Assembly (NCBI GenBank): GCA_045531935.1
Contig: JAZSEX010000033.1
Location: 16,294 to 80,293 of the forward strand
Direction: 5' to 3'
Length of the DNA stretch: 64,000 nucleotides
Source: Acutalibacteraceae bacterium
Lineage (GTDB): Bacteria > Bacillota > Clostridia > Oscillospirales > Acutalibacteraceae
The translations under genes were made by a program, and so were the position numbers. The notes under the pieces were generated by a model. That model had not been told where the DNA came from, did not search any database, and saw nothing but the letters and a program-made list of their open reading frames with translations. Shown here one piece after another: positions 1 through 64,000 of this stretch. The stretch's first letter is position 1. Each line of letters opens with the position of its first letter.

Positions 1-186
1 TAGTTCTGTAACGGGAACACCCGGTGCATCCTACTAAAGACTAATCTTATTCAGTGCACTGCTAACAGAATGAATTCGTGAAGGACGTCCTCTTTGCCTC
101 GCACCAACCGGCAACTCTCTCCAGATTATTTCCAACCTACTGGTTTCTGCTCATCGCATTTACTGTGTACAACGTGTTCAGTTGTT
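1..186 (-). promoter_or_regulatory. T-box leader RNA, 5' portion (Stem I through F-box). The antiterminator/terminator and the regulated gene lie left of the window. Apparent specifier is UUC (Phe).
   Basis: The minus strand shows T-box elements in canonical order: GCGATGA GA-motif (151-157), CAGAA (145-149), AGTA (138-141), AGAGAG AG-bulge (115-120), a TTGCC/GGCAA stem (110-114 / 94-98) closing a loop with GGTGCGA = GGUGNRA (99-105), then GAA-TTC-A (71-77). TTCTG (66-70) follows and pairs with CAGAA. F-box CCGTTA sits at 9-14. The helix directly above the specifier loop is not convincing by eye. Confidence 0.55.
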
Positions 187-192
187 GTTAAC

Positions 193-221
193 AAATTAGC
201 ACTTTAATCCGCCAAAGTCAA
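193..221 (-). promoter_or_regulatory. sigma-A-type promoter feeding the T-box leader
   Basis: Minus strand: TTGACT (216-221), 17 nt spacer, TAATTT (193-198). Confidence 0.4.
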
Positions 222-320
222 TACTTTTTTCAAAAAATTTTCAAAAAATTTTTCAGGCACAATCCGCCATTTTATATAGCTTTTATTTAAATATATAGCA
301 AATTTTTCTGCCGAAAGAAT

Positions 321-1025
321 TTATTTACCTGCAAATCTTTTGCCGAGCTCGCTCTCAAGATACTCTTCAGTAGTGCCGAAAAACTCGACACCACTGCCGA
401 TGTGAAGTATTTTGTCTGAGTATTTTACCGCACCCGCAATATCGTGTGAAACCATAATAACCGCAACCTTACGCTCACGGTTTAGCTTTGCAACGGACTC
501 ATAAAGCTCTGCCGAAACTATGGGGTCAAGACCTGTTACGGGCTCATCAAGAAGAAGCAGTTTTTCCGTTGCGCAAAGTGCACGTGCAAGCAGCACACGT
601 TGCTGCTGACCGCCCGACAAATCACAGTATGGTCTGTGGTGAATATGCTCTATACCGAGCTCGTGAATTGCATCGTGAGCACGCTGCCTGTCAGAGCGTG
701 AACGCATACCAAGCAGCTTTGCACCGCCCGTACAGCCAGAGAGTACAACCTCGTGCACACAAGCGGGAAAATCGCGCTGTATAGCCGTTTGTTGGGGCAG
801 GTAGCCTATTTTTTTACGTGTCAGTCCGCAGCCGAAATCAATGCTTCCGCCCTTTGCGGGGAGCAGACCTGCAATACCTTTAAGCAGGGTTGTTTTGCCC
901 GAGCCGTTTTCACCGACAATGCTCAGCCACTCACCCTCGTTAAGTGAGAAGCTGACATCCCTGAGCACGTCAACACGCTCGTAGCTCATTGTTAAATTTT
1001 TAATTTCAACTATTTTTTCCATCAT
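321..1025 (-). CDS. znuC: metal (Zn/Mn-type) ABC transporter ATP-binding protein
   Basis: Walker A GENGSGKTT, signature LSGGQQQR and Walker B LLLLDEP are present. The start overlaps the stop of the upstream binding-protein gene (ATGA coupling). Context is zur-znuA. Confidence 0.8.
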   Translation of the reverse strand: MMEKIVEIKNLTMSYERVDVLRDVSFSLNEGEWLSIVGENGSGKTTLLKGIAGLLPAKGGSIDFGCGLTRKKIGYLPQQTAIQRDFPACVHEVVLSGCTGGAKLLGMRSRSDRQRAHDAIHELGIEHIHHRPYCDLSGGQQQRVLLARALCATEKLLLLDEPVTGLDPIVSAELYESVAKLNRERKVAVIMVSHDIAGAVKYSDKILHIGSGVEFFGTTEEYLESELGKRFAGK

Positions 1026-1957
1026 TTTACACCCAATGCAACCTTGAGGTTTTCTGCATTTTTCTTCATAAGCGAAAGGTAGGTTTCTCCTGCACTGAAA
1101 TCGTCTGCCGAAAGATTATGGCAGGAATGAAGTTCAAGCACATCGGCACCCGTCTGCTGTGCAACAGCCTCAGCAACCTTGCGGTTTGAAAGCTCCGCAC
1201 AGAAAACTGCAGGTATTTTATTCTCCCTGACGGCATTTGTAATTTCAACAATTACGGCAGGGCTCGGCTCAGTGTTTGAAGTGCACGCATCAAGTGCCGC
1301 AATATACTCAAGACCGTACTCCTCACAGAAATAGAGCATCGCAAAACGGTCACACATTACTATTTTTTTGTGCTGTGCAGATGCCACTATCATCCTGATT
1401 TCGACATCAAGAAGCTCGAGTAATTTCAGATATGATTCTTCATTGGTTTTATAGTATTCTGCGTTTGCAGGGTCAATTTTGACCAGATTTTCGCAAATTT
1501 CATGTACTATCTCCATTGCATTTACGGGTGAAGTCCATATATGCGGGTCGGCAGAATGGTCGTGCTCTTCTTCTATATGACCCGCAGAGGTGTGAGTATG
1601 TTCTTCAGACTTCGTCAGATTCAGAACACTGACGTTTTCACCGAGTGAGCCGACTATATTCGAAGCCCACGCCTCCATAGTATCTCCCGTATAAATAAAC
1701 AGGTCGCACTCGTTTATTTTAACCATATCAGCAGGGCTGGGGTCGTAGCTGTGGCTGTCTGTACCCGGGGTGAGAAGCAGCGTAACCTCTGCCTTATCTC
1801 CTGCTAACTGACGCACAAAATCATACTGCGGAAACAGCGTGCAAACAATGCTTATTTTTCCGTTATCTTCTTTACCGCCCTCACTGCCGCAAGAAGCAAA
1901 GCCGATAAGAAACACCGCACAGAGCAGTAACGATAATATTTTTATGCCTCTCTGCAT
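1022..1957 (-). CDS. znuA: metal ABC transporter substrate-binding lipoprotein (ZnuA/TroA type) with a His/Glu-rich loop
   Basis: Lipoprotein signal LLLCAVFLIGFASCGS and a His-rich insert EEHTHTSAGHIEEEHDHSADPH typical of zinc-specific ZnuA/AdcA proteins. It overlaps the zur 3' end by 16 nt. Confidence 0.8.
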   Translation of the reverse strand: MQRGIKILSLLLCAVFLIGFASCGSEGGKEDNGKISIVCTLFPQYDFVRQLAGDKAEVTLLLTPGTDSHSYDPSPADMVKINECDLFIYTGDTMEAWASNIVGSLGENVSVLNLTKSEEHTHTSAGHIEEEHDHSADPHIWTSPVNAMEIVHEICENLVKIDPANAEYYKTNEESYLKLLELLDVEIRMIVASAQHKKIVMCDRFAMLYFCEEYGLEYIAALDACTSNTEPSPAVIVEITNAVRENKIPAVFCAELSNRKVAEAVAQQTGADVLELHSCHNLSADDFSAGETYLSLMKKNAENLKVALGVK

Positions 1958-2343
1958 TTTTCACACACTCCGCAAATCGTAATTTTATGGGTATCAACCG
2001 TAAAGCCGTGGTGCTCAAGCACGTGGCTGCTCATTTCATCGAGATAGTCGCACTCAACGTGAAGCAGGTTACCGCATTTCAGGCACTTGAGGTGGTAGTG
2101 ATTCTTGCAGGCTTCACCGCCTGCATACTGGTAACAGCTCACCTTTGCATCATCCGATACAAATCGGCGTACGATACCGTCCTCAACAAGCCTTTCAAGC
2201 CTGCGGTAAACTGTAGCCTTGCCGAGCTTTTCACCTTTCTGTGCAAGTGCAAGTTCAATCTCTGCCGCAGTAAAATGCTTATCGGCATTATCTGTAAAAA
2301 ATTTCAGCAACACTTCACGCTGTTTTGTATTATATTCAGGCAT
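1942..2343 (-). CDS. zur: Fur-family metalloregulator, probably Zur
   Basis: 133 aa with an N-terminal winged helix (ATVYRRLERLVEDGIV) and the CxxC...CxxC structural zinc site (CLKCGNLLHVEC ... CGVCEKC). It is the first gene of the znuA-znuC operon. Confidence 0.7.
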   Translation of the reverse strand: MPEYNTKQREVLLKFFTDNADKHFTAAEIELALAQKGEKLGKATVYRRLERLVEDGIVRRFVSDDAKVSCYQYAGGEACKNHYHLKCLKCGNLLHVECDYLDEMSSHVLEHHGFTVDTHKITICGVCEKCREA

Positions 2344-2363
2344 ATCAATACTCCAGATATAAA

Positions 2364-2437
2364 AATCCGTAATTTGAAACTGAAACTCAATTTCAAATTA
2401 CGGATTGAATTATATATGCAATTTTTTGTTTTGTCAA
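2364..2437 (-). promoter_or_regulatory. consensus promoter plus a 16-bp perfect inverted repeat (candidate Zur operator and/or maf terminator) upstream of zur
   Basis: Minus strand: TTGACA (2432-2437, overlapping the maf stop codon), 17 nt spacer, TATAAT (2409-2414). The inverted repeat AATCCGTAATTTGAAA / TTTCAAATTACGGATT (2364-2379 / 2391-2406) begins at about +1 and is followed by a T-run on the minus strand. Confidence 0.5.
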
Positions 2438-2991
2438 GTAAAAGACTTGATTTCACAGCAAAAACGTGACACGGGAAAGCCTACTACGTTGAAATAGTCA
2501 CCCTCAATGCCCTTTACAAGCACTGAGCCTTTGCCCTGAATTCCGTAACTGCCTGCTTTGTCCATAGGCTCTTTACTTGCTACGTACTGTGCAATAAGCT
2601 CATCCTCAAGCGGCCAGAAAGTAACCTTTGTGCATTCGTAAAACTTATGCACCCTATCACCTTTTATTATGCACACGCCTGTATATACCTCGTGTGTATT
2701 GCCCGAAAGGTCACGCAACATCTGCACTGCATCAGCTTCGCTGTGCGGTTTGCCGAGCACTTTACCGTCAAGCACAACCACCGTATCCGCACCTATAACA
2801 GCCGCATCGGGGTTATCTTTTGCAACAGCTGATGCTTTCTGAAAGCTGAGGCTCATAACAAGCTCGCACGGGGCAAGAGATGCGTCGAGCACCTCGTCAA
2901 CGTCAGCGGTAATAACCTCAAAATCAAAACCTGCAAGTGCCATAAGCTCCCTGCGTCGCGGAGATGCAGAGGCTAAAACGAGCCTGCTCAT
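2434..2991 (-). CDS. maf: Maf-like nucleoside triphosphate pyrophosphatase
   Basis: N-terminus LVLASASPRRRELM and GKPxxxxxA ... AGSYGIQG motifs over 185 aa. The start overlaps the stop of the upstream EEP gene (ATGA). Confidence 0.9.
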   Translation of the reverse strand: MSRLVLASASPRRRELMALAGFDFEVITADVDEVLDASLAPCELVMSLSFQKASAVAKDNPDAAVIGADTVVVLDGKVLGKPHSEADAVQMLRDLSGNTHEVYTGVCIIKGDRVHKFYECTKVTFWPLEDELIAQYVASKEPMDKAGSYGIQGKGSVLVKGIEGDYFNVVGFPVSRFCCEIKSFT

Positions 2992-4649
2992 GCCTGCTCC
3001 TCCACAAAGAGGAGGTCAGAGTAAATTGCAAAGTGGTCAGAGGCATAGATGCCGTCCATAACGTCGTACTTTGTAACCTCGAAGCCGCCGTTGATGAAGC
3101 AGTAGTCAATACGCTGGTAGTCATCTCTGCCCTTTTCGTAGCCATTATATGTGCCCGAGTTATCTGTTTCAGGTACTGTAACACAGCAGTCAGCATAGCC
3201 TCTGCCTGTCATAAGCGCAATAGCCTCGCTGTCGGGTGTTGCATTGAAGTCACCTGTAATAACAACGGGAATATCAAAGCTGTCTGCCTTATCGGCAACG
3301 AGCTTTGCCTGGTTTGTCATAGCCTCAACGCTTACGTGGTCGAGGTGAGTGTTGAGCACGGCAAACTGTCTGCCGTCAGCCTTGCACTCAAAAACAGCCC
3401 AGGTACAGATACGGTTACAGGCAGACTCCCAATCCTTAGAAGGCACTTCGGGAGTAAGTGAAAGCCAGAACGTGCCGCTGTCAACAACTGTGTATTTATC
3501 TGTACGGTAGAAGATAGCAGAATGCTCACCTGCGTTTACACCGTCATCTCTGCCGACACCTACGTGTGCATAAGTGCCTGCATACTCGGTGGTAAGCAGA
3601 TACATCCAGTCGGGTGTACCCTCCTGAGTGCCGATGATATCAGGGCTGACAGTTGCAATAACGTCTGTAAGCTCCTGCAGACGCTGAAGCGGATCTCTGA
3701 AGCGGAGATTGTAGGACATAATTCTGATGCCTGTTTCACCGATGTTCTCATAGCTGAGCTTCATCTTTGAAACTACGGGATAGTGGTCGGAGGAATATGC
3801 ACCGTCGACCTTACCGCTGAGCACCTTGTAGCTCTCAACCTTTGCCTTTGCATAGCTGACAAAGATAAAGTCAATCGGGGAAGCACCCTTCTTCTCAACG
3901 TTTTTCATACCGAAATTGTGGTAAGTGCCCATAGACATTTTTTCGTCTGCACAGTACTTTGTATCCATAAAGCCTGCCGCAACAATTGTGTTGTATGCAT
4001 CTGTACCCTCATCCGTATTAAAGTCGCCTGTGAGTACTACGGGCACATCAAACTCACTTGCCTTTTCGGCAATAAGCTTTGCACCGTTTTCGCGTGCTTC
4101 TACGCCGATATGGTCCATATGTGCGTTCATATGAGCATATCGCTTACCGCTCTCCTTCTCCTCGAGGATTACCCATGTGCAGATACGCTTGTACATAGCA
4201 TCCCAACCCTTTGAGGGTGTATCGGGAGTTTCGGACAGCCAGAATGTGCCGCTGTCAACAAGTGTGTATTTATCCTTAAGATAGAAAACGGGTGAAAACT
4301 CGCCGCCCTCAGCACCGTCATCTCTGCCGACACCTGCCCATGCATACTCGGGCATAGCCTCACTTACACGGTTAACCCATGCAAAATCAGCCTCCTGCAG
4401 ACCGAATGAGTCGGGCATTTCACCACGGATTGTCTTTGCAACAAGCTCACTGCGGTTTTCGGGTGATTTTTTGCCGACACCTGCAATATATACGTTGTAG
4501 GTCATAACCTTAACGTCGAGTGTATCACCGACAGGCTCAGCAAAATTATAAGACGGCAACGGAGTTGCAACCGAAATGCCGAGAATAAGAGAAATAAACC
4601 ACTTTAAAAAACCACTGTAGAGATTTACCCAAAAAGATAATTCGTACAA
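2988..4649 (-). CDS. secreted protein with two tandem endonuclease/exonuclease/phosphatase (EEP) domains
   Basis: TTG start with GAGGAG 7 nt upstream, and an N-terminal hydrophobic segment FLKWFISLILGISVA. Two collinear copies carry the EEP motifs: YNV/YNL, LQE/TQE, GVGRDDG, VDSGTFWLS, RICTW, TGDFN, SDHYP/SDHFA. Confidence 0.8.
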   Translation of the reverse strand: MYELSFWVNLYSGFLKWFISLILGISVATPLPSYNFAEPVGDTLDVKVMTYNVYIAGVGKKSPENRSELVAKTIRGEMPDSFGLQEADFAWVNRVSEAMPEYAWAGVGRDDGAEGGEFSPVFYLKDKYTLVDSGTFWLSETPDTPSKGWDAMYKRICTWVILEEKESGKRYAHMNAHMDHIGVEARENGAKLIAEKASEFDVPVVLTGDFNTDEGTDAYNTIVAAGFMDTKYCADEKMSMGTYHNFGMKNVEKKGASPIDFIFVSYAKAKVESYKVLSGKVDGAYSSDHYPVVSKMKLSYENIGETGIRIMSYNLRFRDPLQRLQELTDVIATVSPDIIGTQEGTPDWMYLLTTEYAGTYAHVGVGRDDGVNAGEHSAIFYRTDKYTVVDSGTFWLSLTPEVPSKDWESACNRICTWAVFECKADGRQFAVLNTHLDHVSVEAMTNQAKLVADKADSFDIPVVITGDFNATPDSEAIALMTGRGYADCCVTVPETDNSGTYNGYEKGRDDYQRIDYCFINGGFEVTKYDVMDGIYASDHFAIYSDLLFVEEQA

Positions 4650-4665
4650 AGAAATTCTCCTCTCT

Positions 4666-4697
4666 CAAAAACAGCCCACCCGAAATCGGGTGAGCCG
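4666..4697 (-). terminator. rho-independent terminator after the giant gene
   Basis: Minus strand: GGCTCACCC-GATTTC-GGGTGGGCT followed by GTTTTTG. One arm position is a G-U pair only on the minus strand. Confidence 0.6.
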
Positions 4698-4720
4698 CTT
4701 TTAATTTTTAGAATGATTGC

Positions 4721-7700
4721 TTATGCGTTATAGGAAGCAATCGTGCTGTAATCAGTGATGATATCACCGTCAGCATTCTGATAGATGACGTAAGCTCTTG
4801 CATACACAACTGTACCTGCTGTAGCGGAAACCGCACCTGCATAGTAACCGTTGGCTGCAGTGCTGTTGGAAAGGCCCTTACCTACGCCTGAAGCACCAAG
4901 AACAAATGCGTCTTCGTCTGTACCGACAGAAGCTGTCTTGGTAACGATGATACCTGTCTGGATAAGATCGTAGCCTGCAGGTATCGAACGCTCAGCATAG
5001 AAGTTAACCTTCTTAGATGCACTGTCGTACTTGGCTGTGGAAATTCTTGCTACGGGAACAGGAACAACAGCAGAAGCATCACCGTAAACGGGTGTAAGCT
5101 CTGTATCCTTGATAGCGTGGAATGTATAGGATCTGTTGTAGGAAGCGATATCACCTGTTTCAGCATCGATCCAGTAGAGGAAGCTCTCACCTGCAGCGTT
5201 TGTTGCAGATGCGCTGATGCTTACAAGTGCTCTGTCATTGTCAACAGATTCGTATACGCCTGCGCCTGTTGTTGTCCAGTTACCCTCGGTGAGGGTAACT
5301 GTGTTCTTAACAACAAGTGAGTAAACGGGTCTTACAATAATCATCTTTTCGTCGCTTGCAAGGATTTCTTCCTTTGTCATACTCCACTCCTTGAATACGT
5401 GCTCAGGAAGTGAGGGAGCAGCAGGAACTTTGTAATCTTCGCCTTCAGCAAGCTCGAAGTTTTCAACAAGATTCTCAGCATTGTTTACGTAAACGACAAG
5501 CTTCTTATCACTGTTGAAGCACTCGTTTGTTGTGAACTGAGATGTGAGATCCATGTCTGTAACAGCTGTAAACTTATAAACAGCAGAAGCACTGATTATT
5601 CTGTTAGAGCTGTTATTTGTCCAGTAGTAGAAGTCTGAACCGGCCTCAGTCTGAACAGCCTCAAGAGTAACAACTGAACCGTAAGGAACAATCTTCTTGG
5701 ACATTACGGGAACGTTGCTGTAGCTGCCTTCGTTGTAGCCGAAGCGGATCTTACCGATACCGGCAACGATAAGCTTGACTTCAACACTCTTTGTAGTTGC
5801 AACAAAGCTGAATGCAACGGGAGTGATTTCCCATGCACCGTCAACCTTAGCGGTTGCAGTGTAGTTATGTGTACCCTCTGTGAAGGTGTACTTAACAGTC
5901 CATGTGCTTGTGCCGTCACCGTTGTCTTTAACAGTTGCCTTGTCAGCGGTCCAGATTTCCTCTGTGCCGTTGTCAACGTTGTAAAGCTTGATAGCCTCAA
6001 CACCGGACTTAACAACAATACTGAGCGGTTCACCCTTCTGCTTTGCGAAGACATTGCCGTCAGGGCCTGCCTTAACAATTGAAGAGGGCTCAATAAAGTT
6101 GAGCTTGATTGTTTCGCTGTTGTTGAATACGAACTCGATTACCTCAAGGTCCTCGCCTGTGTTGACACTGACATCTGAGGTATCTGCCTTGTACTTAACA
6201 ACGTTGTTGTAAGTTTCATCAACTGTGAGTAAGATATCGCCGTTTGCGTCTGCATTAACGGGAACAGAACCGACGTTGCCTGCGTTATCTGTTACTGCAA
6301 CAGTGAAGAGCTTGCCTGCGTTAGCGGCACCTGTCTTGATTGTGAAGGTGTTATCCTCTGATACGTAGGTGAAGTCATCAACGTGGAGCATATCGAACAG
6401 GTAGTCGATGTAGAGTGAGCTGCCCTGAGTACCCATGTAATTGAACAGGTCAACCTTTGCTACACCTGAACCGCCGGGCTCTGTAACAGTAACCTTACCT
6501 ACACCGTTTGCTTCAAGCTCAGGCTTAAGCTGATCGTAATGATTTACCTCAACAATTCTGTTACATACGTTACCGAAACGATCTGCAACGTGAATAAACA
6601 TCAATTCACCATTATAAGGAGCACCAACAATACCTACCCAATTATCGCCTGCACCATAGGATATGAATTTGGTTGAATCAGCCTCCTTGCTCTCTTCATT
6701 AAATGTTGCAATAAACTCACTATTTGAATTGAGTTCACTGATGAATTTTTTCTTTGCTGCAGCTTCACCATTTTTAAAGTATTCATTTGCAACAACATAG
6801 TCAAGACCTTCTGTTGCGTTAGGATCAATCTTGTAAATGAAGCTACCGAAGTTGTTCTCACCAAAGGTGGGATCTACGTATGCTGCACCAGTTGCAAGAG
6901 TAGCGGGTGAATCGCTGAATTCCCAGTTTCTGACTGCACCGTTGAATAATCTGTAGAAAGCAAAACCGTTGCTCCACTTATCTTTACCGATATTTGAATA
7001 CTCATGATGAGTAAGAACAGCAGAACCGTTTACGGAACCGTCAGCATTCACGCCGTTGTCATTGCCGTCAGCGGGCATGGAGTTCATGTAGTAAACAAAT
7101 ACTGTAATCTTACCGTCTTCTGTTGTTTTTACAGGTTTGTTGTCGCCGCTTGCATATTTGAAGCTGTCAACACCGTTTGCAGTTGATGAGATTTCACCTG
7201 TTTCAGCATCCTTTTCAACAGCTGAGTCAGTTGCATCAATTGTGTAAGCAGCTGCCTGCTGTGTACCGTCAACATTACTGAACTGCGGGCTGAGGATGAG
7301 ATATGCAGAAGAATCTACATCATATCCGCCTGCTGCGTTCTTAGCTGTCTGAGTAGATACTGAATCTGTACCTGTAAGAGCTTTACTTACAGAGCTGATT
7401 GCCATACCTGTATCTACATCGTGAACGGGAGTGATAACATTAGCAGTTACACCCTTCATAGCCTGAGCAGATACTGACATCTTTTCGGGCTTGGATGTTG
7501 TAACAGTTCTCTGTGAACCGTCAGTGTTGAGAGCAGATGTTGTATCCTTAAGTGAAACAACAATCTGCGGATTGAGCTGATTAGTGTAGACGTAGAGTGT
7601 GTAACCGCCGAGGTTGGGAGTCATGTAGGAAGCAGTTACCATCTTGTCTGCTGAGGGAATTGTGTTTGCAAGCTCCTCTGAATGCTCTTCGTAGAACTTG

Positions 7701-10700
7701 TTGAGGTCAGTCTGAGTGTTATGGATTGTAACAACAGGAGCAAATGTATCAACGTAGAGTACAAGAGCCTTTATAGCCTTCTCAAGTCTGTCCTCTGCCT
7801 CAAGAACCTGAGTTTCATTGATAACTGTAACATCTTTATAGTTCTTTGCATTCTCAAAGGCCTGAACGAACTCGTCCCAGATGTTTTCGTTATTTGCATC
7901 GAGTGCCTCGTGGTCATAGAGTGACTCATCACTCATGATATCATCACCTGATCCGAGAGCTTCAACAAGAGTTTCTGTTGTAGCCTTACGAAGCTCAAGA
8001 TCGTTGATGATTTCTACAAGCTCTGCATAGATGTTATTAATTATCGCCTGCTGTGTCTTGGGAGTATCGTAAAGTGTATCACCGTTTTCAGTGTGATCGA
8101 ATTCAATATCGAAGCCTGTCTTGTTGGTGATATTGAAATTGTTAGCAGCCGCCTGAACAGTTGCGTTGATAATGTCGTTATCACCAAGGAACTCGATAAC
8201 AGCTCTCAGAGAGGTATCGGTGTACTTGGTGAAATCATAGAAGCCGCTTGCGTGGAAAACACCTTCACCTGCACCCTTCATGATCTTGTCGTTTCTGTAA
8301 ATAAACGCATTACCTGTTGTACCGAGTGTAGTGTGAGTTGAAGTGAAGAACTCCTCACCTACTCCGTTGTCATCGATATCGTATGAACCGAGAGAAGCGG
8401 CATTGCTCGGGTTGTTATAAAGGAATGCCTTTACAAGCGAAGTAATCTGGCTGAGATCAGCTTTGCCGAGACCGAGCTTCTCAAGTTCTGCAATAATTCT
8501 TGACTTAACGCTGTTTGTATCACCGTTAACAAGAGCTGCCTTATCGATGGTGTACTTATTGGTAAGTTCATTACCGAATACTGTTTCAAGAATATACTCA
8601 ACAGCCTCTGTACCACCGTCATAGCTTGCAGGAAGCTTTGTTGAGTAGTAGTAAATATTACCGTCGTCATCTGTAATGATTTTGTAATCAACTTCAGGTG
8701 TGCTAAGGTCATCCAGGTCACTGAGGATGCTCATATTGAATACGCGTCCGCCAAGTGAGTTAGCTTCAGTTTTACCTACAGTATCATCAACAATGATAAT
8801 ATCTGTTTTGTTGTCTTCTTTGTATGTAGGAACAAGACCGAGAGCCTCGTAGATAAGAGTAGCAACCTCTCTGTATGCATCTGTAGCATTGAGGAGCTTA
8901 AGTCCGCAAAGTTTCTCATACATTGCAACTGTTGCTGTATCGACTGCTTTCTGGTCAGCCTGGACAGCGCTTATAAAAGCGTCTCGGTTTTCTGCAGTCC
9001 AGCAAACAGCATTATTTGTTGCTTCTCTTTCAATGCCTGCCATAACCTCTGCAGCAACGGGTCCATAACCGTAATTTTTTTTCTGATAAGCAAGGAATTC
9101 AGCTGAAGCTTCCTTCTGGTTCAGAACTGCCTTGTAAGAATCGTCCGTGAACCAGCCGCCGTATGAGCTGCCTGTTACGGATTCAAAATCTTCACCCTGA
9201 GCGAGGTAGTACATTGAGCCGTCCTGGTAAATATCAATACCATAGCCGTTTGTATACCAGTCGCCATCTTTTCTTGCAGGTACTGCGTTCATGTTGTAGC
9301 CGAACTCAGCATCGTTGATGATAACTTCGCCTGCAGGAGAAGCAAGAACATAAATCTCTGAACCTGTATCATGGACAGCTTCACTTGTAAGCCATACAAG
9401 AGCATTTGCATCGTGATTGTTAATCTGGCTGCGAGCATCGCCATAGAGGTATGAGTAACCACCAACCAGAGAAACAATCTCTTTACCGACCAGAACTTCT
9501 CCTATAACTTCACCGTTTTCATCAACGTCTGCAAATACAAGCTGATCAGGATGTGTTGTTTCATCCAGTGTAATACCGATTGAATCGTCGAGCAGGTTGA
9601 TAGTCGGCCAGTTTTCAGTTGTACCGAATGCACCGCGATCTTCCTGTCCGTCACCGTCAATTGCAAGCTTAGCACTTTGACGTATGTCATTAGTAAACAG
9701 GGGAACTTCCTTTGTATAAAGCGGTTGTGTTGCTGAACTTCTGTAATCGACTTTGACTGTGATTTCTGTTGCAAGGAATTTATACATATCCTGTCTCATA
9801 TCAAGACCGAAGCCTGCATACTGTGCGCGTGTACCTGTTACATAGTTGAACAGATCTTCGGTAAGAACGTTAACAGCTTCAAGAGCTGTCTCGTATCTTA
9901 CAGCAACACCTGTTGAGTAATCGAGATAGACATCACCAACCTCATAGTTAGAACCGAGAACTGTGTAAATAGCATTAAGCTTATTCTGGATAGCTATCTG
10001 CTGTGCACTGCGGATATCCTTCTCTGCTGCAGGAATGTTTTTTTCGTCAACAGTTGTTGCGAGATAGTCAGCTGTGTAAGTGCCGATACCGTCGCCTGAG
10101 CCGATACCATTGTAGGTATAGCTACCTGCGATAAAGTTATCAACAAGGTTTCTTACACCGATTGTGAATTCGTTGTCTTCCTCAACATCGAACTTCTTTG
10201 TTTCAAGGTTAGCAAGAAGATCCTGAATTACAACAAGTTCATCGAGCAACATCTGCTGCTTTGTAACGTCAATCTCACCGTCCTGAAGGTATTTTACGCA
10301 GAACTGATTCCAAAGTGTTGTGATTTCAGAAATATCGCCGTAGGGTGATAATTCAATCGTACCGATTGAAGGATCAGTGATAACACGATTGCCGTTTTCG
10401 TCAACATATACTGTGCTGTTTGTATATGTGTTAACAGTAACAAACGTTGTGCTGAGCGAATCAATCTGTGCACCGATAGAATCGATAAGAGTCTGTGTGC
10501 TGTCATCAAGGCCCTTCCATGTAAGGATTTCTCTTGTGTCGTGAACCTCTGTGGTGTGTGCATTGATGATAGCCTGATCCTTAGCAGTAAGATTTCTGTC
10601 AGCCTTTGTGGCTAAGAGATATGCTGTCTGGTAAGGAGTCCATGTATCAGATGTGAAATACTTTGAACCGAGCTCATTGTCGAGTGTGAATGTGCCGTCG

Positions 10701-13700
10701 CCGTTGTCGAGCCATACCTGATAGACAAGCTCCCAAGCGCCGTCGGACTCAGCCTCGAATATCTTGCCGAGTTCTTCGTTGAAGAATGTGTAATCAGCAG
10801 GGCTGTACTTAAGACCTTCATCGTCTGCTTCTTTTGAAAGGTCACCGTAGAAGCCGCCTGCTTCAGTTGTGAGCTTGATCTTGTTGTCGATATCTGTGTT
10901 TTCAAGGATATCGAATACCCACTGGTCAATAACATCCTGACTTGTTGTATCTGTAAGTGCCTCTGCTGCTGCAAGAGCGTCAACAAGCTCTGCAACAGAT
11001 TCGTCTGTGAAGAGGTTGCCGTAGCTGACTTCACCTGCGCCGTTTACGATTTCAAACTTCTTGTATTCACCGTCGTCGCCGTAAAGCTCATCGTTTGCGT
11101 ACTCGATAGCATCGTTGAGGGCATCGAGGAACTGGCCGCCTTCAACAAGAAGGTATCTTTCGTCACGGTCTGCGCCGTCGTAGTCCTTATCACCGGACTC
11201 GGAAGCAAGACCGACTGCTGCCCAGATTTCGTCAGCAAGTGTACCGTCAATAACATTACCTGCGTTGTCGTTGTAACCTGTAACTGTAGTGTTAGTGTCC
11301 CAAAGAGTTACTTTGTTTGCCTTTGTGGCATTGATAACAGCCTTAGCTGCTATGACAGAATCAGCTGTGAACTTGGAGGTCTCAAGAACCTTGTCTCTGC
11401 CGTTCAGCTGAAGCGGGTCGTAAGCAGCCTTTGTGCTTTCGTTAAGCTTTGCTGTAGCATTGTCTTCTGCACGTGTTACCTGTGCAGGTACGAAGGAAGC
11501 AGCATGAAGCTCGTTATAGAGGTTTGTGATAAGTGCGTTGTAATGAACCTGACCCTGCTTAGCTGTAAGACCGAATCCGTCGTACATCGCCTTGTTGCTG
11601 AAGATGTTGTTGATGGACATACCGTTTTCAGCGTAAACAGTTGCGGGGTTGAAGCCGTTAACACCTGTTCCGAAAACAGCGTTGAAATAGCTTGACATTG
11701 TACCGGAATCAGCAATTGTAATAGTGTCACCTGCGTTATCGTTGAGGTGTTTGATGATGCTGTTCCATCCGTCAAGGTAAACGGGAGCTGCATTCTTTTC
11801 AAGGTTATCAATAACAGTCTTATAGTTGTTAACTGCATTTACATACTCGGTATAATTGGGACCGAGGTTTTCGTTAGCAAGATTAATGATATTGTCCTTG
11901 AATGTACGTGCAAGAGCAATCTGAGTCGGGCTGTAAACCGATCTCTTAACTGTCTCGAGCTGACCCTGAGCGTTAACTATAACAACGTCAACTGTCTCGT
12001 TCTCTTTTTCAAGGAGCATAGCATCAAGCTGCTCGTTGATTGAAGCATAGGTACCTGTAAGACCTGCGATTGTGCCGTCAAACTCGTTTATCTTCTTAAA
12101 GCCGAGCTTGTAATAAGCAACAAGGAGGTCATAAGTAGCCTTGTTGATTGAGCCTTCAACGTCTACTGCACCGTCGCCCTGAGCATCAACCTTGAGGCCG
12201 TTTGTAGCAATACCGTTTGCACCTGCATCGCCGTAAGCCTGGTTATAACCGGACTGTGTGCTGTAAGCATTCTGACCAACGAAGAACTTCATAGCTTCCT
12301 GTCTTGCGTTGTAGTATGCTGTCCAGCTTTCGGCTGTATACCAGTTAGCACCTGTCTTATCCATACCGAGAGCCCACTGGTTTTCGGGTCTGTTACCCTC
12401 ACCGTACTGCTCGTATGTGGGAATCCAGGTCTTGTTAAGAAGCATTGTAAGGCCTGAGTAGTCAGCAGCGTTGAGGTTACTTTCTCTTGTGTTGTAGAGA
12501 GCAACGTAATCGTCTATAGCTGACTTATAGCCTGCAATGTTTGTAGCCATGGGCTTGCCTGAGTAGCCCTGAATTGCCTGATATGCAGCAGACATGTTGT
12601 TCTTATAATCAGTTGTATAGTACGGATGGTCTGTGAAGTAGAGGGCGTTGCCCTGAACCTGACCGATAGACTGCGGAGCATCGTAGCGTGACTTAAACAC
12701 CTTAACTACCTTGTCGGCGATCTCGGTGTTGTAAACGCCTGCTGCAGTATTGATATCAGCGAATGTAGTCTCGCCGAGGATTGCGTTTGCATCGTTGACT
12801 CTGAAGTCATCCATAGGTCTGAGCTTGAGAGCGGCTCTCTTCTGATAGATGATCTGAGTCATATGGTTGATAGCATCCTGGTTTTCTGCAAGAGTTGCAC
12901 CGTCAATGATGCCGGGCTGTGCAGTCTTTGTGCGCAGATACTCTGCCCATGTGTCGGCAGTGTACCACTGTGCACCGTCCTTAAGCTCGTTGCCGTTTGC
13001 ATCATAAATAACGTATTGCTCGAGGTTTGCGTAGTTTGAGCCACCCTTTTCATACTCTGCGTAGGAGTTCTTCTGAATTTCGAGCTGGCTCATATCGTAT
13101 GATGAGGGAACAAGCTTTTCATAGTAGTAGTCAACAGAAGCGATATCGGGCAGGATTTCAGCCTCAACGTAGAGGGCGAGAATCCACTTGGAGCTGTCGT
13201 TTGTTGACTGATATGTGCTTGTTGCGTTGAGAAGGTTTTCTTCATAGGAATTCTTGAAGCCGTAGCTTGCGCCGCCCCATGAAGCATCGGTCCAGGGATT
13301 GATTGCCTTAATATATTCACCTGCACCGTTTGAAACCCAGATTTCGCCTGCATCGTAAGCGCCGTTGCCGTTTGTATCGCCGTTGTTACCCTTATTATAA
13401 GTTTCTTTAACCTTATTATCGGTAACAACAAAACCTGCGTTTGCGATGTCAGCTGCAAGTGAGTTATAGCTTGTTTTGAATACGGGTGTGTAGAGGTAGC
13501 TTGAACCTCTGTCACTCTTGTTGTAGTTAGCGAAGTAAGTTACTCCGTTTTCTGTGTAGGTACCGTCATCGCTGTAGTACTCGCCTGCCTTACGGAACTC
13601 AAGAGCCTCGTAAGCATCACGTGCTGTGTTGTAGAGACAGTTTGTTGTGTCGGGCACGTCAGGTGAAGTTACGTTCTTGTAAGTGAAGGTCTGCGGATAA

Positions 13701-16700
13701 AGTCTGTCGAGTTTTTTTGTTGTTGCAACATACCCTCCGTCAGAATTCTTCTCATAGACTGTAACACTCGCATTTTCACTGGGCTTTTTGAGAGTTCTGT
13801 CAATGTTGAGTGAATTCTTGAAAGCAGTATAAGTTGTATATGTATATATACCGCTTGCAAGTGCCTTTTCGTTTGCGTAGTTCTTAGCAGTGCCGTCGTT
13901 GTGGTAGCCTGCATACTCGTCACGCATAAAGAGTATCGTATCGTTTGTTGAATTATAATAATTAGTATACTTATCAAATGCAGTATAGTCTGCAGGAGCA
14001 AGACGAAGCTTATCCCAAGCCTCCTGAAGGTCATCAGCATAGTCGTTGATGTACGACTGGAAACGAAGGTCAAGGTGAGCATCGTGAAGGTTGCCTGCAA
14101 CGTCGCTTGCAGCGATAAGCTGAGAGTCTGTTTCAGCGTAAACAGTAGTTCTGTTCTTGATTGTTGCGATAAGGTCTGCTGCGTTATTAAAGAACATATC
14201 CTTAGCGTATCTCTGACCTGCATAGCGCTGGTCATCACCGCTTGCAATAGCAAATGTAAGGCTCTCATAATCGGGTACGCTCTCGTTTGAACCGGCTGTG
14301 AGACCCAGACCGGTTATTTTTGCGAGTGTGCTTACAAGCTTACTGTAGTCAGCATCCTTATAAACAGGGTTCTGCCAGAGGTTAACAAGGAGATTGGAGT
14401 CGAAGTCTGTGCCCCAGAGGTTACCGCAGGCTGTGTAAGCCTTCATAACCTCTGTACGCCACTGGCTCCACCATGCGGGATCCATATCATCTTCCTGGAA
14501 ACCAACGATTGTGCCGTCAGTTGCCTGGCCGGTAACATAGGTAATCATTGCGTGAGCGTTGGATCGGTCAACTCGGTTGAGAACAAAAGCAAAACCTATA
14601 GTAGAGTAGTTATAGTCGCCGCCATCTGATTTCTCAGACTGAAGAATCATTCGAGAATATGATGTATTATAGCTTGATAAAGCATTAACGGTATTGAAAT
14701 ACATTGTGTATGTTGTACCATTTACAATATCCGTGATAATCTTTCCGTCATCATCATTTTCATTTTCCCAATTATTTCCTGTATTTGAAAATGCAAACAT
14801 ATCGGAAGATGAAATAGTGTTTGCTGTATACTTACCACCATATTTGGTTCCGTTATAAGTTGAGGTGTCCCAATATCTTCTAACCCATGGCTGATGGCCA
14901 TCAACAGCGACAAGTGTCATTTTCAACTGAGGTTTAATACTCGCACCCGTAGCCTGAGGGTCAAAATAGATATGAGTTACTATATACTCATCACTGTTGC
15001 GCGAACCGCTATCTTCTGTATAATTGTATAGACCATTATAATAAGCATCTTTGTGTGTTGTGTAACTAAGATAAACAGCATCTCTGTTCTGATAAAAAGT
15101 TACTCTGCCAGCTTTAGCATTATAGCCACCATTACCCCAAGTTGAAGTACCTACTGACCAACCGACTTTTTCACCTGTGCCATAACGTGAGTAACTGTTA
15201 TGTGTACCATTAACAACAGTTGATTCAAATGATGTGCCCTGAACGCCACCATAAAGAGCAACTATACCGGAAACACCTCGTGAACTAAGTATATTATTCT
15301 CAAGTGTTACCGTTGCATCAAGGTGAATTCTTGTATTCTTTTGTACGCTTCCGTTCCAGAATCCACCGTTTCTTCTTGTTCTTGTCGCCCAAACACCTTC
15401 GGTATTCGGAACAGATTTAACATAAGAAGCGGCATACTGTGTATAAACATCCGCTTTACCGTCTTTATTTATATCATCCTTGACACCGTCTTTATTATTG
15501 TCAAGTGAATATGTAAGCTTATAGTAAATACTGTTGCCTGCTGTTGCGGTACCGCCTGTAATTGTGGTAGTCCACTTTGTACCGTTCTGTGAGGTTGAGG
15601 TTGTAACAGCAGAGTTAACGTTGTCGTTTCCTTCATTAACTACCGTACATTTAACGTCTGTTGCATTTGTAGGAACCTCATAAACAAGAGAGCGGTCTGT
15701 GTAAGGTGCTGCAGTCTGGATTTGATTGCCGCTTACATAAATAATAGGCGGAACTGCAACCGATGTAAATTCGCTTGTGTTATTGAGAAGTCCCTCAGTA
15801 CTCGGCTTACCCTTGTTGGAGTTAAGAAGGGCAGCAATAGCCGACTGAAGCTGAGTATGGAATGTGTTAACTTCTGTCTGATTTGTCTTAATCTGTGCGT
15901 AGCAGTTAAGAGCATTCTGATATGCGGTCGTGTAAGCATCCCACATCTGCTGTGTAGCGTTGGGGTAGTCGGACTGCTTACGTGGGTTCATAAGCTCAGA
16001 CATTGTGAGCTCACGGAGTGCACCCTTATCGTAAGTATGGAAATAGAGGTAGAAGGGAGATACCGCATAGAGAAGAATACGATAACCACCCTCGGAGTTA
16101 CCCTTGTTACGAACACCTGTAAACATTGTCATACCTGTGCCGTTAAGGGCAAGAGCTGCTTCCTTACTGTCTACTACAAGAGGATAACCCTTATACTGGC
16201 CTGCCATCTTACCGATAAGGTTGTCGGCTGAAAGGTTGGCATTTACGTGGGTTGTACCCAGTCCGTTAAGGCTCTGCTGACGTGCATATGAATCATAAAG
16301 GAAGATTGTTGCGTTATCCTGTGCACCGTCGGAACCTGTTGAATTGTTTTCTGCGGTTACGGCAGCGTTATAGCTTGCATAGCTGTCACTCGGGTCAACC
16401 GTTGCACCGCTGGGGTTGAAACCGTAATCGCCGTCATAGAAGCCGATACCTGCAACATATTCCTGGAAGCCTCTGTCAAGGTCCTTCTGAATCCAGAAAT
16501 CGATGCTGACACCTGTGTCAAGTCTGCTGTCGGTTGCGGAAACCTTATTAAGCGCAGATACATCGAAGTAGATATCAGTTTTTGGTGATGCAGTGATTGT
16601 TCTCTGCGAAACCTGACCTTCTGTAACTTCTTCACGTGAAGGAGAGAATCGGAACATACTGAATCGGTTATCGCCTGCATGATTGATCCATGACTGGTCA

Positions 16701-18595
16701 ACGTCGGCAATCATAAGCGAGTAGTTGTAGTATGTATTGGAGTTGAATTTATCCTGATTTGTGGTCACATCACGTGCCACGCTGTATGCACCTGTACCGG
16801 AAAGCGTACTGATATAAGCAAGGTCAACATAGTGCTTGGAGTTATTGCTCTGACGCCAGCCACGGAACCAGTCGTTATAACCGGCAGGCTGCTTGATACT
16901 TTCAACAACAGTAGAGTTGCGGATTTCGTATTCAACGCCGCTAAAAGTATACTTTACAGAGTAATTGATGTACTCACCTGCAGTAAGTATGCTTTCGTCC
17001 TTGATGGCGTACTTGTAGAGCACACCTTCGCTTGTGTTCTCGGTACCGAGGTTTGTCAGGGTTGCCTGAGCGTTAGCCGCTGTTCTATGAGCACTGAACG
17101 TAACATCTGTTGCACCCGATGGCAGACAGTAGCTGACCGCAAGGTCCTGGTCATACGGCTGCTTGGTTTTATAGTCGAGCAACTGTGTCTGAACAGAATT
17201 ACCGAACTCCTGCTTTGCACGGACGTCAGCAAGGTTCTCTGCAGCACCGACATAAACAGTCTTGGGAACCGAAAGAGTATTGACAAGCTGAACGCCTTCG
17301 CCGTTGATAGCTTCGATACGCTCTTCGTCAACGTCTGCGCTGCCTGTAACTGTAAGCTGTGTATAGCTCTTGACCTCTGTTGTCATAGAAACTTCGCCGG
17401 TTGCATCGTCAAGTGTGAACTCGAAGTAACGACCCTTGGGGTTCTGGTCGGTATTGTAGTTCTCCTGAGTAAGAGCACCACCCATGATGAAACGGAAGCC
17501 GTTATCGTCAACAACGTCAAAGTAGTTGTCATGGTCGTGACCGAAGGTCATACCAAGACAGTTACCGGGGAGGCGAAGTGCATCGTAAAGAGCAGTTGTT
17601 GCGCCCTTATAGAGCCAAGTCGGACAGGGAGCTTCAGCCATAACACCACTGGGGTTGTTGGCAGGGTCAAGACGGATATACTGCCAATCTGTAACATGAG
17701 TGTATCTGTCAGGTGTAGGTACACCGTTTGTTGAGTCAGCCTGAATAAGAGCACCTGTGGTGTAAATTTCCTGCAGGATAACGTGCTGTGAAGCAAAGGT
17801 GGGGACATAAGCCGAAGGCTGACCTGTAACCTGTGCCTTATAGCTGTACTGGCTGCCTGCAAGGGTATTGTTCATATTGGTGTACCAGTCAACAATCTGC
17901 TGGTAATAAGTATCGTTATCGCCACCGGGACGGAGCCAACCGTCATCCTCGTCACCCTTTGAGTTGAAGAGGGCAAAGTTGAGTGCTACGCCGTTAGGCT
18001 TAGGAGCAGGATTGCCATTACTATCTTTCTGTGCAGCAGCAACTTCATCAGATGACCATGCCTGAACGGTAACGTTACCTGCGCCGGGAGCACCGTCAAG
18101 GTCGATGGTGCTGAAGTTATTATCCCAGTCGATGAAATAACTCTTCTCCATCTGGTATTCCCACTGATGGTTGAGTGAGCCAAAATCGTACTCGTGGTTA
18201 CCGGGCATTGCAATAACCTTACATGTCGATTTCATGTAGGGGGTAAACAAGTTGTATGCTCTGTCAACAGCATCCTCCCACTGGCTCTTTGTAGAAGTGC
18301 TGCCGCCCTGAGTCTGGTCACCTGTAAGCAGGATTACGTCAGGGTTGTAGCGCTGCATGAGCAAGCGGACTGTTTCTCTCGTACGCTCGGTGATAGCGCC
18401 GCCACTGACCGATGTCTGAATATCGGGCAGCTGAAGCACTTTAAGTTTACGTGTTGTGTCGTCGAAATGAATGCCGAAGTCTGTCTTCTGCTGATTCTGC
18501 AGACTTGCACTCGCCTCAAAACCGGTCATAGCAAAGAACGATGCGATCATCGATACTACGAGCAGCAATGAGAGAATTTTCTTCGTTATTCTCAT
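4721..18595 (-). CDS. giant secreted multidomain protein (~4,624 aa): signal peptide, metallophosphoesterase domain, FIVAR-like helical modules, C-terminal Listeria/Bacteroides-type repeats
   Basis: The ORF is uninterrupted. ATG at 18593-18595 has AAGGAGG 11 nt upstream and is followed by MRITKKILSLLLVVSMIASFFAMTGFEASAS. Metallophosphoesterase motifs GDQTQ, GNHEY and GHDHD lie at ~17456-18448. W/Y-T-x-x-S/T-W helical modules recur. FxxW / YxW beta repeats occupy the last 352 aa (4724-5779). Confidence 0.85.
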   Translation of the reverse strand: MRITKKILSLLLVVSMIASFFAMTGFEASASLQNQQKTDFGIHFDDTTRKLKVLQLPDIQTSVSGGAITERTRETVRLLMQRYNPDVILLTGDQTQGGSTSTKSQWEDAVDRAYNLFTPYMKSTCKVIAMPGNHEYDFGSLNHQWEYQMEKSYFIDWDNNFSTIDLDGAPGAGNVTVQAWSSDEVAAAQKDSNGNPAPKPNGVALNFALFNSKGDEDDGWLRPGGDNDTYYQQIVDWYTNMNNTLAGSQYSYKAQVTGQPSAYVPTFASQHVILQEIYTTGALIQADSTNGVPTPDRYTHVTDWQYIRLDPANNPSGVMAEAPCPTWLYKGATTALYDALRLPGNCLGMTFGHDHDNYFDVVDDNGFRFIMGGALTQENYNTDQNPKGRYFEFTLDDATGEVSMTTEVKSYTQLTVTGSADVDEERIEAINGEGVQLVNTLSVPKTVYVGAAENLADVRAKQEFGNSVQTQLLDYKTKQPYDQDLAVSYCLPSGATDVTFSAHRTAANAQATLTNLGTENTSEGVLYKYAIKDESILTAGEYINYSVKYTFSGVEYEIRNSTVVESIKQPAGYNDWFRGWRQSNNSKHYVDLAYISTLSGTGAYSVARDVTTNQDKFNSNTYYNYSLMIADVDQSWINHAGDNRFSMFRFSPSREEVTEGQVSQRTITASPKTDIYFDVSALNKVSATDSRLDTGVSIDFWIQKDLDRGFQEYVAGIGFYDGDYGFNPSGATVDPSDSYASYNAAVTAENNSTGSDGAQDNATIFLYDSYARQQSLNGLGTTHVNANLSADNLIGKMAGQYKGYPLVVDSKEAALALNGTGMTMFTGVRNKGNSEGGYRILLYAVSPFYLYFHTYDKGALRELTMSELMNPRKQSDYPNATQQMWDAYTTAYQNALNCYAQIKTNQTEVNTFHTQLQSAIAALLNSNKGKPSTEGLLNNTSEFTSVAVPPIIYVSGNQIQTAAPYTDRSLVYEVPTNATDVKCTVVNEGNDNVNSAVTTSTSQNGTKWTTTITGGTATAGNSIYYKLTYSLDNNKDGVKDDINKDGKADVYTQYAASYVKSVPNTEGVWATRTRRNGGFWNGSVQKNTRIHLDATVTLENNILSSRGVSGIVALYGGVQGTSFESTVVNGTHNSYSRYGTGEKVGWSVGTSTWGNGGYNAKAGRVTFYQNRDAVYLSYTTHKDAYYNGLYNYTEDSGSRNSDEYIVTHIYFDPQATGASIKPQLKMTLVAVDGHQPWVRRYWDTSTYNGTKYGGKYTANTISSSDMFAFSNTGNNWENENDDDGKIITDIVNGTTYTMYFNTVNALSSYNTSYSRMILQSEKSDGGDYNYSTIGFAFVLNRVDRSNAHAMITYVTGQATDGTIVGFQEDDMDPAWWSQWRTEVMKAYTACGNLWGTDFDSNLLVNLWQNPVYKDADYSKLVSTLAKITGLGLTAGSNESVPDYESLTFAIASGDDQRYAGQRYAKDMFFNNAADLIATIKNRTTVYAETDSQLIAASDVAGNLHDAHLDLRFQSYINDYADDLQEAWDKLRLAPADYTAFDKYTNYYNSTNDTILFMRDEYAGYHNDGTAKNYANEKALASGIYTYTTYTAFKNSLNIDRTLKKPSENASVTVYEKNSDGGYVATTKKLDRLYPQTFTYKNVTSPDVPDTTNCLYNTARDAYEALEFRKAGEYYSDDGTYTENGVTYFANYNKSDRGSSYLYTPVFKTSYNSLAADIANAGFVVTDNKVKETYNKGNNGDTNGNGAYDAGEIWVSNGAGEYIKAINPWTDASWGGASYGFKNSYEENLLNATSTYQSTNDSSKWILALYVEAEILPDIASVDYYYEKLVPSSYDMSQLEIQKNSYAEYEKGGSNYANLEQYVIYDANGNELKDGAQWYTADTWAEYLRTKTAQPGIIDGATLAENQDAINHMTQIIYQKRAALKLRPMDDFRVNDANAILGETTFADINTAAGVYNTEIADKVVKVFKSRYDAPQSIGQVQGNALYFTDHPYYTTDYKNNMSAAYQAIQGYSGKPMATNIAGYKSAIDDYVALYNTRESNLNAADYSGLTMLLNKTWIPTYEQYGEGNRPENQWALGMDKTGANWYTAESWTAYYNARQEAMKFFVGQNAYSTQSGYNQAYGDAGANGIATNGLKVDAQGDGAVDVEGSINKATYDLLVAYYKLGFKKINEFDGTIAGLTGTYASINEQLDAMLLEKENETVDVVIVNAQGQLETVKRSVYSPTQIALARTFKDNIINLANENLGPNYTEYVNAVNNYKTVIDNLEKNAAPVYLDGWNSIIKHLNDNAGDTITIADSGTMSSYFNAVFGTGVNGFNPATVYAENGMSINNIFSNKAMYDGFGLTAKQGQVHYNALITNLYNELHAASFVPAQVTRAEDNATAKLNESTKAAYDPLQLNGRDKVLETSKFTADSVIAAKAVINATKANKVTLWDTNTTVTGYNDNAGNVIDGTLADEIWAAVGLASESGDKDYDGADRDERYLLVEGGQFLDALNDAIEYANDELYGDDGEYKKFEIVNGAGEVSYGNLFTDESVAELVDALAAAEALTDTTSQDVIDQWVFDILENTDIDNKIKLTTEAGGFYGDLSKEADDEGLKYSPADYTFFNEELGKIFEAESDGAWELVYQVWLDNGDGTFTLDNELGSKYFTSDTWTPYQTAYLLATKADRNLTAKDQAIINAHTTEVHDTREILTWKGLDDSTQTLIDSIGAQIDSLSTTFVTVNTYTNSTVYVDENGNRVITDPSIGTIELSPYGDISEITTLWNQFCVKYLQDGEIDVTKQQMLLDELVVIQDLLANLETKKFDVEEDNEFTIGVRNLVDNFIAGSYTYNGIGSGDGIGTYTADYLATTVDEKNIPAAEKDIRSAQQIAIQNKLNAIYTVLGSNYEVGDVYLDYSTGVAVRYETALEAVNVLTEDLFNYVTGTRAQYAGFGLDMRQDMYKFLATEITVKVDYRSSATQPLYTKEVPLFTNDIRQSAKLAIDGDGQEDRGAFGTTENWPTINLLDDSIGITLDETTHPDQLVFADVDENGEVIGEVLVGKEIVSLVGGYSYLYGDARSQINNHDANALVWLTSEAVHDTGSEIYVLASPAGEVIINDAEFGYNMNAVPARKDGDWYTNGYGIDIYQDGSMYYLAQGEDFESVTGSSYGGWFTDDSYKAVLNQKEASAEFLAYQKKNYGYGPVAAEVMAGIEREATNNAVCWTAENRDAFISAVQADQKAVDTATVAMYEKLCGLKLLNATDAYREVATLIYEALGLVPTYKEDNKTDIIIVDDTVGKTEANSLGGRVFNMSILSDLDDLSTPEVDYKIITDDDGNIYYYSTKLPASYDGGTEAVEYILETVFGNELTNKYTIDKAALVNGDTNSVKSRIIAELEKLGLGKADLSQITSLVKAFLYNNPSNAASLGSYDIDDNGVGEEFFTSTHTTLGTTGNAFIYRNDKIMKGAGEGVFHASGFYDFTKYTDTSLRAVIEFLGDNDIINATVQAAANNFNITNKTGFDIEFDHTENGDTLYDTPKTQQAIINNIYAELVEIINDLELRKATTETLVEALGSGDDIMSDESLYDHEALDANNENIWDEFVQAFENAKNYKDVTVINETQVLEAEDRLEKAIKALVLYVDTFAPVVTIHNTQTDLNKFYEEHSEELANTIPSADKMVTASYMTPNLGGYTLYVYTNQLNPQIVVSLKDTTSALNTDGSQRTVTTSKPEKMSVSAQAMKGVTANVITPVHDVDTGMAISSVSKALTGTDSVSTQTAKNAAGGYDVDSSAYLILSPQFSNVDGTQQAAAYTIDATDSAVEKDAETGEISSTANGVDSFKYASGDNKPVKTTEDGKITVFVYYMNSMPADGNDNGVNADGSVNGSAVLTHHEYSNIGKDKWSNGFAFYRLFNGAVRNWEFSDSPATLATGAAYVDPTFGENNFGSFIYKIDPNATEGLDYVVANEYFKNGEAAAKKKFISELNSNSEFIATFNEESKEADSTKFISYGAGDNWVGIVGAPYNGELMFIHVADRFGNVCNRIVEVNHYDQLKPELEANGVGKVTVTEPGGSGVAKVDLFNYMGTQGSSLYIDYLFDMLHVDDFTYVSEDNTFTIKTGAANAGKLFTVAVTDNAGNVGSVPVNADANGDILLTVDETYNNVVKYKADTSDVSVNTGEDLEVIEFVFNNSETIKLNFIEPSSIVKAGPDGNVFAKQKGEPLSIVVKSGVEAIKLYNVDNGTEEIWTADKATVKDNGDGTSTWTVKYTFTEGTHNYTATAKVDGAWEITPVAFSFVATTKSVEVKLIVAGIGKIRFGYNEGSYSNVPVMSKKIVPYGSVVTLEAVQTEAGSDFYYWTNNSSNRIISASAVYKFTAVTDMDLTSQFTTNECFNSDKKLVVYVNNAENLVENFELAEGEDYKVPAAPSLPEHVFKEWSMTKEEILASDEKMIIVRPVYSLVVKNTVTLTEGNWTTTGAGVYESVDNDRALVSISASATNAAGESFLYWIDAETGDIASYNRSYTFHAIKDTELTPVYGDASAVVPVPVARISTAKYDSASKKVNFYAERSIPAGYDLIQTGIIVTKTASVGTDEDAFVLGASGVGKGLSNSTAANGYYAGAVSATAGTVVYARAYVIYQNADGDIITDYSTIASYNA

Positions 18596-19146
18596 AATCG
18601 AAATTTCCTCCTTGAGAATATTTTGGAGTTTGCAATCCGCCAAGGATTGCTTCCCCATTCTGACCGAATGTGGGCTGTCGGACAAAACGTCCGACAAGGG
18701 ATTGCGTAAAATTCCGGTTGAATTTCGCAGGGACGGTAAATGCGGCACAAAACCGCACATTGTGTTTTGCCATTGCAACCATACGGTTGCGAGTAGGGGA
18801 CACGTCCCCCGCTCCGATTGATATTTCGTCCGCTCGGGACGGGAGACCCATCCCCTACGATAACCTCGCCGCTGCCGCCACCGGATACTCAGCCGCAGCA
18901 CCGCCGCCGACCTGACCGTCGGCACACAGCAACCGCGTGCAGCGAAGCGTTTTTTGTTTTGTGCTGACAGCCGCTGTTTTCAGCCCTGACCACTGCCGAA
19001 AAAAAGCTGTTTTTACCCCGAAAAAGACCTCCTGATATTGTCTGCCGCACACCGCCGAAACCGACGAAAAAAGCAGAAAACAACATCTTGTGTATCAAGT
19101 CTTATCAAGACACAAAACATAGTATTATATATAATAATACGGTTTT
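18596..19146 (-). promoter_or_regulatory. long (~545 nt) hairpin-rich 5' leader of the giant gene; class unknown
   Basis: No credible ORF lies here. Stems (plus-strand coordinates): 18632-38/18644-50, 18677-83/18689-95, 18741-45/18753-57, 18775-80/18785-90, 18793-800/18851-58 enclosing 18803-08/18836-41, and 18906-11/18918-23. The segment is visibly more GC-rich than its surroundings. Confidence 0.4.
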
Positions 19147-19175
19147 ACTATACCAAGTTTTTGGCTCTGTGTCAA
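19147..19175 (-). promoter_or_regulatory. sigma-A-type promoter for the giant gene
   Basis: Minus strand: TTGACA (19170-19175), 17 nt spacer, TATAGT (19147-19152). Confidence 0.5.
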
Positions 19176-19651
19176 CATTTTCGGGCATATTTTCACCCTG
19201 GTTTTTCCAACTTTGTGCACCCTGCCCAAACTCTCAGCTTCTCTATGTAACCTATGCACAAATCACGCCCTCAAATTATCGTCTGAAAATGCCTTGAAAA
19301 CAGTCGGAAAACCCACGTAAAACCATTCTTTTTCCGCCTTTTTATTCCGTCGTCAACCGACAAAAATCCCGACTTATTTCCCCTGTTTTTATGCCGAAAA
19401 TCCACCTTTTTTATCCTTCCTTTTTTCTTTTTCTCCACAAAAATCGTCTTGTTACAAATCCCTTTTCAGCTTGTTTTTCACCCCTGAAAACCACCAAAAA
19501 ACTTGCCTTTTTCTCTGTTTTTATTCCTCAAAATACTGTAAAAAATTGCAGAGTTTACAAAAAATTTACAATTTAATTCCGATAAAAAAGATTAACACCG
19601 CGTCAGAATTCTGTTTCGGAATAATGTAATAATGATTATTTAAAATATTTG

Positions 19652-19680
19652 TTTACATTTTTCTTAAAATAATGTATAAT
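19652..19680 (+). promoter_or_regulatory. sigma-A-type promoter for the dCMP deaminase operon
   Basis: TTTACA (19652-19657), 17 nt spacer, TATAAT (19675-19680), about 38 nt upstream of the ATG. Confidence 0.55.
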
Positions 19681-19717
19681 ATTTTTCAGAATTTAACCCA
19701 AAAACGGAGGTTTTAAT

Positions 19718-20215
19718 ATGCCGAAACGTCAGGATTATATTTCTTGGGACGAATATTTTATGGGTATCGCAATGCTCTCCGCAAAGCGAAGCAAGGACCC
19801 TAACACACAGGTCGGTGCCTGCATTGTAAATCAGAACAACAAAATTATGTCCGTCGGCTACAACGGTTTCCCTCTCGGCTGCAGTGACGAGGATTTCCCC
19901 TGGGAACGTTCAGGCGACAATTACGACACAAAATATCCCTACGTCTGTCACGCTGAGCTTAACGCAATCCTCAACAACGCAGGCGGCAACCTCAACGGTT
20001 GCAAAATTTACGTTGCCCTCTTCCCCTGCAACGAATGTGCAAAGGCTATCATCCAATGCGGTATCAGCGAGGTTATATACCTCTCCGACAAATATGCCGA
20101 TACCTGGGGCACACGTGCCTCCAAGCGTATGCTTACAGCCGCAGGTGTCAAGCTTACTAAAATTAAGCTCGACCACGACGACGTAACAATCAACTTTAAG
20201 GAAGAACTTGTCTGA
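19718..20215 (+). CDS. comEB: deoxycytidylate (dCMP) deaminase
   Basis: Zinc-deaminase motifs HAELNA and PCNECAKAI over 165 aa. RBS GGAGG is 7 nt upstream. Confidence 0.85.
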   Translation: MPKRQDYISWDEYFMGIAMLSAKRSKDPNTQVGACIVNQNNKIMSVGYNGFPLGCSDEDFPWERSGDNYDTKYPYVCHAELNAILNNAGGNLNGCKIYVALFPCNECAKAIIQCGISEVIYLSDKYADTWGTRASKRMLTAAGVKLTKIKLDHDDVTINFKEELV

Positions 20216-20766
20216 TGCTCGAAAAAAGCAACCACAAATACAATAAACAGGTTGGTGAGCCGTATAATATTGTCAACGGTCATACCCGCCACAAATCTGC
20301 TCATATGCGCTTCGGTCTTCGCAGCTTCGCACAGGTAGGCAGCGGAATTATTGCCGTCTATAATCTTATGATTCTGCTCAACCGTGCCGTACCGCTTGCC
20401 GATGCCGCCCGAGAAATCTATATCAAAGCAGCAACGCCGCTCGGTCTTTTCGGTGTTCATCCGCTCAGAATTTTCCGCTACTTTTCTTCGCACTATCTGC
20501 CCGTAAATCTCGACAGAAATTTCCGCACCTTCTGCGATAAATTCGAGCCGGGCTTTTGCGGAATTGTTTTCTGCTGGACGGGCAAGAAATTCTTTTCACC
20601 CATTCACGCCTTCGCAGTTGAAAACTTCAACGGCAAAATTTACATCTACAACCGCATTTCAAATTCGCCCAGACGTTACGAATACCACAACGTCTCCGCT
20701 ATAGCCGATTCAAAGAGTTTTATTGTCGGCTACTACATAAACCGTGACGAATTTGACTCATTCTGA
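20215..20766 (+). CDS. hypothetical protein (183 aa), translationally coupled to dCMP deaminase
   Basis: The start overlaps the comEB stop (TGATG). No motif was recognised. Confidence 0.55.
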   Translation: MLEKSNHKYNKQVGEPYNIVNGHTRHKSAHMRFGLRSFAQVGSGIIAVYNLMILLNRAVPLADAAREIYIKAATPLGLFGVHPLRIFRYFSSHYLPVNLDRNFRTFCDKFEPGFCGIVFCWTGKKFFSPIHAFAVENFNGKIYIYNRISNSPRRYEYHNVSAIADSKSFIVGYYINRDEFDSF

Positions 20767-20790
20767 ACAGCAAAAATCAATATTTACAAT

Positions 20791-20830
20791 AAAAACCGAT
20801 GAAAATTCGCAAGAATTCTCATCGGTTTTT
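20791..20830. terminator. bidirectional rho-independent terminator between convergent genes
   Basis: AAAAACCGATGA ... TCATCGGTTTTT forms a stem flanked by an A-run and a T-run. Confidence 0.7.
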
Positions 20831-20852
20831 GATTTTTTACTTGTCTTTTATT

Positions 20853-23474
20853 TTACTGGTTTTCTTGGCTTTTTTGATATTTTTCAATATTTTCGGTCAA
20901 AGGCAGAGAAATTTTTGCCGTAAACATATCTCCGTCGATATAAATTTCAAATTTTCCGCCCTGAAGTGCACAAAGATCACGTGCAATCGACAACCCAAGT
21001 CCACTGCCTTCACCGCTTCTTGAAAAATCTCCTCGGACAAAACGCTCCATGAGCTGGTCGGTTGAAACGTTAAGCGGCTCACGTGAAATATTTTTGAAGG
21101 TTGCGATTCCGTAGCCGTCCTGAACACCGACCATAACGTAAGCTACGGTATCTTCAAGAGCATATTTTGCTATATTGGAAATAACGTTTTCAAATACTCT
21201 GTATGTTTTCTGACCGTCGGCACGCACAATCGGAGCACCGTTGACGGGTGTAAAACGCACGTCAATTTTACTTTGCTCAAGTCTGTCGGTATTTTCACCG
21301 ACCGCCTGCATTGCAAGCTCGTGAAGATTCACATCGACAATCTGAAGTTCAACCGCACCTGTTGAAGCTTTTGTCGCTTCTGTCAGGTCTTCTATAAGTC
21401 TTTTAAGACGCTGTGATTTATCGGCGAGCACGTCAACGTAGCTACGCACGGTTTCATCCTCAATATTACTTCGCTTTATAAGGTCGGTATAAGTAATTAT
21501 AGAAGTCAACGGAGTTTTAAGATCGTGAGAAACATTTGTAATAAGCTCGGTTTTTGTACGCTGGTCACGGATTCCCGCTTCTATAGCCTGCTTCATACCT
21601 TCACGCATATCCTCAATTTCGTGAGCAAGACGGGTCATAGGTGCAGGCATATTTGCACAGTCGAACTCAACGTCAAAATTGCCCTGCTGTGCCTGGGAAA
21701 CGGTATCCCTGATTTTATCGAGAGACCTGGCATAAAAATAAATCGCAACAAGCATTACCGCATTGACAATAAGCAAGCCGATTATGCCGAAAAACACAAG
21801 ATAATCGCCCAGCATAACCATAACAACACACACGGCAACCGCCACAAGGTAAAACAGAAGGAAAAACCTGAAATATCTGCGTACTCCGTCCTTTAGCTGT
21901 GTACTGTTGCGGCTGATGCGTCGGTAAACCTTTGCAATAAGCTTGAAAGGCAGACGCACAATCAGATTATCAAACAAGGTGTTGTTAAGTCTGCGGCGGT
22001 TGATTGAAGCAACCATATTAAGTAACGATGCACTGCCGACCAAAGCAAGCACAACACATAGCGGAGCTATAAGCACACTCCATCCGTCATTACGCAAATG
22101 GTTCATATAAAGAGCAAGCCATACGGCAAGCACAAAAGCACCGACAAAAACTCCTGCTGAAACTATAAAATGAAGCTCACCCGGTATTTTATCCTGCAGC
22201 CTTAGTGCTGCAGGTGAGCCTTTATTTTCTTTACCGCTTATAAAACAGAAAACGATAAAGAAAACAAGAAACAGAACCAGAGAAACAAGACAAACCGTCA
22301 TACTGCGCTCGAGCATACCGACAGATGCTGTATAATCCTCATACACACGCACAAACGGGTCAGCGGAATCAGCACGTGAATAATCAAAGCTGAGATAAAC
22401 CGTAAACGGATCGGTTTCAATAAGGTCGGTCTGACCTATGACGTATTTATATGACGGCAACTCCATATAACGGAAATAGCCGTAACGTATAAGGGTGAAA
22501 AAGTGATAAATATATGCTGTCGGGCTGAGAATTATGCCATCCTTAGTCTGCACAATGTCGTTTGAATCCGCACCGTAGTATCCGAAAAAGAGGTCGTCAC
22601 CCGAAACAGTGCTTCGGCTTAAGTTTTCAAAAACACTGCCTGCCGTAACCGTACCGAAATTATCGGAAGACGATACAAACCACGTATCTTCACTGTATGC
22701 TTTTGAAAACTCCGATGCTGTAGCAAATCTGCTGTTTGTAAAAGTTTCACCGGTGGCATTGTTCACCACAAAATATTCAAGTGATTTCAGCTGAGAAAGA
22801 TAGGAATTGATATGCTTATACTCATTCTCATACCGCCCGGTATCCCAACCTGACCTCTCCTCGGCATCCTTCTGAGCCATATTCTTAATATACGTTTCAT
22901 CAACACTTACCGTACCGTCGTCATTGATAATATAAGCCTCATCATTTCTGAAATACTGAACGTCATATTCACTGTAATAATAACCGCTTTCGTCGTAGTA
23001 ATAGTCTTCAGACTCTGTTTTAAGTTCAGCGGCAAGATATTTATTGTATTCATCTGCCTTTTCACGGCAGCCTCTGACATAGTCTGCAAACAATTCATCC
23101 GCAAGCTGACGGCGCTTTTCATTCAGAAGGTTTTCCATATTATCCTTCTCAAAAATCTTGCCGTTATGATAGGTGACGATATTACGTTTTATCGCATAAT
23201 AAGAAAATCCGACTTCCGCAAGGAAATCGGACGAAATCCTCGGGTCATAGAGTGTGCTTTTCGGGTCGGAGCTGAAATTATCAAGCCCGTAAAAATAACC
23301 TGCACGCACTGCAAAATCTGCAATACTGAGTGCCGACACGACCGATGTGCCAACACACAGCAGGCACAGAAAAACACATATTACCTTCAGAACTGTTAGT
23401 TTATATTTTTTCGATTTTGTAGCCAATGCCCCACACCACCTTAAGATACTTCGGATTTTTCGGGTCGATTTCAA
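20853..23474 (-). CDS. sensor histidine kinase with a large extracytoplasmic domain
   Basis: H-box ELITNVSHDLKTPLTSI, G-boxes GEGSGLGLSIA, several TM segments and a HAMP-like linker. The ATG start overlaps the regulator gene by 74 nt. An in-frame TTG about 25 nt inside the overlap is an alternative start. Confidence 0.85.
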   Translation of the reverse strand: MKSTRKIRSILRWCGALATKSKKYKLTVLKVICVFLCLLCVGTSVVSALSIADFAVRAGYFYGLDNFSSDPKSTLYDPRISSDFLAEVGFSYYAIKRNIVTYHNGKIFEKDNMENLLNEKRRQLADELFADYVRGCREKADEYNKYLAAELKTESEDYYYDESGYYYSEYDVQYFRNDEAYIINDDGTVSVDETYIKNMAQKDAEERSGWDTGRYENEYKHINSYLSQLKSLEYFVVNNATGETFTNSRFATASEFSKAYSEDTWFVSSSDNFGTVTAGSVFENLSRSTVSGDDLFFGYYGADSNDIVQTKDGIILSPTAYIYHFFTLIRYGYFRYMELPSYKYVIGQTDLIETDPFTVYLSFDYSRADSADPFVRVYEDYTASVGMLERSMTVCLVSLVLFLVFFIVFCFISGKENKGSPAALRLQDKIPGELHFIVSAGVFVGAFVLAVWLALYMNHLRNDGWSVLIAPLCVVLALVGSASLLNMVASINRRRLNNTLFDNLIVRLPFKLIAKVYRRISRNSTQLKDGVRRYFRFFLLFYLVAVAVCVVMVMLGDYLVFFGIIGLLIVNAVMLVAIYFYARSLDKIRDTVSQAQQGNFDVEFDCANMPAPMTRLAHEIEDMREGMKQAIEAGIRDQRTKTELITNVSHDLKTPLTSIITYTDLIKRSNIEDETVRSYVDVLADKSQRLKRLIEDLTEATKASTGAVELQIVDVNLHELAMQAVGENTDRLEQSKIDVRFTPVNGAPIVRADGQKTYRVFENVISNIAKYALEDTVAYVMVGVQDGYGIATFKNISREPLNVSTDQLMERFVRGDFSRSGEGSGLGLSIARDLCALQGGKFEIYIDGDMFTAKISLPLTENIEKYQKSQENQ

Positions 23475-24090
23475 TTTTTTCCCTTATCCTGCGTATATGG
23501 ACGGTAACCGTTTTATCCGTAGAGAAGGACGGCTCGTTCCATACTGCCTCATAAATCTGTGTTGTGGAAAGCACTTTGCCGAGATTTATCATAAGATATT
23601 CAATTATTCCGTATTCGGTAGCCGTAAGCTTAACGGGCATACCGTCGAGCTCAACGGTATGGGCAGACGTATCAATAACAAGACCGCCCGTAGCAATACA
23701 GCTGTCTGCAACGGCACTGCCGCCGAGAGTTGTATAACGCCGTATCTGTGACTTTACCCTCGCAACAAGCTCAAGCGGATTGAAAGGCTTTGTGACATAG
23801 TCATCCGCGCCGAAGCCCAGACCCGTAATTTTATCGGTATCCTCACTTTTGGCAGAGAGCATAATTATAGGCACGTTACTCTTTTCCCTGAGCTTGAGAG
23901 TAGCGCGAAGACCATCCATTTCAGGCATCATAATATCGAGAATAATACAGTCAAGCTCCTCTGACTGAGCAATCTCAACAGCCTGCTTACCGTTGAAAGC
24001 TTTGAACACATCAAAGCCTTCGAGCTTAAGATAGATTTCTATTGAATTTACTATTGCAACGTCATCGTCGCAAACAAGAACTCTGTTCAA
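23401..24090 (-). CDS. OmpR-family response regulator
   Basis: Receiver motifs (VLVCDDD, ILDIMMPEMDG, SAKSE) plus a winged-helix C-terminus (VHIRRIREKIE ... IGYKI). TTG start with AGGAGG 10 nt upstream. Confidence 0.9.
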   Translation of the reverse strand: MNRVLVCDDDVAIVNSIEIYLKLEGFDVFKAFNGKQAVEIAQSEELDCIILDIMMPEMDGLRATLKLREKSNVPIIMLSAKSEDTDKITGLGFGADDYVTKPFNPLELVARVKSQIRRYTTLGGSAVADSCIATGGLVIDTSAHTVELDGMPVKLTATEYGIIEYLMINLGKVLSTTQIYEAVWNEPSFSTDKTVTVHIRRIREKIEIDPKNPKYLKVVWGIGYKIEKI

Positions 24091-24175
24091 TTAAGCTCAT
24101 CCTCCTTTCACAAAACTGTGCTTACCACAAGCACAATGCTACAACTGAAGGATTACAAAATCCGATACAAATTTA

Positions 24176-25300
24176 TTAAGAATTTTCAACAATTTTTCCG
24201 TAGAGTCTGAGTGCAAAAGCCTGTGCGGCAGGCATAGGCTCAAAGCGTCTTGAATAGTTGCCGATGCTCATTGTATCGCCCTGGGCAAAATCGACCTCAC
24301 CGTTGATTCTTGTTACACTCATAAGGTAATCAAGGCAACGCTCACTCTCCGCAACGTAACCCATACGGTGAAGCAAGCCACCAATCATTGCGGTTGCCGA
24401 AGACTCCTGACGAGAGAAATGCACACCAATTATAGCATTAAAACTGCCGTTTTCATTCTGAAAAGGCAAGAGAGATTCACAGAGTGCGGTTGCACGCTCC
24501 GTTAGTACGCTGTAATATTCATCGGTTTCATCGAGCAGACTGAGACATTCGTCAAGTGCAAGAGCAAGCCAGCCGCAACCCCTGCCCCAGCCGTAAATAC
24601 CGAGCGGCATTTTATTATCGGGACGGAAACAGTGAACGGGCAAGCCTGTCCTTTCATTTATGCCGTAAGAATAAAATTCATCAAACTGCCTTTTGGCAAG
24701 CTCAAAAGCTTCGGGGCAGCCGTAAATCTGATGATACTTAATTAAAAACGGGCAGACCATACCGAGCACATCGACATATCGCTCATCCTGATCAGGATTG
24801 TACGGCAAAGTGCTGTCGCCTGCTACAGCGATTGCTTTTGCCAGATAATCTTTTGCAGCGGTAATAACTTTTTCATCTTTTTCAAATCCGCACTTCAGCA
24901 ACTCATAAAGCAGCATTGCTGTTCCCGGAGTATATTCACAGCTTGTAAGATTACTTTTGACAAAAAAACAGTAAGCGGCATCTCGTGCTTCACAGTTTTC
25001 AGAAGTTCCGGAAAGGAGCGAAGCAACCTGCCAGACAGAAAATTTCTTATTAAAATACTCACCTTTTATCTTCGGCAGCAAGGTGTATGAAGTCCTGTCC
25101 GTAATAGAGATCGGAGGCAATTTTTTTATTTGTTTTACTGCAATTTTTTCTGCATTTTTATACCATGCTTTTTTGTCAGTATATCTGCCGATGTGGATAC
25201 GTTTTATCCAAGCCATTATCATCGGTATAAAATCCACCGCAAAAACGGTGAGACAAAGTAACAGCATAATGCTGACAAAAATAAACAAAAAAATCATCAT
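24176..25300 (-). CDS. membrane-anchored glycoside hydrolase family 88/105-like protein (unsaturated glycuronyl/rhamnogalacturonyl hydrolase fold)
   Basis: N-terminal TM segment, then DVLGMVCPFL, the GWGRGCGWLALAL motif (W-x-R-G-x-G-W) and QESSATAM. The start overlaps the upstream GT4 stop (TAATG). Confidence 0.65.
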   Translation of the reverse strand: MMIFLFIFVSIMLLLCLTVFAVDFIPMIMAWIKRIHIGRYTDKKAWYKNAEKIAVKQIKKLPPISITDRTSYTLLPKIKGEYFNKKFSVWQVASLLSGTSENCEARDAAYCFFVKSNLTSCEYTPGTAMLLYELLKCGFEKDEKVITAAKDYLAKAIAVAGDSTLPYNPDQDERYVDVLGMVCPFLIKYHQIYGCPEAFELAKRQFDEFYSYGINERTGLPVHCFRPDNKMPLGIYGWGRGCGWLALALDECLSLLDETDEYYSVLTERATALCESLLPFQNENGSFNAIIGVHFSRQESSATAMIGGLLHRMGYVAESERCLDYLMSVTRINGEVDFAQGDTMSIGNYSRRFEPMPAAQAFALRLYGKIVENS

Positions 25301-26499
25301 TATTTTTCACCTAAAAGTGCATAAAATTTCTGAATTTCTTCTTCGTTTCCGTGTTTCATTTTTTTCAGGTTTTCACTGAGTGTTTCAGCAAGATTTTCAT
25401 CATCAATAAGCAGCGCAATTTTTTCTGCAATACTTTCGGCATTTATCTCGGCAAGCACTGCTGTTTCACCGTCGGCAAGTTGATCGTAAACGGTTGTGAA
25501 TTTAGTTGCGACAATAGGCTTTGCGAGACATTTAGCTTCATCTATGGCAATCGATTTCCCTTCAAAATACGAGGGTTGTACGTATATATCGCAGTTTGCA
25601 AGGTAAGGATACGGGTTTGCTTTTTCACCGAGAAAGATAAAAGTTTCTTCAAGATTTTTTTCTTTTACTTTCTGTTCAAGCTCATTTTTAAGCTCGCCTT
25701 TTCCGATAGAAAACCACTTGAAATTATAGCCTTTTTTTACTAAAATTTCTGCCGCATCTATTGCCATATCGTAGCCCTTTTGCTGAAAGAATCTGCCTAT
25801 TGTAAGCAGAAATCTTTCATCGGATTTTTTATCAAAATCGGCAACATTTTCTTCAGCCATTTTCTGAAGAATTTTTGGTACTGTTACGTTCTCAATCATA
25901 CGGACTTTTTCGGAGTACTGCGGAAAGATTTCGTGAAGAGCTTTTTCACACTCTTCGGAAACAGTAACGATATAATCAACTTTTCCGAAGAATTCACTGT
26001 CAATTTCCGCATCCATTTTAAGCTTGCGGTAATCGTTGTGAACATAGGCAATTTTTGTTTTTGCATGGGCACAATCGGCAACGTAAAAATTCGGTTTACC
26101 CTCAAGGTAACCTATTGCCGCATCATACTCTTTTCCGTTATCCGAAAAAAAGCTTTTCATATGCTTCCACGCAAGCTGATCACGGACAAGAGACGAGCTG
26201 ACAGAGGAATTTACCGTACGTGAATACAATGCTCTTTTAACCGCAAGCAGGGGTTTAAAGCCGAGCATAAGAGAGATCACGCTTTTCGTCATCGGCTTTC
26301 TGAATTTATCATAAAGCTCACCGAAGGAAATTATATTAACCTGCTCGGGCACCTGCTCAAGGAACATACCCGAACAGTCAAAAAGCACAAGATCAACGTC
26401 ATATTTTTCGTAATCAACAAGTTGAAGCAATGACAGCAGACTGCGTTCGCCGCCGCCGCTTTTCATAGACTCCATTACAAACAACAGACTTTTTTTCAT
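25300..26499 (-). CDS. glycosyltransferase family 4 (GT-B), paralog 1
   Basis: N-terminus SGGGERSLLSLL and C-terminal motif block NPYPYL ... QPSYFEGKSIAIDEAK ... DQLADGETA. Collinear with the ORFs at 31697 and 35075. Confidence 0.85.
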   Translation of the reverse strand: MKKSLLFVMESMKSGGGERSLLSLLQLVDYEKYDVDLVLFDCSGMFLEQVPEQVNIISFGELYDKFRKPMTKSVISLMLGFKPLLAVKRALYSRTVNSSVSSSLVRDQLAWKHMKSFFSDNGKEYDAAIGYLEGKPNFYVADCAHAKTKIAYVHNDYRKLKMDAEIDSEFFGKVDYIVTVSEECEKALHEIFPQYSEKVRMIENVTVPKILQKMAEENVADFDKKSDERFLLTIGRFFQQKGYDMAIDAAEILVKKGYNFKWFSIGKGELKNELEQKVKEKNLEETFIFLGEKANPYPYLANCDIYVQPSYFEGKSIAIDEAKCLAKPIVATKFTTVYDQLADGETAVLAEINAESIAEKIALLIDDENLAETLSENLKKMKHGNEEEIQKFYALLGEK

Positions 26500-26579
26500 C
26501 GATTATCATCACATCCGAAAAATCAGCTTAATTGTATTACTGAGACTATAACACAAAATATAATTTTTTTCAACAAAGC

Positions 26580-26612
26580 AAAAAATGCGGTATGCACCGT
26601 GGCACACCGCAT
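26580..26612 (-). terminator. rho-independent terminator
   Basis: Minus strand: ATGCGGTGTGC-CACGGT-GCATACCGCAT followed by TTTTT. The single non-Watson-Crick position is G-U only on the minus strand. Confidence 0.7.
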
Positions 26613-26624
26613 CTGAAGCCGTGA

Positions 26625-26930
26625 TTATACTCTGTGGCCGTTCTTGAGCTTGATTTTGCCGATGAACGGAATTTTGAGGATACCTGTAAAAGAATCATCG
26701 TCAAAATCGATATCGAGCTCTGCATCTTTACCAAGCATTGCAATATTGATTACTGCCTTAAGGTGGTCATCGCCAATATCGACAGACTTGACTGTATACT
26801 CGGGAATATCGACACCGGAAATATCGAGCTCAAAACCGTAAGAGCCGTCTTTCTCAAAAATATCTACTGTAGCCTCACCACGGAAAAGCATAGAATCTAC
26901 CGTGCAAGCCCATTTACCTGTAGGATTCAT
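26625..26930 (-). CDS. small hypothetical protein (101 aa)
   Basis: An ORF with its own terminator and an acidic, beta-strand-like composition. No motif was recognised. Confidence 0.5.
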   Translation of the reverse strand: MNPTGKWACTVDSMLFRGEATVDIFEKDGSYGFELDISGVDIPEYTVKSVDIGDDHLKAVINIAMLGKDAELDIDFDDDSFTGILKIPFIGKIKLKNGHRV

Positions 26931-27007
26931 TTTACTTCACTCCTTAATTAATTTCTTTTGTTTGATAATAGCATCTGTGCCGTATTTTGTCAACCGAGCA
27001 ATTTATA

Positions 27008-27036
27008 TTGACAATAATATTTTTAAGCTTTATAAT
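27008..27036 (+). promoter_or_regulatory. sigma-A-type promoter of the polysaccharide operon
   Basis: TTGACA (27008-27013), 17 nt spacer, TATAAT (27031-27036). A 7-bp inverted repeat TTGTCAA/TTGACAA overlaps the -35. Confidence 0.55.
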
Positions 27037-27091
27037 ATAATAAGTTTATAATAGCCAAGTTCCGACAAAAAACGAAAGGCGGCCAATAATT

Positions 27092-28993
27092 TTGAAAAAG
27101 ATATTCTCTTCAGAAAAAATGCAAGACGAAAAGTCTGCTTTCTTCATAATTGCAGTAAGAAGGGCAGGTGTAGCTCTGCTTGATGCAATTTTTATAAACC
27201 TCACCTTTATAGCTACGTCCATAATAGAATTTTATCCGGCGCCTCTCGGTTACGATATAATTCAGGCACTGATAGGACGATCGTTATACACAACTGTAAT
27301 TTTTATAGCTGTATACGCCTTCTTCAGATTGTACAACAGCCTTTGGGAGTACGCAGGTCTGCACGAAATGATACGCTGTGCAGGTGCAGGCATTGTAGCA
27401 ACACTGCTTTGCATTGCCGCTGACTTTATCTGCGACAGCTTTGACCTTCTGGATGCAAAGACATTCAGCCTGAGCGTATATTTTATGTCAATGCTTGTAA
27501 TCATTGCATCTACAGGCTGCATACGCCTTGCATACCGTATGATAAGACGCACAAGAAAAGCCCGCTCTGCAGGCTCACGCAGAGGTGCAGGCCGCAGAGT
27601 TATGATAATTGGTGCAGGCGATATGGGTCAGACTATACTCAAGGAGCTTGAAGCGGCTGCATTTTCACTCGGCAAGCCCGTTGTTTTTGTCGACGACAAC
27701 CCGATGAAATTCAACCGAAGCATTGAGGGTGTGCCCATTAAGGGCGGCTGTGAAAAAATCCCGGAGCTTGCGGAAAAATTCAACGTTGACGAAATTATTT
27801 ACGCTATACCGTCTGCTTCACCGGAGAGAAAAAGTGAAATTCTTAAATTTGCAATAGGTACGGGTTGCTCACTCAAGACCTCGCTCTCACTTCAGGAAAT
27901 TACGGAAAAGAGCGTATCTGAGCCCACGATAAGAAACGTTGAGATTACCGACCTGCTTGCTCGCCCCGAAGTAACTCTTAACACAGATATATGCTCTTAC
28001 CTTAAAAATCAGACCGTACTTGTAACAGGCGGTGGCGGCTCAATAGGCTCTGAAATATGCACCCAGGTTGCACGCTACGCACCAGAAAAAATCGTTATCT
28101 TTGACAACTACGAAAACAACGCTTTCGTTCTCAAGAATAAACTTGACCGCAAATATCAGGGCAAGGTACAGTTCTTCATCCGCATAGGTTCCGTACAGGA
28201 TCCGTCAAGACTTGATGAGGTAATGACTGAGTTCAATCCGTCGGTAGTTTTCCACGCTGCCGCTCACAAGCACGTGCCACTGATGGAAGACAGCCCCTGT
28301 GAAGCAGTAAAGAACAACATATTCGGTACATACAACACCGCAAAAGCGGCGATTGAACATAATGTAAGCAAGTTTGTAATTCTCTCCACCGACAAAGCTG
28401 TCAACCCGACAAACGTTATGGGTGCGACAAAGCGTGTTACGGAGCTTATCATCCAGTATTTTGAGCGTCAGAACACGGGCACTCACTTTGCCGCCGTACG
28501 ATTCGGAAACGTTCTCGGCTCAAACGGCAGTGTAATTCCGATATTCAAAGAGCAGATTGCACTCGGCGGACCTGTAACCGTAACACACAAGGATATAACA
28601 CGTTACTTTATGACCATACCCGAAGCAGCTCAGCTTGTTGTACAGGCAGGCGGTATGGCAAAGGGCGGCGAAATATTCGTACTCGATATGGGTGACCCCG
28701 TAAGTATAACTTCACTTGCCGAAAAGCTTATTACTCTTTCGGGATATAAGCCCTATGAAGAAATAAAAATCGAGTTTACGGGACTGCGTCCCGGCGAAAA
28801 GCTTTATGAGGAGCTGACACTCGCAGAAGAAGAGACCGAAATGCAGCTTACTGCAAACGACAAAATTTTTGTGCTGCCTCCCGTAGATTTCAGCAGTGAA
28901 AAGCTTGAAGAAGGTCTTGAGAAGCTGAAAGCAGCTGACAAGACAAACGTGCGCGAGCTGATTCTTGAACTTGTGCCGAATTTCAGAAACTGA
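27092..28993 (+). CDS. membrane-bound polysaccharide biosynthesis protein CapD/PglF/WbpM type (NDP-sugar 4,6-dehydratase)
   Basis: N-terminal TM helices, two Rossmann motifs (IIGAGDMGQ, VTGGGGSIGSE) and STDKAVNPTNVMGATKR. The start is TTG 27092; ATG 27119 is an alternative. Confidence 0.85.
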   Translation: MKKIFSSEKMQDEKSAFFIIAVRRAGVALLDAIFINLTFIATSIIEFYPAPLGYDIIQALIGRSLYTTVIFIAVYAFFRLYNSLWEYAGLHEMIRCAGAGIVATLLCIAADFICDSFDLLDAKTFSLSVYFMSMLVIIASTGCIRLAYRMIRRTRKARSAGSRRGAGRRVMIIGAGDMGQTILKELEAAAFSLGKPVVFVDDNPMKFNRSIEGVPIKGGCEKIPELAEKFNVDEIIYAIPSASPERKSEILKFAIGTGCSLKTSLSLQEITEKSVSEPTIRNVEITDLLARPEVTLNTDICSYLKNQTVLVTGGGGSIGSEICTQVARYAPEKIVIFDNYENNAFVLKNKLDRKYQGKVQFFIRIGSVQDPSRLDEVMTEFNPSVVFHAAAHKHVPLMEDSPCEAVKNNIFGTYNTAKAAIEHNVSKFVILSTDKAVNPTNVMGATKRVTELIIQYFERQNTGTHFAAVRFGNVLGSNGSVIPIFKEQIALGGPVTVTHKDITRYFMTIPEAAQLVVQAGGMAKGGEIFVLDMGDPVSITSLAEKLITLSGYKPYEEIKIEFTGLRPGEKLYEELTLAEEETEMQLTANDKIFVLPPVDFSSEKLEEGLEKLKAADKTNVRELILELVPNFRN

Positions 28994-29009
28994 AAGCGAG
29001 CTTGCCGAT

Positions 29010-29822
29010 ATGCCCGAAAATAAAAAAGTAAGTCTGCTTGTGGGTATATACAACTGTGCCGATACATTGTCACAATGCATCGAATCCGTACTTGCACAGA
29101 CATACACAAATTTTGAATTGATTTTATGTGACGACTGTTCACGCGACAGCACATATGAAATTGCAAAAAGCTATGCTGAGCAGGACAACAGAATTGTTCT
29201 CCTGCAAAATAGCCATAACATAAAGCTTGGCCGTACTCTCAACCGATGTCTTGAAGCAGCAACAGGTGAATACTGTGCAAGGCTTGACGGTGACGATTAC
29301 TGTGCACCGGACAGGCTTGAAAAGCAGGTAGCTTTTCTTGATTCTCACCCGGAGTATGATTGCGTTGGCACATATATGCGCATAGTAGACGGCAGTGACA
29401 GTGTTAAAACACGCAAAGTGCCCGAATTCCCCGATATCAGTTTTCTGGCACAGAGTAATCCCTGCTGTCACGCAACAATGATGATGCGCACTGAGGTTTT
29501 ACGTTCAATCAAAGGATATGACGTGCGACCCGAAACAGAAAGAATTGAAGACGTAGATATGTTCTGGCGCTTCTATCTTGCAGGACACAAGGCAGCAAAC
29601 ATTTTAGAGCCGCTTTATTTTGTGAGAGAAGATCCAAACACATATAAACGCCGCAAGGCAAAATTCGATATAAGCTGTGCAAAATACAGGTACAACTCCT
29701 GCAAAAAAGCCGGCCTGGGATTCAGATACAGGATTCTTGCAGGCAGACAGCTCATTGTAGCAGTTGCACCGCACTCAGTTATCAGACTTTACCACAGCAT
29801 TAAAGATCAAAGAAAGGATTAA
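29010..29822 (+). CDS. glycosyltransferase family 2
   Basis: VSLLVGIYNCADTL ... ILCDDCSRD ... ARLDGDDY (DxD) motifs. The ATG at 29010 is preferred over the track start 28965, which overlaps capD. Confidence 0.8.
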   Translation: MPENKKVSLLVGIYNCADTLSQCIESVLAQTYTNFELILCDDCSRDSTYEIAKSYAEQDNRIVLLQNSHNIKLGRTLNRCLEAATGEYCARLDGDDYCAPDRLEKQVAFLDSHPEYDCVGTYMRIVDGSDSVKTRKVPEFPDISFLAQSNPCCHATMMMRTEVLRSIKGYDVRPETERIEDVDMFWRFYLAGHKAANILEPLYFVREDPNTYKRRKAKFDISCAKYRYNSCKKAGLGFRYRILAGRQLIVAVAPHSVIRLYHSIKDQRKD

Positions 29823-29828
29823 GCCTAA

Positions 29829-30968
29829 ATGCCGACAGATTTAGTTGTTGTTTTTTGCATAAGTATGATTGGTGCATTTTTCGGACAGGCAGTTCCCAGC
29901 AGAAGAAAGAATGCGCTTGGTAAGCTTAAACCGAATATCTTTGCTTTTATTATACCTACTTTGGTTATGATTCTTTATGCAGGTCTGCGTAATAATATAG
30001 GCGACACCATTTACTACGTTCACACATACCACCTTCTCGAAGATGGGGATGCAGTAAAGCCGGTATTCGGGCAGAGTGCATACCTTTTTGAAATGTTTCA
30101 GTATCTGCTGATTAAAGACGGTGTTGAATACTCAGCTCTGATTATGATAAGCTCGGTTATTACCATATTTTCTTTCATGCTGTTGTTCTACAATTTTTCG
30201 GTACATTATGCATTCTCTGTCTTCCTCTTCTTTACAATGGGTATCTATGTTTCTACAATGAACGGTATCCGCCAGTATATTGCTACCGCTATCATTCTTC
30301 TTGGTGCAAAATATATTTTTTCGGCCAAAAAATCTGATTTCTGGAAATTATTACCTCTTATTCTTCTTGCCTCTCTTTTTCACAGCTCTGCTGTTATTCT
30401 TATTCCGATTTATTTTCTTTGCCGCAGAAAAGCATGGTCGGCTCCGACCTTTATTTCTGTTTTCATTGGCGTTGTCGGTTTAATTTTTATCAGTATGTTC
30501 CTTCCGTCCTTTTTGTCAATTCTCAAAGATACCTCCTATTCAAACTATGCAGACGGATGGTTTACAAGCGGTAACGAAACAGGCACCGGTCTTATGCGCG
30601 TTGTTTTCAACTGTTTACCTACAATGCTTGCTGCTGTATTTTCAAAGCAAATACGTCAATTCGGTCCTTTTGCCGACATTCTTATAAACATTTCTCTTGT
30701 TCACTCGGCAATTTATATCCTTGCTTCCTATAACTGGATTTTTGCCCGTTTCGCTTTTTATACCTATGCATTTGTTGTTCTGCTTATGGCTATGATATTC
30801 GTATCAATTATGCGGGATAAAAAATACAGATTCCTGGCTTTTATCCTGTTCATAGTATATTTTGCATTCTTTGTCATAGATGCACGTGCACAGCGAATGA
30901 ACTGGTATTCCAGCGATTTCTTTACGCCAAAAAATAACATGTGGTTCTCGTTCCTGTATCTTGATTAG
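29829..30968 (+). CDS. EpsG-family polytopic membrane protein (putative polysaccharide polymerase)
   Basis: About 10 TM segments, LRNNIGDTIYY near the N-terminus and MNGIRQYIATAII mid-protein, as in EpsG-type proteins. Confidence 0.7.
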   Translation: MPTDLVVVFCISMIGAFFGQAVPSRRKNALGKLKPNIFAFIIPTLVMILYAGLRNNIGDTIYYVHTYHLLEDGDAVKPVFGQSAYLFEMFQYLLIKDGVEYSALIMISSVITIFSFMLLFYNFSVHYAFSVFLFFTMGIYVSTMNGIRQYIATAIILLGAKYIFSAKKSDFWKLLPLILLASLFHSSAVILIPIYFLCRRKAWSAPTFISVFIGVVGLIFISMFLPSFLSILKDTSYSNYADGWFTSGNETGTGLMRVVFNCLPTMLAAVFSKQIRQFGPFADILINISLVHSAIYILASYNWIFARFAFYTYAFVVLLMAMIFVSIMRDKKYRFLAFILFIVYFAFFVIDARAQRMNWYSSDFFTPKNNMWFSFLYLD

Positions 30969-30983
30969 TAGGGAGAATTGCAA

Positions 30984-31700
30984 ATGAACAAAACCATTCA
31001 TTATTTCTGGTTCGGCGGTGCCGAAAAAGGAAAAGTTATAGAAAAATGTATTGCTTCGTGGGGAAAATTTTTCCCTGACTTTGAAATCAAAGAATGGAAC
31101 GAAAGCAACTTTGATATAAGACAGAACAAATATATTTCACAGGCATACGATGCAAAAAAATTTGCTTTTGTTTCGGATTTTGCACGGTTTAAAATTCTGC
31201 ACGAACAAGGCGGTCTTTACTTTGACACAGACGTTGAAGTCATAAAGCCTTTTTATGAGATACTTGAACAAGATGCTTTTGTCGGATTCGAAACTGATAA
31301 GTTTGTAAATCCGGGACTTGTGCTGTGGGCAAAAGACCCGGGTAACGAAATTCTCGGTGAAATTCTTGAAACCTATGCAGGACTTGAATTTATTAATTCC
31401 GACGGCAGCTTCAACACAGTTACAATCTGCAAGTATTTTACCGACCTGCTTCAGAAGCACGGACTTAAAAACGATAACGGTACTGTACAGAAAGTCGACA
31501 GCTTTTACGTTTTTCCGCGTGAATATTTCTGCCCGTTTGATGACCTGACAGGTGTGATGAGCAAAACGGAAAACACCTGTGCAATACACTGGTATGCCAA
31601 AAGCTGGATGAGTAAAAAAGATATCATCCGCAACAAAATCACACGAATACTTCACCGCTACCTCGGCACTGATTTTTTCAGAAAGGGCAAAACAAAATGA
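30984..31700 (+). CDS. glycosyltransferase, GT32-like (DXD sugar-transferase motif family)
   Basis: IHYFWFGG ... SDFARFKILHEQGGLYFDTDVE. The ATG at 30984 lies 7 nt after GGGAGA; the track start is TTG 30978. Confidence 0.75.
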   Translation: MNKTIHYFWFGGAEKGKVIEKCIASWGKFFPDFEIKEWNESNFDIRQNKYISQAYDAKKFAFVSDFARFKILHEQGGLYFDTDVEVIKPFYEILEQDAFVGFETDKFVNPGLVLWAKDPGNEILGEILETYAGLEFINSDGSFNTVTICKYFTDLLQKHGLKNDNGTVQKVDSFYVFPREYFCPFDDLTGVMSKTENTCAIHWYAKSWMSKKDIIRNKITRILHRYLGTDFFRKGKTK

Positions 31701-32881
31701 AAAAACAACTTCTTATTGTCAGCGGCGGAATGGAGATAGGCGGTATTGAGCGCAGCCTTTTCGGGTTGCTCGGTGAGATTGATTATGACCGCTATGACGT
31801 TGATTTGTTGCTTTTCAGAGTCGGCGGAGAATTGTTGCCGCTTATTGACAGACGTTGCAACATACTGCCCGAAATAAAGCAGTGTGCCGCAATGACTCTG
31901 CCGATAGCTTCCGCAATAAAAACGACACCGGTAATAGGATTAAAGCGTGCTGTCAACCGTATAATTTCAACAAAAAAATACGGCAGCTCTGATGCCGCAA
32001 CCTTTGCCCTGCTGTCATCCTACTGGAGAAGCTGTGTGAGCAGTATGCCGGCACAAAAGAAAAAATACGACGTTGCGATAAGCTTTATGTGGCCGCACGA
32101 TTACGCCGCAAAAAACGTAATTGCCGACAAAAAAATTGCCTGGATTCATACTGACTACACAGTTGCAAAAATGGACTTTGACAAAGACGAAAAAGTATGG
32201 CGTAGTTTTGACAAAATTGCAGGTGTTTCGGACGAAGTCTGTGAGGCCTTCAAGAAGGTTTATCCCTCCCTTAGTGACAGAATTGTTACAATCGAAAACA
32301 TATTATCTGCAGAGTTTGTAAAATCACAGGCTGAAAAAGAAAGACCGGAAGGTATTGACCCTGATGTACCTGCAATTCTCTCTGTCGGAAGATTCACAGC
32401 CGCAAAAGCCTTTGACCTTGCTGCGGAAAGCTGCAGGATAATGAAAGAAAAAGGCTATAAATTCAAGTGGTATCTTATAGGCTTCGGCCCTGACGAAGAG
32501 CTTATCCGCTCAAAGATAAAAGAAAACCGTGTTGAAGACACAATGATAATACTCGGTAAAAAAAACAACCCGTACCCGTATATGGCAGCGTGCGACGTTT
32601 ATGTACAGCCGTCACGCTATGAGGGCAAGGCGGTTACCGTCAGAGAAGCCCAGATGCTCGGTAAGCCCGTTATTATAACCGATTTTGAGACCGCAAAAGG
32701 TCACGTCGAAGACGGTGCTGACGGTGTTATCTGCCCGATGGGCACCGAGAATGTTGCAGATGCACTCATAGCTTTGCTCGGTGACAAAGGAAAGCAGGAA
32801 GCTCTGAGCAAAACCTGCCTCTCACGTGACTACAGCAATGCACAAAGCGTTAACGTGCTTTACGACTTTATCGAAAACTAA
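31697..32881 (+). CDS. glycosyltransferase family 4 (GT-B), paralog 2
   Basis: GGIERSL ... NPYPYM ... QPSRYEGKAVTVREAQ. ATGA overlap with the upstream gene. Confidence 0.85.
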   Translation: MKKQLLIVSGGMEIGGIERSLFGLLGEIDYDRYDVDLLLFRVGGELLPLIDRRCNILPEIKQCAAMTLPIASAIKTTPVIGLKRAVNRIISTKKYGSSDAATFALLSSYWRSCVSSMPAQKKKYDVAISFMWPHDYAAKNVIADKKIAWIHTDYTVAKMDFDKDEKVWRSFDKIAGVSDEVCEAFKKVYPSLSDRIVTIENILSAEFVKSQAEKERPEGIDPDVPAILSVGRFTAAKAFDLAAESCRIMKEKGYKFKWYLIGFGPDEELIRSKIKENRVEDTMIILGKKNNPYPYMAACDVYVQPSRYEGKAVTVREAQMLGKPVIITDFETAKGHVEDGADGVICPMGTENVADALIALLGDKGKQEALSKTCLSRDYSNAQSVNVLYDFIEN

Positions 32882-32891
32882 GGAGCGTTCA

Positions 32892-33905
32892 ATGTACAGC
32901 TTATCCGTAATTCTGCCCGTATATAATGCCGCAAAACATCTGACAGGAATGTTGGACAGCCTTGCTGTGCAAACGGTAAAAAGCGAAATGCAGATAATAA
33001 TTGTTGACGACGGCTCAACAGACGGCAGTGCTCAGCTCTGCGACGAATTTGCATCAGGGCATACGGATACGGTTGTAATCCACCGAAAAAACGGCGGTGT
33101 AAGTGCGGCAAGAAACGCAGGAATCAAGGAAGCCGCCGGTGAATACATCGGCTTTGCCGATGCCGACGACACACTTGCACCCGACTATTTTGAAAAGCTG
33201 CTCACTGTCGCAAAGACAAACGGTTGTGATATGGCAATGAGCGGATTCACGCTCGTATACGAAGGCGACCACAGACCTGTTTTACCGTTTGAAGACGGAG
33301 AAGTTTTTGAAGGCAAAGATATTACCGATAAAATCGCACGCAAGATGCTCTCTGACGGAAGCATCAACGGTGTATGGTCAAAAATTTTCCGCCGCTCGGT
33401 TATTGAAGAAAACTCAATCGAGTTTCCGCAGGACATTAAAATCGGTGAGGACAAGCGGTTTGTTCTTGAATTCCTTACTCACTGCTCACGTGCAGTATAT
33501 GCAGGAAACTGCGGATATTTCTATATAAACGTTGCAACAAGTGCTGTGCATTCCGACAAAAAAATGCAGGAGCTTCTGAAAACGGATGATGACGAAGTGC
33601 GCATATTCACCTCGCTCGGTCTTGACGAAAAAACGGTACGCACGGAAAAATCCGCATTTCTGTTTTCTGAGCTTGCCGATTTCTTTCAGCGTTGCTACAC
33701 ACATAACAGAAACAATGCAAAAGAAGCAATTCAGAGGCACTTTGCTGATGAAGAGCTGATGAAAAAAATTGACTGTGCAACAGAATATATCAAGCAAAAT
33801 AGCGGTACGGTCTACACCCTGCTTGCAACTGCATTTGCAAAACGCAGTGTGCCTATGACACTTGCCGTGCTCTGGTTACAAAAAAAGATACAGAAAGGAA
33901 GCTGA
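32892..33905 (+). CDS. glycosyltransferase family 2
   Basis: The ATG at 32892 has AGGAG upstream. Motifs: LSVILPVYNAAKHL, IIVDDGSTDGS, FADADD. Confidence 0.85.
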   Translation: MYSLSVILPVYNAAKHLTGMLDSLAVQTVKSEMQIIIVDDGSTDGSAQLCDEFASGHTDTVVIHRKNGGVSAARNAGIKEAAGEYIGFADADDTLAPDYFEKLLTVAKTNGCDMAMSGFTLVYEGDHRPVLPFEDGEVFEGKDITDKIARKMLSDGSINGVWSKIFRRSVIEENSIEFPQDIKIGEDKRFVLEFLTHCSRAVYAGNCGYFYINVATSAVHSDKKMQELLKTDDDEVRIFTSLGLDEKTVRTEKSAFLFSELADFFQRCYTHNRNNAKEAIQRHFADEELMKKIDCATEYIKQNSGTVYTLLATAFAKRSVPMTLAVLWLQKKIQKGS

Positions 33906-33908
33906 CCG

Positions 33909-35060
33909 ATGAGATTTCTGCTATACGACCACTCGGGTTGTTTAAACAGAGGCTGTGAAGCAATCGTACGCACTACGGTCGGTATTCTCAGAAAAGCCTT
34001 TCCTGACTGTGAATGCTCTCTTCTCTCATATCATCCCGAAGAAGATATGATACTCTCCGACATACCCGGGCTTACAGTACGAGGTATGAAGGCACAGCGT
34101 CTGGGACATATACAGACATACATTAACGCTTTTTATTACAAAATCCTTCACCGCTCGGATTACTACTACCGTGCTTCATACGCTGAAGCAATTAAATTTG
34201 CAAGCGAGTACGACATCTGCCTGATTATCGGAGGCGACACGTTCTGCTACGGCGACAACGAGCTGTGCCGCAGTATTACGGCAGAATTCAAAAAGCTCGG
34301 CAAGCGTGTAATACTCTGGGGCAGTTCGGTAGGTGAAGAAGACCTGAGCGAAGAAAAGCTTGCAACGCTTCGCAGTATCGATGCTGTATTTGCACGCGAA
34401 CCGCTGACAAAACAAGTGCTTGAAGAAGCAGGACTTACAAACGTAAGGTTGTTTGCCGACCCTGCGTTTACTCTTGAAACAAAGAAGCCCGAAAATAAAC
34501 CCTCAGGCAAATTGTTGGGACTTAATTTCAGCCCGCTTGTTTCAGAATACTGCCATGAACTTGTAGACTATGCTATAAAATTTCTTGAAAGACTTGAAAA
34601 AGAAACCGACTACACACCCGTGCTGATTCCTCACGTTATGATAGACGCAGGCGGCAACAATGACTATACCTATATGAAAGGGATTATGGAGAGTGCCAAC
34701 CTTACACGCACAGTAATCCTGCCCGATAATCTCTCTGCCGCAGAATATAAGGGCTATATATCAGAATGCGAAATGCTGATTGCCGCACGCACACACACAA
34801 CAATCGCCGCATACTCAAACCTCGTGCCCGTTTACGCACTCAGCTACAGCATTAAAGCAAAGGGAATTGCAAAAGACCTTTTCGGCAAAGAGCTTTGCGT
34901 AAAGAGCATAACGGAAATTGACTCTGCCGATATTCTTTTCGAGTGCTTCAGGGAGCTTGAAGCAAACTGCGAAGAGATGCGAAACACACTGACAAAAATA
35001 ATTCCTGCAAAAAAAGAGCTCAGCTTTGCCGCAGGTGAGGCACTTAAAGAATACGTTTAA
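33909..35060 (+). CDS. polysaccharide pyruvyl transferase family protein
   Basis: LIIGGDTFCYGD ... AREPLT ... IAARTHTTIAAYS pattern typical of CsaB/WcaK-type pyruvyl transferases. Confidence 0.7.
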   Translation: MRFLLYDHSGCLNRGCEAIVRTTVGILRKAFPDCECSLLSYHPEEDMILSDIPGLTVRGMKAQRLGHIQTYINAFYYKILHRSDYYYRASYAEAIKFASEYDICLIIGGDTFCYGDNELCRSITAEFKKLGKRVILWGSSVGEEDLSEEKLATLRSIDAVFAREPLTKQVLEEAGLTNVRLFADPAFTLETKKPENKPSGKLLGLNFSPLVSEYCHELVDYAIKFLERLEKETDYTPVLIPHVMIDAGGNNDYTYMKGIMESANLTRTVILPDNLSAAEYKGYISECEMLIAARTHTTIAAYSNLVPVYALSYSIKAKGIAKDLFGKELCVKSITEIDSADILFECFRELEANCEEMRNTLTKIIPAKKELSFAAGEALKEYV

Positions 35061-35074
35061 AGTAGGGCGACAAA

Positions 35075-36256
35075 ATGAAAAAACAGTTGCTGTTTATAAT
35101 ACCAAAGCTATGTATCGGCGGTGCTGAAAAGAGCCTTATATCACTGCTTCAGTTGCTTGATTACTCTGCTTATGATGTCGATCTTTTACTTTTCCGCAAG
35201 GAAGGCACATTCATTGCAGACGTACCGAAACAGGTCAGCATCATAGATGCAGGCGAAGAATATCTGCATTTTGACGGAAGTGCATCGCAGTATATAAAAG
35301 GATGTCTGAAAAAACTCAGTATTTCCCGTATACTCAACCGAATAGTCTACTCAAAAGCGGTAAGCTCAGGTGACTATGCCAAAGGCTGGCAATGCCTGAA
35401 AAAAATTATGCTCGCACCCCAAAAACATTACGATGCGGCAATAGCATATCTGGAAAACACATCCACATACTTCTGTGCAGACTGTGTCAGTGCCGATAAA
35501 AAAATTGCATACGTGCACTGCGACTACCGCAAGCTTGTAAACAGACCGGATTTTGACAGAAAATATTATAGAAAATTTGACAGTATTGTAACAATATCAG
35601 ACGAGTGTCTTAATTCGCTTGCCGAAACTTTTCCCGAGTACCGTGAAAAGCTTACGGTAATTGAAAACATTACTTCAGCAAAAACAGTTAATACTTTTGC
35701 TGAAAAGCCGATTGACGATTTTGAGTCTGACGGTGCACCAAAGATACTCACGGTCGGCAGACTCGCACCGCCGAAAGGTCACGATATGGCGGTTGACGCC
35801 GCAAAAATTCTCAGTGATAAGGGTTACAGTTTCAAATGGTTTGCACTCGGCTCAGGTGACCTTGAAGAGAAAATAAGAGAGCAGATTAAAAGCCTTGGGC
35901 TCGAAGAAAAATATATACTGCTTGGAGAAAGAGCAAACCCGTATCCGTATCTTAAGGCTTGCGATATCTATGCACAGACTTCATACTCCGAGGGTAAGTC
36001 GATTGCGATTGATGAGGCGAAGATTTTTGCAAAGCCGATTGTTTGCACGAGCTTCCCCACGGTTTATGACCAGCTGGCAGACGGGGAAACAGCTCTGCTT
36101 ACCGAAATAAATGCAGATAGCATCGCAGAAAAAATCGAGATGCTTCTGAATGATGAATCTCTTTGCCAAAACTTAAGTGAAAACCTGAAAAAAGAAAAGA
36201 CAGGCAACGAAAAAGAAATCGACAAATTTTATCAGCTTCTGGAGGATAAAATATGA
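35075..36256 (+). CDS. glycosyltransferase family 4 (GT-B), paralog 3
   Basis: IGGAEKSLISLL ... NPYPYL ... SYSEGKSIAIDEAK ... DQLADGETA. It is the closest paralog of 25300-26499. Confidence 0.85.
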   Translation: MKKQLLFIIPKLCIGGAEKSLISLLQLLDYSAYDVDLLLFRKEGTFIADVPKQVSIIDAGEEYLHFDGSASQYIKGCLKKLSISRILNRIVYSKAVSSGDYAKGWQCLKKIMLAPQKHYDAAIAYLENTSTYFCADCVSADKKIAYVHCDYRKLVNRPDFDRKYYRKFDSIVTISDECLNSLAETFPEYREKLTVIENITSAKTVNTFAEKPIDDFESDGAPKILTVGRLAPPKGHDMAVDAAKILSDKGYSFKWFALGSGDLEEKIREQIKSLGLEEKYILLGERANPYPYLKACDIYAQTSYSEGKSIAIDEAKIFAKPIVCTSFPTVYDQLADGETALLTEINADSIAEKIEMLLNDESLCQNLSENLKKEKTGNEKEIDKFYQLLEDKI

Positions 36257-37149
36257 TTTACAAACAGTGGATGAAATACATTAAAGACGACGTTAAGCTT
36301 ACCGAGGTTATTATGCCCGGCACACATAACGCAGGCAGCTACGGCATGTTACCTGTCGGATGCTGTCAGGACGGTACTTTTTATTCACAGTTTGCACACG
36401 GCGTACGCCACTTCTGCATACGCTACTGCGGTGACAAAAAGAAGGGCGTTGTGCTCAGCCACGGCCCCATCAAGGGTGCCACCCTCGCAGAAGGTCTGAC
36501 GAGCATAAGAAGAATGATTGAAGATAACGACAGCGAGTTTTTTATCCTTGATATACGTGAATACTACAACCAGAAGATAGGCCCAATCAGCTTGACTTAC
36601 CCTACGGACGATGCTGAGGTAACTAAGCTTATCGAAGAATATCTTGCACCCGAAAAATATGCTTACACCGACTTTGAGCACGTGAGCGATATCACCTTCG
36701 GTGACATACGCAGATCAGGTAAGCGTTACCTTATTATAAACTACCGTAACGCATATCAGCCGTGGTGCAAGGAAGTTGAGCACATACTTCCGTGGAATCC
36801 CGTACTTCACGGCAAAAAGCCCGAAGTGTTTGCTGCAGAGGTTCTTATGCAATTCAACAACGAGCAGACTAACGGCATTTACTGGTTCCAGACTCAGCTG
36901 ACACCCGTATTCGGCTTGAAAATGAAGACTCCGCGTGCACTCGAAAAAAGTCTGCGTCCCTATTATCAGCAGATAATTGACCGCATTGCCGCAAACAAGT
37001 TTTATCTTGAGAGTGCAAACGTAATCTCGGGTGACTTTATGACAGAAGACTATTCAAAGTGCCGTGAAATAATAAAGCTTAACCTGCTTAAAGGCACCGT
37101 AAAGGAAGAATTAAGAGAAGAATTTGAAAAGGAACTGAATGAAAAATGA
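36253..37149 (+). CDS. PI-PLC X-domain-like (PLC-like phosphodiesterase) protein
   Basis: MPGTHNAGS near the N-terminus and RHFCIRY/DIRE strands resemble the bacterial PI-PLC X-box. ATGA coupling on both sides. Confidence 0.55.
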   Translation: MIYKQWMKYIKDDVKLTEVIMPGTHNAGSYGMLPVGCCQDGTFYSQFAHGVRHFCIRYCGDKKKGVVLSHGPIKGATLAEGLTSIRRMIEDNDSEFFILDIREYYNQKIGPISLTYPTDDAEVTKLIEEYLAPEKYAYTDFEHVSDITFGDIRRSGKRYLIINYRNAYQPWCKEVEHILPWNPVLHGKKPEVFAAEVLMQFNNEQTNGIYWFQTQLTPVFGLKMKTPRALEKSLRPYYQQIIDRIAANKFYLESANVISGDFMTEDYSKCREIIKLNLLKGTVKEELREEFEKELNEK

Positions 37150-38036
37150 GCTACAAATCAATTATAATCGGACACATCACAAACGATATTAACACCGACT
37201 GCGAAGGCAACACGGAAGAAATGGCAGGCGGTGCGATACTCTATTCTGTCGCAGCTGCGACAGCACTCGGTCACGATATTGCCGCAGTTACAAAGCTGCC
37301 CGTAAGTGAGAGAGCACGTGTGCTTGAGCTTGCAGTAGAGCCTGATGCAATTTTCTGCTCCACAGGTGAAAGTGCCTGCGATATGGTGAACACTTACTTT
37401 ACACCCGATAAAGAGCGCCGCAAAAGCGTTTGCGAAAGTGCAGGCACACCTTTTACCGCAGAAGATATTCCCGACGAGGAGACTGACGTAATTTACTTTG
37501 CAGGTCTTGTCTACGGTGATTTTGACAGCGAGATGATAATTGAAGCTTCCGAAAAGGCGGCTGTTGCTGTTGACCTTCAGGGCTTCCTGCGTCACGTAAA
37601 TGATGACGGTACAATGGAGCTTCGTGACTGGGAAGAAAAAGAGGATATCATCCCCTACATCACATACCTCAAGGCTGATGCCGCAGAGGCTGAAATCCTT
37701 ACAGGTACGGCTGACAGAAAAGAGGCCGCAAGAATAATGTATGACTGGGGTGCAGACGAAATAATCATCACCCACAACACTGAAGTACTTGTATTTGACG
37801 GTGATGATTTCTACACCTGCCCTATCCGCTCAAGAAACTTAAGCGGCAGGACAGGCAGAGGCGACACAACATTCAGCGCATACATCTGCGAGAGACAGGA
37901 GTTTGAAATTGACGAGGCACTGCTTCTTGCAACGGCTACCGTTTCACTCAAGATGGAAACTCCCGGCCCGTTCGGCGGCACGAGAGATGACGTGAAAGAC
38001 TATATCAACGAATTTTACAGAGATTATATAGATTAA
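37146..38036 (+). CDS. PfkB-family carbohydrate kinase
   Basis: GGAILYSVAAA (motif 1) and an atypical motif 2, GRTGRGDTTFSAY. Confidence 0.7.
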   Translation: MSYKSIIIGHITNDINTDCEGNTEEMAGGAILYSVAAATALGHDIAAVTKLPVSERARVLELAVEPDAIFCSTGESACDMVNTYFTPDKERRKSVCESAGTPFTAEDIPDEETDVIYFAGLVYGDFDSEMIIEASEKAAVAVDLQGFLRHVNDDGTMELRDWEEKEDIIPYITYLKADAAEAEILTGTADRKEAARIMYDWGADEIIITHNTEVLVFDGDDFYTCPIRSRNLSGRTGRGDTTFSAYICERQEFEIDEALLLATATVSLKMETPGPFGGTRDDVKDYINEFYRDYID

Positions 38037-38053
38037 CAGAAGGACTGAAAAAG

Positions 38054-39037
38054 ATGAAGTATGCCGTTGTCGGCACAAGCTGGATTACAGAAGAATTTAT
38101 AATGGGTGCAGAGCTTGTCGAAGGGCTTGAGCTTTTTGGTGTATGCTCACGCAGCTACTCAAAGGGCAAGGCACTTGCGGAAAAATTCGGTGCACCCCGT
38201 GTATTTATTGACCTTTACGACCTTGCGAGATGCGGTGACGTTGAGGCTGTTTACGTAGCTAGCCCGAACTCGCTTCACTACGAGCAATGCAAGCTGTTGC
38301 TCGGTGCAGGCAAGCACGTAATATGTGAAAAACCGATTACGGTTACACCTGCCGAGCTTCAGGAGCTGCAGACACTTGCCGCAGAAAACGGCAGAGTATA
38401 CATTGAAGCAATAATGTATATGCACAGCCCCGTAAGACCCAAGCTCAAGGCTTCACTTCAGGCACTTGGCAATATCACGGCGGCACATTTTGATTTTTCA
38501 CAGCTTTCATCAAAATACCCTGCATACAAAAGAGGAGAAAACCCGAATATTTTCAATCCGAAATTTGCTACGGGCTGCCTGATGGACCTTGGTATTTACT
38601 GTATTTACCCTGCACTTGATCTTTTCGGAGCACCGAAAAATATTATCAGCACCGCAAGATTTCTTGAAAGCGGTGCAGACAGCGGCGGTACAACGGTTTT
38701 TGAGTATGACAATATGCTGTTGACTATGACCTGGTCTAAGGTTTCGCAGGATTTCTGCGGCAGTCAGATTCTCGGTGACGAGGGTACGGTTACTATAGGC
38801 TCGATATCACAGCTCAATCACATTTCGTTCTGCCGCAAAGGCAGTGAACCTATGGAAGTAATAGGAGAAACGGAAAAGCACGTGATAATGTCGCACGAGG
38901 CACAGGCTTTCTATGACTTCATCACAAAGCCTGAAGAAACAGCCGAGAGATACAAAGAGGCAAGCCGTATGGCACTTGCCGTAAGCACCGTAATGGAGCA
39001 GATAAGAAAACAGACCGGAATTAAGTTTAATATATGA
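38054..39037 (+). CDS. Gfo/Idh/MocA-family NAD(P)-dependent oxidoreductase
   Basis: N-terminal Rossmann segment YAVVGTSWI, plus the VYVASPNSLHYEQ and EKP motifs. Confidence 0.85.
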   Translation: MKYAVVGTSWITEEFIMGAELVEGLELFGVCSRSYSKGKALAEKFGAPRVFIDLYDLARCGDVEAVYVASPNSLHYEQCKLLLGAGKHVICEKPITVTPAELQELQTLAAENGRVYIEAIMYMHSPVRPKLKASLQALGNITAAHFDFSQLSSKYPAYKRGENPNIFNPKFATGCLMDLGIYCIYPALDLFGAPKNIISTARFLESGADSGGTTVFEYDNMLLTMTWSKVSQDFCGSQILGDEGTVTIGSISQLNHISFCRKGSEPMEVIGETEKHVIMSHEAQAFYDFITKPEETAERYKEASRMALAVSTVMEQIRKQTGIKFNI

Positions 39038-39046
39038 TATCAATTC

Positions 39047-39236
39047 AATGCGTTTTGAAAAAACGCAAATCATGCAAAATGAAATTTTGCAAATCAAGAT
39101 TTTGAAAAAATCAAATCATGCCGTAAGGCAAATCATAAAAACAATTATAAATGATTTGGCTTCGCCATGATTTCTCGCTTAACGCTCCATGATTTGTTGC
39201 TTAACGCAACATGATTTGAATCGATAAATCGATTCA
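39047..39236. repeat. array of about 8-9 short units built on the 8-mer CAAATCAT(G)/(C)ATGATTTG, which switches orientation mid-array and is interleaved with mini-palindromes
   Basis: Forward copies at 39065-75, 39089-98 (variant), 39111-22 and 39128-37. Reverse copies at 39151-58, 39166-73, 39188-95 and 39210-18. Spacers are small palindromes: GCGTTTT-GAA-AAAACGC, GCAAAAT-GAA-ATTTTGC, GATTTT-GAA-AAAATC, GTTGC-TTAAC-GCAAC, GAATCGAT-AA-ATCGATTC. Confidence 0.7.
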
Positions 39237-39275
39237 TTATTTATATCCATAAATACTAAAAGGACAGTGAGTAAA

Positions 39276-40220
39276 ATGAAACTATCACTTGTTGTACCGT
39301 GTTACAACGAAGAACAGAACGTAGCTTTATTCTATCAGACAGCAAAAGCTGTTTTTGATGCAGAGGGCTACAGCTATGAGCTTGTTTTTGTAAACGACGG
39401 CTCGAAAGACAACACACTCGGCGAACTGAAAAAGCTGCACGCTGAAGCAGACGGCAACATCCGCATTGTAAGCTTTTCGCGCAACTTCGGTAAGGAGGCG
39501 GCCATGTACGCAGGCATTGAGCACGCAAAGGGTGAGCTTGTATGCCTTATAGATGCTGACCTTCAGCAGAGACCTGAGGTTGTTGCATATATGGTAAAGA
39601 GACTTGACGAAGTGCCCGAGCTTGACTGCGTTGCGGCTTATCAGGCAGAGCGTCACGAAAGCGGCACACTTAAATTCTTCAAGTCGAGCTTTTACAAGCT
39701 GATTAACTCTGTATCCGACACAAAATTTGTACAGGGTGCAAGCGATTTCCGCACATTCCGCCGCAGTGTTGCAGAAGCTGTACTTTCAATGGGTGAATAC
39801 CACAGATTTTCAAAGGGTATTCTCTCGTGGGTAGGCTTCAACACAGAATATATACCGTACGAAGTACAGGAGCGTGCCGCAGGCGAAAGCAAGTGGTCAT
39901 TCAAAAAGCTTTTCAAGTATGCTGTCGATGGCATTATGGCTTTCTCTACAGCACCGCTCGCAATTCCGACAGCACTCGGAATTATGCTGACGGTAATATC
40001 TTTCATATATCTTGCGGCAAAGGGCATATACTGTGCACTGAGCCTTTATGAAAGCTTTTCTCAGGGCTCCGTGTTGATATTCCTTCTGCTTCTCATCGGC
40101 GGACTTCAGCTGCTGAGCATAGGAATTATAGGTAAGTACCTTGCAAAGACCTATGAGCAGAGCAAGAAGCGACCGATTTATATTGCAAGAGAAATTATTG
40201 AGCCAAAAAACGATGACTGA
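39276..40220 (+). CDS. GT2 polyprenyl-phosphate glycosyltransferase (GtrB/ArnC/DPM1-like) with two C-terminal TM helices
   Basis: LSLVVPCYNEE, VFVNDGSKDNT, DADLQ and C-terminal hydrophobic helices. The ATG at 39276 is 12 nt after AGGA; the track start GTG 39267 is too close to the RBS. Confidence 0.85.
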   Translation: MKLSLVVPCYNEEQNVALFYQTAKAVFDAEGYSYELVFVNDGSKDNTLGELKKLHAEADGNIRIVSFSRNFGKEAAMYAGIEHAKGELVCLIDADLQQRPEVVAYMVKRLDEVPELDCVAAYQAERHESGTLKFFKSSFYKLINSVSDTKFVQGASDFRTFRRSVAEAVLSMGEYHRFSKGILSWVGFNTEYIPYEVQERAAGESKWSFKKLFKYAVDGIMAFSTAPLAIPTALGIMLTVISFIYLAAKGIYCALSLYESFSQGSVLIFLLLLIGGLQLLSIGIIGKYLAKTYEQSKKRPIYIAREIIEPKNDD

Positions 40221-41106
40221 TTATAACGAGTTTATTTCCGCCTTTTTCTCTCGAGCAGATGCCGAGTGGAAAAGCATAGCGGTTGACGGAGTAACATACA
40301 CCGTATTCGCTCTGCCCTACACTCAGCTTGATTTTCCGCCCGAGGGATATGCATTTGTTGACAGCTACTACGTTGCATCAAACCGTGCGTATTTCTTACG
40401 CAAAGAGCTTATACAGAAGTTGGCTGATGAAGGCTTTGAAACGGTTGAATGCACCCTGCCCTACAAGAGCGTTGCATATCATTCGGGGCTTGGTGTGCCG
40501 CTTAGAAGCACGCTTATTGCAAACAAAAAATTCGGTACACGCATGGCACTCGAAATTGTCGGTGTACGGGGCGTTTACGCAAAAGAGATAAGTGCTGAAA
40601 CCGTACTGCAAAAACCTGAAATGGCGGCGTTTTGCCGCTCCTGCGGTATATGCGAAAGCGTATGCCCGAGAGGCTGTATCTCAGCCGATAAATTTGACAG
40701 AAACGCATGCTTAAGAAGCGTACAGGAGAGTGCCGACTTATCTGACGAAGATGCCGCAAACGCTATGAGGACTCAGCTCTGGGGTTGTGATATCTGTCAG
40801 CGCTGCTGTCCGTTTAACAGCCACCTTGAATCAAGAGAAATGACGGAAAACGAAAAAAAGCTGTTTGATATTGATAACCTTTACAAAGCTTTTTCTTCGG
40901 GCAAAAAGGGATGTGAGCCTTACCGTGATATACTCGGCGGAAACTACCTGCGACCTGCAAAGCTGACGGCACTGGTGCTGAATGTTATGGCAAACAGCAG
41001 TGACCCGGGGAAATACGGAAAATACGCTGAGGAGTGTATAAACCACAGCGATATAAGAGTACAAACAGCCGCAAAAAGACTGTTGGATAAAACAACGGGG
41101 TATTGA
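40213..41106 (+). CDS. QueG-like (epoxyqueuosine reductase family) 4Fe-4S protein with a HEAT-like C-terminus
   Basis: CRSCGICESVCP and CDICQRCCPFN ferredoxin motifs, plus KSVAYHSGLG as in QueG. The ATG at 40213 overlaps the upstream stop (ATGACTGA). The protein is shorter than typical QueG. Confidence 0.6.
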   Translation: MTDYNEFISAFFSRADAEWKSIAVDGVTYTVFALPYTQLDFPPEGYAFVDSYYVASNRAYFLRKELIQKLADEGFETVECTLPYKSVAYHSGLGVPLRSTLIANKKFGTRMALEIVGVRGVYAKEISAETVLQKPEMAAFCRSCGICESVCPRGCISADKFDRNACLRSVQESADLSDEDAANAMRTQLWGCDICQRCCPFNSHLESREMTENEKKLFDIDNLYKAFSSGKKGCEPYRDILGGNYLRPAKLTALVLNVMANSSDPGKYGKYAEECINHSDIRVQTAAKRLLDKTTGY

Positions 41107-41109
41107 TTT

Positions 41110-43050
41110 ATGAAAAAGAGAATTTTAAGTATTGCACTGTGCATTATTATGATAATCACGGCAGCATTGCCCGTAGCTTCGGCAGACAGCACCAATACCG
41201 CATACGAGGCCCTGCCCGAGCTTGAAACAACTCAGACTCCACTGCGCACACGCAAAAAGGTTGACGGACTCAGACTTTACGTTGACGAACAAAATCCGCT
41301 GTTTATGATAAGAAACTGCCCGATATGGGGTGGTCCGCAAACGGGTGAAGCCTTTGCCTCATATGCAATCAAGACATACTTTGCACTGCCCGAGGATGTT
41401 AGAAACTTTGCAGTAATTTACATAGACGAAGGCCCAACGGATATGACACCCGCAAGACAGCTTGAATTCTGGGACGAGCTGCTGACAATAACAGATGCGG
41501 CAGGTGTGCCTATCGTCTGCCAGTCCGAATGCTTCTGCACCAACAAGACCCGTGACCCCTTTACTCAGGAGGAGCTTTCTGCTGTATTCAAAGAGCACCC
41601 CTCTATGATGGGTTTTGTGCAGGTTGAGCTTTCGACCAACGGTGTCACAAACGAAAAGCTCGCCTATGACGAAGTAACGGATGACCAAGGCGTTAACAAA
41701 AATATTCTCAGACGTATGAAATCCTGTATCAAAGCTTGCGCCGAAAACGGAGGTCTTTTCATCTGGCAGGATATGGAATACATCTACTGGAAAAAAGCAA
41801 ACTACGTCAACCATATTCTCAAGGACAGAGAGCTTTACGACCTGCTCAAGGCAAACACCGAAAATATAATTATTATGGATAAGCACAACGGTCACGGCAG
41901 ACACTTTGCAAGCCAGTCAAATATCTTCGGCTGCTGGCTTGACGATGTATGCGGCAACTGGGGTGTAAACCTTGAAAATTTCCTTTGGTATGAAGAAGGC
42001 TTTATTGAGTATGACGACCTCGGCGTTGCCCCGAATGAGCCTGATCCTATCACAACAGCTAAATATCCGCCTGCACTTTTCGGCATTGATATGATTGCTG
42101 ACCTTATCGGAGGTGCAACGGTTTACGCGATAGAGGGCACATTCAGCAGAGGCGGACTGTATCATTTTGTTGACGGTGAGGTAATTCTCACGCCCACCTT
42201 CTACGAGGTGCTTTACCCTATCTATCAGCTCATCTTAAACGGTGCAGTGCCCGACAAGGAAGAAGTAAAATCAAACATCAAGGTAGCATACAAGATGTCC
42301 AACCCGAGAGCTTACGCACTCAGCGGTAACGATGCACACATTCTGCAGGGTCTTTACTGCGACACCTTCACCTTCTTCCAGGAGAAGTTTGAAAATATAT
42401 ATTTCGACTGCACCAAGACGTGGGTACCCTCGACGGCAAGGTATTACATAATGCCCATTCTGCCGATTTATTCTGACCCTGAAGAAGTACTGCCCGAGAG
42501 CACGATTCTCAGCGATTTCTCATATTTCATCAATCTGCTTTTCATTAATCCGCTCAAGGTGAAATTCTTCAATGAACACTATGAAGAAACCTATGAGGGT
42601 GACGGCGTGCTGTTTGATATTAATGATTATATTTATATATTCAACAGCAACGAGAACAAAACGATTGACAGCGAACAGAGTGTAAGCTACACACTCGACA
42701 GCGGTAAAAAGATTAACACCACCTTTGTCGCACACACCTATGCGATACTCAACGAAAGTGACAGCGGCATAAACATTGACCTTTGCAACCTGCGACTTGA
42801 TACAGACGCTGTATGCAGCGGTCAGGAAGACGAAAATAGCTTTATGACCGCCTACGCACTCGGCGGCAAGCGAAACAACCCCAACGATTTCAGAGAGTCC
42901 GTAATTGAGCTTTCGGGCTTTGAAACCGAGCCGACAGTAACCGCCGCAGGCGCAAACGGCGCAACAATGAAACTTAAGTGGAATGAAGAAACAAAAACGC
43001 TTACCCTTTCAGTAATATCAAACGGCGAAGTAAGAATTACAGTAGAATAA
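41110..43050 (+). CDS. secreted 646-aa protein of unknown function, possibly polysaccharide-active
   Basis: Signal peptide MKKRILSIALCIIMIITAALPVASA and a C-terminal beta-sandwich-like tail. No family was recognised by eye. Confidence 0.65.
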   Translation: MKKRILSIALCIIMIITAALPVASADSTNTAYEALPELETTQTPLRTRKKVDGLRLYVDEQNPLFMIRNCPIWGGPQTGEAFASYAIKTYFALPEDVRNFAVIYIDEGPTDMTPARQLEFWDELLTITDAAGVPIVCQSECFCTNKTRDPFTQEELSAVFKEHPSMMGFVQVELSTNGVTNEKLAYDEVTDDQGVNKNILRRMKSCIKACAENGGLFIWQDMEYIYWKKANYVNHILKDRELYDLLKANTENIIIMDKHNGHGRHFASQSNIFGCWLDDVCGNWGVNLENFLWYEEGFIEYDDLGVAPNEPDPITTAKYPPALFGIDMIADLIGGATVYAIEGTFSRGGLYHFVDGEVILTPTFYEVLYPIYQLILNGAVPDKEEVKSNIKVAYKMSNPRAYALSGNDAHILQGLYCDTFTFFQEKFENIYFDCTKTWVPSTARYYIMPILPIYSDPEEVLPESTILSDFSYFINLLFINPLKVKFFNEHYEETYEGDGVLFDINDYIYIFNSNENKTIDSEQSVSYTLDSGKKINTTFVAHTYAILNESDSGINIDLCNLRLDTDAVCSGQEDENSFMTAYALGGKRNNPNDFRESVIELSGFETEPTVTAAGANGATMKLKWNEETKTLTLSVISNGEVRITVE

Positions 43051-43057
43051 AAAAATA

Positions 43058-43087
43058 AAGTCCACTGAATTTTTCAGTGGACTTTTA
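43058..43087 (+). terminator. rho-independent terminator of the polysaccharide operon
   Basis: AGTCCACTG-AATTTTT-CAGTGGACT followed by TTTTAAT. Confidence 0.75.
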
Positions 43088-43101
43088 ATATTGCAAACCC
43101 C

Positions 43102-43315
43102 GAGGCTTCGAAAAAGGTGACGTGATGCTGTGTTTTTTGCCCCGAAGCTGTACAAAGGTACCGCGAGAGGGCAAAAACACAGCAAACACACAATTCTCTA
43201 TATAAAAAATACCGAGAGGAATCATATGAAAGCCTCTCGGTTTTATATTGATTTATTTTGCAAAAAGTTTTTCACATTTTATTGTGTGTGTTCACGGTGA
43301 CTTTTTCGAAGCCTC
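43102..43315. repeat. nested inverted-repeat element (~215 bp) in the convergent intergenic region
   Basis: The outer 15-bp inverted repeat GAGGCTTCGAAAAAG / CTTTTTCGAAGCCTC (43102-16 / 43301-15) encloses three further pairs: hairpin GCTGTGTTTTT(T)GCCC / GGGCAAAAACACAGC (43127-43 / 43169-83), AACACACAAT / ATTGTGTGTT (43185-94 / 43281-92), and the CCGAGAGG / CCTCTCGG hairpin. Confidence 0.6.
43204..43246. terminator. bidirectional hairpin, probable ribF terminator
   Basis: CCGAGAGG (43212-19) / CCTCTCGG (43233-40), flanked by an A-run upstream and TTTTAT downstream. Confidence 0.6.
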
Positions 43316-43318
43316 ACT

Positions 43319-44188
43319 TCACATTTTATCTTTTTTTAGCTGAGCTTTCAACTCGTCGAGCGACTCGAATTTCATTTCGGCACGCTTATATTTCTGCAGG
43401 CGTACCTCTATAGACTTGCCGTAGAGGTCACCGTCGTAACCGATGATATGCGTTTCGCTTCGCTGCTCGTCATTTTCAAACGAAGGGCGTCTGCCGATAT
43501 TTGTAACGGAGCGGTACCAAGTGCCGTCGACACAGGTGCGTGAAGCGTAGACACCGTATTTGGGCACAATCAGCCCATCGGGGAAAAGCTGATTTATAGT
43601 CGGGCAGTTGAGCGACCTGCCGAGGTGGTCACCGTGTACAACCTCGAGCGTGTAGCCGAATTCTCTGCCGAGCATTTCGTTTGCCGACTCGATATCGCCG
43701 CCCTCGATTGCCGCACGTATACGGGTTGAGCTTACGGCTTCGCCGCCGCAACTGACGGCAGGTGTAACGCTGAACATAATGCCCGTAATTTCACACAGCC
43801 AGCCAAGCAGAGTGCTGTCGCCCTCGCCGCCTTTACCGAAACGGTAATTGAAGCCGCAGCTGAGCATACCTGCATTGAGCTCACCTGCAAGAATTTTTAC
43901 AAAAAACTCCTGCGGTGCATAATCTTTAATTTTCAAAAAATCTATTCTGACGACCTCAACACCCATATCGGCAAATAATTTTTCCTTATCTGCCTCGGTT
44001 ATAAGTGCCGGTGCCTCACGTGAATCAATAACGCACGAAGGCAGAGGGCTGAGCAGCAACACCGTAGGTATCATATCCCACTTTTGTGCCGCCTGTACAG
44101 CCGCATTTATAACTGCGGTATGGCCTTTATGAATGCCGTCAAAATTACCCAGAGCTATTGCTCTTTTTTTATTATTCATATTCTTCAC
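43319..44188 (-). CDS. ribF: bifunctional riboflavin kinase / FAD synthetase
   Basis: ALGNFDGIHKGH at the N-terminus and a C-terminal riboflavin kinase segment (PTINQ ... VTNIGRRPSF). Confidence 0.9.
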   Translation of the reverse strand: MKNMNNKKRAIALGNFDGIHKGHTAVINAAVQAAQKWDMIPTVLLLSPLPSCVIDSREAPALITEADKEKLFADMGVEVVRIDFLKIKDYAPQEFFVKILAGELNAGMLSCGFNYRFGKGGEGDSTLLGWLCEITGIMFSVTPAVSCGGEAVSSTRIRAAIEGGDIESANEMLGREFGYTLEVVHGDHLGRSLNCPTINQLFPDGLIVPKYGVYASRTCVDGTWYRSVTNIGRRPSFENDEQRSETHIIGYDGDLYGKSIEVRLQKYKRAEMKFESLDELKAQLKKDKM

Positions 44189-44191
44189 CTT

Positions 44192-45055
44192 TTAGGTTTC
44201 TGAATAGATACGCTTGATTTTAAGTTGTTCGGAGTCTGCTTCACCGAGACCGAGAAACCTACCTTCGGGTGAGTAGACTTTAAGTATACCGTCCTCAAGA
44301 GGAGAATGGATACGGTTTCGGTCAAGTGCACCGCCGTTTGAAAAACGCTGTGCCTGCGCGGCTGTTACGGTAACACTCGGATACTGAAGCAAAGTATCAA
44401 GGGCGACAACATCACCCTCACTGAGTTCTTCGAGGGTTTTACACTGAGAAATATCAACACCGTGTGCCTCAACTCTGCGAAGAGAGGTGAGCACAGCACC
44501 GCAGCCGAGCTTTGTGCCGATATCTGAGCTGAGCGAACGCACATAGGTGCCTGCAGAGCAGCTGACACGAAACGAAAACTCCTGCTTTGATTCATCCGCA
44601 CCCGTCATTTCAAGCAAATATATATTTACTTTACGGCTTTCACGCTCTATTTCAATGCCTTCACGGGCAAGCTCATAGAGCTTTTTGCCGTCTTTTTTTA
44701 TTGCGGAATACATCGGCGGCACCTGATAGATTTCGCCGAGAAAAGAAAGCATTGCCGACTCGAAATCTGCTGTTTTAAAGGCAGTTTCGGTCTGCGAAAG
44801 TACAGTGCCCTCGATATCGAGAGTATCGGTTGTGACACCAAGACGCACCGTTGCCTCATAAGCCTTATCGTGCGAATTGATAAACTCTATAAAACGTGTT
44901 GCACCGCCGAGCATTACAACAAGCACACCTGTTGCCATAGGGTCAAGAGTGCCGGTATGACCTGATTTTTTCGCATCAAGAACGCGTCGCACTCTGTTGG
45001 CGGCAACAAACGAAGTCAGCCCCTTGGGCTTGTCCAGAAAAACTACACCCGTCAT
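44192..45055 (-). CDS. truB: tRNA pseudouridine(55) synthase
   Basis: GHTGTLDPMATGVL catalytic motif, QVPPMYSAIK and a PUA-like C-terminus. Confidence 0.9.
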   Translation of the reverse strand: MTGVVFLDKPKGLTSFVAANRVRRVLDAKKSGHTGTLDPMATGVLVVMLGGATRFIEFINSHDKAYEATVRLGVTTDTLDIEGTVLSQTETAFKTADFESAMLSFLGEIYQVPPMYSAIKKDGKKLYELAREGIEIERESRKVNIYLLEMTGADESKQEFSFRVSCSAGTYVRSLSSDIGTKLGCGAVLTSLRRVEAHGVDISQCKTLEELSEGDVVALDTLLQYPSVTVTAAQAQRFSNGGALDRNRIHSPLEDGILKVYSPEGRFLGLGEADSEQLKIKRIYSET

Positions 45056-45993
45056 ATAAATTCACCGATTGTATCTATGAGCAGCTTTGTTGCCTCTTCC
45101 CTTGTGCCGGGAAGCTGACAGCCTGCCGCATTGGGATGACCGCCGCCGCCGAGTCTTGTGCAGATTGCGCTTGCATCTACGGGATTGTGAGTACGGACAG
45201 ATGCCTTGTAAGTGCCGTCACGTCGCTCACGCAGTGTTACACCGACAAGCACGCCCTCAATCTGACGGGAGATTGCGGCAATACCGTCGCACTCGTTTTC
45301 ATCAGAGCCGCTTTCGGCAAACATAGCACGTGTGATTGTAATAAGCGCACACTTGCCGTCATAGAAAAACTGCATACCGTCAAGAGCAAGACGCTCGAGA
45401 GCGGCATAAGTCCTCGTCTTTGTTTCAAACATTCTGACGTTGATTTCTGACGCAGAAGCACCGAGCTCCATAAGCCTTGCGGCTGTACGGAGAGTAGCGG
45501 GAGTAACGTTTGCATATCGGAAACAGCCCGTATCGGTAGAGATACCCGTATAGAGACAGTCTGCCATATCAGGTGTAATTTCAACACCGAGCTGCTCTAT
45601 AACCTCAAAAATTATCTGAGCTGCTGCCGCCGCAGACGAATCAACATAATTCTGCTTTGCAAAAAGTCTGTTTGAGCCGTGGTGGTCGATAGAAAGGTCA
45701 ACCTTTGATTCGTATTCTGCTTTTATATCGTTACCCATAAGCGTTACATCGGCAATATCAACGGCAACAACGGTCTGCTCCTCAAATTCCTGCGGTTCGA
45801 TTTCAAGATAGCGGAATTTGGGCGGAAGCTCCTCGTTATTGACAACGTTTGCTTTTTTGCCGAGTGCACGCAGTGCAAGGCAAAGACCGAAACCCGAACC
45901 GAGAGTATCTCCGTCCGGGTGAGCATGGGTAAGGATTGTAAAATTATCGTGGGACTTCAAGAAAGAAACTGCACTGCTGATATCTATAAGCAT
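45052..45993 (-). CDS. nrnA: DHH/DHHA1 phosphoesterase (NrnA-type oligoribonuclease / pAp phosphatase)
   Basis: HPDGDTLGS, DHH (IDHHGSN) and the GGGH motif (GGGGHPNAAG). Conserved position between rbfA and truB. Confidence 0.75.
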   Translation of the reverse strand: MLIDISSAVSFLKSHDNFTILTHAHPDGDTLGSGFGLCLALRALGKKANVVNNEELPPKFRYLEIEPQEFEEQTVVAVDIADVTLMGNDIKAEYESKVDLSIDHHGSNRLFAKQNYVDSSAAAAAQIIFEVIEQLGVEITPDMADCLYTGISTDTGCFRYANVTPATLRTAARLMELGASASEINVRMFETKTRTYAALERLALDGMQFFYDGKCALITITRAMFAESGSDENECDGIAAISRQIEGVLVGVTLRERRDGTYKASVRTHNPVDASAICTRLGGGGHPNAAGCQLPGTREEATKLLIDTIGEFI

Positions 45994-46014
45994 TGCTCTT
46001 CCCTCCCTTTTAAA

Positions 46015-46085
46015 AATTCGGAATTAAGAATTCGGAATTAGGAATTATTCGGAAGATTGTAGCTCATTCTGAATTCGTCTTTCAA
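46015..46085 (-). promoter_or_regulatory. candidate internal promoter with two 11-bp palindromes upstream of nrnA
   Basis: Minus strand: TTGAAA (46080-85), 18 nt spacer, TACAAT (46056-61). AATTCGGAATT occurs twice (46015-25, 46029-39), with a degenerate third copy (46043-55), all between the -10 and the RBS. Confidence 0.4.
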
Positions 46086-46160
46086 TCCTCCGTCACGGCT
46101 TACACCGTGCCACCTCCTTTCAAAAGGAGGTTTTTCGGGCGGGCGATTCGTGAATCGCCC

Positions 46161-46508
46161 CTACTTGTTCAAATCGTTGAGCATCTTTGCAATGCCCATA
46201 CCGTGCTCGATTGAGTCATCGGCGACAAAGCGAAGCTCGGGCGTCTTACGCAGATGAAGACGCTGACCTACCTCACGGCGGATATAGCCTGCGGCATTCT
46301 TAAGCCCTAAAACAGCCTCTTTAGCCGCATCAATACCCTCCATAGCACTGATATATGCCTTGGCATAGGAAAGGTCGCCTGTGACCTCAACACGGATAAC
46401 GGTGAGGAGCTTGCCCTGAACACGGGGGTCTTTTATTTCGTCACGGATGATTGCGATTATTTCACGCTTGATATCCTCCGCAACTCTGTCAGATTTATAT
46501 CCTGCCAT
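46161..46508 (-). CDS. rbfA: ribosome-binding factor A
   Basis: 115 aa with RVAEDIKREI ... DPRV ... VEVTGDLSYAKAY and conserved operon position. Confidence 0.9.
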   Translation of the reverse strand: MAGYKSDRVAEDIKREIIAIIRDEIKDPRVQGKLLTVIRVEVTGDLSYAKAYISAMEGIDAAKEAVLGLKNAAGYIRREVGQRLHLRKTPELRFVADDSIEHGMGIAKMLNDLNK

Positions 46509-46572
46509 AGTATTTTTGGCAAAGGCTGACAGAAAAATTCAACGTCAGCCTCTGCATTTACCTTTCAATTAA

Positions 46573-48975
46573 TTAGTCACGGTACTCCTCAATAATGAAG
46601 GACTCGAAGATATCGCCGAGCTTGATATCGTTGAACTTGTTGAGAACGATACCGCACTCATAGCCCTGAACAACTTCCTTTACATCGTCCTTGAAACGCT
46701 TGAGTGAGCCCATCTCATCCTCTGTGATGACGATACCGTCACGGACGACACGGATTTTGGAGTTACGTGTAACCTTACCGTCGAGCACGTAGCAGCCTGC
46801 AACGTTACCGACAGAAGAGATATTGATAATGTTACGAACCTCGATACGGCCCTGTACAACCTCACGAGTCTTGGGAGCAAGCATACCCTTGATAGCAGCC
46901 TCAATCTCCTCAATACAGTCGTAGATAATTCTGTACATTCTCATATCAACACCGTCGCGCTCTGCATTTGCCTGAGCAGCAGGGTCGGGACGGACATTGA
47001 AGCCGACGATGATAGCATTTGATGCATTTGCAAGCATAACGTCGCTCTCGCTGACTGCACCTACGCCGCTGTGGATAACACGGACACGGACTTCATCGTT
47101 GGAGAGCTTTTCAAGATTCTGCTTGACAGCTTCTGCCGAGCCCTGAACGTCAGCCTTGACGACAACGTTGAGATCCTTGACCTCACCTGCCTGAAGTGAA
47201 GAGAAGAGGTTGTCGAGTGTGACCTTCTGTACGGAGCTGAACTGCTCATCCTTGAGCTTCTGCTTACGCTGCTCAACAAGCTCTCTTGCAAGACGCTCAT
47301 CTGATACAGCGTCGAAAACGTCACCTGCCTGGGGAGCTTCGTCAAGACCCATAATCTCAACGGGACAGGACGGACCTGCCTCCTTGACGTTTCTGCCGTG
47401 CTCGTCAACCATTGCACGTACACGGCCGACTGAGGTACCGGCAACGATGATATCGCCTGCACGGAGTGTACCGTTCTGGACAAGGAGAGTTGCGATAGGA
47501 CCGCGGCCCTTATCAAGTCTTGCCTCGATAACGCTACCCTTTGCAGCTCTGTTCGGGTTAGCCTTGAGCTCCATCATCTCTGCAACGAGAAGAATTGACT
47601 CAAGAAGGCTGTCGATACCCATTTTTGTATGAGCAGATACGGGTACACAGATTGTTTCGCCGCCCCACTCTTCGGGAATGAGCTCGTGCTCTGTAAGCTG
47701 CTGCTTGATTTTTTCGGGATTGACATCGGGCTTATCCATTTTATTGATTGCAACAATAATTTGGACACCTGCAGCCTTTGCGTGATTGATAGCCTCGATT
47801 GTCTGCGGCATAATACCGTCGTCTGCGGCAACAACGAGTACCGCTATACCCGTTGCCTTGGCACCGCGTGCACGCATTGACGTGAAGGCTGCGTGACCGG
47901 GAGTATCAAGGAAGGTGATAAGCTCGCCGTTTACCTTTACTCTGTAAGCACCGATGTGCTGTGTGATACCGCCTGCCTCTGTTGAAGTAACGGAAGTATG
48001 ACGGATTGCGTCAAGAAGTGATGTCTTACCGTGGTCAACGTGACCCATAACGACAACAACGGGATTTCTCGGCTCAAGGTTTGTATCGTCATCCTCAGTA
48101 GCATCGATGATTCTGTCCTCTATTGTGACGACAACCTCTTTATTGACCTTTGCACCGAGCTCTGTTGCAACGATCTCTGCTGTATCAAAATCGAGCATAT
48201 CGTTGATAGTAGCCATCTGACCGAGAGCAAAGAGCTTCTTGATAACCTCTGCGGCTGTCATCTTGAGCTTGAGTGCAAGATCGCCGACAGTGATTTCCTC
48301 GGGAAGAGTAACCGTAATCTTTTTGTTTGCACGCTCTGCCTCAATACGCTTGATTCTCTCCTGCTCAGTCTCGCGGCGGTGAGTACGTGTGCCCTGCTTA
48401 CGGTACTGCTTTGACTTCTGGTTGAGCTTCTGCTTACGGACAGAAGAATCCTGAATACCCTGTGACTTGTTTACGGGCACGATATTCTCGTAATGCTCGT
48501 TGTACTTTTCGAGCTGTACGTTGTCTGCACGGGTGTCGATTGTTCTCTTTTCACCCTTTGTTCTTGCCTGAAGAGGACCTGAACGGTCTTTCTCCTTCTT
48601 CTTGGGCTGCTCAGGCTGCTTTGCTGCCGGAGCTGATGCAGGCTTGCCCTCGGTCTTCTTCGCCTCGGGTTTCTTGCCGTCTGCCTTCTTGGCTTCGGGC
48701 TTCTTCTCATCAGCCTTTGCAGGTGCTTCTGCCTTGGGAGCCTCTTTCTTGGGCTCGGGCTTTACCTCTGCAGCTGTTGCAAAGTACTCATCAAAGCTCT
48801 TGACAGCGGACTGCTGAGTAAAGGTTTCAAATATAATATCAAGCTCTTTGTCTGTGAGAGCTGTCATATGATTTTTTGTGTCGTCAAAATACTCTGTAAG
48901 CAGCTCGAGCACTACCTTGCTGGACTTGCCGAAATCCTTACCGACTTCGTGAATTCTGTATTTAATTGCTGCCAT
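46573..48975 (-). CDS. infB: translation initiation factor IF-2
   Basis: GTPase motifs [19 protein letters not shown] and NKMD, plus a Lys/Glu/Pro/Ala-rich N-terminal region. Confidence 0.95.
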
Positions 48976-48987
48976 ACGTTTTCCTCC

Positions 48988-49263
48988 TTAGTTCTGCTCA
49001 CTGTCAAACTGACTGAGCAGATTGTCATATACGTGCTGTTCAACAGCACAACCGAAAGCTCTTTCGAACCGTTTTGCTTTGATTGCCTTGGTGAGACAGC
49101 CTCTGTCGTGACAGATATATGCGCCTCTGCCGTTTTTCTTGCCCGTAAGGTCGAGTGATACCTCACCCTCGGGAGAGCGTACCGCACGGATAAGCTCCTG
49201 CTTCGGCTTCATTTCACCGCAACCCAAGCACTTTCTCATTGGTATTTTTCTGGGTTTGTTCAA
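48988..49263 (-). CDS. ylxR: YlxR-family (DUF448) RNA-binding protein
   Basis: RKCLGCGEMKPKQELIR ... GRGAYIC motif, located between nusA and infB. Confidence 0.85.
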   Translation of the reverse strand: MNKPRKIPMRKCLGCGEMKPKQELIRAVRSPEGEVSLDLTGKKNGRGAYICHDRGCLTKAIKAKRFERAFGCAVEQHVYDNLLSQFDSEQN

Positions 49264-49281
49264 TTATCTCACCCTTTTATG

Positions 49282-50340
49282 TTATTCCTTAATCTCAAAA
49301 AATCCGCTTTCGGGGTTGATATCAATCTTCCAGCCTGTGAGCTTTGCAGCAAGACGGGCATTCTGACCCTTGTTGCCGATAGCAAGTGAAAGCTGGTTGT
49401 CGGGGACAACTACACGGCAGGAATTGGGAGCATCGTCGAGAACCTCAACGCTGATAACATCAGCGGGAGCAAGTGATGCGGCAATAAACTCAGCCGGGTC
49501 TTCGCTGTACTTGACAATATCAATCTTTTCGCCGCCGAGAAGGTCAACAACCTTACCTACACGTGCACCTCTTGCACCGATGCAGGAGCCGACAGCGTCG
49601 ACGTTTTCGTCTGCACTGAATACAGCAACCTTTGTACGTGAGCCTGCCTCACGGGAGATTGCCTGGATTTTGACTGTACCGTCAAAGATTTCGGGAACTT
49701 CTTCTTCAAAGAGTCTGCGGACAAGGCCGGGATGTGTACGGGAAATCATAGCCTTGACACCGCTCTTTTCGCCTTCGCGGATATCGACAACGTAAACCTT
49801 GATAAGGTCGCCGATCTTAAGCTCTTCACCGGGAACCTGCTCAGTCTTGGGAAGGATTGATTCGCCCTTACCGAGCTCGACTGTTGCGTTGCCTGACTCT
49901 GCGTCGATATTAACAACCTTTACTGTTACAAGCTCGTTGTGCTTGCTCTGGAACTCCTGCTTGATCTGGCTGCGCTCAGCCTCACGGATACCCTGACGGA
50001 TAACGTTCTTGACTGTGCTTGCAGCGATTCTGCTGAAGCTCTTTGTCTCAAGCGGAATCTCGACGATATCGCCGGGGATTGCACTTGCCTTATAACGCTC
50101 AGCCTCTTCGGGAAGAAGATCTGTAACGGGGTCTGTGATTTCGGATACGACATTCTTGCGAAGGTAAACAGCCATTTCGCCGCTTGCAAAGTCGATTTCG
50201 CAGTAGCCGATATCTCTGCCGTATTCGCCCTTGATTGCGGATACGATAGCAGCCTGGATTCTCTCACAGAGAATCTCTGCGGGGATGCCTTTTTCTTTCT
50301 CGAGAAGTCTCACAGCTTCAAAAAATTCTTTAGTGTCCAT
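49282..50340 (-). CDS. nusA: transcription termination/antitermination factor NusA
   Basis: N-terminal domain, S1 and two KH domains (AISREAGSRTKVAV, LAIGNKGQNARLA). Confidence 0.95.
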   Translation of the reverse strand: MDTKEFFEAVRLLEKEKGIPAEILCERIQAAIVSAIKGEYGRDIGYCEIDFASGEMAVYLRKNVVSEITDPVTDLLPEEAERYKASAIPGDIVEIPLETKSFSRIAASTVKNVIRQGIREAERSQIKQEFQSKHNELVTVKVVNIDAESGNATVELGKGESILPKTEQVPGEELKIGDLIKVYVVDIREGEKSGVKAMISRTHPGLVRRLFEEEVPEIFDGTVKIQAISREAGSRTKVAVFSADENVDAVGSCIGARGARVGKVVDLLGGEKIDIVKYSEDPAEFIAASLAPADVISVEVLDDAPNSCRVVVPDNQLSLAIGNKGQNARLAAKLTGWKIDINPESGFFEIKE

Positions 50341-50371
50341 TTTGATATATCAATCCTTTCGTTAAATTACG

Positions 50372-50857
50372 TTATATTACATCCGAGTCGTCAAGACGTA
50401 CCCAGGATGCCTCTTTGCGTTCGATAACAAGTGTACGGCCGTCATCAAGTGTGACGGTAAAGCTGCCCGCATCGTGAGCATCGAGCGTACAGTGAAGCTC
50501 ACGCTCACCGGTCTCAAGCGGACGGATAAGCCTTACGACTACGGGTGAGCCGATATAGGCATCAAAGTGTGCCGGACGTGTAAGCTCACGGTCGATACCC
50601 GGAGAGCTGACCTCGAGACAGTAGCTCTGCTCGATAGGGTCTGCCTCATCAAGCGGCTTATCAAGTGCGTGGCTCATTGCCACACAGTCGTCAATACCGA
50701 CGCCGCCTTCCTTATCGATAAAAATACGCAGATACCAGTTTGCACCCTCTTTTACAAAGCGTACATCCCAGAGTCTGAGACCGAGCTGCTCAGCTATCGG
50801 CTCAGCGATTGCCGTTACGGCTGCAACTGTGTTGCCGCCCTTACCTTTGCCTGCCAT
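50372..50857 (-). CDS. rimP: ribosome maturation factor RimP
   Basis: The ATG at 50857 has AAGGAG upstream; the track start 50956 has no RBS. Motifs: LRIFIDKEGGVGIDDC and EVSSPGIDR. Confidence 0.85.
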   Translation of the reverse strand: MAGKGKGGNTVAAVTAIAEPIAEQLGLRLWDVRFVKEGANWYLRIFIDKEGGVGIDDCVAMSHALDKPLDEADPIEQSYCLEVSSPGIDRELTRPAHFDAYIGSPVVVRLIRPLETGERELHCTLDAHDAGSFTVTLDDGRTLVIERKEASWVRLDDSDVI

Positions 50858-50894
50858 ATCATCGCTCCTTACATTGAAAAATCGATATGAATAA

Positions 50895-50975
50895 ACAAAA
50901 GAGCGGGCAGAGCCCACTCTTTCAGTCAAATCATTCGTACAGCCATAGTTTAACACATAAAAAGCGAAATATCAA
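50895..50975 (-). promoter_or_regulatory. promoter and leader terminator-like hairpin of the rimP-nusA-infB operon
   Basis: Minus strand: TTGATA (50970-75), 17 nt spacer, TAAACT (50947-52). The hairpin AGAGTGGGC-TCT-GCCCGCTCT (50900-20) follows and runs into TTTTGTTT, about 40 nt before the rimP ATG. Confidence 0.5.
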
Positions 50976-51036
50976 TAGTAATTTTAATATAAATAAAGAG
51001 AAAAATTGCTCTGTTTACGGCAAAACAGCCCAAAAA

Positions 51037-51729
51037 TCAGGCCTCTTCGGTTTTTGCCGCTCTCTTTTTGCGTGTAACAAGCCAACGTATTACAAAAGCT
51101 ACGGCGGCAACCGGCACGAGAACAAGCACCGCTTTTACGATAAGCGGCATAGGAATATACTCGTAAACACTGTCGCCAAGCAGGGTAAACGCAATTACAC
51201 GGGGAGCTATTCCGAGTACGGAAAAAAGCACGTAGCGGAAAAACGGAGTTTTCATCGAGCCGAAAAACAGGCTCGAAAAATCAATCGGCAGAGCAACAAG
51301 ACGCACAACAAAAACGGTTGAAAACTTTGACGTGTTTTTCATACCGAGAATCTTATCGCCACCCTTGACTTTTTTAAGAAGCCTGGCAACATACTCGCCG
51401 CCGAGAGCTCTGCCGAGCCAGTATGTAACAGTAACCTCGAGAGCGATACCGGCAAGGCTGATAATAATAGCCGTAACGGTGTCGAAAGCCATACCGACCG
51501 AAACGTAGACGAGCATAGCGGGAATTACAAAAGTAAGCCCCTTGAGACCGAAGATGCCTACTGCGACTGCGATTGCGAGTGCTTCACCCGGAGCAGCGGC
51601 AACAAGTGCTCGCACGTCGAGATTTACAAGCCTGTCGTAATTGAGTGCAACGGCAATAAAAATTACTGCCAGCACACCCATACGCAGAAGCAGGGGGAGA
51701 ATTTCTTTTTTTACAGATTCTCTATTCAT
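51037..51729 (-). CDS. TVP38/TMEM64 (DedA-related) family membrane protein
   Basis: Polytopic membrane protein with the VTYWLGRALGGEYV motif characteristic of the family. Confidence 0.8.
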   Translation of the reverse strand: MNRESVKKEILPLLLRMGVLAVIFIAVALNYDRLVNLDVRALVAAAPGEALAIAVAVGIFGLKGLTFVIPAMLVYVSVGMAFDTVTAIIISLAGIALEVTVTYWLGRALGGEYVARLLKKVKGGDKILGMKNTSKFSTVFVVRLVALPIDFSSLFFGSMKTPFFRYVLFSVLGIAPRVIAFTLLGDSVYEYIPMPLIVKAVLVLVPVAAVAFVIRWLVTRKKRAAKTEEA

Positions 51730-51774
51730 ACAAAATCCTTTTCGTTATAACGTAATTGGTGAATCGCCCCTACA

Positions 51775-51803
51775 ATCATACTTACATCATCCGCTTTTGT
51801 CAA
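51775..51803 (-). promoter_or_regulatory. sigma-A-type promoter for the TVP38-family gene
   Basis: Minus strand: TTGACA (51798-51803, overlapping the ATPase stop codon), 17 nt spacer, TATGAT (51775-80). Confidence 0.5.
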
Positions 51804-54304
51804 GATTTTACACGCTTGGATATTTCGACGGCTGTAAGCAGGGCAAGACCGAGGGCGGCAACAACAAGCCACTGCGCAAAAGTGAGAGTAACGACGCTGA
51901 AAACCGAGGCGACCTGAGGAACCATAACCACACCGAGCTGCAACAGCATACACACGGCAAAGGCGATATTCATACGTTTATTTGAAAAAAAGCCGATACG
52001 GAAAAGTGAAAATTTACTGCGTGAATTGAGTGCGTGTACAAGCTCGCCTATACTCATTGTGCAGAAGCACACCGTACGACCGACATCGAGACCCCAGAAA
52101 GCTCTGCCGAGTGTAAAACCGAGCAAGGCAAGAGCACCGATAAACACACCTTCAAACGCTATATCGAGCCAGCCGTTTTTTGTAAACAGACCTTTTTTCG
52201 GGTCAACGGGAGAACGGGTCATAATATCGCTGTCTGCTTTTTCAACTCCGAGTGCCATTGCAGGAAGCGAATCCGTAACGAGATTAATCCACAGAAGCTG
52301 AATCGGAAGCAGGGGAGTCGGCAGGTGCATAAGCCCTGCAAAAAAGATGAGAATTATCTCGCCGATATTACTGCTGAGCAGGAAATGGATAACCTTTTTT
52401 ATGTTGTCGTATATTCCTCTGCCTTCACGCACGGCTTTGACAATTGTTGCAAAATTATCGTCGGCAAGCACGATATCCGCCGCACCCTTTGCGACCTCGG
52501 TGCCACCCTTACCCATAGCACAGCCTATATCTGCCGCCTTGAGTGCAGGCGCATCGTTTACTCCGTCACCCGTCATTGCAGTGACCTCTCCGTTTGTACG
52601 CAGCGCTTTGACGATACGCACCTTGTGCTCGGGGCTTACCCTTGCAAAAACACGCTTTGTTTTCACCGTTTCGCACAGCTCTTTGTCGCTCATAGCATCG
52701 AGCCTTGCACCCGTAACGGCTTCGTCGCCTTTTTCGGCAATGCCGAGTCTTGCGGCAATTGCAGAGGCGGTACGGGGATTATCACCTGTTATCATTACGG
52801 GAGTTATGCCTGCCTGCTTACAAAGTGCAACAGCCTTTGCGGCTTCACGCCTTTCGGGGTCTTCGATAGCTATGAGACCGATTAACTCAAACATTCCGCC
52901 GGGCTCACGGGAGGCAACGGCAAGTACTCGCAGACCCTCATCGGCAAGAATGTCGTTCAGCATATATGCATTGCCTGCAAATCGGCAGAGAGCAAGCACC
53001 TTTTCGGGTGCACCTTTTACTATTTCGAGTCGGTTTTTGTCAAATTCAACTTCAACTGTCATCGTCTTTTTTTCTGAGCTGAAGGGCTCTTCACGAAGCC
53101 TCACAGCATTTTTTACAAGCACTTTTTGTTCCGATGCCGCACGCACGATTGCGGTTTCCGTAGGCTCACCCTCTGTTAAGGTTGCATTACAGCACAGAGA
53201 AGCTGTTTTAAGTAAATTTTTGCCTTCATCCGAGTCGGCACTGACCTCACCGTAAGGCGAGCAAAGACGGCAGACCGTCATTTTATTCTGAGTGAGAGTG
53301 CCCGTTTTATCAGAGCAGATATACGTTGCACTGCCCAGAGCTTCTACCGCTGTAAGCTTGCGGATTATGGCTTTGTTCTTAGCCATTTTGGAGACGCCCG
53401 TGCTGAGCACGATAGTGACAACGGCAGGCAGACCCTCGGGGATTGCCGCAACGGCAAGGCTGACGGAGAGCATAAAGCTTGAAAGCAGACCGTCACGTCT
53501 GAGCACACCTAAAAGAAATATCACCGCACAGATTGCAACAGCACCGAGACCGAGGGTGCGGCTGATTTTTTCGAGCCGTAATTGCAGAGGAGTCAGAGGT
53601 GATTTTTCACTGCCTATCATATCGGCAATTCTGCCAATCTGCGTATTCATACCCGTATGGGTAACAACCGCCTTTGCGTGACCTGAAAGTACGGTTGTGG
53701 TTGCATAAACCGTATTGCACCGCTCGGCAAGCGGAGTTTCGGCACTGAGCAGAAGCTGCGGATTTTTCTCGACAGGTAAGGCTTCACCCGTCAGTGCACT
53801 TTCGTTTGTTTTAAGACCGACAGCCTCAATAAGTCTTGCATCTGCCGCAATGCAGTCCCCTGCACTGAGTAAAAGAATATCGCCTGCAACTACCTGAGAT
53901 GAAGGTATTTTCTGTATCTGCGAATCACGCACAACGGTTGCTTCGGGTGCAGACATACGGCGGAGATTGTCGATTGCGTGCTCTGCTTTACTCTCCTGCA
54001 CAACACCCACGACGGCATTGAGAATTACGATTGCAAGAATTATTATAGGGTCAATATACGAGCCGTCACCCTCGAGATAAGCGGTAAAAAAAGATATAAC
54101 AGCCGCAATAATCAGAGTGATAACCATAAAATCTTTGAACTGAGACAAAAATCGCAGAATTATATTCCGCTGCTTTTTTTCGCTGAGTTTATTTTCCCCC
54201 TGCTCATTCAGCCTTTTTAACGCTTCGGATTTTCTCAGTCCGTTTCTTATATCGGTTTTAAGCTTTTTCTGTGTATCGTTTATATTCAGTGAGTGAAAAT
54301 CCAT
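51800..54304 (-). CDS. P-type (type IIA-like) calcium-translocating ATPase
   Basis: DKTGTLTQN phosphorylation site, [16 protein letters not shown] and the PEGLP motif in TM4 ([10 protein letters not shown]). Confidence 0.9.
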
Positions 54305-54365
54305 ACCGTTACCACCCTTGATTTTACTTTTTTAATTTATATGTAGGTTCATATATTATTATTAA

Positions 54366-54394
54366 TTGACATTAAGGTTCTTTTGATATAAAAT
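54366..54394 (+). promoter_or_regulatory. promoter of rnpB
   Basis: TTGACA (54366-71), 17 nt spacer, TAAAAT (54389-94). The alternative reading is an extended -10, TGaTATAAA. Confidence 0.5.
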
Positions 54395-54402
54395 ATATAG
54401 TT

Positions 54403-54747
54403 ACAAGCGGATCGGGCAGCTGCGGCGGTAAGGACTTATCACCCTTGCCGACGAGGAAAGTCCGGGCTTCACAGAGCAGGATAACGGCTAACGGCCGCCG
54501 AGGGTGACCTCCGGGACAGTGCAACAGAGATATACCGCCCACTTACGTGGGTAAGGGTGGAAAGGCGAGGTAAGAGCTCACCGGCGTGCAGGAGACTGTA
54601 CGGCCCTGTAAACCCTATCCGAAGCAACACCGAATGGAGTGGCTTGCTCGGCCCATACTCCGACGGGTGGCTCGAGCACTGCGGCAACGCAGTGCCTAGA
54701 AAGATAGTTGCCTTAAACGACAGAACCCGGCTTACAGATCCGCTTGT
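54403..54747 (+). ncRNA. rnpB: RNase P RNA, bacterial type A
   Basis: GAGGAAAGTCCGGGC (P4 5' strand), ACAGAACCCGGCTTA (P4 3' strand) and GGTAAGGGTGGAAAGG. The P1 stem ACAAGCGGATC / GATCCGCTTGT closes the molecule and is followed by a T-run. Confidence 0.9.
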
Positions 54748-54779
54748 TTTTTTATCAAATCACAAAAAGGACGATACAC

Positions 54780-55949
54780 TTGGAAGACATTTACGTCGGC
54801 GGCAATAAGCCCCGCCGTGACAAAAGCGGTGACACCGCACCGATTGAAACGGAAGATATTTATATAACACCCCGCAGTACTCACGAGGATATTTACATCA
54901 GCCGTAACCGTCAGACCGACAGCTACGCAGACTACGACCTTGACGAGTTTGAGAGCGGCAACTACGAAAACACACCCGAAGAAGAAGAGCCTGAGCCCGA
55001 AGAGCCGCCGAAAAAGAAGAAAAAGCGTAAAGGCAAGCTTTTCCGTACCGTACGGGCTGTTGTACTGCTTGTAATTCTGCTTGCAGGTATGGGTACGGCT
55101 CTCGTATACCACACGTTCAGCAGTGTGAATTACACCGAAACGGGACACAAAGACAACGTATTCCTTGACAGTGACACACTTATACAGAGTGCGGCAGTCA
55201 AGAACATACTGCTCATTGGTGTTGACCGCCGTAATCCCGACGACACGTCACGCTCAGACACGATGCTGATGGTATCAATCAACACAGCAACGAAAAAAAT
55301 CAAGCTGACGTCATTTATGCGTGACAGCTACGTATACATTCCCGAAAAGAAAAAAAGTGCCAAGCTCAACGCCGCCTGCACATGGGGCGGTGCACAGATG
55401 GTAATGGACACCATCGAATACAACTTCAACGTTAAGATTGACCACTATATGCTTGTTGATTTTACGATGTTTGAAAGTATTATTGACGGACTTGGCGGAG
55501 TTACTGTAGAAATTACGGAAAAAGAGGCAAAATATATGCGTGACGCAGTTCACCTGACAAACATCAAGGCAGGTGAAGCAGTACATCTCAACGGCAAAGA
55601 GGCACTGTGGTACTGCCGCATACGCAAGCTCGATTCCGACTTTATGCGCACCGAAAGACAGCGTAAGGTAATGACGGCAATTATCGGCAACTGCAAAAGC
55701 ACAAGCCCTGCAAAGCTGTACGAAATTCTCGGCGACGTTGTAAGCCGTGTTGAAACAGATATGTCACCTGCATCACTTACGGGGCTTGCAATAAACGGAT
55801 TGCTCAGATACCTGCACTATGATATAGAGCAAGGCAGTGTACCTGCAGAGGGCACATGGAAGAGCAAGAGTGTTTCCGGACAGTCTGTGCTCAGCATTGA
55901 CCTCGGAGCTAACATAGCTTACTTAAAAGAGTTTATATACGAAGAATAA
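54780..55949 (+). CDS. LytR-CpsA-Psr (LCP) family cell-envelope glycopolymer transferase
   Basis: ILLIGVDRR ... RSDTMLMVSIN ... SFMRDSYV core. TTG 54780 with AAAGGA 8 nt upstream is preferred, because the track start 54744 lies inside rnpB. One TM segment follows a charged tail. Confidence 0.8.
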   Translation: MEDIYVGGNKPRRDKSGDTAPIETEDIYITPRSTHEDIYISRNRQTDSYADYDLDEFESGNYENTPEEEEPEPEEPPKKKKKRKGKLFRTVRAVVLLVILLAGMGTALVYHTFSSVNYTETGHKDNVFLDSDTLIQSAAVKNILLIGVDRRNPDDTSRSDTMLMVSINTATKKIKLTSFMRDSYVYIPEKKKSAKLNAACTWGGAQMVMDTIEYNFNVKIDHYMLVDFTMFESIIDGLGGVTVEITEKEAKYMRDAVHLTNIKAGEAVHLNGKEALWYCRIRKLDSDFMRTERQRKVMTAIIGNCKSTSPAKLYEILGDVVSRVETDMSPASLTGLAINGLLRYLHYDIEQGSVPAEGTWKSKSVSGQSVLSIDLGANIAYLKEFIYEE

Positions 55950-55967
55950 TTTCAGGGAGAGATGATT

Positions 55968-57368
55968 ATGAAAAAGTTTATGGGTGAGGATTTCCTCCTT
56001 AACAACCCTGCGGCAATCGAGCTTTTTGCAGCCGCAAACGAAATGCCTATTTTTGACTGGCACTGTCATCTTTCACCAAAAGAGATTTACGAAAACAAGC
56101 AGCCTTCCGATATCGCATGGCTGATGCTTGCAGGCGACCACTACAAGTGGCGTGCGATGCGTTCATTCGGAATTGACGAAAAATACATTACGGGCGATGC
56201 AAGCTGGCACGACAAGTTTGTTGCATACGCAACAATGCTCGCTTACGCACCCGGTAACCCGCTTTATCACTGGACTCACCTTGAGCTTCAGCGTTACTTC
56301 GGCATTGACACACCCCTGAGTGCAAAAACCGCTGAAGAGATATGGGAAAAAGCAAACGCAAAAATAGCAGAGGGCGGCTTTACTCCCCGTGAGCTTATAG
56401 CACGCTCCAACGTTGCCTGCGTTTATACTACTGATGACCCTGCAGATTCACTCGAATACCACGTACTTCTTGCTCAGGATGATAGTTTCAAAACAAAGGT
56501 TATACCTGCTTTCCGTCCCGACAAGGCTCTTTCAATCGAGCTTCCCTCATTTATTCCGTGGCTTGCTTCACTTGAGGACAGAGTAGGCAGAAAAATCGAG
56601 AGCTACACAGCACTTGAAGAGGCTCTGCTTGAAAGAATTGAGGCGTTTGCAAAGATGGGCTGCCGTGCAAGCGACCACGCATTCACATACGTACCCTATG
56701 CAGAGGCTACTGCAGACGAGCTTGAGGCTATATTCCAGAAGGGCAGACTCGGCGGTGAATTCACACAGCGCGAGCTTGACGCATACCGCACAGCACTGCT
56801 TCGCACAATGGCTAAGGAATACGCACGCAGAGGCTGGGCAATGGAGCTTCATATGGGCCCGATGCGTAACAACAACACACTTATGTTCAACAAAATCGGC
56901 CCTGACACGGGCTTTGACTCAATAGACGACAAGGAGATTGCACAGCCGCTTTCACGCTTCCTCGACAGCCTTGCCAAAGAGGAGCTTCTGCCACGTACAA
57001 TCCTCTTCACACTTAACCCGAAGGACAATTACGTACTCGGCACAATGCTCGGCAACTTCCAGAATTCCGATGCACCCGGTAAGATTCAGTTCGGCAGCGG
57101 CTGGTGGTTTAACGATAACCTCGACGGTATGCGTGAGCAGATGAAGGCTTTCGGCAACCTCTCTGTGCTCGGCAAGTTTGTCGGTATGGTTACAGACTCA
57201 CGCTCCTTCCTCTCCTACCCCAGACACGAGTATTTCCGCCGTATTCTCTGCGGTCTGCTCGGTGATATGGTTGAGGACGGACTGTATCCCAACGATATGG
57301 AAACCCTCAAACAGCTTGTGCAGGATGTTTCCTACAACAACGCCGCAAAATACTTCGGATTGGAGTAA
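55968..57368 (+). CDS. uxaC: glucuronate isomerase
   Basis: MKKFMGEDFLL ... PIFDWHCHLSP N-terminus typical of UxaC. The second ATG (55968) has better spacing to GGGAGAG than 55962. Confidence 0.9.
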   Translation: MKKFMGEDFLLNNPAAIELFAAANEMPIFDWHCHLSPKEIYENKQPSDIAWLMLAGDHYKWRAMRSFGIDEKYITGDASWHDKFVAYATMLAYAPGNPLYHWTHLELQRYFGIDTPLSAKTAEEIWEKANAKIAEGGFTPRELIARSNVACVYTTDDPADSLEYHVLLAQDDSFKTKVIPAFRPDKALSIELPSFIPWLASLEDRVGRKIESYTALEEALLERIEAFAKMGCRASDHAFTYVPYAEATADELEAIFQKGRLGGEFTQRELDAYRTALLRTMAKEYARRGWAMELHMGPMRNNNTLMFNKIGPDTGFDSIDDKEIAQPLSRFLDSLAKEELLPRTILFTLNPKDNYVLGTMLGNFQNSDAPGKIQFGSGWWFNDNLDGMREQMKAFGNLSVLGKFVGMVTDSRSFLSYPRHEYFRRILCGLLGDMVEDGLYPNDMETLKQLVQDVSYNNAAKYFGLE

Positions 57369-57374
57369 GATAAG

Positions 57375-58481
57375 ATGAACAGAAAATTCAAAGGTATTGA
57401 CGTTGAAGTTTTTCCGCTTGGCTTCGGCTGCATGAGATTCCCCGAAAAGGGCGGAAAGATTGACCGCAAGACCTCGACAGAAATGATCCGCCACGCTATT
57501 GACGAGGGCGTAAACTACGTTGACACAGCATACTATTATCACGACCAGGAAAGTGAAGAATTTGTGGGTGAAGCACTCGGCGACGGTTACCGTGAGAGAG
57601 TTTACCTTGCAACAAAGTGCCCCGTATACGACCTGACAGACGAAATTACTTTTGAGCAGAGACTTGAGACCCAGCTTGAAAGACTTAAGACAGACCACAT
57701 TGATTTCTACCTTCTTCACACACTCAACAAGGACCTGTGGAATAACAAGGTGCTCAAATACAACGTTATAGACAGTATGGTCAAGGCAAGAGAAGAGGGT
57801 AAGATAAAATATCTTGGCTTCTCATTCCACGATGACGTTGACCTTTTCAAAGAGATTGTTGATTACTTTGACTGGGATTTCTGCCAGATTCAGCTCAACT
57901 ACGTTGACACAAAGCATCAGGCTGGTATTGAGGGACTTGAATACGCTTACGCCAAGGGTATGAGCTGTATTATTATGGAGCCTCTCAGAGGCGGCAGACT
58001 TGTAAAAGGCTTGCCAGAGAGAGTCAGAAACGTACTGCCCAAGAAGAAGAGCAAGGTTGAACTTGCGCTCGACTACCTCTGGGACAGAGAAGAGGTTTCG
58101 GTTGTGCTCAGCGGTATGAGCACCCCGAAGCAGGTTGAAGACAACCTCCGCTACGCAAAGAGAAGCAGCGTCGGTATGCTTACACCCTACGAGAGAAAGG
58201 CACTCAGCAATGCTGACGAGCTTTGGCACACAATGCCGCTTGTAGGCTGCACGGGCTGTGAATACTGTATGCCCTGCCCCTTCGGTGTTGACATTCCCGG
58301 TTGCTTCACTGCATACAACTCGACCGTTTACAAAGGCGGCAGAAGTGCAAAGGAAGCATACGGTGCACTTGAGGGCAAGGCTGACCTCTGCCGTGCGTGC
58401 GGCAAATGCAAGCCCTCGTGTCCGCAGAGTATTGATATACCCGGCGAGCTTAAAAAGATTACAGAAACATTTAAAGACTGA
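57375..58481 (+). CDS. aldo/keto reductase with a C-terminal Cys-rich (4Fe-4S-type) extension
   Basis: AKR motifs (GFGCMRF, VNYVDTAYYY, DFYLLH) and a C-terminal CTGCEYCMPCP ... CRACGKCKPSCP. Confidence 0.8.
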   Translation: MNRKFKGIDVEVFPLGFGCMRFPEKGGKIDRKTSTEMIRHAIDEGVNYVDTAYYYHDQESEEFVGEALGDGYRERVYLATKCPVYDLTDEITFEQRLETQLERLKTDHIDFYLLHTLNKDLWNNKVLKYNVIDSMVKAREEGKIKYLGFSFHDDVDLFKEIVDYFDWDFCQIQLNYVDTKHQAGIEGLEYAYAKGMSCIIMEPLRGGRLVKGLPERVRNVLPKKKSKVELALDYLWDREEVSVVLSGMSTPKQVEDNLRYAKRSSVGMLTPYERKALSNADELWHTMPLVGCTGCEYCMPCPFGVDIPGCFTAYNSTVYKGGRSAKEAYGALEGKADLCRACGKCKPSCPQSIDIPGELKKITETFKD

Positions 58482-58488
58482 TAAAAAC

Positions 58489-58525
58489 AAGCCGATGACT
58501 GCAACAAACAGTTATCGGCTTTTAT
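58489..58525 (+). terminator. rho-independent terminator
   Basis: AAGCCGAT ... ATCGGCTT followed by TTTAT. Confidence 0.65.
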
Positions 58526-58532
58526 ATTAATC

Positions 58533-58576
58533 AAAAAAAGACCGCTACCTCTGTGGTAACGGTCTTTAAGTTTTTT
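58533..58576. terminator. bidirectional terminator-like hairpin serving the minus-strand gene at 58582
   Basis: AAAGACCG ... CGGTCTTT flanked by A7 and T6 runs. Confidence 0.6.
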
Positions 58577-58581
58577 GTTAA

Positions 58582-59382
58582 TTATTCAGCAGCAACTGCT
58601 TCCTCTGCGGGAGCCTCTTCTTCAGCCTCACCGTATGTGGGGAGCTCAGTGTACTTGACAACGATGGGATTCTTGACCATAGTTGCGTTAACAATGATAA
58701 CCGGAATATGAAGAGCAGCTGTAACGAAAATGCCGATACCGAGGTTTGCCTCGATAAATGTCGGGAAGATTGCGTTGATACCGCTACCGAATACATCAAA
58801 TACGATACCTGCTGCGATAATAAGTACCATGCTGAGAACGCTGACAATTATGTTCTTCTTGCAGGAAGAAGCCTTGGATGAGCAGAAGTTTCTGCCGAAA
58901 TTGAGAATGCCCATAACAATAGAAAGAGCAAGCAGAACGATTGATGCAGCAAACAGAATGAACGGTGTGCCGACAAGGTCGGAACCGATAACACCGAGAA
59001 GGCCGTTTACATCAAAATAATTCATAAAGAACTCAACAACAGTAACCATATTGACGTTGATTACATTGTCGCCGTAGTAGGGTATGTTGGAAAGATTGAT
59101 TGTAGCAAGGGAAAGAGCCGGGAGAAGCAGACCGAGAACAAGACCGATAGCCGGAATTATTGAGAGGATAATTCTTGCAATCTGACGCTTGCCGCCGATT
59201 GATGAAGCCTTGAAGCGGTCGAGACCCTTCTGGAATTTTGCGTGCTCTGCTTCAGCCTTTTCTGCATCGGCAAGAAGACGCTCTTCCATACCGTAGTAAA
59301 CCATATTTACGCCGCACTTGGGACACTCGGGACGCCAGTCTGTAAGTTTGAGCTTGGCATTACATTTTGGACAGTTAGCCAT
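58582..59382 (-). CDS. membrane protein with an N-terminal zinc-ribbon
   Basis: The ATG at 59382 has GGAGG upstream. CPKC-x13-CPKC zinc ribbon, then 5-6 TM segments. Confidence 0.65.
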   Translation of the reverse strand: MANCPKCNAKLKLTDWRPECPKCGVNMVYYGMEERLLADAEKAEAEHAKFQKGLDRFKASSIGGKRQIARIILSIIPAIGLVLGLLLPALSLATINLSNIPYYGDNVINVNMVTVVEFFMNYFDVNGLLGVIGSDLVGTPFILFAASIVLLALSIVMGILNFGRNFCSSKASSCKKNIIVSVLSMVLIIAAGIVFDVFGSGINAIFPTFIEANLGIGIFVTAALHIPVIIVNATMVKNPIVVKYTELPTYGEAEEEAPAEEAVAAE

Positions 59383-59509
59383 ATCTGTTCCTCCGTTTTG
59401 TATGTTTTTGCGCACTAACACGCACTTACTATTTTAGTATTATTTATATTAGCATAAAACTTGAACAAAATCAACACATTTTTATGTATTTTTATTATAA
59501 TGTTATATT

Positions 59510-60244
59510 TTAAACGATGAAACCGCCGTCAACACCGAGAATCTGACCCGTAATAAATGACGCTTTATCGGATGCAAGGAAGACTGCCGCATGTGCAACC
59601 TCCTCAGGCTCACCTATACGGCAAAGGGGAGTTTCATCGCTGAGGACAGCCATATCGGCTTCTGTCAGGTTTTTATTCATCTTTGTGTTTATTACACCGG
59701 GTGCTATGCAGTTGACCGTAATTCCGCTGGGGCCGACCTCCTTGGCAAGTGCCTTGGTAAAGCCTATTACAGCCGCCTTTGATGCAGAATAGAGCACCTC
59801 GCACGATGCACCGCTGACGCCCCACATTGAAGAGACGTTTATTATTCTGCCGCTTTTACGGCGAATCATAGCAGGAAGTGCGGCGCGGCAACAGTTGACC
59901 GTACCGAGGGTATTGACACCGAAAACAAAATCGTAATCGGCAAGAGTTGTATCGGTAAACAGCTTCTGCTGTGAAACACCTGCGTTATTTACAAGCACTT
60001 CAACTTCACCGAGCTGAGCCTCGATATCGGCAAACATTCTGTTTACCTGAGCCTCGTCACGCAGATCTGCCGAAACACAAACAGCCTCACAGCCGTTGCC
60101 GTGAAGCTCGTCAGCAAGTTTATTTGCCGCCGCTTCATCAGAATTGTAATGAACGGCAACCTTGTACCCTGAAGCGGCAAAAAGCCGCACACAGGCGCCC
60201 CCGATTCCACCGGAAGCACCTGTGATAAGAACGGTTTTACTCAC
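59510..60244 (-). CDS. short-chain dehydrogenase/reductase (FabG-like 3-oxoacyl reductase)
   Basis: TGASGGIG, NNAG and YSASKAA motifs. GTG start. Confidence 0.85.
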   Translation of the reverse strand: MSKTVLITGASGGIGGACVRLFAASGYKVAVHYNSDEAAANKLADELHGNGCEAVCVSADLRDEAQVNRMFADIEAQLGEVEVLVNNAGVSQQKLFTDTTLADYDFVFGVNTLGTVNCCRAALPAMIRRKSGRIINVSSMWGVSGASCEVLYSASKAAVIGFTKALAKEVGPSGITVNCIAPGVINTKMNKNLTEADMAVLSDETPLCRIGEPEEVAHAAVFLASDKASFITGQILGVDGGFIV

Positions 60245-60245
60245 G

Positions 60246-61193
60246 TCAGCTTATACCCATACTGCCCATAAAGCCCTGGAGAGCTTCTTCTGTGAGAGGC
60301 TTATAGCCCTTGGGAACTTCGAAAATACTGTCTTTGACCTTGGATGAGCACTCGTTTACCTTGAAGATACTTGTTGTACCGTCGGGAGCGATAAACTCAA
60401 TACGCTTGAGCTCATCCTTCTTGTTGAAGTAGTACTTATTGATGTTCTGACCGTCGGAATAAGACTCGCAGACATACTCGTTACCCTTGATTTTGACGTT
60501 TGTTGTCTCAATATACTCCATAGTTTCGGAGCCGATGGTATCCCACATACCGAGAGCCTCGTCCATAACGCCTGTGTCGCCGCCTTCAACGGGCTGTGAG
60601 AAGTAATACTTGGTTGCGGGAAGGATAAGGTGGACGTTCTTGCCGTCGTAAGCCATACGCATTGTTGTAACACCCATAGGCATTTCCATAGCAACACGTG
60701 AATCCTTCATATAGAGCTTGATTGAAACACCGGTGTCTACAATACCGAAGTTTTCACTCGTGACAACCATACCGTTGATATAGAATGCCTTGCTCTTTGC
60801 TGTGGATTTTGTAATCTTGTCGAGCTTACAGTCTTCGGGTCTGCCGTCCTTATCGATTTCGACCTCAACCTTTTCACCCTCGGGGAAGGTAACATCCTCA
60901 TAGGTTGTTGTACCCTCTGTTGTGCCCTGTGAATTTGTAGGTGCATCTACAGCCTGGTCAGGCTCTGTTACAAGCTTTGTGACGGTAACAACCTTTGTTT
61001 CACCGTCGGAACCGATAACAGGCTCACCTGCGGCATCGGTTACGACCTCAGTTACCTGCTCGTAAATCAAGCCGTCATCCGTAAGGATTGTGGGGTTGGT
61101 GACATCGTCTTCGCCGTTGCCGTTACAAGCCGCAAAAGCAAACAGCACGACAGCGAGAGAAGCCAGAATTGCGATAATGTTTCTCTTTTTCAC
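60246..61193 (-). CDS. lipoprotein of unknown function
   Basis: Lipobox LFAFAACNG after a signal peptide. No recognised domain. Confidence 0.7.
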   Translation of the reverse strand: MKKRNIIAILASLAVVLFAFAACNGNGEDDVTNPTILTDDGLIYEQVTEVVTDAAGEPVIGSDGETKVVTVTKLVTEPDQAVDAPTNSQGTTEGTTTYEDVTFPEGEKVEVEIDKDGRPEDCKLDKITKSTAKSKAFYINGMVVTSENFGIVDTGVSIKLYMKDSRVAMEMPMGVTTMRMAYDGKNVHLILPATKYYFSQPVEGGDTGVMDEALGMWDTIGSETMEYIETTNVKIKGNEYVCESYSDGQNINKYYFNKKDELKRIEFIAPDGTTSIFKVNECSSKVKDSIFEVPKGYKPLTEEALQGFMGSMGIS

Positions 61194-61282
61194 TTATGTA
61201 TCCTCCTTTTTAAGATAAAAGTGTATTTTTATAATAACTTAATTCCATCTGTTTTGTCAAGTAAGGGCAGATAATGGCAGAA

Positions 61283-62701
61283 TCAGTCGTCCTGCTCATC
61301 TTTATTGCGACGCCTTACAAGACGGTAAGGCTGCTCATCATCTTCTTCGTCCTCTTCTTTTTCTACGGGACGGATTTCGACCTTGAGTTTACCTATACGC
61401 TTATCCTCAAGGTTGAGGATTGTGAAGTGAAGATTCTCATAATCGAGCTCATTCATTTCACCGTCCTGCGGCAAATAGCCGAGAAGGCTGATTACAAAGC
61501 CGCCGATTGTATCGTACTCGTCATCGGGAAGATCAACACCGACATGCTCGTTGACTTCGTCGATAGAAGTAGTACCGTCAACGGTAAACGTTGTTTCGTC
61601 GATAACGGAAAATTCTTCTTCCTCGTTATCGTACTCATCCTGGATATTACCGACGATTGACTCGACAAGGTCTTCAAGAGTGACAATGCCTGCAGTACCG
61701 CCGTATTCGTCAACAACAACAGCCATCTGTACACGGCGTGCCGTCATCTCCTGGAAGAGCATACCGCACTTCATTGACTCGGGTACAAAATACGGCTCAC
61801 GCATAATTTTACGAAGACTCTCCTGCTTAGGAACAGACGAGCCGATATAACCGATAAGGTCTTTGATATAGACAATACCGATGATTTTATCGAGACTTTC
61901 TTCGTAGACGGGAATTCGGGAATAGCCTTCCTTCTCCGCAATTTCAACAACATCCTGAATCGGGTCATTGATTTCGACAGCCGAAACATCGGTACGGTGA
62001 GTCATAATATCACCTGCATCGATATCGTCAAACTCAAATATGTTGTTTATCATTTCCTTCTGGGTATCCTCAATAACACCCTTCTCGCCGCCGACGTCAA
62101 CCATCATACGGATTTCTTCCTCGGTAACCTCTTCAGGCTCTGAATTGGGGTCGATGCCCATAAGCCTGAGAATGGCATTCATCGAAAGTGAGAGCACCTT
62201 TACAAACGGCTTTGTAACCGTTGCGACAAAGGTGAGCACGCCTGCAATACGGAATGATATCTTCTCGGGATTATACATAGCGACACGCTTGGGAACAAGC
62301 TCGCCGAGTACAAGCGAGAAATAAGACGTGATAAGCGTAATTACAACAAGGCTGAAGCCTTCGACTACCGACATAGGTATGTTGATTCTGCTTGCTACGC
62401 CGCTGAGAGCACCCGAAAGCAGCTCGACAAAGCTCTGTGAAGCAGATGCCGAAGAAAGGAAGCCGGCGAGAGTAACGCCTATCTGGATTGTTGAGAGGAA
62501 ATTGCTGGGGTTGCTTGTAAGCTTAAGAAGTTTTTTAGCCTTTTTGTTGCCCTCCTGTGCCTGCTTTTCAAGCTTGGCATCGTTAAGGGAAATGATTGCT
62601 ATTTCGCTCATTGCAAAAAACGCATTGATAAGAATAAGAACTAAAAGCAATACGATTTTGAGAACAAGTGAAGTTGCAGTATTAGGCCCGGGGTCGTCCA
62701 T
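61283..62701 (-). CDS. CNNM/TlyC-family (DUF21-CBS-CorC_HlyC) membrane protein
   Basis: N-terminal DUF21-like TM region (FFAMSEIAIISL), a CBS pair and a C-terminal transporter-associated domain, ending in an acidic tail. Confidence 0.85.
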   Translation of the reverse strand: MDDPGPNTATSLVLKIVLLLVLILINAFFAMSEIAIISLNDAKLEKQAQEGNKKAKKLLKLTSNPSNFLSTIQIGVTLAGFLSSASASQSFVELLSGALSGVASRINIPMSVVEGFSLVVITLITSYFSLVLGELVPKRVAMYNPEKISFRIAGVLTFVATVTKPFVKVLSLSMNAILRLMGIDPNSEPEEVTEEEIRMMVDVGGEKGVIEDTQKEMINNIFEFDDIDAGDIMTHRTDVSAVEINDPIQDVVEIAEKEGYSRIPVYEESLDKIIGIVYIKDLIGYIGSSVPKQESLRKIMREPYFVPESMKCGMLFQEMTARRVQMAVVVDEYGGTAGIVTLEDLVESIVGNIQDEYDNEEEEFSVIDETTFTVDGTTSIDEVNEHVGVDLPDDEYDTIGGFVISLLGYLPQDGEMNELDYENLHFTILNLEDKRIGKLKVEIRPVEKEEDEEDDEQPYRLVRRRNKDEQDD

Positions 62702-62923
62702 TTCAGACTTTCTCCTTTCAAATTGCGGTTTTACCGCCTTTAATAATTATAATATTATTAAACATCTATTATATAGATGGTTTAATCGTGGTATTATTGC
62801 ACCGAAGGTGCATATCGAATCGAAGATATATCGCAAATCCAAAAGGATTTTACCTATAACTTTTGTCGATATTTGACCTTACGGTCAATCGATATATTTT
62901 GTTTCACAAAATTAGATATAAAT

Positions 62924-64000
62924 TCACTTTCGTTCGGTTGAGATATACACTCTGGGCACACGCTTTGTTATATCGCAGACGTACTCGTAGTTGAAGCTGC
63001 CTGCAGTTTTGGCAAGCTCCTCAACAGTGAGCCGCTGTTTGCCGTCTGTACCGACTATAGTTACCTCATCGCCCTGCTTGACACCGGGGATATCGGTAAC
63101 GTCAACCATAAACTGGTCCATACATACTCTGCCTATAACCGGAGCACTGTGACCGTTAATGAGCACCCTGCCCTTATTTGTAAGCAGACGCGGATAGCAG
63201 TCGCCGTAGCCGCAGGGTATTGTGGCAACAAGTGTTTCACGCTTTGCCATAAATGCCGCACCGTAGCCGACTGTGTCGCCCTCATGAACTTTTTTGATAT
63301 AAGCGACATGGCTTTTAATCTGCATTACGGGAGTAGTCGGCAGATTTTCAAACTTAACCTCGTCTGACGGGTCGAGACCGTAGGTAACGATACCGCATCG
63401 CACCATATCGAAACAACCGCCGTCAAAATCCATAATAGCGGCAGAGTTATAGAGATGACGCAGAGGAATATGCACACCTGCCTGCTCAATACGCTCGGTA
63501 AAGCTTTCGAAAAGCTCACGCTGTTTATTTGCAAAGCTCTTGTCGGCAAAGTCAGCACAGGCAAGGTGAGAGAAAACGCCCTTGATATTGATGCCGTCAA
63601 GAGAAGCGATCTGCTTTATCTCCTCAAGGCTTTCGTCGCACGGGATAAGACCGATTCGGTGCATACCCGTATCAAGCTTGATATGGACACCCGCTTTTTT
63701 ACCGAGCCTGAGTGCCGTATCGGAGAGCTGCTTTGCTGTTTCATACTGAAAAACGGTAAGGTCTATACCGTTAAGAATTGCAGCCTCAAACAGCTCGGGG
63801 AATGCGTAGCTGAGCACAAGAATCGGCTTTTTTATACCGCTTGTGCGAAGCTGCAGACCCTCTTCTACAGTGGCAACACCGTAGGCATAGGCACAGCTGT
63901 CCTCAAGAGCCTTTGCAATCGGCACTGCACCGTGACCGTAAGCATCAGCCTTGAGAATTACCATTACCTTGACATCATCACCGACTCTTGACTGTACGGC
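62924..64000 (-). CDS. alr: alanine racemase (N-terminus truncated by the window edge)
   Basis: KADAYGHG PLP-lysine motif. The frame stays open upstream of the track Met to position 64000 (AVQSRVGDDVKVMVILKADAYGHG). Confidence 0.9.
   Translation of the reverse strand, partial: AVQSRVGDDVKVMVILKADAYGHGAVPIAKALEDSCAYAYGVATVEEGLQLRTSGIKKPILVLSYAFPELFEAAILNGIDLTVFQYETAKQLSDTALRLGKKAGVHIKLDTGMHRIGLIPCDESLEEIKQIASLDGINIKGVFSHLACADFADKSFANKQRELFESFTERIEQAGVHIPLRHLYNSAAIMDFDGGCFDMVRCGIVTYGLDPSDEVKFENLPTTPVMQIKSHVAYIKKVHEGDTVGYGAAFMAKRETLVATIPCGYGDCYPRLLTNKGRVLINGHSAPVIGRVCMDQFMVDVTDIPGVKQGDEVTIVGTDGKQRLTVEELAKTAGSFNYEYVCDITKRVPRVYISTERK

Follow-up and report, generated by a model that had tools for sequence, protein, structure and literature searches.

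A lineage-restricted 13.9-kb gene of ruminant-gut Acutalibacteraceae predicted to encode a secreted, stalked metallophosphoesterase and preceded by a candidate new leader RNA

The 64,000 nucleotides of an Acutalibacteraceae genome analyzed here (the window) hold a single reading frame of almost 14 kb, which raises the question of whether so long a frame is a true gene and, if it is, what its product does and how that product is retained by the cell. On the minus strand, the frame is open over 4721..18925, i.e., 4,734 codons counted from the first GTG in the ORF listing. The initial annotation had placed the start further downstream, at ATG 18593-18595 with AAGGAGG 11 nt ahead of it, and this start is borne out both in the sequence and by its conservation. 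The coding sequence (CDS; 4721..18595, minus strand; 13.9 kb) specifies 4,624 aa plus a stop codon, and its translation opens with MRITKKILSLLLVVSMIASFFAMTGFEASA, followed by S. The ribosome-binding site (RBS), AAGGAGG (18607..18613, minus strand; 11-nt spacer to the ATG), is invariant among the aligned orthologues, and all of these begin with MRITKKI behind the identical RBS. The open stretch upstream of the ATG varies in length among the orthologues, from 20 to 98 codons. ATG 18593-18595 is the conserved start of the gene. The mature protein, of ~504 kDa and pI 4.4, would be exported: a Sec-type signal peptide with an A-S-A cleavage motif (aa 1-31; 18503..18595, minus strand), first read in the translation, is its sole hydrophobic segment, since no other 19-mer exceeded 1.6 in a hydropathy scan. 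This signal peptide is conserved in the orthologues and in stand-alone relatives of the N-terminal head domain described below. There are 13 cysteines in the 4,624 residues.

Full-length versions of the gene, of 4,574-4,782 aa and 42-79% identity, were found in seven other assemblies, which are Acutalibacteraceae/Clostridia MAGs from ruminant guts. Four are orthologous ORFs in GTDB species-representative MAGs (L008, L009, L010, and L012; 4,574-4,650 aa), and three are proteins from a 50%-identity library (P0024, P0025, and P0026; 4,619-4,782 aa). All seven align collinearly across residues 1-4624, and the segment-wise homologue searches returned 2-4 fragments apiece. When the CDS was compared with four orthologues (Nei-Gojobori method), dN/dS (omega) was 0.08-0.40 in all 200-codon windows, compared with 0.01-0.13 in the neighboring genes. 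As judged from these substitution rates, the CDS is under purifying selection that is relaxed compared with the adjacent genes. The GC content of the CDS is in line with that of the adjoining DNA. The exact protein sequence had no entry in a collection of 15 billion proteins, and the gene is missing from close relatives; the family is restricted to a few uncultured ruminant-gut species. The earlier description of one intact gene for a secreted protein of ~4,624 aa agrees with the single ORF, the RBS, and the seven collinear homologues, and the sequence comparisons indicate that the gene is real, intact, and lineage-restricted. In one distant lineage (L014/L015), an in-frame TAA was observed near aa 3985, and the gene call was broken in L007. 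Synonymous divergence is uneven along the gene: dS is 0.19-0.28 at the C-terminus and 1-3 in portions of the stalk, and 0.3-1.2 in the genes flanking it. This pattern of divergence is that of a recombination mosaic. A prophage or mobile-element origin was considered and rejected, given the chromosomal syntenic context, a GC content like that of the neighbors, and the failure to find integrase or phage genes.

Most of the protein has no counterpart in domain databases; ~96% of its 4,624 residues match no known protein family. In Pfam scans of the whole and the tiled sequence, the only significant domains were Metallophos and one borderline FIVAR module, and neither the tiling nor the scans of the individual family members added anything further. 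Together with a beta-rich region, these two make up an N-terminal unit of ~1,150 aa (15146..18595, minus strand), which is common to shorter relatives. The FIVAR module (PF07554; aa 857-923; 15827..16027, minus strand) scored 29.8 bits in the tile against a cut-off of 29.2, and 26.3 bits in the whole protein, and was matched in five of the eight family members. A weak second FIVAR-like module (aa 3572-3612; 7760..7882, minus strand) was linked to the FIVAR tile by hhalign with a probability of 60%. Between them lies a region (10502..12979, minus strand) with three related helical modules of the form W-Y-T-x-x-[ST]-W (aa 1873-1930, 2081-2118, and 2643-2698), which matched one another in the hhalign self-comparison with probabilities of 93-96% (E 1e-8 to 3.5e-7). 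The initial annotation had counted at least eight FIVAR-like modules; the borderline Pfam match and the weak link to aa 3572-3612 uphold this count only in part, and the helical trio is separate from FIVAR in the profile self-comparison. Self-BLASTP found no internal repeats at E < 1e-3, and the hhalign comparison of tiles gave isolated weak pairs, few in number. The ~3,500 residues that follow the head thus combine beta-rich with helical modules and show almost no repetition.

The N-terminal metallophosphoesterase head proposed earlier (aa ~45-400; 17396..18463, minus strand) was delimited with PF00149 and a subfamily motif alignment. Metallophos matched at aa 52-168 (E 1e-10; 39.3-42.3 bits against a cut-off of 21.5), spanning just the N-terminal half of the Pfam model, and was above the cut-off in all eight family members. 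The head carries the motifs LQLPD58IQ60, GD93Q, GN133H134E, QH271, and GH353DH355, in which D58, D93, N133/H134, H271, and H353/H355 are invariant in homologues down to 42% identity. Motifs II-V are thus present, and GD, GNH[D/E], H, and GHxH occur in the canonical order of the metallophosphoesterase (MPE) superfamily, from which the head differs by its motif I and by a ~130-aa insert between motifs III and IV. We presume that this motif pattern resembles that of the Dcr2-like MPP group (CDD cd07383). Motif I reads D58-I-Q60 in place of the canonical D-x-H, and catalysis could therefore be altered or lost. Most members of the subfamily have S/A/T-D-x-Q at this position, a few stand-alone relatives keep D-x-H, and the other metal-ligand motifs (GD, GNH[D/E], QH, and GHDH) are conserved throughout. 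Stand-alone relatives of ~400 aa with signal peptides share the metal ligands of the head and, because most of them also carry Gln, this residue is regarded as a trait of the subfamily, not as decay. In motif II, GDQ was observed in the head of the giant protein and GDN in the stand-alone relatives. Taken together, the alignments place the head in an uncharacterized subfamily of secreted metallophosphoesterases. The relatives of the head number 223. Against the PDB, the subfamily profile reached Mre11/SbcD, SMPDL3b, and purple acid phosphatases at E 6.5e-5 to 2e-3, as well as the solved MPEs Rv0805 and GpdQ. The nearest solved or named enzyme lies at only E ~1e-4, so a substrate class is not transferable to the head. 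Searches of the PDB with the whole protein sequence and with the seven- and eight-member family profiles gave nothing significant, no NCBIfam family was found for the head or its stand-alone relatives, and a JGI metagenome scan with the head returned no matches. An AlphaFold2 model of aa 32-450, built on a shallow alignment, had a mean pLDDT of 35.5, which is too low for metal-site geometry; a beta-alpha-beta start is discernible in this low-confidence model.

The invariance of the remaining metal ligands (D58, D93, N133, H134, H271, H353, and H355) across the family, the Gln found also in most of the stalkless, secreted ~400-aa relatives, and the place of the head among the better conserved regions make it unlikely that the protein is instead a fibrillar adhesin, in which the MPE-like head would be a non-catalytic binder (e.g., of phosphorylated ligands) and its enzyme likeness vestigial. 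Such a protein would serve in adhesion to plant particles, to host mucus, or to other cells, a role that we likewise consider doubtful. The substitution of Gln for His in motif I, the GDQ in motif II where stand-alone relatives have GDN, and the restriction of the Metallophos match to the N-terminal half of the model would fit an adhesin, as would the extreme length, acidic pI, FIVAR/Flg_new-like modules, and mosaic divergence, which are typical of adhesins.

We also analyzed the opposite end of the protein. The C-terminal block (aa 3990-4624; 4724..6628, minus strand), defined by its conservation and its Flg_new-like repeats, consists of beta modules: the repeats occupy aa ~4273-4520 and are followed by a terminal beta module of ~115 aa. 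Across the block, the four nearest full-length orthologues are 76-92% identical to the protein. Compared with the more distant P0025 and P0026, the block retains 51-71% identity and its last ~220 aa 64-71%, and the head 53-57%, whereas the stalk drops to lows of 26-40%. In these alignments, the two ends appear to be the most conserved parts of the protein, with the last ~630 residues the best conserved. Because dS is low at the C-terminus, the high identity there is owed in part to recent recombination and not to stronger constraint; omega in this region, 0.12-0.23, is similar to that in the remainder of the protein. A polymorphic toxin or CDI effector was rejected as a candidate, since the C-terminus is a conserved end and not a variable one. 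Three Listeria/Bacteroides-type repeats had been read in the last 352 aa. A precomputed PF09479 hit in the orthologue fragment P0019 and a pair of internal repeats (aa 4317-4354 and 4467-4504; probability 72-77%) speak for repeats of this kind, but the Flg_new match itself was sub-threshold (21.8 bits against a cut-off of 27; E 2e-4; two stretches). An AlphaFold2 model of the C-terminal 1,025 aa, also from a shallow alignment, was all-beta in this block; its pLDDT was 37.5 overall and reached about 70 solely in the final 110 aa. Its Foldseek matches were generic Ig/FN3 arrays with TM ≤ 0.1 and were discarded as uninformative. On this basis, the stalk and C-terminus can be described no further than as generic beta-sandwich arrays.

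None of these modules is a known anchor. Pfam and NCBIfam gave no match to SLH, dockerin/cohesin, or choline-binding repeats, a regular-expression scan found no LPXTG-like motif, and the hydropathy scan revealed no TM segment past the signal peptide, all in line with the initial annotation, which had recognized no anchor of these types. A clue to retention comes from the shorter relatives P0028-32, 35, 36, and 47 (2,000-3,200 aa), which have only aa 1-~1,100 in common with the giant protein, at about 25% identity. Their C-termini carry duplicated D-x-D/N-x-D-G loops that match Dockerin_1 over a near-full model at 15-21.6 bits, below the Pfam cut-off; in the giant protein itself, whole and tiled Pfam scans found no Dockerin_1. 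Since the shorter relatives end in dockerin-like modules, they can be read as displayed enzymes attached by the C-terminus. By analogy, this suggests that the giant protein is also a displayed enzyme held by its C-terminus.

Read differently, the same end would belong to an exoenzyme or matrix protein that is freely released, with C-terminal modules that bind a substrate or matrix and not the producer cell. The absence of all known anchor types is compatible with release, Flg_new/InlB B-repeats are not generally known as wall anchors, and the further copies of the C-terminal module that a shared anchor might predict were not found in the window or the fetched loci. The dockerin-like C-termini of the distant relatives are attachment devices, however, and a spacer of 3,500 aa is difficult to rationalize in a diffusible enzyme; on balance, we think free release improbable. 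The orientation could also be reversed, with an uncleaved signal peptide tethering the head close to the membrane, beside the product of the adjacent endonuclease/exonuclease/phosphatase (EEP) gene and the C-terminal block forming a distal, target-binding tip. The canonical A-x-A cleavage motif, kept across the family, and the preference for C-terminal attachment implied by the dockerin-bearing relatives make this very unlikely, even though the EEP protein is itself N-terminally anchored, the conserved functional end is the distal tip in many adhesins, and in the more distant homologues it is the C-terminus that is conserved best. Finally, an assembly chimera, a pseudogene, or a chance-open non-coding ORF, to which the missing database entry, the TAA in L014/L015, and the broken call in L007 might point, is effectively refuted by seven independent collinear full-length homologues, omega < 0.4 in every window, GC content like that of neighboring DNA, and the conserved start codon, RBS, and signal peptide.

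The preferred reading, a C-terminally held and stalked phosphoesterase, also involves the gene downstream. The EEP gene (2988..4649, minus strand; 553 aa; Exo_endo_phos E 2.5e-31 in two stretches) encodes a protein with a hydrophobic N-terminal anchor and with two EEP domains in tandem, and is syntenic with the giant gene at every locus, including that of the distant L014. A scan detected no promoter in the 72-nt gap between the two genes, which are probably co-transcribed. A terminator-like hairpin, CTCACCCG-ATTT-CGGGTGGG followed by CTGTTTTT (4667..4694, minus strand), can be read in the interval from the stop codon of the giant gene to the start of the EEP gene; the consensus scan did not flag it. 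The EEP gene is kept in relatives without the giant gene, so a functional partnership of the two is not required. A link to the adjacent two-component system was rejected, as L009, L011, and L013 have the giant gene but lack both kinase and regulator. The neighborhood also holds a polysaccharide cluster, of which a pyruvyl transferase is part.

Upstream, a sigma-70-type promoter (TTGACA-17 nt-TATAGT with an extended -10 TG; 19147..19175, minus strand; 11/12 in the promoter scan) has both hexamers invariant across seven species, and in L001, which is without the giant gene, the homologous promoter stands immediately before the EEP gene. The transcription start predicted from this promoter would give a 5' leader of about 545 nt (18596..19140, minus strand). 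Within it is a GC-rich, conserved, structured core (18770..18950, minus strand) with a 65-nt hairpin, invariant in nine sequences, and a GGUCAG-loop hairpin. Nucleotide identity is 87-97% in the core, compared with 73-80% in the CDS and 75-87% in the EEP gene; in L016, the core is 89% identical and the head protein merely about 60-63% at the amino-acid level. The folding energy of the core is -101.6 kcal/mol (z = -5.7). Compensatory changes occur in six of the 63 predicted pairs; covariation support is thin because the core is nearly invariant. The core is present as a single copy within the window. Rfam gave no match at the gathering level, and the best permissive hits (E ≤ 10) had E 0.06-8.6, far under the cut-offs; JGI metagenome and viral contig scans with the core yielded no matches. 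An invertible phase-variation switch was rejected, as no long flanking inverted repeats were found. On these comparisons, the leader is a candidate new RNA, and its near-invariant ~180-nt core, flanked by GGUCAG-loop hairpins, may function as a riboswitch or in processive antitermination of the 14-kb message.

Several known systems share parts of this arrangement. The staphylococcal Ebh and Embp proteins are likewise secreted by Gram-positive bacteria, acidic, and of great length; they contain FIVAR-type helical modules and are presumed to project from the wall. They consist of dozens of tandem FIVAR(-GA) repeats with a C-terminal membrane or wall anchor, whereas the giant protein has one borderline FIVAR, hardly any repetition, an enzyme head, and no such anchor. 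Extracellular Metallophos domains also occur in the LPXTG surface nucleotidases (Bacillus subtilis YfkN, Streptococcus suis SntA-D, GBS CdnP/NudP, and Staphylococcus aureus AdsA). These combine Metallophos with 5_nucleotid_C and an LPXTG sorting signal and are much shorter; 5_nucleotid_C was not matched in whole-protein or tiled Pfam scans of the giant protein. The layout of the shorter relatives, with the catalytic module first and the attachment module last, fits that of dockerin-bearing cellulosome-type proteins of ruminococci and clostridia, but the giant protein has no dockerin or cohesin, and glycoside hydrolase and CBM modules are absent. With the Flg_new/InlB B-repeat proteins, it shares F/Y-x-x-W...V-Y repeats in its C-terminal ~250 aa and a weak Flg_new match. 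It differs from them in that this match scores under the family cut-off and that the repeats make up little of the protein; to our knowledge, no function has been assigned to Flg_new repeats, even in InlB. In the literature search, no account of a protein built in this way was found, and the earlier remark that the protein is of no described adhesin or scaffoldin type that its author could name accords with this search and those of the PDB.

Based on these results, the best overall explanation is a secreted, stalked phosphoesterase that is held by its C-terminus and controlled through its leader, for which we estimate a probability of roughly 50%. The protein would be exported by the Sec pathway and held non-covalently at the cell surface by its C-terminal block, as modeled on the shorter dockerin-like relatives, and the long spacer would push the N-terminal phosphoesterase outward from the wall. 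There, the head would hydrolyze extracellular phosphoesters, either nucleic acids and nucleotides or phosphodiester-linked glycopolymers, and may act together with the membrane-proximal EEP enzyme. The structured leader would regulate expression of the 14-kb message at a step after initiation, whether by attenuation, by antitermination, or in the manner of a riboswitch. Inter-species recombination may have diversified the stalk, as one would expect of a structure exposed at the surface. More tentatively, the locus may represent a new architecture, a half-megadalton, nearly non-repetitive stalked exo-phosphoesterase with an unrecognized C-terminal module that attaches it to the surface, together with structured cis-regulatory RNA of a new class.

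The immediate biological reach of the finding is modest, because the family is limited to a few uncultured ruminant-gut species. Within gut Firmicutes, giant surface proteins are usually repetitive and have recognizable anchors, from which the present protein, with an enzyme at its tip, departs. It is a target for the discovery of extracellular folds and of a new mode of wall retention, and its leader RNA, more conserved than the protein and absent from Rfam, bears on the expression of very long genes. The stand-alone enzyme, the dockerin-tethered enzyme, and the giant stalked enzyme form an evolutionary series, in which the shorter dockerin-like relatives make the purpose of the stalk a question open to experiment.

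In the window, a minus-strand open reading frame at 4721..18925 comprises 4,734 codons counted from the first GTG. The giant gene within it starts at ATG 18593-18595, with AAGGAGG at 18607-18613 and an 11-nt spacer, and encodes a protein of 4,624 aa with the N-terminus MRITKKILSLLLVVSMIASFFAMTGFEASA|S. The same methionine and ribosome-binding site (RBS) occur in all orthologues and the open in-frame stretch 5' of them varies (20-98 codons), so this ATG is the real start; the coordinates and basic description in the initial annotation are correct. Six loci were found among the GTDB species-representative genomes, four with uninterrupted full-length orthologues of 4,574-4,650 aa (L008, from a goat cecum Clostridia MAG, and L009, L010 and L012, from Acutalibacteraceae MAGs) and two ending at contig edges. 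An exhaustive HMMER search gave three further full-length homologues, P0024 (4,619 aa, 69% identity), P0025 (4,730 aa, 45%) and P0026 (4,782 aa, 42%), all collinear with residues 1-4624. In comparisons with the four orthologues (Nei-Gojobori), dN/dS was 0.08-0.40 in each 200-codon window, indicating that the whole 13.9 kb is translated and constrained, about 3-6 times more weakly than the flanking genes (omega 0.01-0.13). The GC content is that of the surrounding DNA. In practice, the collinear full-length homologues, the dN/dS values and the GC match rule out an assembly chimera or chance ORF, and we regard an artefact of any kind as extremely improbable.

Pfam scans of the whole protein, of ten overlapping 560-aa tiles and of all eight family members identified only two families: Metallophos at aa 52-168 (E 1e-10) and FIVAR, the latter matched in five of the eight members. 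About 96% of the protein lies outside known families; an NCBIfam scan gave nothing useful, and PDB sequence and profile searches matched no region. At least eight FIVAR-like modules had been proposed, which is plausible but only in part borne out: one was recovered at a borderline score (aa 857-923; 29.8 bits tiled, 26.3 in the whole protein, cut-off 29.2), with a weak link to aa 3572-3612 (hhalign, 60%); the remaining modules were not. Three Listeria/Bacteroides-type repeats are similarly plausible and in part borne out, by a Flg_new match to the last 352 aa alone (21.8 bits, E 2e-4), below the cut-off of 27, and a precomputed PF09479 match on one orthologue fragment. Self-BLASTP found no internal repeats at E<1e-3. 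Besides the FIVAR link, all-against-all hhalign of 91 orthologue-profile tiles revealed only a set of three helical modules that resemble one another (aa 1873-1930, 2081-2118 and 2643-2698, at a probability of 93-96%), a weak pair of beta modules (aa 484-550 with aa 967-1030; 72%) and a C-terminal repeat pair (aa 4317-4354 and 4467-4504; 72-77%). The protein is essentially non-repetitive. It lacks a sortase motif, and the signal peptide is its sole hydrophobic segment, in agreement with the earlier observation that no anchor is recognisable; it contains 13 Cys, and the mature form has ∼504 kDa and a pI of 4.4.

A profile of the N-terminal metallophosphoesterase (MPE) head, searched against 1.84 billion representatives, found 223 relatives in three groups: giants, proteins of 1,200-3,200 aa, and many stand-alone proteins of ∼400 aa, which carried a signal peptide in all cases inspected and a generic Metallophos annotation only. 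Motif alignment showed that these form a coherent subfamily in which motif I is [SAT]-D-x-Q, Gln replacing the His of the canonical DxH (His is kept in a few members), and the remaining motifs are GD[NQ], GNH[DE], QH[IV] and GHDHxN. This pattern presumably resembles that of the Dcr2-like MPP group. Residues D58, D93, N133, H134, H271, H353 and H355 are unchanged even in the giants with as little as 42% identity. Against solved MPEs, the subfamily profile gave weak matches covering motifs II-III only: Mre11/SbcD (6.5e-5), SMPDL3b (1.6e-3), purple acid phosphatase (2e-3) and, weaker than 2e-3, Rv0805 and GpdQ. The head belongs to the MPE superfamily and is probably an enzyme; no characterised relative allows a substrate to be transferred to it. 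When aa 32-450 were modelled with AlphaFold2 on an alignment of four sequences, the pLDDT was 35.5. Between motifs III and IV, the head has an insertion of ∼20 aa (DEVAAAQKDSNGNPAPKPNG; aa ∼183-202, window 17990-18049 (-)); the four homologue fragments that cover this part of the alignment, P0016, P0017, P0022 and P0023, lack it.

The strongest clue to the function of the giant is a set of shorter relatives with dockerin-like tails. Eight proteins of 2,000-3,200 aa (P0028-P0032, P0035, P0036 and P0047) align to it over aa 1 to ∼1,100-1,170 only, at ∼25% identity, and their tails carry a duplicated D-x-[DN]-x-D-G...D module. On the five C-termini scanned (P0028-P0031 and P0047), Dockerin_1 scored 15.3-21.6 bits over almost the entire model (cut-off 22.9); P0028 has three clear FIVAR domains besides. 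A distant relative, P0033 (2,044 aa), combines the MPE head with Y_phosphatase3 (PTP-like) and fn3, which suggests that family members may combine more than one phosphatase domain. The head and the following ∼700 aa would thus be a cargo, attached in other lineages via a C-terminal module, and by analogy the strongest candidate for an attachment device of the giant itself is its conserved C-terminal block. Within the four nearest full-length orthologues, identity in this block is 76-92%; to P0025/P0026, for which stalk identity falls to 26-40%, it is 51-71%. In an AlphaFold2 model of aa 3600-4624 (pLDDT 37.5), values of about 70 were reached in the last 110 aa only, which are all-beta, and Foldseek on this model returned generic Ig-like arrays. 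A distant homologue at L014 (38% identity over aa 3497-4622) carries an in-frame TAA (L014:1490-1525) near the equivalent of aa 3985; a second, independent assembly (L015) has it at the same position. In both, the gene is called as two ORFs; it may be split, may be a pseudogene or may be translated by read-through.

Synonymous divergence varied considerably along the gene. At aa 4201-4600, dS was 0.19-0.28 against L008, L010 and L012, compared with 0.3-1.2 in the flanking genes and 1-3 in the stalk at aa 1000-1400 and 1800-2200, and omega was similar throughout. The low C-terminal dS combined with even omega shows that the giant gene is an inter-species recombination mosaic. The nearest partner also changes along the gene (200-codon windows, 4724-18595 (-)), as with L008, which is remote up to aa ∼2200 and near from there on. 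Part of the C-terminal identity thus reflects recent exchange, not added constraint.

The gene order is the same in all loci: a divergent cytidine deaminase, a 1.1-1.6-kb gap, the giant, EEP (an endonuclease/exonuclease/phosphatase-domain gene), Maf, a Fur-family gene, ZnuA and ABC. EEP is downstream also at the more distant L014. Neighbour proteins are mostly 75-98% identical across giant-bearing species, and the giant 63-79%. Three loci (L001-L003; about 84% nucleotide identity) are without the giant, with a deaminase-EEP distance of ∼216 bp, so that the leader and giant segment of ∼14.5 kb (window ∼4675-19140) is a presence/absence polymorphism. The invariant giant promoter, TTGACA-17-TATAGT (19175-19147), is homologous to the L001 EEP promoter, TTGACT-17-TATAGT, ∼55 nt 5' of EEP (L001:9785-10000), which indicates that leader and giant lie between this promoter and EEP; the simplest history would be deletion in the L001 lineage. 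In the 72 nt 3' of the giant stop, our scan found no promoter, and a terminator-like hairpin with a T-run was read there by eye, so EEP is probably expressed by read-through from the giant. The EEP protein combines a hydrophobic anchor at its N-terminus with two EEP domains in tandem, and is a predicted second extracytoplasmic phosphoesterase. The promoter region of the deaminase is separated from the giant promoter by a variable tract rich in A (window 19180-19640), which has many GAAAAA / AAAAAGG repeats and is poorly alignable across species. Elsewhere in the window are a surface-polysaccharide biosynthesis cluster (25300-36256, probably reaching ∼41000; CapD-like Polysacc_synt_2, GT1 and GT2 transferases, EpsG polymerase and polysaccharide pyruvyl transferase), which could make a glycopolymer of the wall that surface proteins bind, a GH98-like gene (41110-43050) and class A bacterial RNase P RNA (54404-54750 (+), 285 bits), the sole Rfam gathering-level match.

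Counted back from the ATG to the inferred transcription start at ∼19140, the leader (window 18596-19140 (-)) is ∼545 nt long. Its GC-rich core (18770-18950) is 87-97% identical over nine other loci, compared with 73-80% for the coding sequence and 75-87% for EEP; at L016, the core is 89% identical and the head protein only about 60-63%. A 65-nt hairpin is invariant in nine of nine aligned sequences, the MFE z-score is -5.7, and compensatory changes affect 6 of 63 predicted pairs, in peripheral helices. In one peripheral hairpin, the GGUCAGG loop is constant and the stem co-varies; by eye, GGUCAG occurs in the loops of three hairpins, two of which are supported by covariation analysis. The leader had no Rfam match, even at permissive thresholds; its motif occurs once in the window and was not found in viral and JGI metagenome collections. 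A DNA inversion switch was ruled out, as no inverted repeats flank the leader. At L008:8470-10000 and L010:8345-10000, the leaders have extra insertions of ∼100-400 nt with recurring GC-rich palindromic units (e.g., GGCGGACGGCCAATGGCCGCCCCTACGG) that resemble miniature repeat elements. A 16+16-nt palindrome immediately 3' of the -10 box (window 19114-19145) is a possible operator, and an 8-bp stem (TATTCTCA/TGAGAATA) surrounds the RBS and start codon (window 18587-18620).

The giant protein is real and exported, its head comes from a secreted subfamily, its stalk is non-repetitive and constrained, both its ends are conserved, its gene is a recombination mosaic, and the layout is promoter-leader-giant-EEP. 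We give a probability of about 0.5 to the following combined reading: the exported giant would be retained non-covalently at the surface via the C-terminal block, the head, at the distal end, would be a phosphoesterase that complements EEP by acting on phosphoester substrates outside the cell, and the leader would control how the long message is elongated or translated. That the protein is an adhesin whose head is non-catalytic seems unlikely beside the invariant motif residues, and we consider a released exoenzyme, set beside the dockerin-like tails of the relatives, equally doubtful. The reversed orientation of the protein is less probable still.

Giant genes are rare among prokaryotes according to a preprint (10.1101/2023.11.21.568195). 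Enzyme domains on large secreted surface proteins are already known as a type, but the giant differs from known large surface enzymes in being novel in sequence and having neither internal repetition nor a recognised anchor. Our literature searches found no description of the family, and in databases its members carry either no name or the generic label “metallophosphoesterase”; we therefore consider the family undescribed. The best prospect of something categorically new is the leader, as a candidate new cis-regulatory RNA.

What the first reader, a model, noticed from the sequence alone, without database searches (positions are those of the whole stretch)
18596..19175. About 545-nt hairpin-dense, GC-enriched leader between a consensus promoter and the giant gene
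A near-consensus promoter (TTGACA, 17 nt, TATAGT at 19147-19175, minus strand) lies about 545 nt upstream of the giant gene ATG, with no credible ORF between them. The proximal ~350 nt is visibly more GC-rich than its surroundings and folds by eye into at least seven helices. These include a nested pair (18793-800/18851-58 enclosing 18803-08/18836-41) and simple hairpins at 18906-23, 18775-90, 18741-57 and 18677-95. Near the RBS, one 3' arm GGAUUGC (18632-38) can pair with either of two upstream GCAAUCC copies (18644-50 or 18699-705). That is the kind of mutually exclusive pairing seen in riboswitches and attenuators. I could not match it to any riboswitch class from memory. It could be a new cis-regulatory RNA or an independent structured ncRNA.
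Basis: partly seen in the sequence, partly recalled or inferred. Interest (0 to 1): 0.65.

Follow-up and report, generated by a model that had tools for sequence, protein, structure and literature searches.

The report
Conserved structured leader of giant gene

Summary
A near-consensus extended -10 promoter (19175-19147, minus strand) lies ~545 nt upstream of the giant gene's ATG (18595). The interval has no conserved ORF, is GC-enriched and folds far better than shuffles (z = -7.0).

I collected 18 distinct orthologous leaders from ruminant-gut Acutalibacteraceae MAGs. All those with enough upstream DNA keep the promoter. The leader is modular: conserved blocks alternate with two variable sites that tolerate 50-250-nt repeat insertions.

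A ~70-nt hairpin (18862-18791) is 92% invariant. At synonymous sites of the neighbouring deaminase gene only 21% of columns are invariant. GGUCAG occurs two or three times, twice in every species.

Several helices show compensatory or wobble-only changes. The core fold pairs 99.7% on the gene strand and 77% on the opposite strand. Metatranscriptome contigs run from the CDS to within ~30 nt of the predicted start.

No Rfam family matches in any species. The RBS-proximal GCAAUCC/GGAUUGC alternative is not conserved, and that block is missing in several species.

Best reading: a new, genus-restricted cis-acting leader RNA that works independently of its distance to the RBS. It probably binds a factor and secures full-length expression, but the mechanism is unproven. 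A possible bistable core (18860-18852 pairing with 18733-18725) keeps a riboswitch-like reading open.

The parts
19147..19175 (-). Sigma-A-type promoter: TTGACA, 17 nt, TATAGT, with TG extension. Predicted start about G19140.
   Evidence: 11/12 match. Conserved as TTGACA-N17-TA(T/A)AGT in every locus with enough upstream DNA. 62% of its columns are invariant.
19075..19140 (-). Conserved 5' block (CGUAUcA-UAUAUAUA-..CUUGAUACACAAnAUGUUGAUUU). It includes the 5' arm of helix P0 (UGUUUUGUGU, 19119-19110).
   Evidence: 57% invariant columns; alignments. RNA contigs from X28 and X29 reach 19111.
18955..19119 (-). Long-range helix P0 (19119-19110 pairs with 18964-18955). It closes a ~145-nt variable domain.
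   Evidence: Two fully compensated columns (CG 8/UA 7; GC 8/AU 5) plus wobble changes. Covariation score 0.464 against 0.307 for shuffles, 0/500 shuffles as high; slid controls 0.13-0.31.
18977..19003 (-). Hairpin presenting GGUCAG copy 1 (18991-18986). The stem is about 19003-18999 with 18981-18977.
   Evidence: GGTCAG supplies the only 6 invariant columns in the 112-nt variable region. The flanking helix varies on both sides: UA/CG/AU.
18864..18947 (-). Domain A, a three-way junction. P1 is 18947-18939 with 18872-18864. Hairpin A2 is 18923-18906 with loop GGUCAG (18917-18912). Hairpin A3 is 18899-18874.
   Evidence: RNAalifold consensus. A2 pair 5 changes AU to GU to GC (8/3/3). P1 and A3 vary only through G.U-compatible changes. 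59% invariant columns.
18791..18862 (-). Hairpin B. About 25 bp with small internal loops and an A/U-rich apical loop that is variable in length. Invariant runs of 35 nt (18860-18826) and 29 nt (18817-18789).
   Evidence: 92% invariant columns in 18 leaders. All 25 pairs never vary. One copy in the window and one per locus. Neutral baseline is 21% invariant, with a longest run of 11 nt.
18775..18790 (-). Hairpin C (GCAACC-GUAU-GGUUGC). Variable, sometimes duplicated. It is the first permissive site for repeat insertions.
   Evidence: Compensatory pair CG 5/AU 3/GC 1. Insertions of 110-210 nt follow it in L005, L008, L010, L013, L015 and L034.
18708..18771 (-). Block D. It comprises an A-rich strand (GCAAAACACA, 18770-18761), hairpin Y (18757-18741), invariant GCAUUUACCGUCCCUGCGA (18743-18725) and a small AU hairpin with ACCGGAA (18726-18708).
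   Evidence: 57% invariant columns. Stem Y varies only by wobble. UCCCUGCGA (18733-18725) can pair 9 bp with UCGUAGGGG (18860-18852).
18630..18711 (-). Block E. Hairpins E1 (18695-18677), E2 with GGUCAG copy 3 (18674-18653; motif 18665-18660) and E3 (18650-18632). Poorly conserved and dispensable. It is the second permissive insertion site.
   Evidence: 5% invariant columns. Absent or replaced in L005, L010, L011, L013 and L034.
18587..18620 (-). Translation initiation region. UAUUCUCA (18620-18613) pairs with UGAGAAUA (18594-18587). The SD GGAGG (18611-18607) sits in the loop. ATG is 18595-18593.
   Evidence: Inverted repeat I2. Predicted in the window centroid and in L001, L005 and L013. Local folding is no stronger than shuffles (z about 0).
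4721..18595 (-). Giant gene: 4,624 aa, with a signal peptide, an N-terminal calcineurin-like metallophosphoesterase domain and a FIVAR domain.
   Evidence: Orthologues share 60-83% identity over the first 400 aa.

Best explanation
The interval is the 5' untranslated leader of the giant-gene mRNA. It is transcribed from the conserved strong promoter at 19175-19147 and folds into a modular, sense-strand-specific RNA.

The modules, in 5'-to-3' order:
- a 5' domain closed by long-range helix P0
- a three-way-junction domain A
- an invariant ~70-nt hairpin B
- a conserved block D

Two or three hairpins display the same GGUCAG motif. Variable linkers C and E separate the conserved core from the ribosome-binding site.

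Shown:
- transcription of at least 516 of the 545 nt
- conservation far above the neutral level
- helices with compensatory or wobble-only change
- strand specificity
- tolerance of large insertions between core and RBS
- no match to any Rfam family

Inferred mechanism: the core works at variable distance from the RBS (73-328 nt), no terminator follows it, and the SD sits in a weak, open hairpin. I therefore think the leader does not gate translation initiation directly. I propose it acts on the transcript as a whole. The invariant hairpin and the repeated GGUCAG loops would recruit a trans-acting factor, either RNA polymerase or a Nus-type factor or an RNA-binding protein. That would keep the 14-kb message elongating or stable, in the manner of a processive-antitermination or stabiliser leader.

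My confidence that this is a real, functional, transcribed structured leader is about 0.85. My confidence in this mode of action is about 0.35-0.4.
For: Promoter and leader length. The promoter is kept at the head of the leader in all loci that reach it.

Fold: z = -7.0.

Conservation, from 18 distinct leaders of one clade:
- Invariant columns by block are 5' block 57%, variable 5%, A 59%, B 92%, D 57%, E 5%.
- At third codon positions of the adjacent deaminase gene only 21% of columns are invariant, and the longest invariant run is 11 nt.

Structure:
- P0 and the GGUCAG-1 stem show covariation.
- A2, C, P1 and Y change only in pairing-compatible ways. Cells paired are 99.7%, with 2 broken cells of 728.
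- The same structure is 77.3% paired on the antisense strand, because 22.5% of cells are G.U.

GGUCAG: two copies in 18 of 18 leaders, 68-74 nt apart. Three copies in the window has a shuffle probability of 0.0004.

Distances: D to SD is 73-328 nt, and B to D is 49-249 nt.

No minus-strand terminator-like site lies in the leader itself; the only minus-strand hit between promoter and early CDS (18552-18539) is inside the CDS.

The SD has no conserved long-range partner. The D:SD duplex is -9.3 kcal/mol, which is average for this leader (mean -8.0, sd 2.4).

RNA evidence:
- Metatranscriptome contigs from 8 runs cover the CDS and leader up to 19111 and are continuous across the ATG.
- DNA runs cover 18306-19400 without a break.

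Precedents for long leaders that confer processive antitermination on very long transcription units:
- LoaP leaders (PMC12691694)
- the 456-nt leader of the 32-kb pLS20 conjugation operon (PMC13401043)
Against: There is no direct evidence for any factor or for antitermination.
- No NusG/LoaP paralogue is encoded in the 64-kb window.
- No convincing sense-strand intrinsic terminators lie inside the giant ORF that would need to be overridden.
- Known antitermination RNAs (put, EAR) are much smaller, and none matches.

Covariation statistics for the core (A plus B) are weak. Only one pair changes on both sides, and B never varies, so its fold is unproven.

The sequences come from one shallow clade (deaminase 93-99% identical at the protein level), so related sequences inflate the apparent support.

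The RNA evidence is low-depth (2-8x), unstranded and contig-based. It comes from relatives, not from the window's own strain.
Confidence: 0.4

Rival explanations
1. A ligand-sensing riboswitch-like element whose switch lies in the conserved core, not at the RBS. The 5' base of hairpin B (UCGUAGGGG, 18860-18852) would pair either with its own 3' strand (UCCCCUAC, 18800-18793) or with block D (UCCCUGCGA, 18733-18725). In the second fold GUGU (18803-18800) pairs with ACAC (18765-18762), giving a four-way junction. A metabolite or ion would shift the balance and change elongation, Rho access or decay.
For: - The alternative 9-bp helix is -15.0 kcal/mol. Only 2% of dinucleotide shuffles of the downstream 193 nt reach that value.
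- The alternative fold lies 3-6 kcal/mol above the MFE in five species and is essentially the unconstrained MFE fold in L001.
- The outer limits of invariance coincide with the ends of this helix. UCG and GCGA are invariant, while the next base outward varies.
- Every segment involved is invariant, as expected if each base must satisfy two pairings.
- The only variant in ACAC (A to G in L007 and L008) stays wobble-compatible.
- The gene products (metallophosphoesterase, then an endonuclease/exonuclease/phosphatase protein) are of the kind often placed under nucleotide-type riboswitches. That last point is from general knowledge, not tested here.
Against: - No Rfam riboswitch matches in 17 leaders.
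- There is no recognisable expression platform: no terminator and no conserved anti-SD.
- 100-250-nt insertions sit inside or after the proposed switch in several species.
- Distribution is limited to one genus-level clade, which is unusual for metabolite riboswitches.
- No covariation can test either fold, because all partners are invariant.
- p = 0.02 is modest for a pairing found after inspection.
Confidence: 0.2
2. A processing and stability module only. The long, nearly perfect hairpin B would be a double-strand-specific RNase (RNase III-type) site or a 5' protective structure. It would define a stable mature 5' end, or release a stable leader-derived small RNA with its own function.
For: - B has about 25 bp with small internal loops, the typical size of RNase III substrates.
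- The leader is G-rich and densely folded, which would exclude Rho and single-strand RNases.
- Depth in one RNA run is somewhat higher over 18784-18931 than over the CDS (X23).
Against: - A cleavage or protective hairpin does not need 92% nucleotide invariance, loops included.
- This reading does not explain the conserved 5' block, domain A, block D or the repeated GGUCAG.
- RNA contigs run uninterrupted through B into both flanks (X24 record 12, X28 record 1, X34 record 8).
- Contig depth is a poor measure of abundance.
Confidence: 0.15
3. A DNA-level element, not an RNA. One option is a phase-variable invertible switch between promoter and ORF, as in Clostridioides difficile cwpV (from my own knowledge). 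Another is an array of operator sites for the neighbouring OmpR-type regulator.
For: - The gene is a giant surface or secreted protein with a long promoter-to-ORF distance.
- P0 is also a 10-bp inverted repeat flanking about 145 bp.
- A two-component system lies nearby.
Against: - Orientation is the same in 18 of 18 assemblies. GGTCAG is never seen as CTGACC.
- No strand-switch joints appear in DNA contigs.
- No flanking inverted repeat exceeds 12 nt.
- 22.5% of paired cells in the A+B core fold are G.U, and P0 also carries many U.G cells. These are mismatches at the DNA level and on the other strand.
- The two-component system is absent from several relatives that keep the leader.
- An invariant 70-nt block is far longer than an operator.
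Confidence: 0.04
4. No specific function: a hairpin-rich, GC-rich spacer produced by composition or decayed repeats.
For: - The antisense strand also folds better than shuffles (z = -5.8).
- Repeat elements do land in this leader in some species.
Against: - Blocks B, A, D and the 5' block are 57-92% invariant, against 21% at synonymous sites and 5% in the variable parts of the same leader.
- Changes in the stems are pairing-compatible and strand-specific.
Confidence: 0.02

Closest known systems
Leader elements for processive antitermination of very long transcription units. Examples: EAR RNA of Bacillales eps operons, LoaP-dependent leader hairpins, the pLS20 conjugation-operon leader, and phage HK022 put.
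   Same: - A long untranslated leader directly behind a strong promoter of an exceptionally long transcription unit (13.9 kb plus a downstream gene).
- A conserved structured RNA whose position relative to the first RBS is flexible.
- No local expression platform.
- pLS20 also has a leader of several hundred nt: 456 nt before a 32-kb operon (PMC13401043).
   Different: - No sequence or structure match to EAR or any other Rfam family.
- No NusG/LoaP-type gene in 64 kb.
- No internal intrinsic terminators to bypass.
- The conserved part (~400 nt) is several times larger than put, EAR or the LoaP hairpin.
- Antitermination activity is untested.
Riboswitches and orphan riboswitch candidates in Firmicutes. 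These include the c-di-GMP-I/II and c-di-AMP classes that control large surface proteins, and large 'ornate' RNAs (raiA, ROOL, GOLLD, OLE).
   Same: - A conserved multi-helix RNA in a 5' leader.
- Highly conserved junction and loop nucleotides with some covarying stems.
- Candidate mutually exclusive pairings in the core.
   Different: - None of the 4,227 Rfam models matches. At E <= 10 there are only three noise hits of 19-21 bits against gathering scores of 74-127.
- No terminator or anti-SD platform.
- Very narrow phylogenetic range.
- The main hairpin shows invariance, not covariation.
Phase-variable invertible switches in the leaders of Clostridial surface-protein genes (the cwpV type).
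   Same: A surface or secreted protein gene with several hundred nt between promoter and ORF, and an inverted repeat flanking an internal segment.
   Different: - The orientation is fixed in all 18 assemblies.
- The repeat arms are only 10 bp and contain G.U-type mismatches.
- No recombinase gene was seen next to the locus.

Membership tests
Any Rfam 15 family (riboswitches, T-box, EAR, raiA, ROOL, GOLLD, OLE, HEARO, SRP, 6S and others) | A covariance-model score at or above the family's gathering threshold. | tested here: not met
   Whole window: only RNase P at 54404-54750. Leader at E <= 10: three hits of 18.8-20.5 bits against thresholds of 74-127. Sixteen orthologous loci: no hits.
Transcription-attenuation riboswitch or attenuator | An intrinsic terminator (GC-rich hairpin plus U tract) between the sensor and the ORF, overlapping an alternative antiterminator. 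| tested here: not met
   No minus-strand terminator-like site within the leader; the nearest hit (18552-18539) lies inside the CDS. Hairpin Y is followed by AUUUACC, which has only three U.
Translational (RBS-sequestering) riboswitch | A conserved anti-SD segment, tied to the conserved sensor, that pairs with the SD or start codon. | tested here: not met
   - The D:SD duplex is -9.3 kcal/mol, equal to the leader average.
- The predicted SD partner is the adjacent UUCUC or the first codons.
- Core-to-SD distance varies from 73 to 328 nt.
Riboswitch (any class) | Specific ligand binding by the RNA. | not testable with these tools
   This needs in-line probing, ITC or SHAPE with candidate ligands.
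LoaP/UpxY/RfaH-type specialised NusG antitermination system | A NusG paralogue gene encoded with, or next to, the regulated unit. | tested here: not met
   Pfam scans of 42 ORFs of the window found NusA (49282-50340) but no NusG N-terminal or KOW protein. Genes flanking the giant gene are a deaminase, a 183-aa protein with no Pfam hit, and an EEP-family protein. A paralogue elsewhere in the genome cannot be excluded.
Processive-antitermination RNA (put/EAR-like) | Read-through of downstream terminators that depends on the leader RNA. | not testable with these tools
   Only indirect data are available. There are no strong internal terminators in the ORF. A terminator-like repeat hairpin (AGCUCCUUUCCAAAGGAGCU followed by UUUG) sits inside the L013 leader.
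Structured cis-acting leader RNA (generic) | (a) Transcribed with the gene. (b) Conserved above neutral. (c) Helices kept by compensatory or wobble change on the sense strand. | tested here: met
   (a), plus conserved promoter (34, 52). (b). (c).
Invertible DNA switch (cwpV-like) | Both orientations of a segment flanked by inverted repeats are found in populations. | tested here: not met
   One orientation in 18 of 18 assemblies. No strand-change joints in DNA contigs. The longest flanking inverted repeat is 12 nt. Contigs drop rare variants, so low-frequency inversion is not excluded.

The most novel reading that the evidence does not exclude
The leader is the first example of a new class of large (~400 nt conserved) leader RNA dedicated to a giant gene. 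Its invariant hairpin B and block D would form a bistable core (18860-18852 pairing with either 18800-18793 or 18733-18725). Its repeated GGUCAG loops would dock a factor or RNA polymerase. The RNA would then sense a signal and set whether the polymerase completes the 14-kb message. This would be a signal-responsive processive-antitermination or elongation-control RNA with no protein partner encoded nearby.
Probability: 0.2. Interest if true: 0.8.

Novelty: new variant of a known kind. Interest (0 to 1): 0.6.

Why it matters
How bacteria manage to transcribe and translate single genes of 10-20 kb is largely unstudied. The known solutions for long operons (RfaH, LoaP, UpxY, EAR, pLS20 conAn) were each found in operons, not in giant single genes.

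This locus offers a leader with clear sequence-level constraint (an invariant 70-nt hairpin, a repeated loop motif, a covarying long-range helix) and natural 'experiments' (insertions and deletions in relatives) that already map which parts are dispensable.

If it controls elongation or stability, it would be a new RNA tool for expressing very long messages in Clostridia. If it binds a ligand, it would be a new orphan riboswitch class.

The limits are real. The clade is narrow and uncultured (ruminant-gut Acutalibacteraceae MAGs), and the function is so far inferred only from anatomy.

Tried and rejected
1. Rfam at gathering and at E <= 10, on the window and on 16 orthologous loci. Nothing was found.

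2. A JGI metagenome scan with the 20-mer CTCCCGTCCCGAGCGGACGA. It gave only three chance hits in 60-68% GC contigs whose flanks are unrelated. That collection seems to lack this clade.

3. A viral-contig pattern scan and a plasmid blastn. No match.

4. Coding potential. Mechanical ORFs exist, but 1-2-nt indels break them. Gene callers' 175-aa and 191-aa ORFs over the leader are spurious.

5. An anti-SD role for block D. RNAalifold proposed it, but I rejected it because the duplex energy is average.

6. The local 5' hairpin UUGUGU/ACACAA. I rejected it in favour of P0, because the G/A variation is compensated in the distant arm and not in the invariant GAUACACAA.

7. LoaP or NusG paralogues. 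None in the window.

8. Internal terminators in the ORF as an argument for antitermination. None convincing.

9. More distant relatives, reached through the neighbouring 183-aa protein. They lack both the giant gene and the leader, so they give no deeper covariation.

10. SRP-RNA mimicry, suggested by GGUCAGGUC. The idea came from memory. The context differs (loop versus helix strand) and there is no SRP model hit, so I dropped it.

11. A boxA-like NusB/E site in AUGUUGAUUU. It matches only about 5-6 of 9 positions of the consensus as I recall it, and I did not pursue it.

12. A literature search for a prior description. None was found.
Full report
**What is in the sequence**

On the minus strand, TTGACA (19175-19170), 17 nt and TATAGT (19152-19147) with an upstream TG form an 11/12 match to the sigma-70/sigma-A consensus. 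It is the only such hit on that strand between 18000 and 20500. The expected start is about G19140.

The giant gene's true start is the ATG at 18595-18593, behind AAGGAGG. This RBS and the first 20 coding nucleotides are identical in all orthologues.

The gene encodes 4,624 aa with a signal peptide, an N-terminal calcineurin-like metallophosphoesterase domain and a FIVAR domain. A 553-aa endonuclease/exonuclease/phosphatase-family gene follows it.

GC content is 57-69% at 18750-18999. In the CDS it is 43-52%, and upstream of the promoter it is 21-43%.

The leader RNA folds at -222 kcal/mol against -176 +/- 6.6 for dinucleotide shuffles (z = -7.0). The opposite strand gives z = -5.8.

Mechanical ORFs also exist: the giant frame stays open to 18925, and there are 65-111-aa ORFs. 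Orthologues differ by 1- and 2-nt indels inside them, so they are not coding.

**Relatives**

A search of one genome per GTDB species with the first 400 aa found 12 loci. All are Acutalibacteraceae, 'Ruminococcus sp.' or Clostridia MAGs from cattle, goats and other ruminants. Protein look-ups added more. Together with the window this gives 18 distinct leaders.

Every locus that extends far enough carries the same promoter, TTGACA-N17-TA(T/A)AGT, at the head of the leader. It lies 512-950 nt from the ATG.

The clade is shallow. The divergent neighbour, a cytidine/dCMP deaminase, is 93-99% identical in protein. The giant protein's N-terminus is only 60-83% identical.

More distant relatives keep the deaminase-183-aa operon, with the 183-aa protein at 57-60% identity. 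They have neither the giant gene nor any trace of the leader. The element is therefore tied to this gene in what looks like one genus.

**Conservation**

Third codon positions of the deaminase gene give a local neutral yardstick. Only 34 of 165 are invariant (21%), pairwise identity is 66%, and the longest invariant run in the whole CDS is 11 nt.

Against that yardstick the leader is modular:

| Block | Coordinates | Invariant columns |
|---|---|---|
| Promoter | 19175-19147 | 62% |
| 5' block | 19146-19075 | 57% |
| Variable region | 19074-18963 | 5% |
| Domain A | 18962-18863 | 59% |
| Hairpin B | 18862-18791 | 92% |
| Hairpin C | 18790-18772 | 37% |
| Block D | 18771-18712 | 57% |
| Block E | 18711-18630 | 5% |
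| RBS region | 18629-18593 | 38% |

Hairpin B contains invariant runs of 35 and 29 nt.

The only six invariant columns of the 112-nt variable region spell GGTCAG (18991-18986). The same hexamer forms the loop of hairpin A2 (18917-18912) in all 18 leaders, 68-74 nt downstream. It also forms the loop of hairpin E2 (18665-18660) wherever block E exists. Three copies in the window's leader has a shuffle probability of 0.0004, and the complement CTGACC never occurs.

**Structure**

RNAalifold on three alignments gives a consistent model.

- **P0.** A long-range helix pairs UGUUUUGUGU (19119-19110) with GCACAAAACA (18964-18955). Two columns are fully compensated (C-G 8/U-A 7; G-C 8/A-U 5). A third haplotype in L005 and L010 combines them correctly, and several changes are wobble-only.
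- **GGUCAG-1 stem.** Taken together with P0, the covariation score is 0.464 against 0.307 +/- 0.023 for shuffles (0 of 500 as high). Slid controls give 0.13-0.31.
- **Domain A.** This is a three-way junction. Hairpin A2 shows A-U to G.U to G-C (8/3/3). P1 and A3 change only in G.U-compatible ways.
- **Hairpin C.** It shows C-G, A-U and G-C variants.
- **Hairpin Y.** It varies only by wobble.

Over domains A and B, 99.7% of 728 cells are paired. Formal covariation there is weak: one pair changes on both sides, and 18 of 500 shuffles reach the score. The 25 pairs of hairpin B never vary, so its fold is predicted, not demonstrated.

The same structure read on the opposite strand is only 77.3% paired, because 22.5% of cells are G.U. 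Selection therefore acts on the RNA of the gene strand.

**Transcription**

Only assembled contigs of metatranscriptomes were available, and they come from relatives. In eight runs they cover the early CDS and the leader and are continuous across the ATG. Examples are X24, 18475-18948 plus 61 nt further, and X25, 18306-18784.

In two runs the contigs extend to 19111 (X28, 18823-19111; X29, 18784-18974 plus 19077-19111). None lies upstream of that point. DNA runs cover 18306-19400 continuously.

Contigs of several runs break at the AT-rich palindrome 19112-19135. I therefore read 19111 as an assembly limit and not as an RNA end.

The caveats are 2-8x depth, no strand information and possible DNA carry-over.

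**What it is not**

- No Rfam family matches in the window or in 16 orthologous loci.
- No match was found in viral contigs or plasmids. The JGI metagenome scan returned only chance hits.
- No terminator-like hairpin with a U tract lies in the leader on the gene strand.
GGAUUGC (18638-18632) was proposed to pair with either of two GCAAUCC copies. The upstream copy is GCAACCC in most species, block E is the least conserved part, and it is missing or replaced in L005, L010, L011, L013 and L034.
- An anti-SD role for block D, suggested by RNAalifold, has only average duplex energy: -9.3 against a leader mean of -8.0 +/- 2.4 kcal/mol.
- The SD itself sits in the 18-nt loop of a weak hairpin formed by UAUUCUCA (18620-18613) and codons 1-3 (18594-18587). 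Local folding there is no stronger than in shuffles.

**Natural insertions**

Copies of a dispersed REP/MITE-like repeat occur in the leaders of seven distinct relatives; the insertion alignment places them in L005, L008, L010, L013 and L015 and did not include L032 or L034. The repeat is also present at window 46084-46135. Insertions sit at two sites only: after hairpin C, and between block E and the RBS.

The B-to-D distance thus ranges from 49 to 249 nt, and the D-to-SD distance from 73 to 328 nt. The conserved core therefore works irrespective of its distance to the RBS.

**How it most likely works**

Several steps are shown. The leader is a transcribed, sense-specific structured RNA under strong purifying selection. 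It has modular architecture and a repeated loop motif. Its RBS-proximal part is dispensable, and it has no terminator or anti-SD platform.

The rest is inference. The leader probably acts on the transcript as a whole and does not gate initiation. The invariant hairpin B and the two or three GGUCAG loops look like docking sites for a trans-acting factor. Such a factor could keep RNA polymerase processive or protect the 14-kb message.

This resembles leaders that confer processive antitermination on very long units: EAR, LoaP leaders (PMC12691694) and the 456-nt pLS20 leader (PMC13401043). It is not a member of any of those families. There is no model match, no NusG paralogue in 64 kb, and no internal terminators to bypass.

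UCGUAGGGG (18860-18852), the 5' base of hairpin B, can pair 9 bp with UCCCUGCGA (18733-18725) in block D. This would replace pairing with B's own 3' strand.

- The duplex is -15.0 kcal/mol. Only 2% of shuffles of the downstream sequence reach it.
- The resulting four-way-junction fold is 3-6 kcal/mol above the MFE in five species and is essentially the unconstrained MFE fold in L001.
- In that fold GUGU (18803-18800) pairs with ACAC (18765-18762), and the first insertion site falls in a peripheral branch.
- Invariance stops exactly at the outer ends of this helix.
- A double pairing constraint would explain why hairpin B, unlike every other stem, never varies.

All partners are invariant, so none of this can be tested by covariation.

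**DNA-level readings are unlikely**

An invertible switch or an operator array does not fit the data. All 18 assemblies share one orientation. No inversion joints are seen. The repeat arms are short and contain G.U-type mismatches. The nearby two-component system is absent from several relatives that keep the leader.

**Verdict**

It is wrong in its specific evidence, the RBS-proximal switch. The mechanism is unresolved.

I favour a factor-binding, distance-independent element that controls elongation or stability (about 0.4). A bistable ligand-responsive core comes next (about 0.2), followed by a processing or stability module (about 0.15).

The element is not in Rfam, and the two full-text literature searches I ran found no description of it. 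Its narrow, uncultured host range limits immediate tractability.

Noticed in passing
window 46084-46135; also L005:3515-3920, L008:3560-3900, L013:4430-4540, L015:340-470: A dispersed REP/MITE-like repeat (AATCCTCCGTCACGGC..GCCGTGCC..CCTCCTTTCAAAAGGAGG, often followed by further GC-rich hairpins). It occurs in an intergenic region of the window. Copies are inserted into the giant-gene leader of seven distinct relatives; where the insertions were mapped (L005, L008, L010, L013, L015) they sit at the same two sites.
   Followed up: partly
window 19176-19717: A 540-nt non-coding spacer between the giant-gene promoter and the divergent deaminase gene. It is strongly strand-asymmetric: almost C-free on the giant-gene strand, with plus-strand GC skew of -0.4 to -0.7. 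It is full of A/T tracts and falls to 21% GC near 19600. The sequence is not conserved, but relatives (L013, L027, L030) share the composition. It may be curved upstream DNA.
   Followed up: no
window 18587-18620: UAUUCUCA upstream of the SD is perfectly complementary to UGAGAAUA (the G of the ATG plus codons 2-3). This places the SD in an 18-nt loop. The first 20 nt of the CDS are invariant across species, synonymous sites and the rare codons AGA and AUA included.
   Followed up: partly
window 20853-24090: A HisKA histidine kinase (873 aa) and an OmpR-type response regulator lie beyond the deaminase operon. The pair is present in the window, L013/L033, L032 and L034 (and at least the kinase in L004). 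It is absent from relatives (L002/L025, L030) that keep the giant gene or its leader, so it is not obligatorily linked.
   Followed up: partly
L019-L024: More distant relatives keep the deaminase-183-aa operon, and L024 also keeps the HK-RR-GH88-GT1 synteny. All of them lack the giant gene and the leader. Some (L019-L023) carry a separate 380-393-aa metallophosphoesterase gene nearby, next to a cohesin-domain gene in L023.
   Followed up: partly
L003, L015, L027, L030, L031 (contig ends); L014:888-1415, L030:2-577 (called ORFs): Metagenome contigs frequently end inside the leader or promoter, probably because co-occurring species share its invariant blocks. Automatic gene callers place spurious 175-191-aa ORFs over the stop-poor, GC-rich leader.
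   Followed up: partly
window 26500-27091: A ~590-nt non-coding gap lies between a divergent GT1 glycosyltransferase gene and a 16-kb exopolysaccharide cluster (27092-43050). The cluster includes Polysacc_synt_2, GT2, GT1, EpsG, a pyruvyl transferase and GH98. This may be another long leader, and it has no Rfam hit.
   Followed up: no
window 54404-54750: A bacterial class A RNase P RNA (285 bits). It lies next to a P-type cation ATPase gene and a LytR-CpsA-Psr gene. The ribF-truB-DHH/DHHA1-infB-nusA-rimP block lies at 43.3-51 kb.
   Followed up: yes
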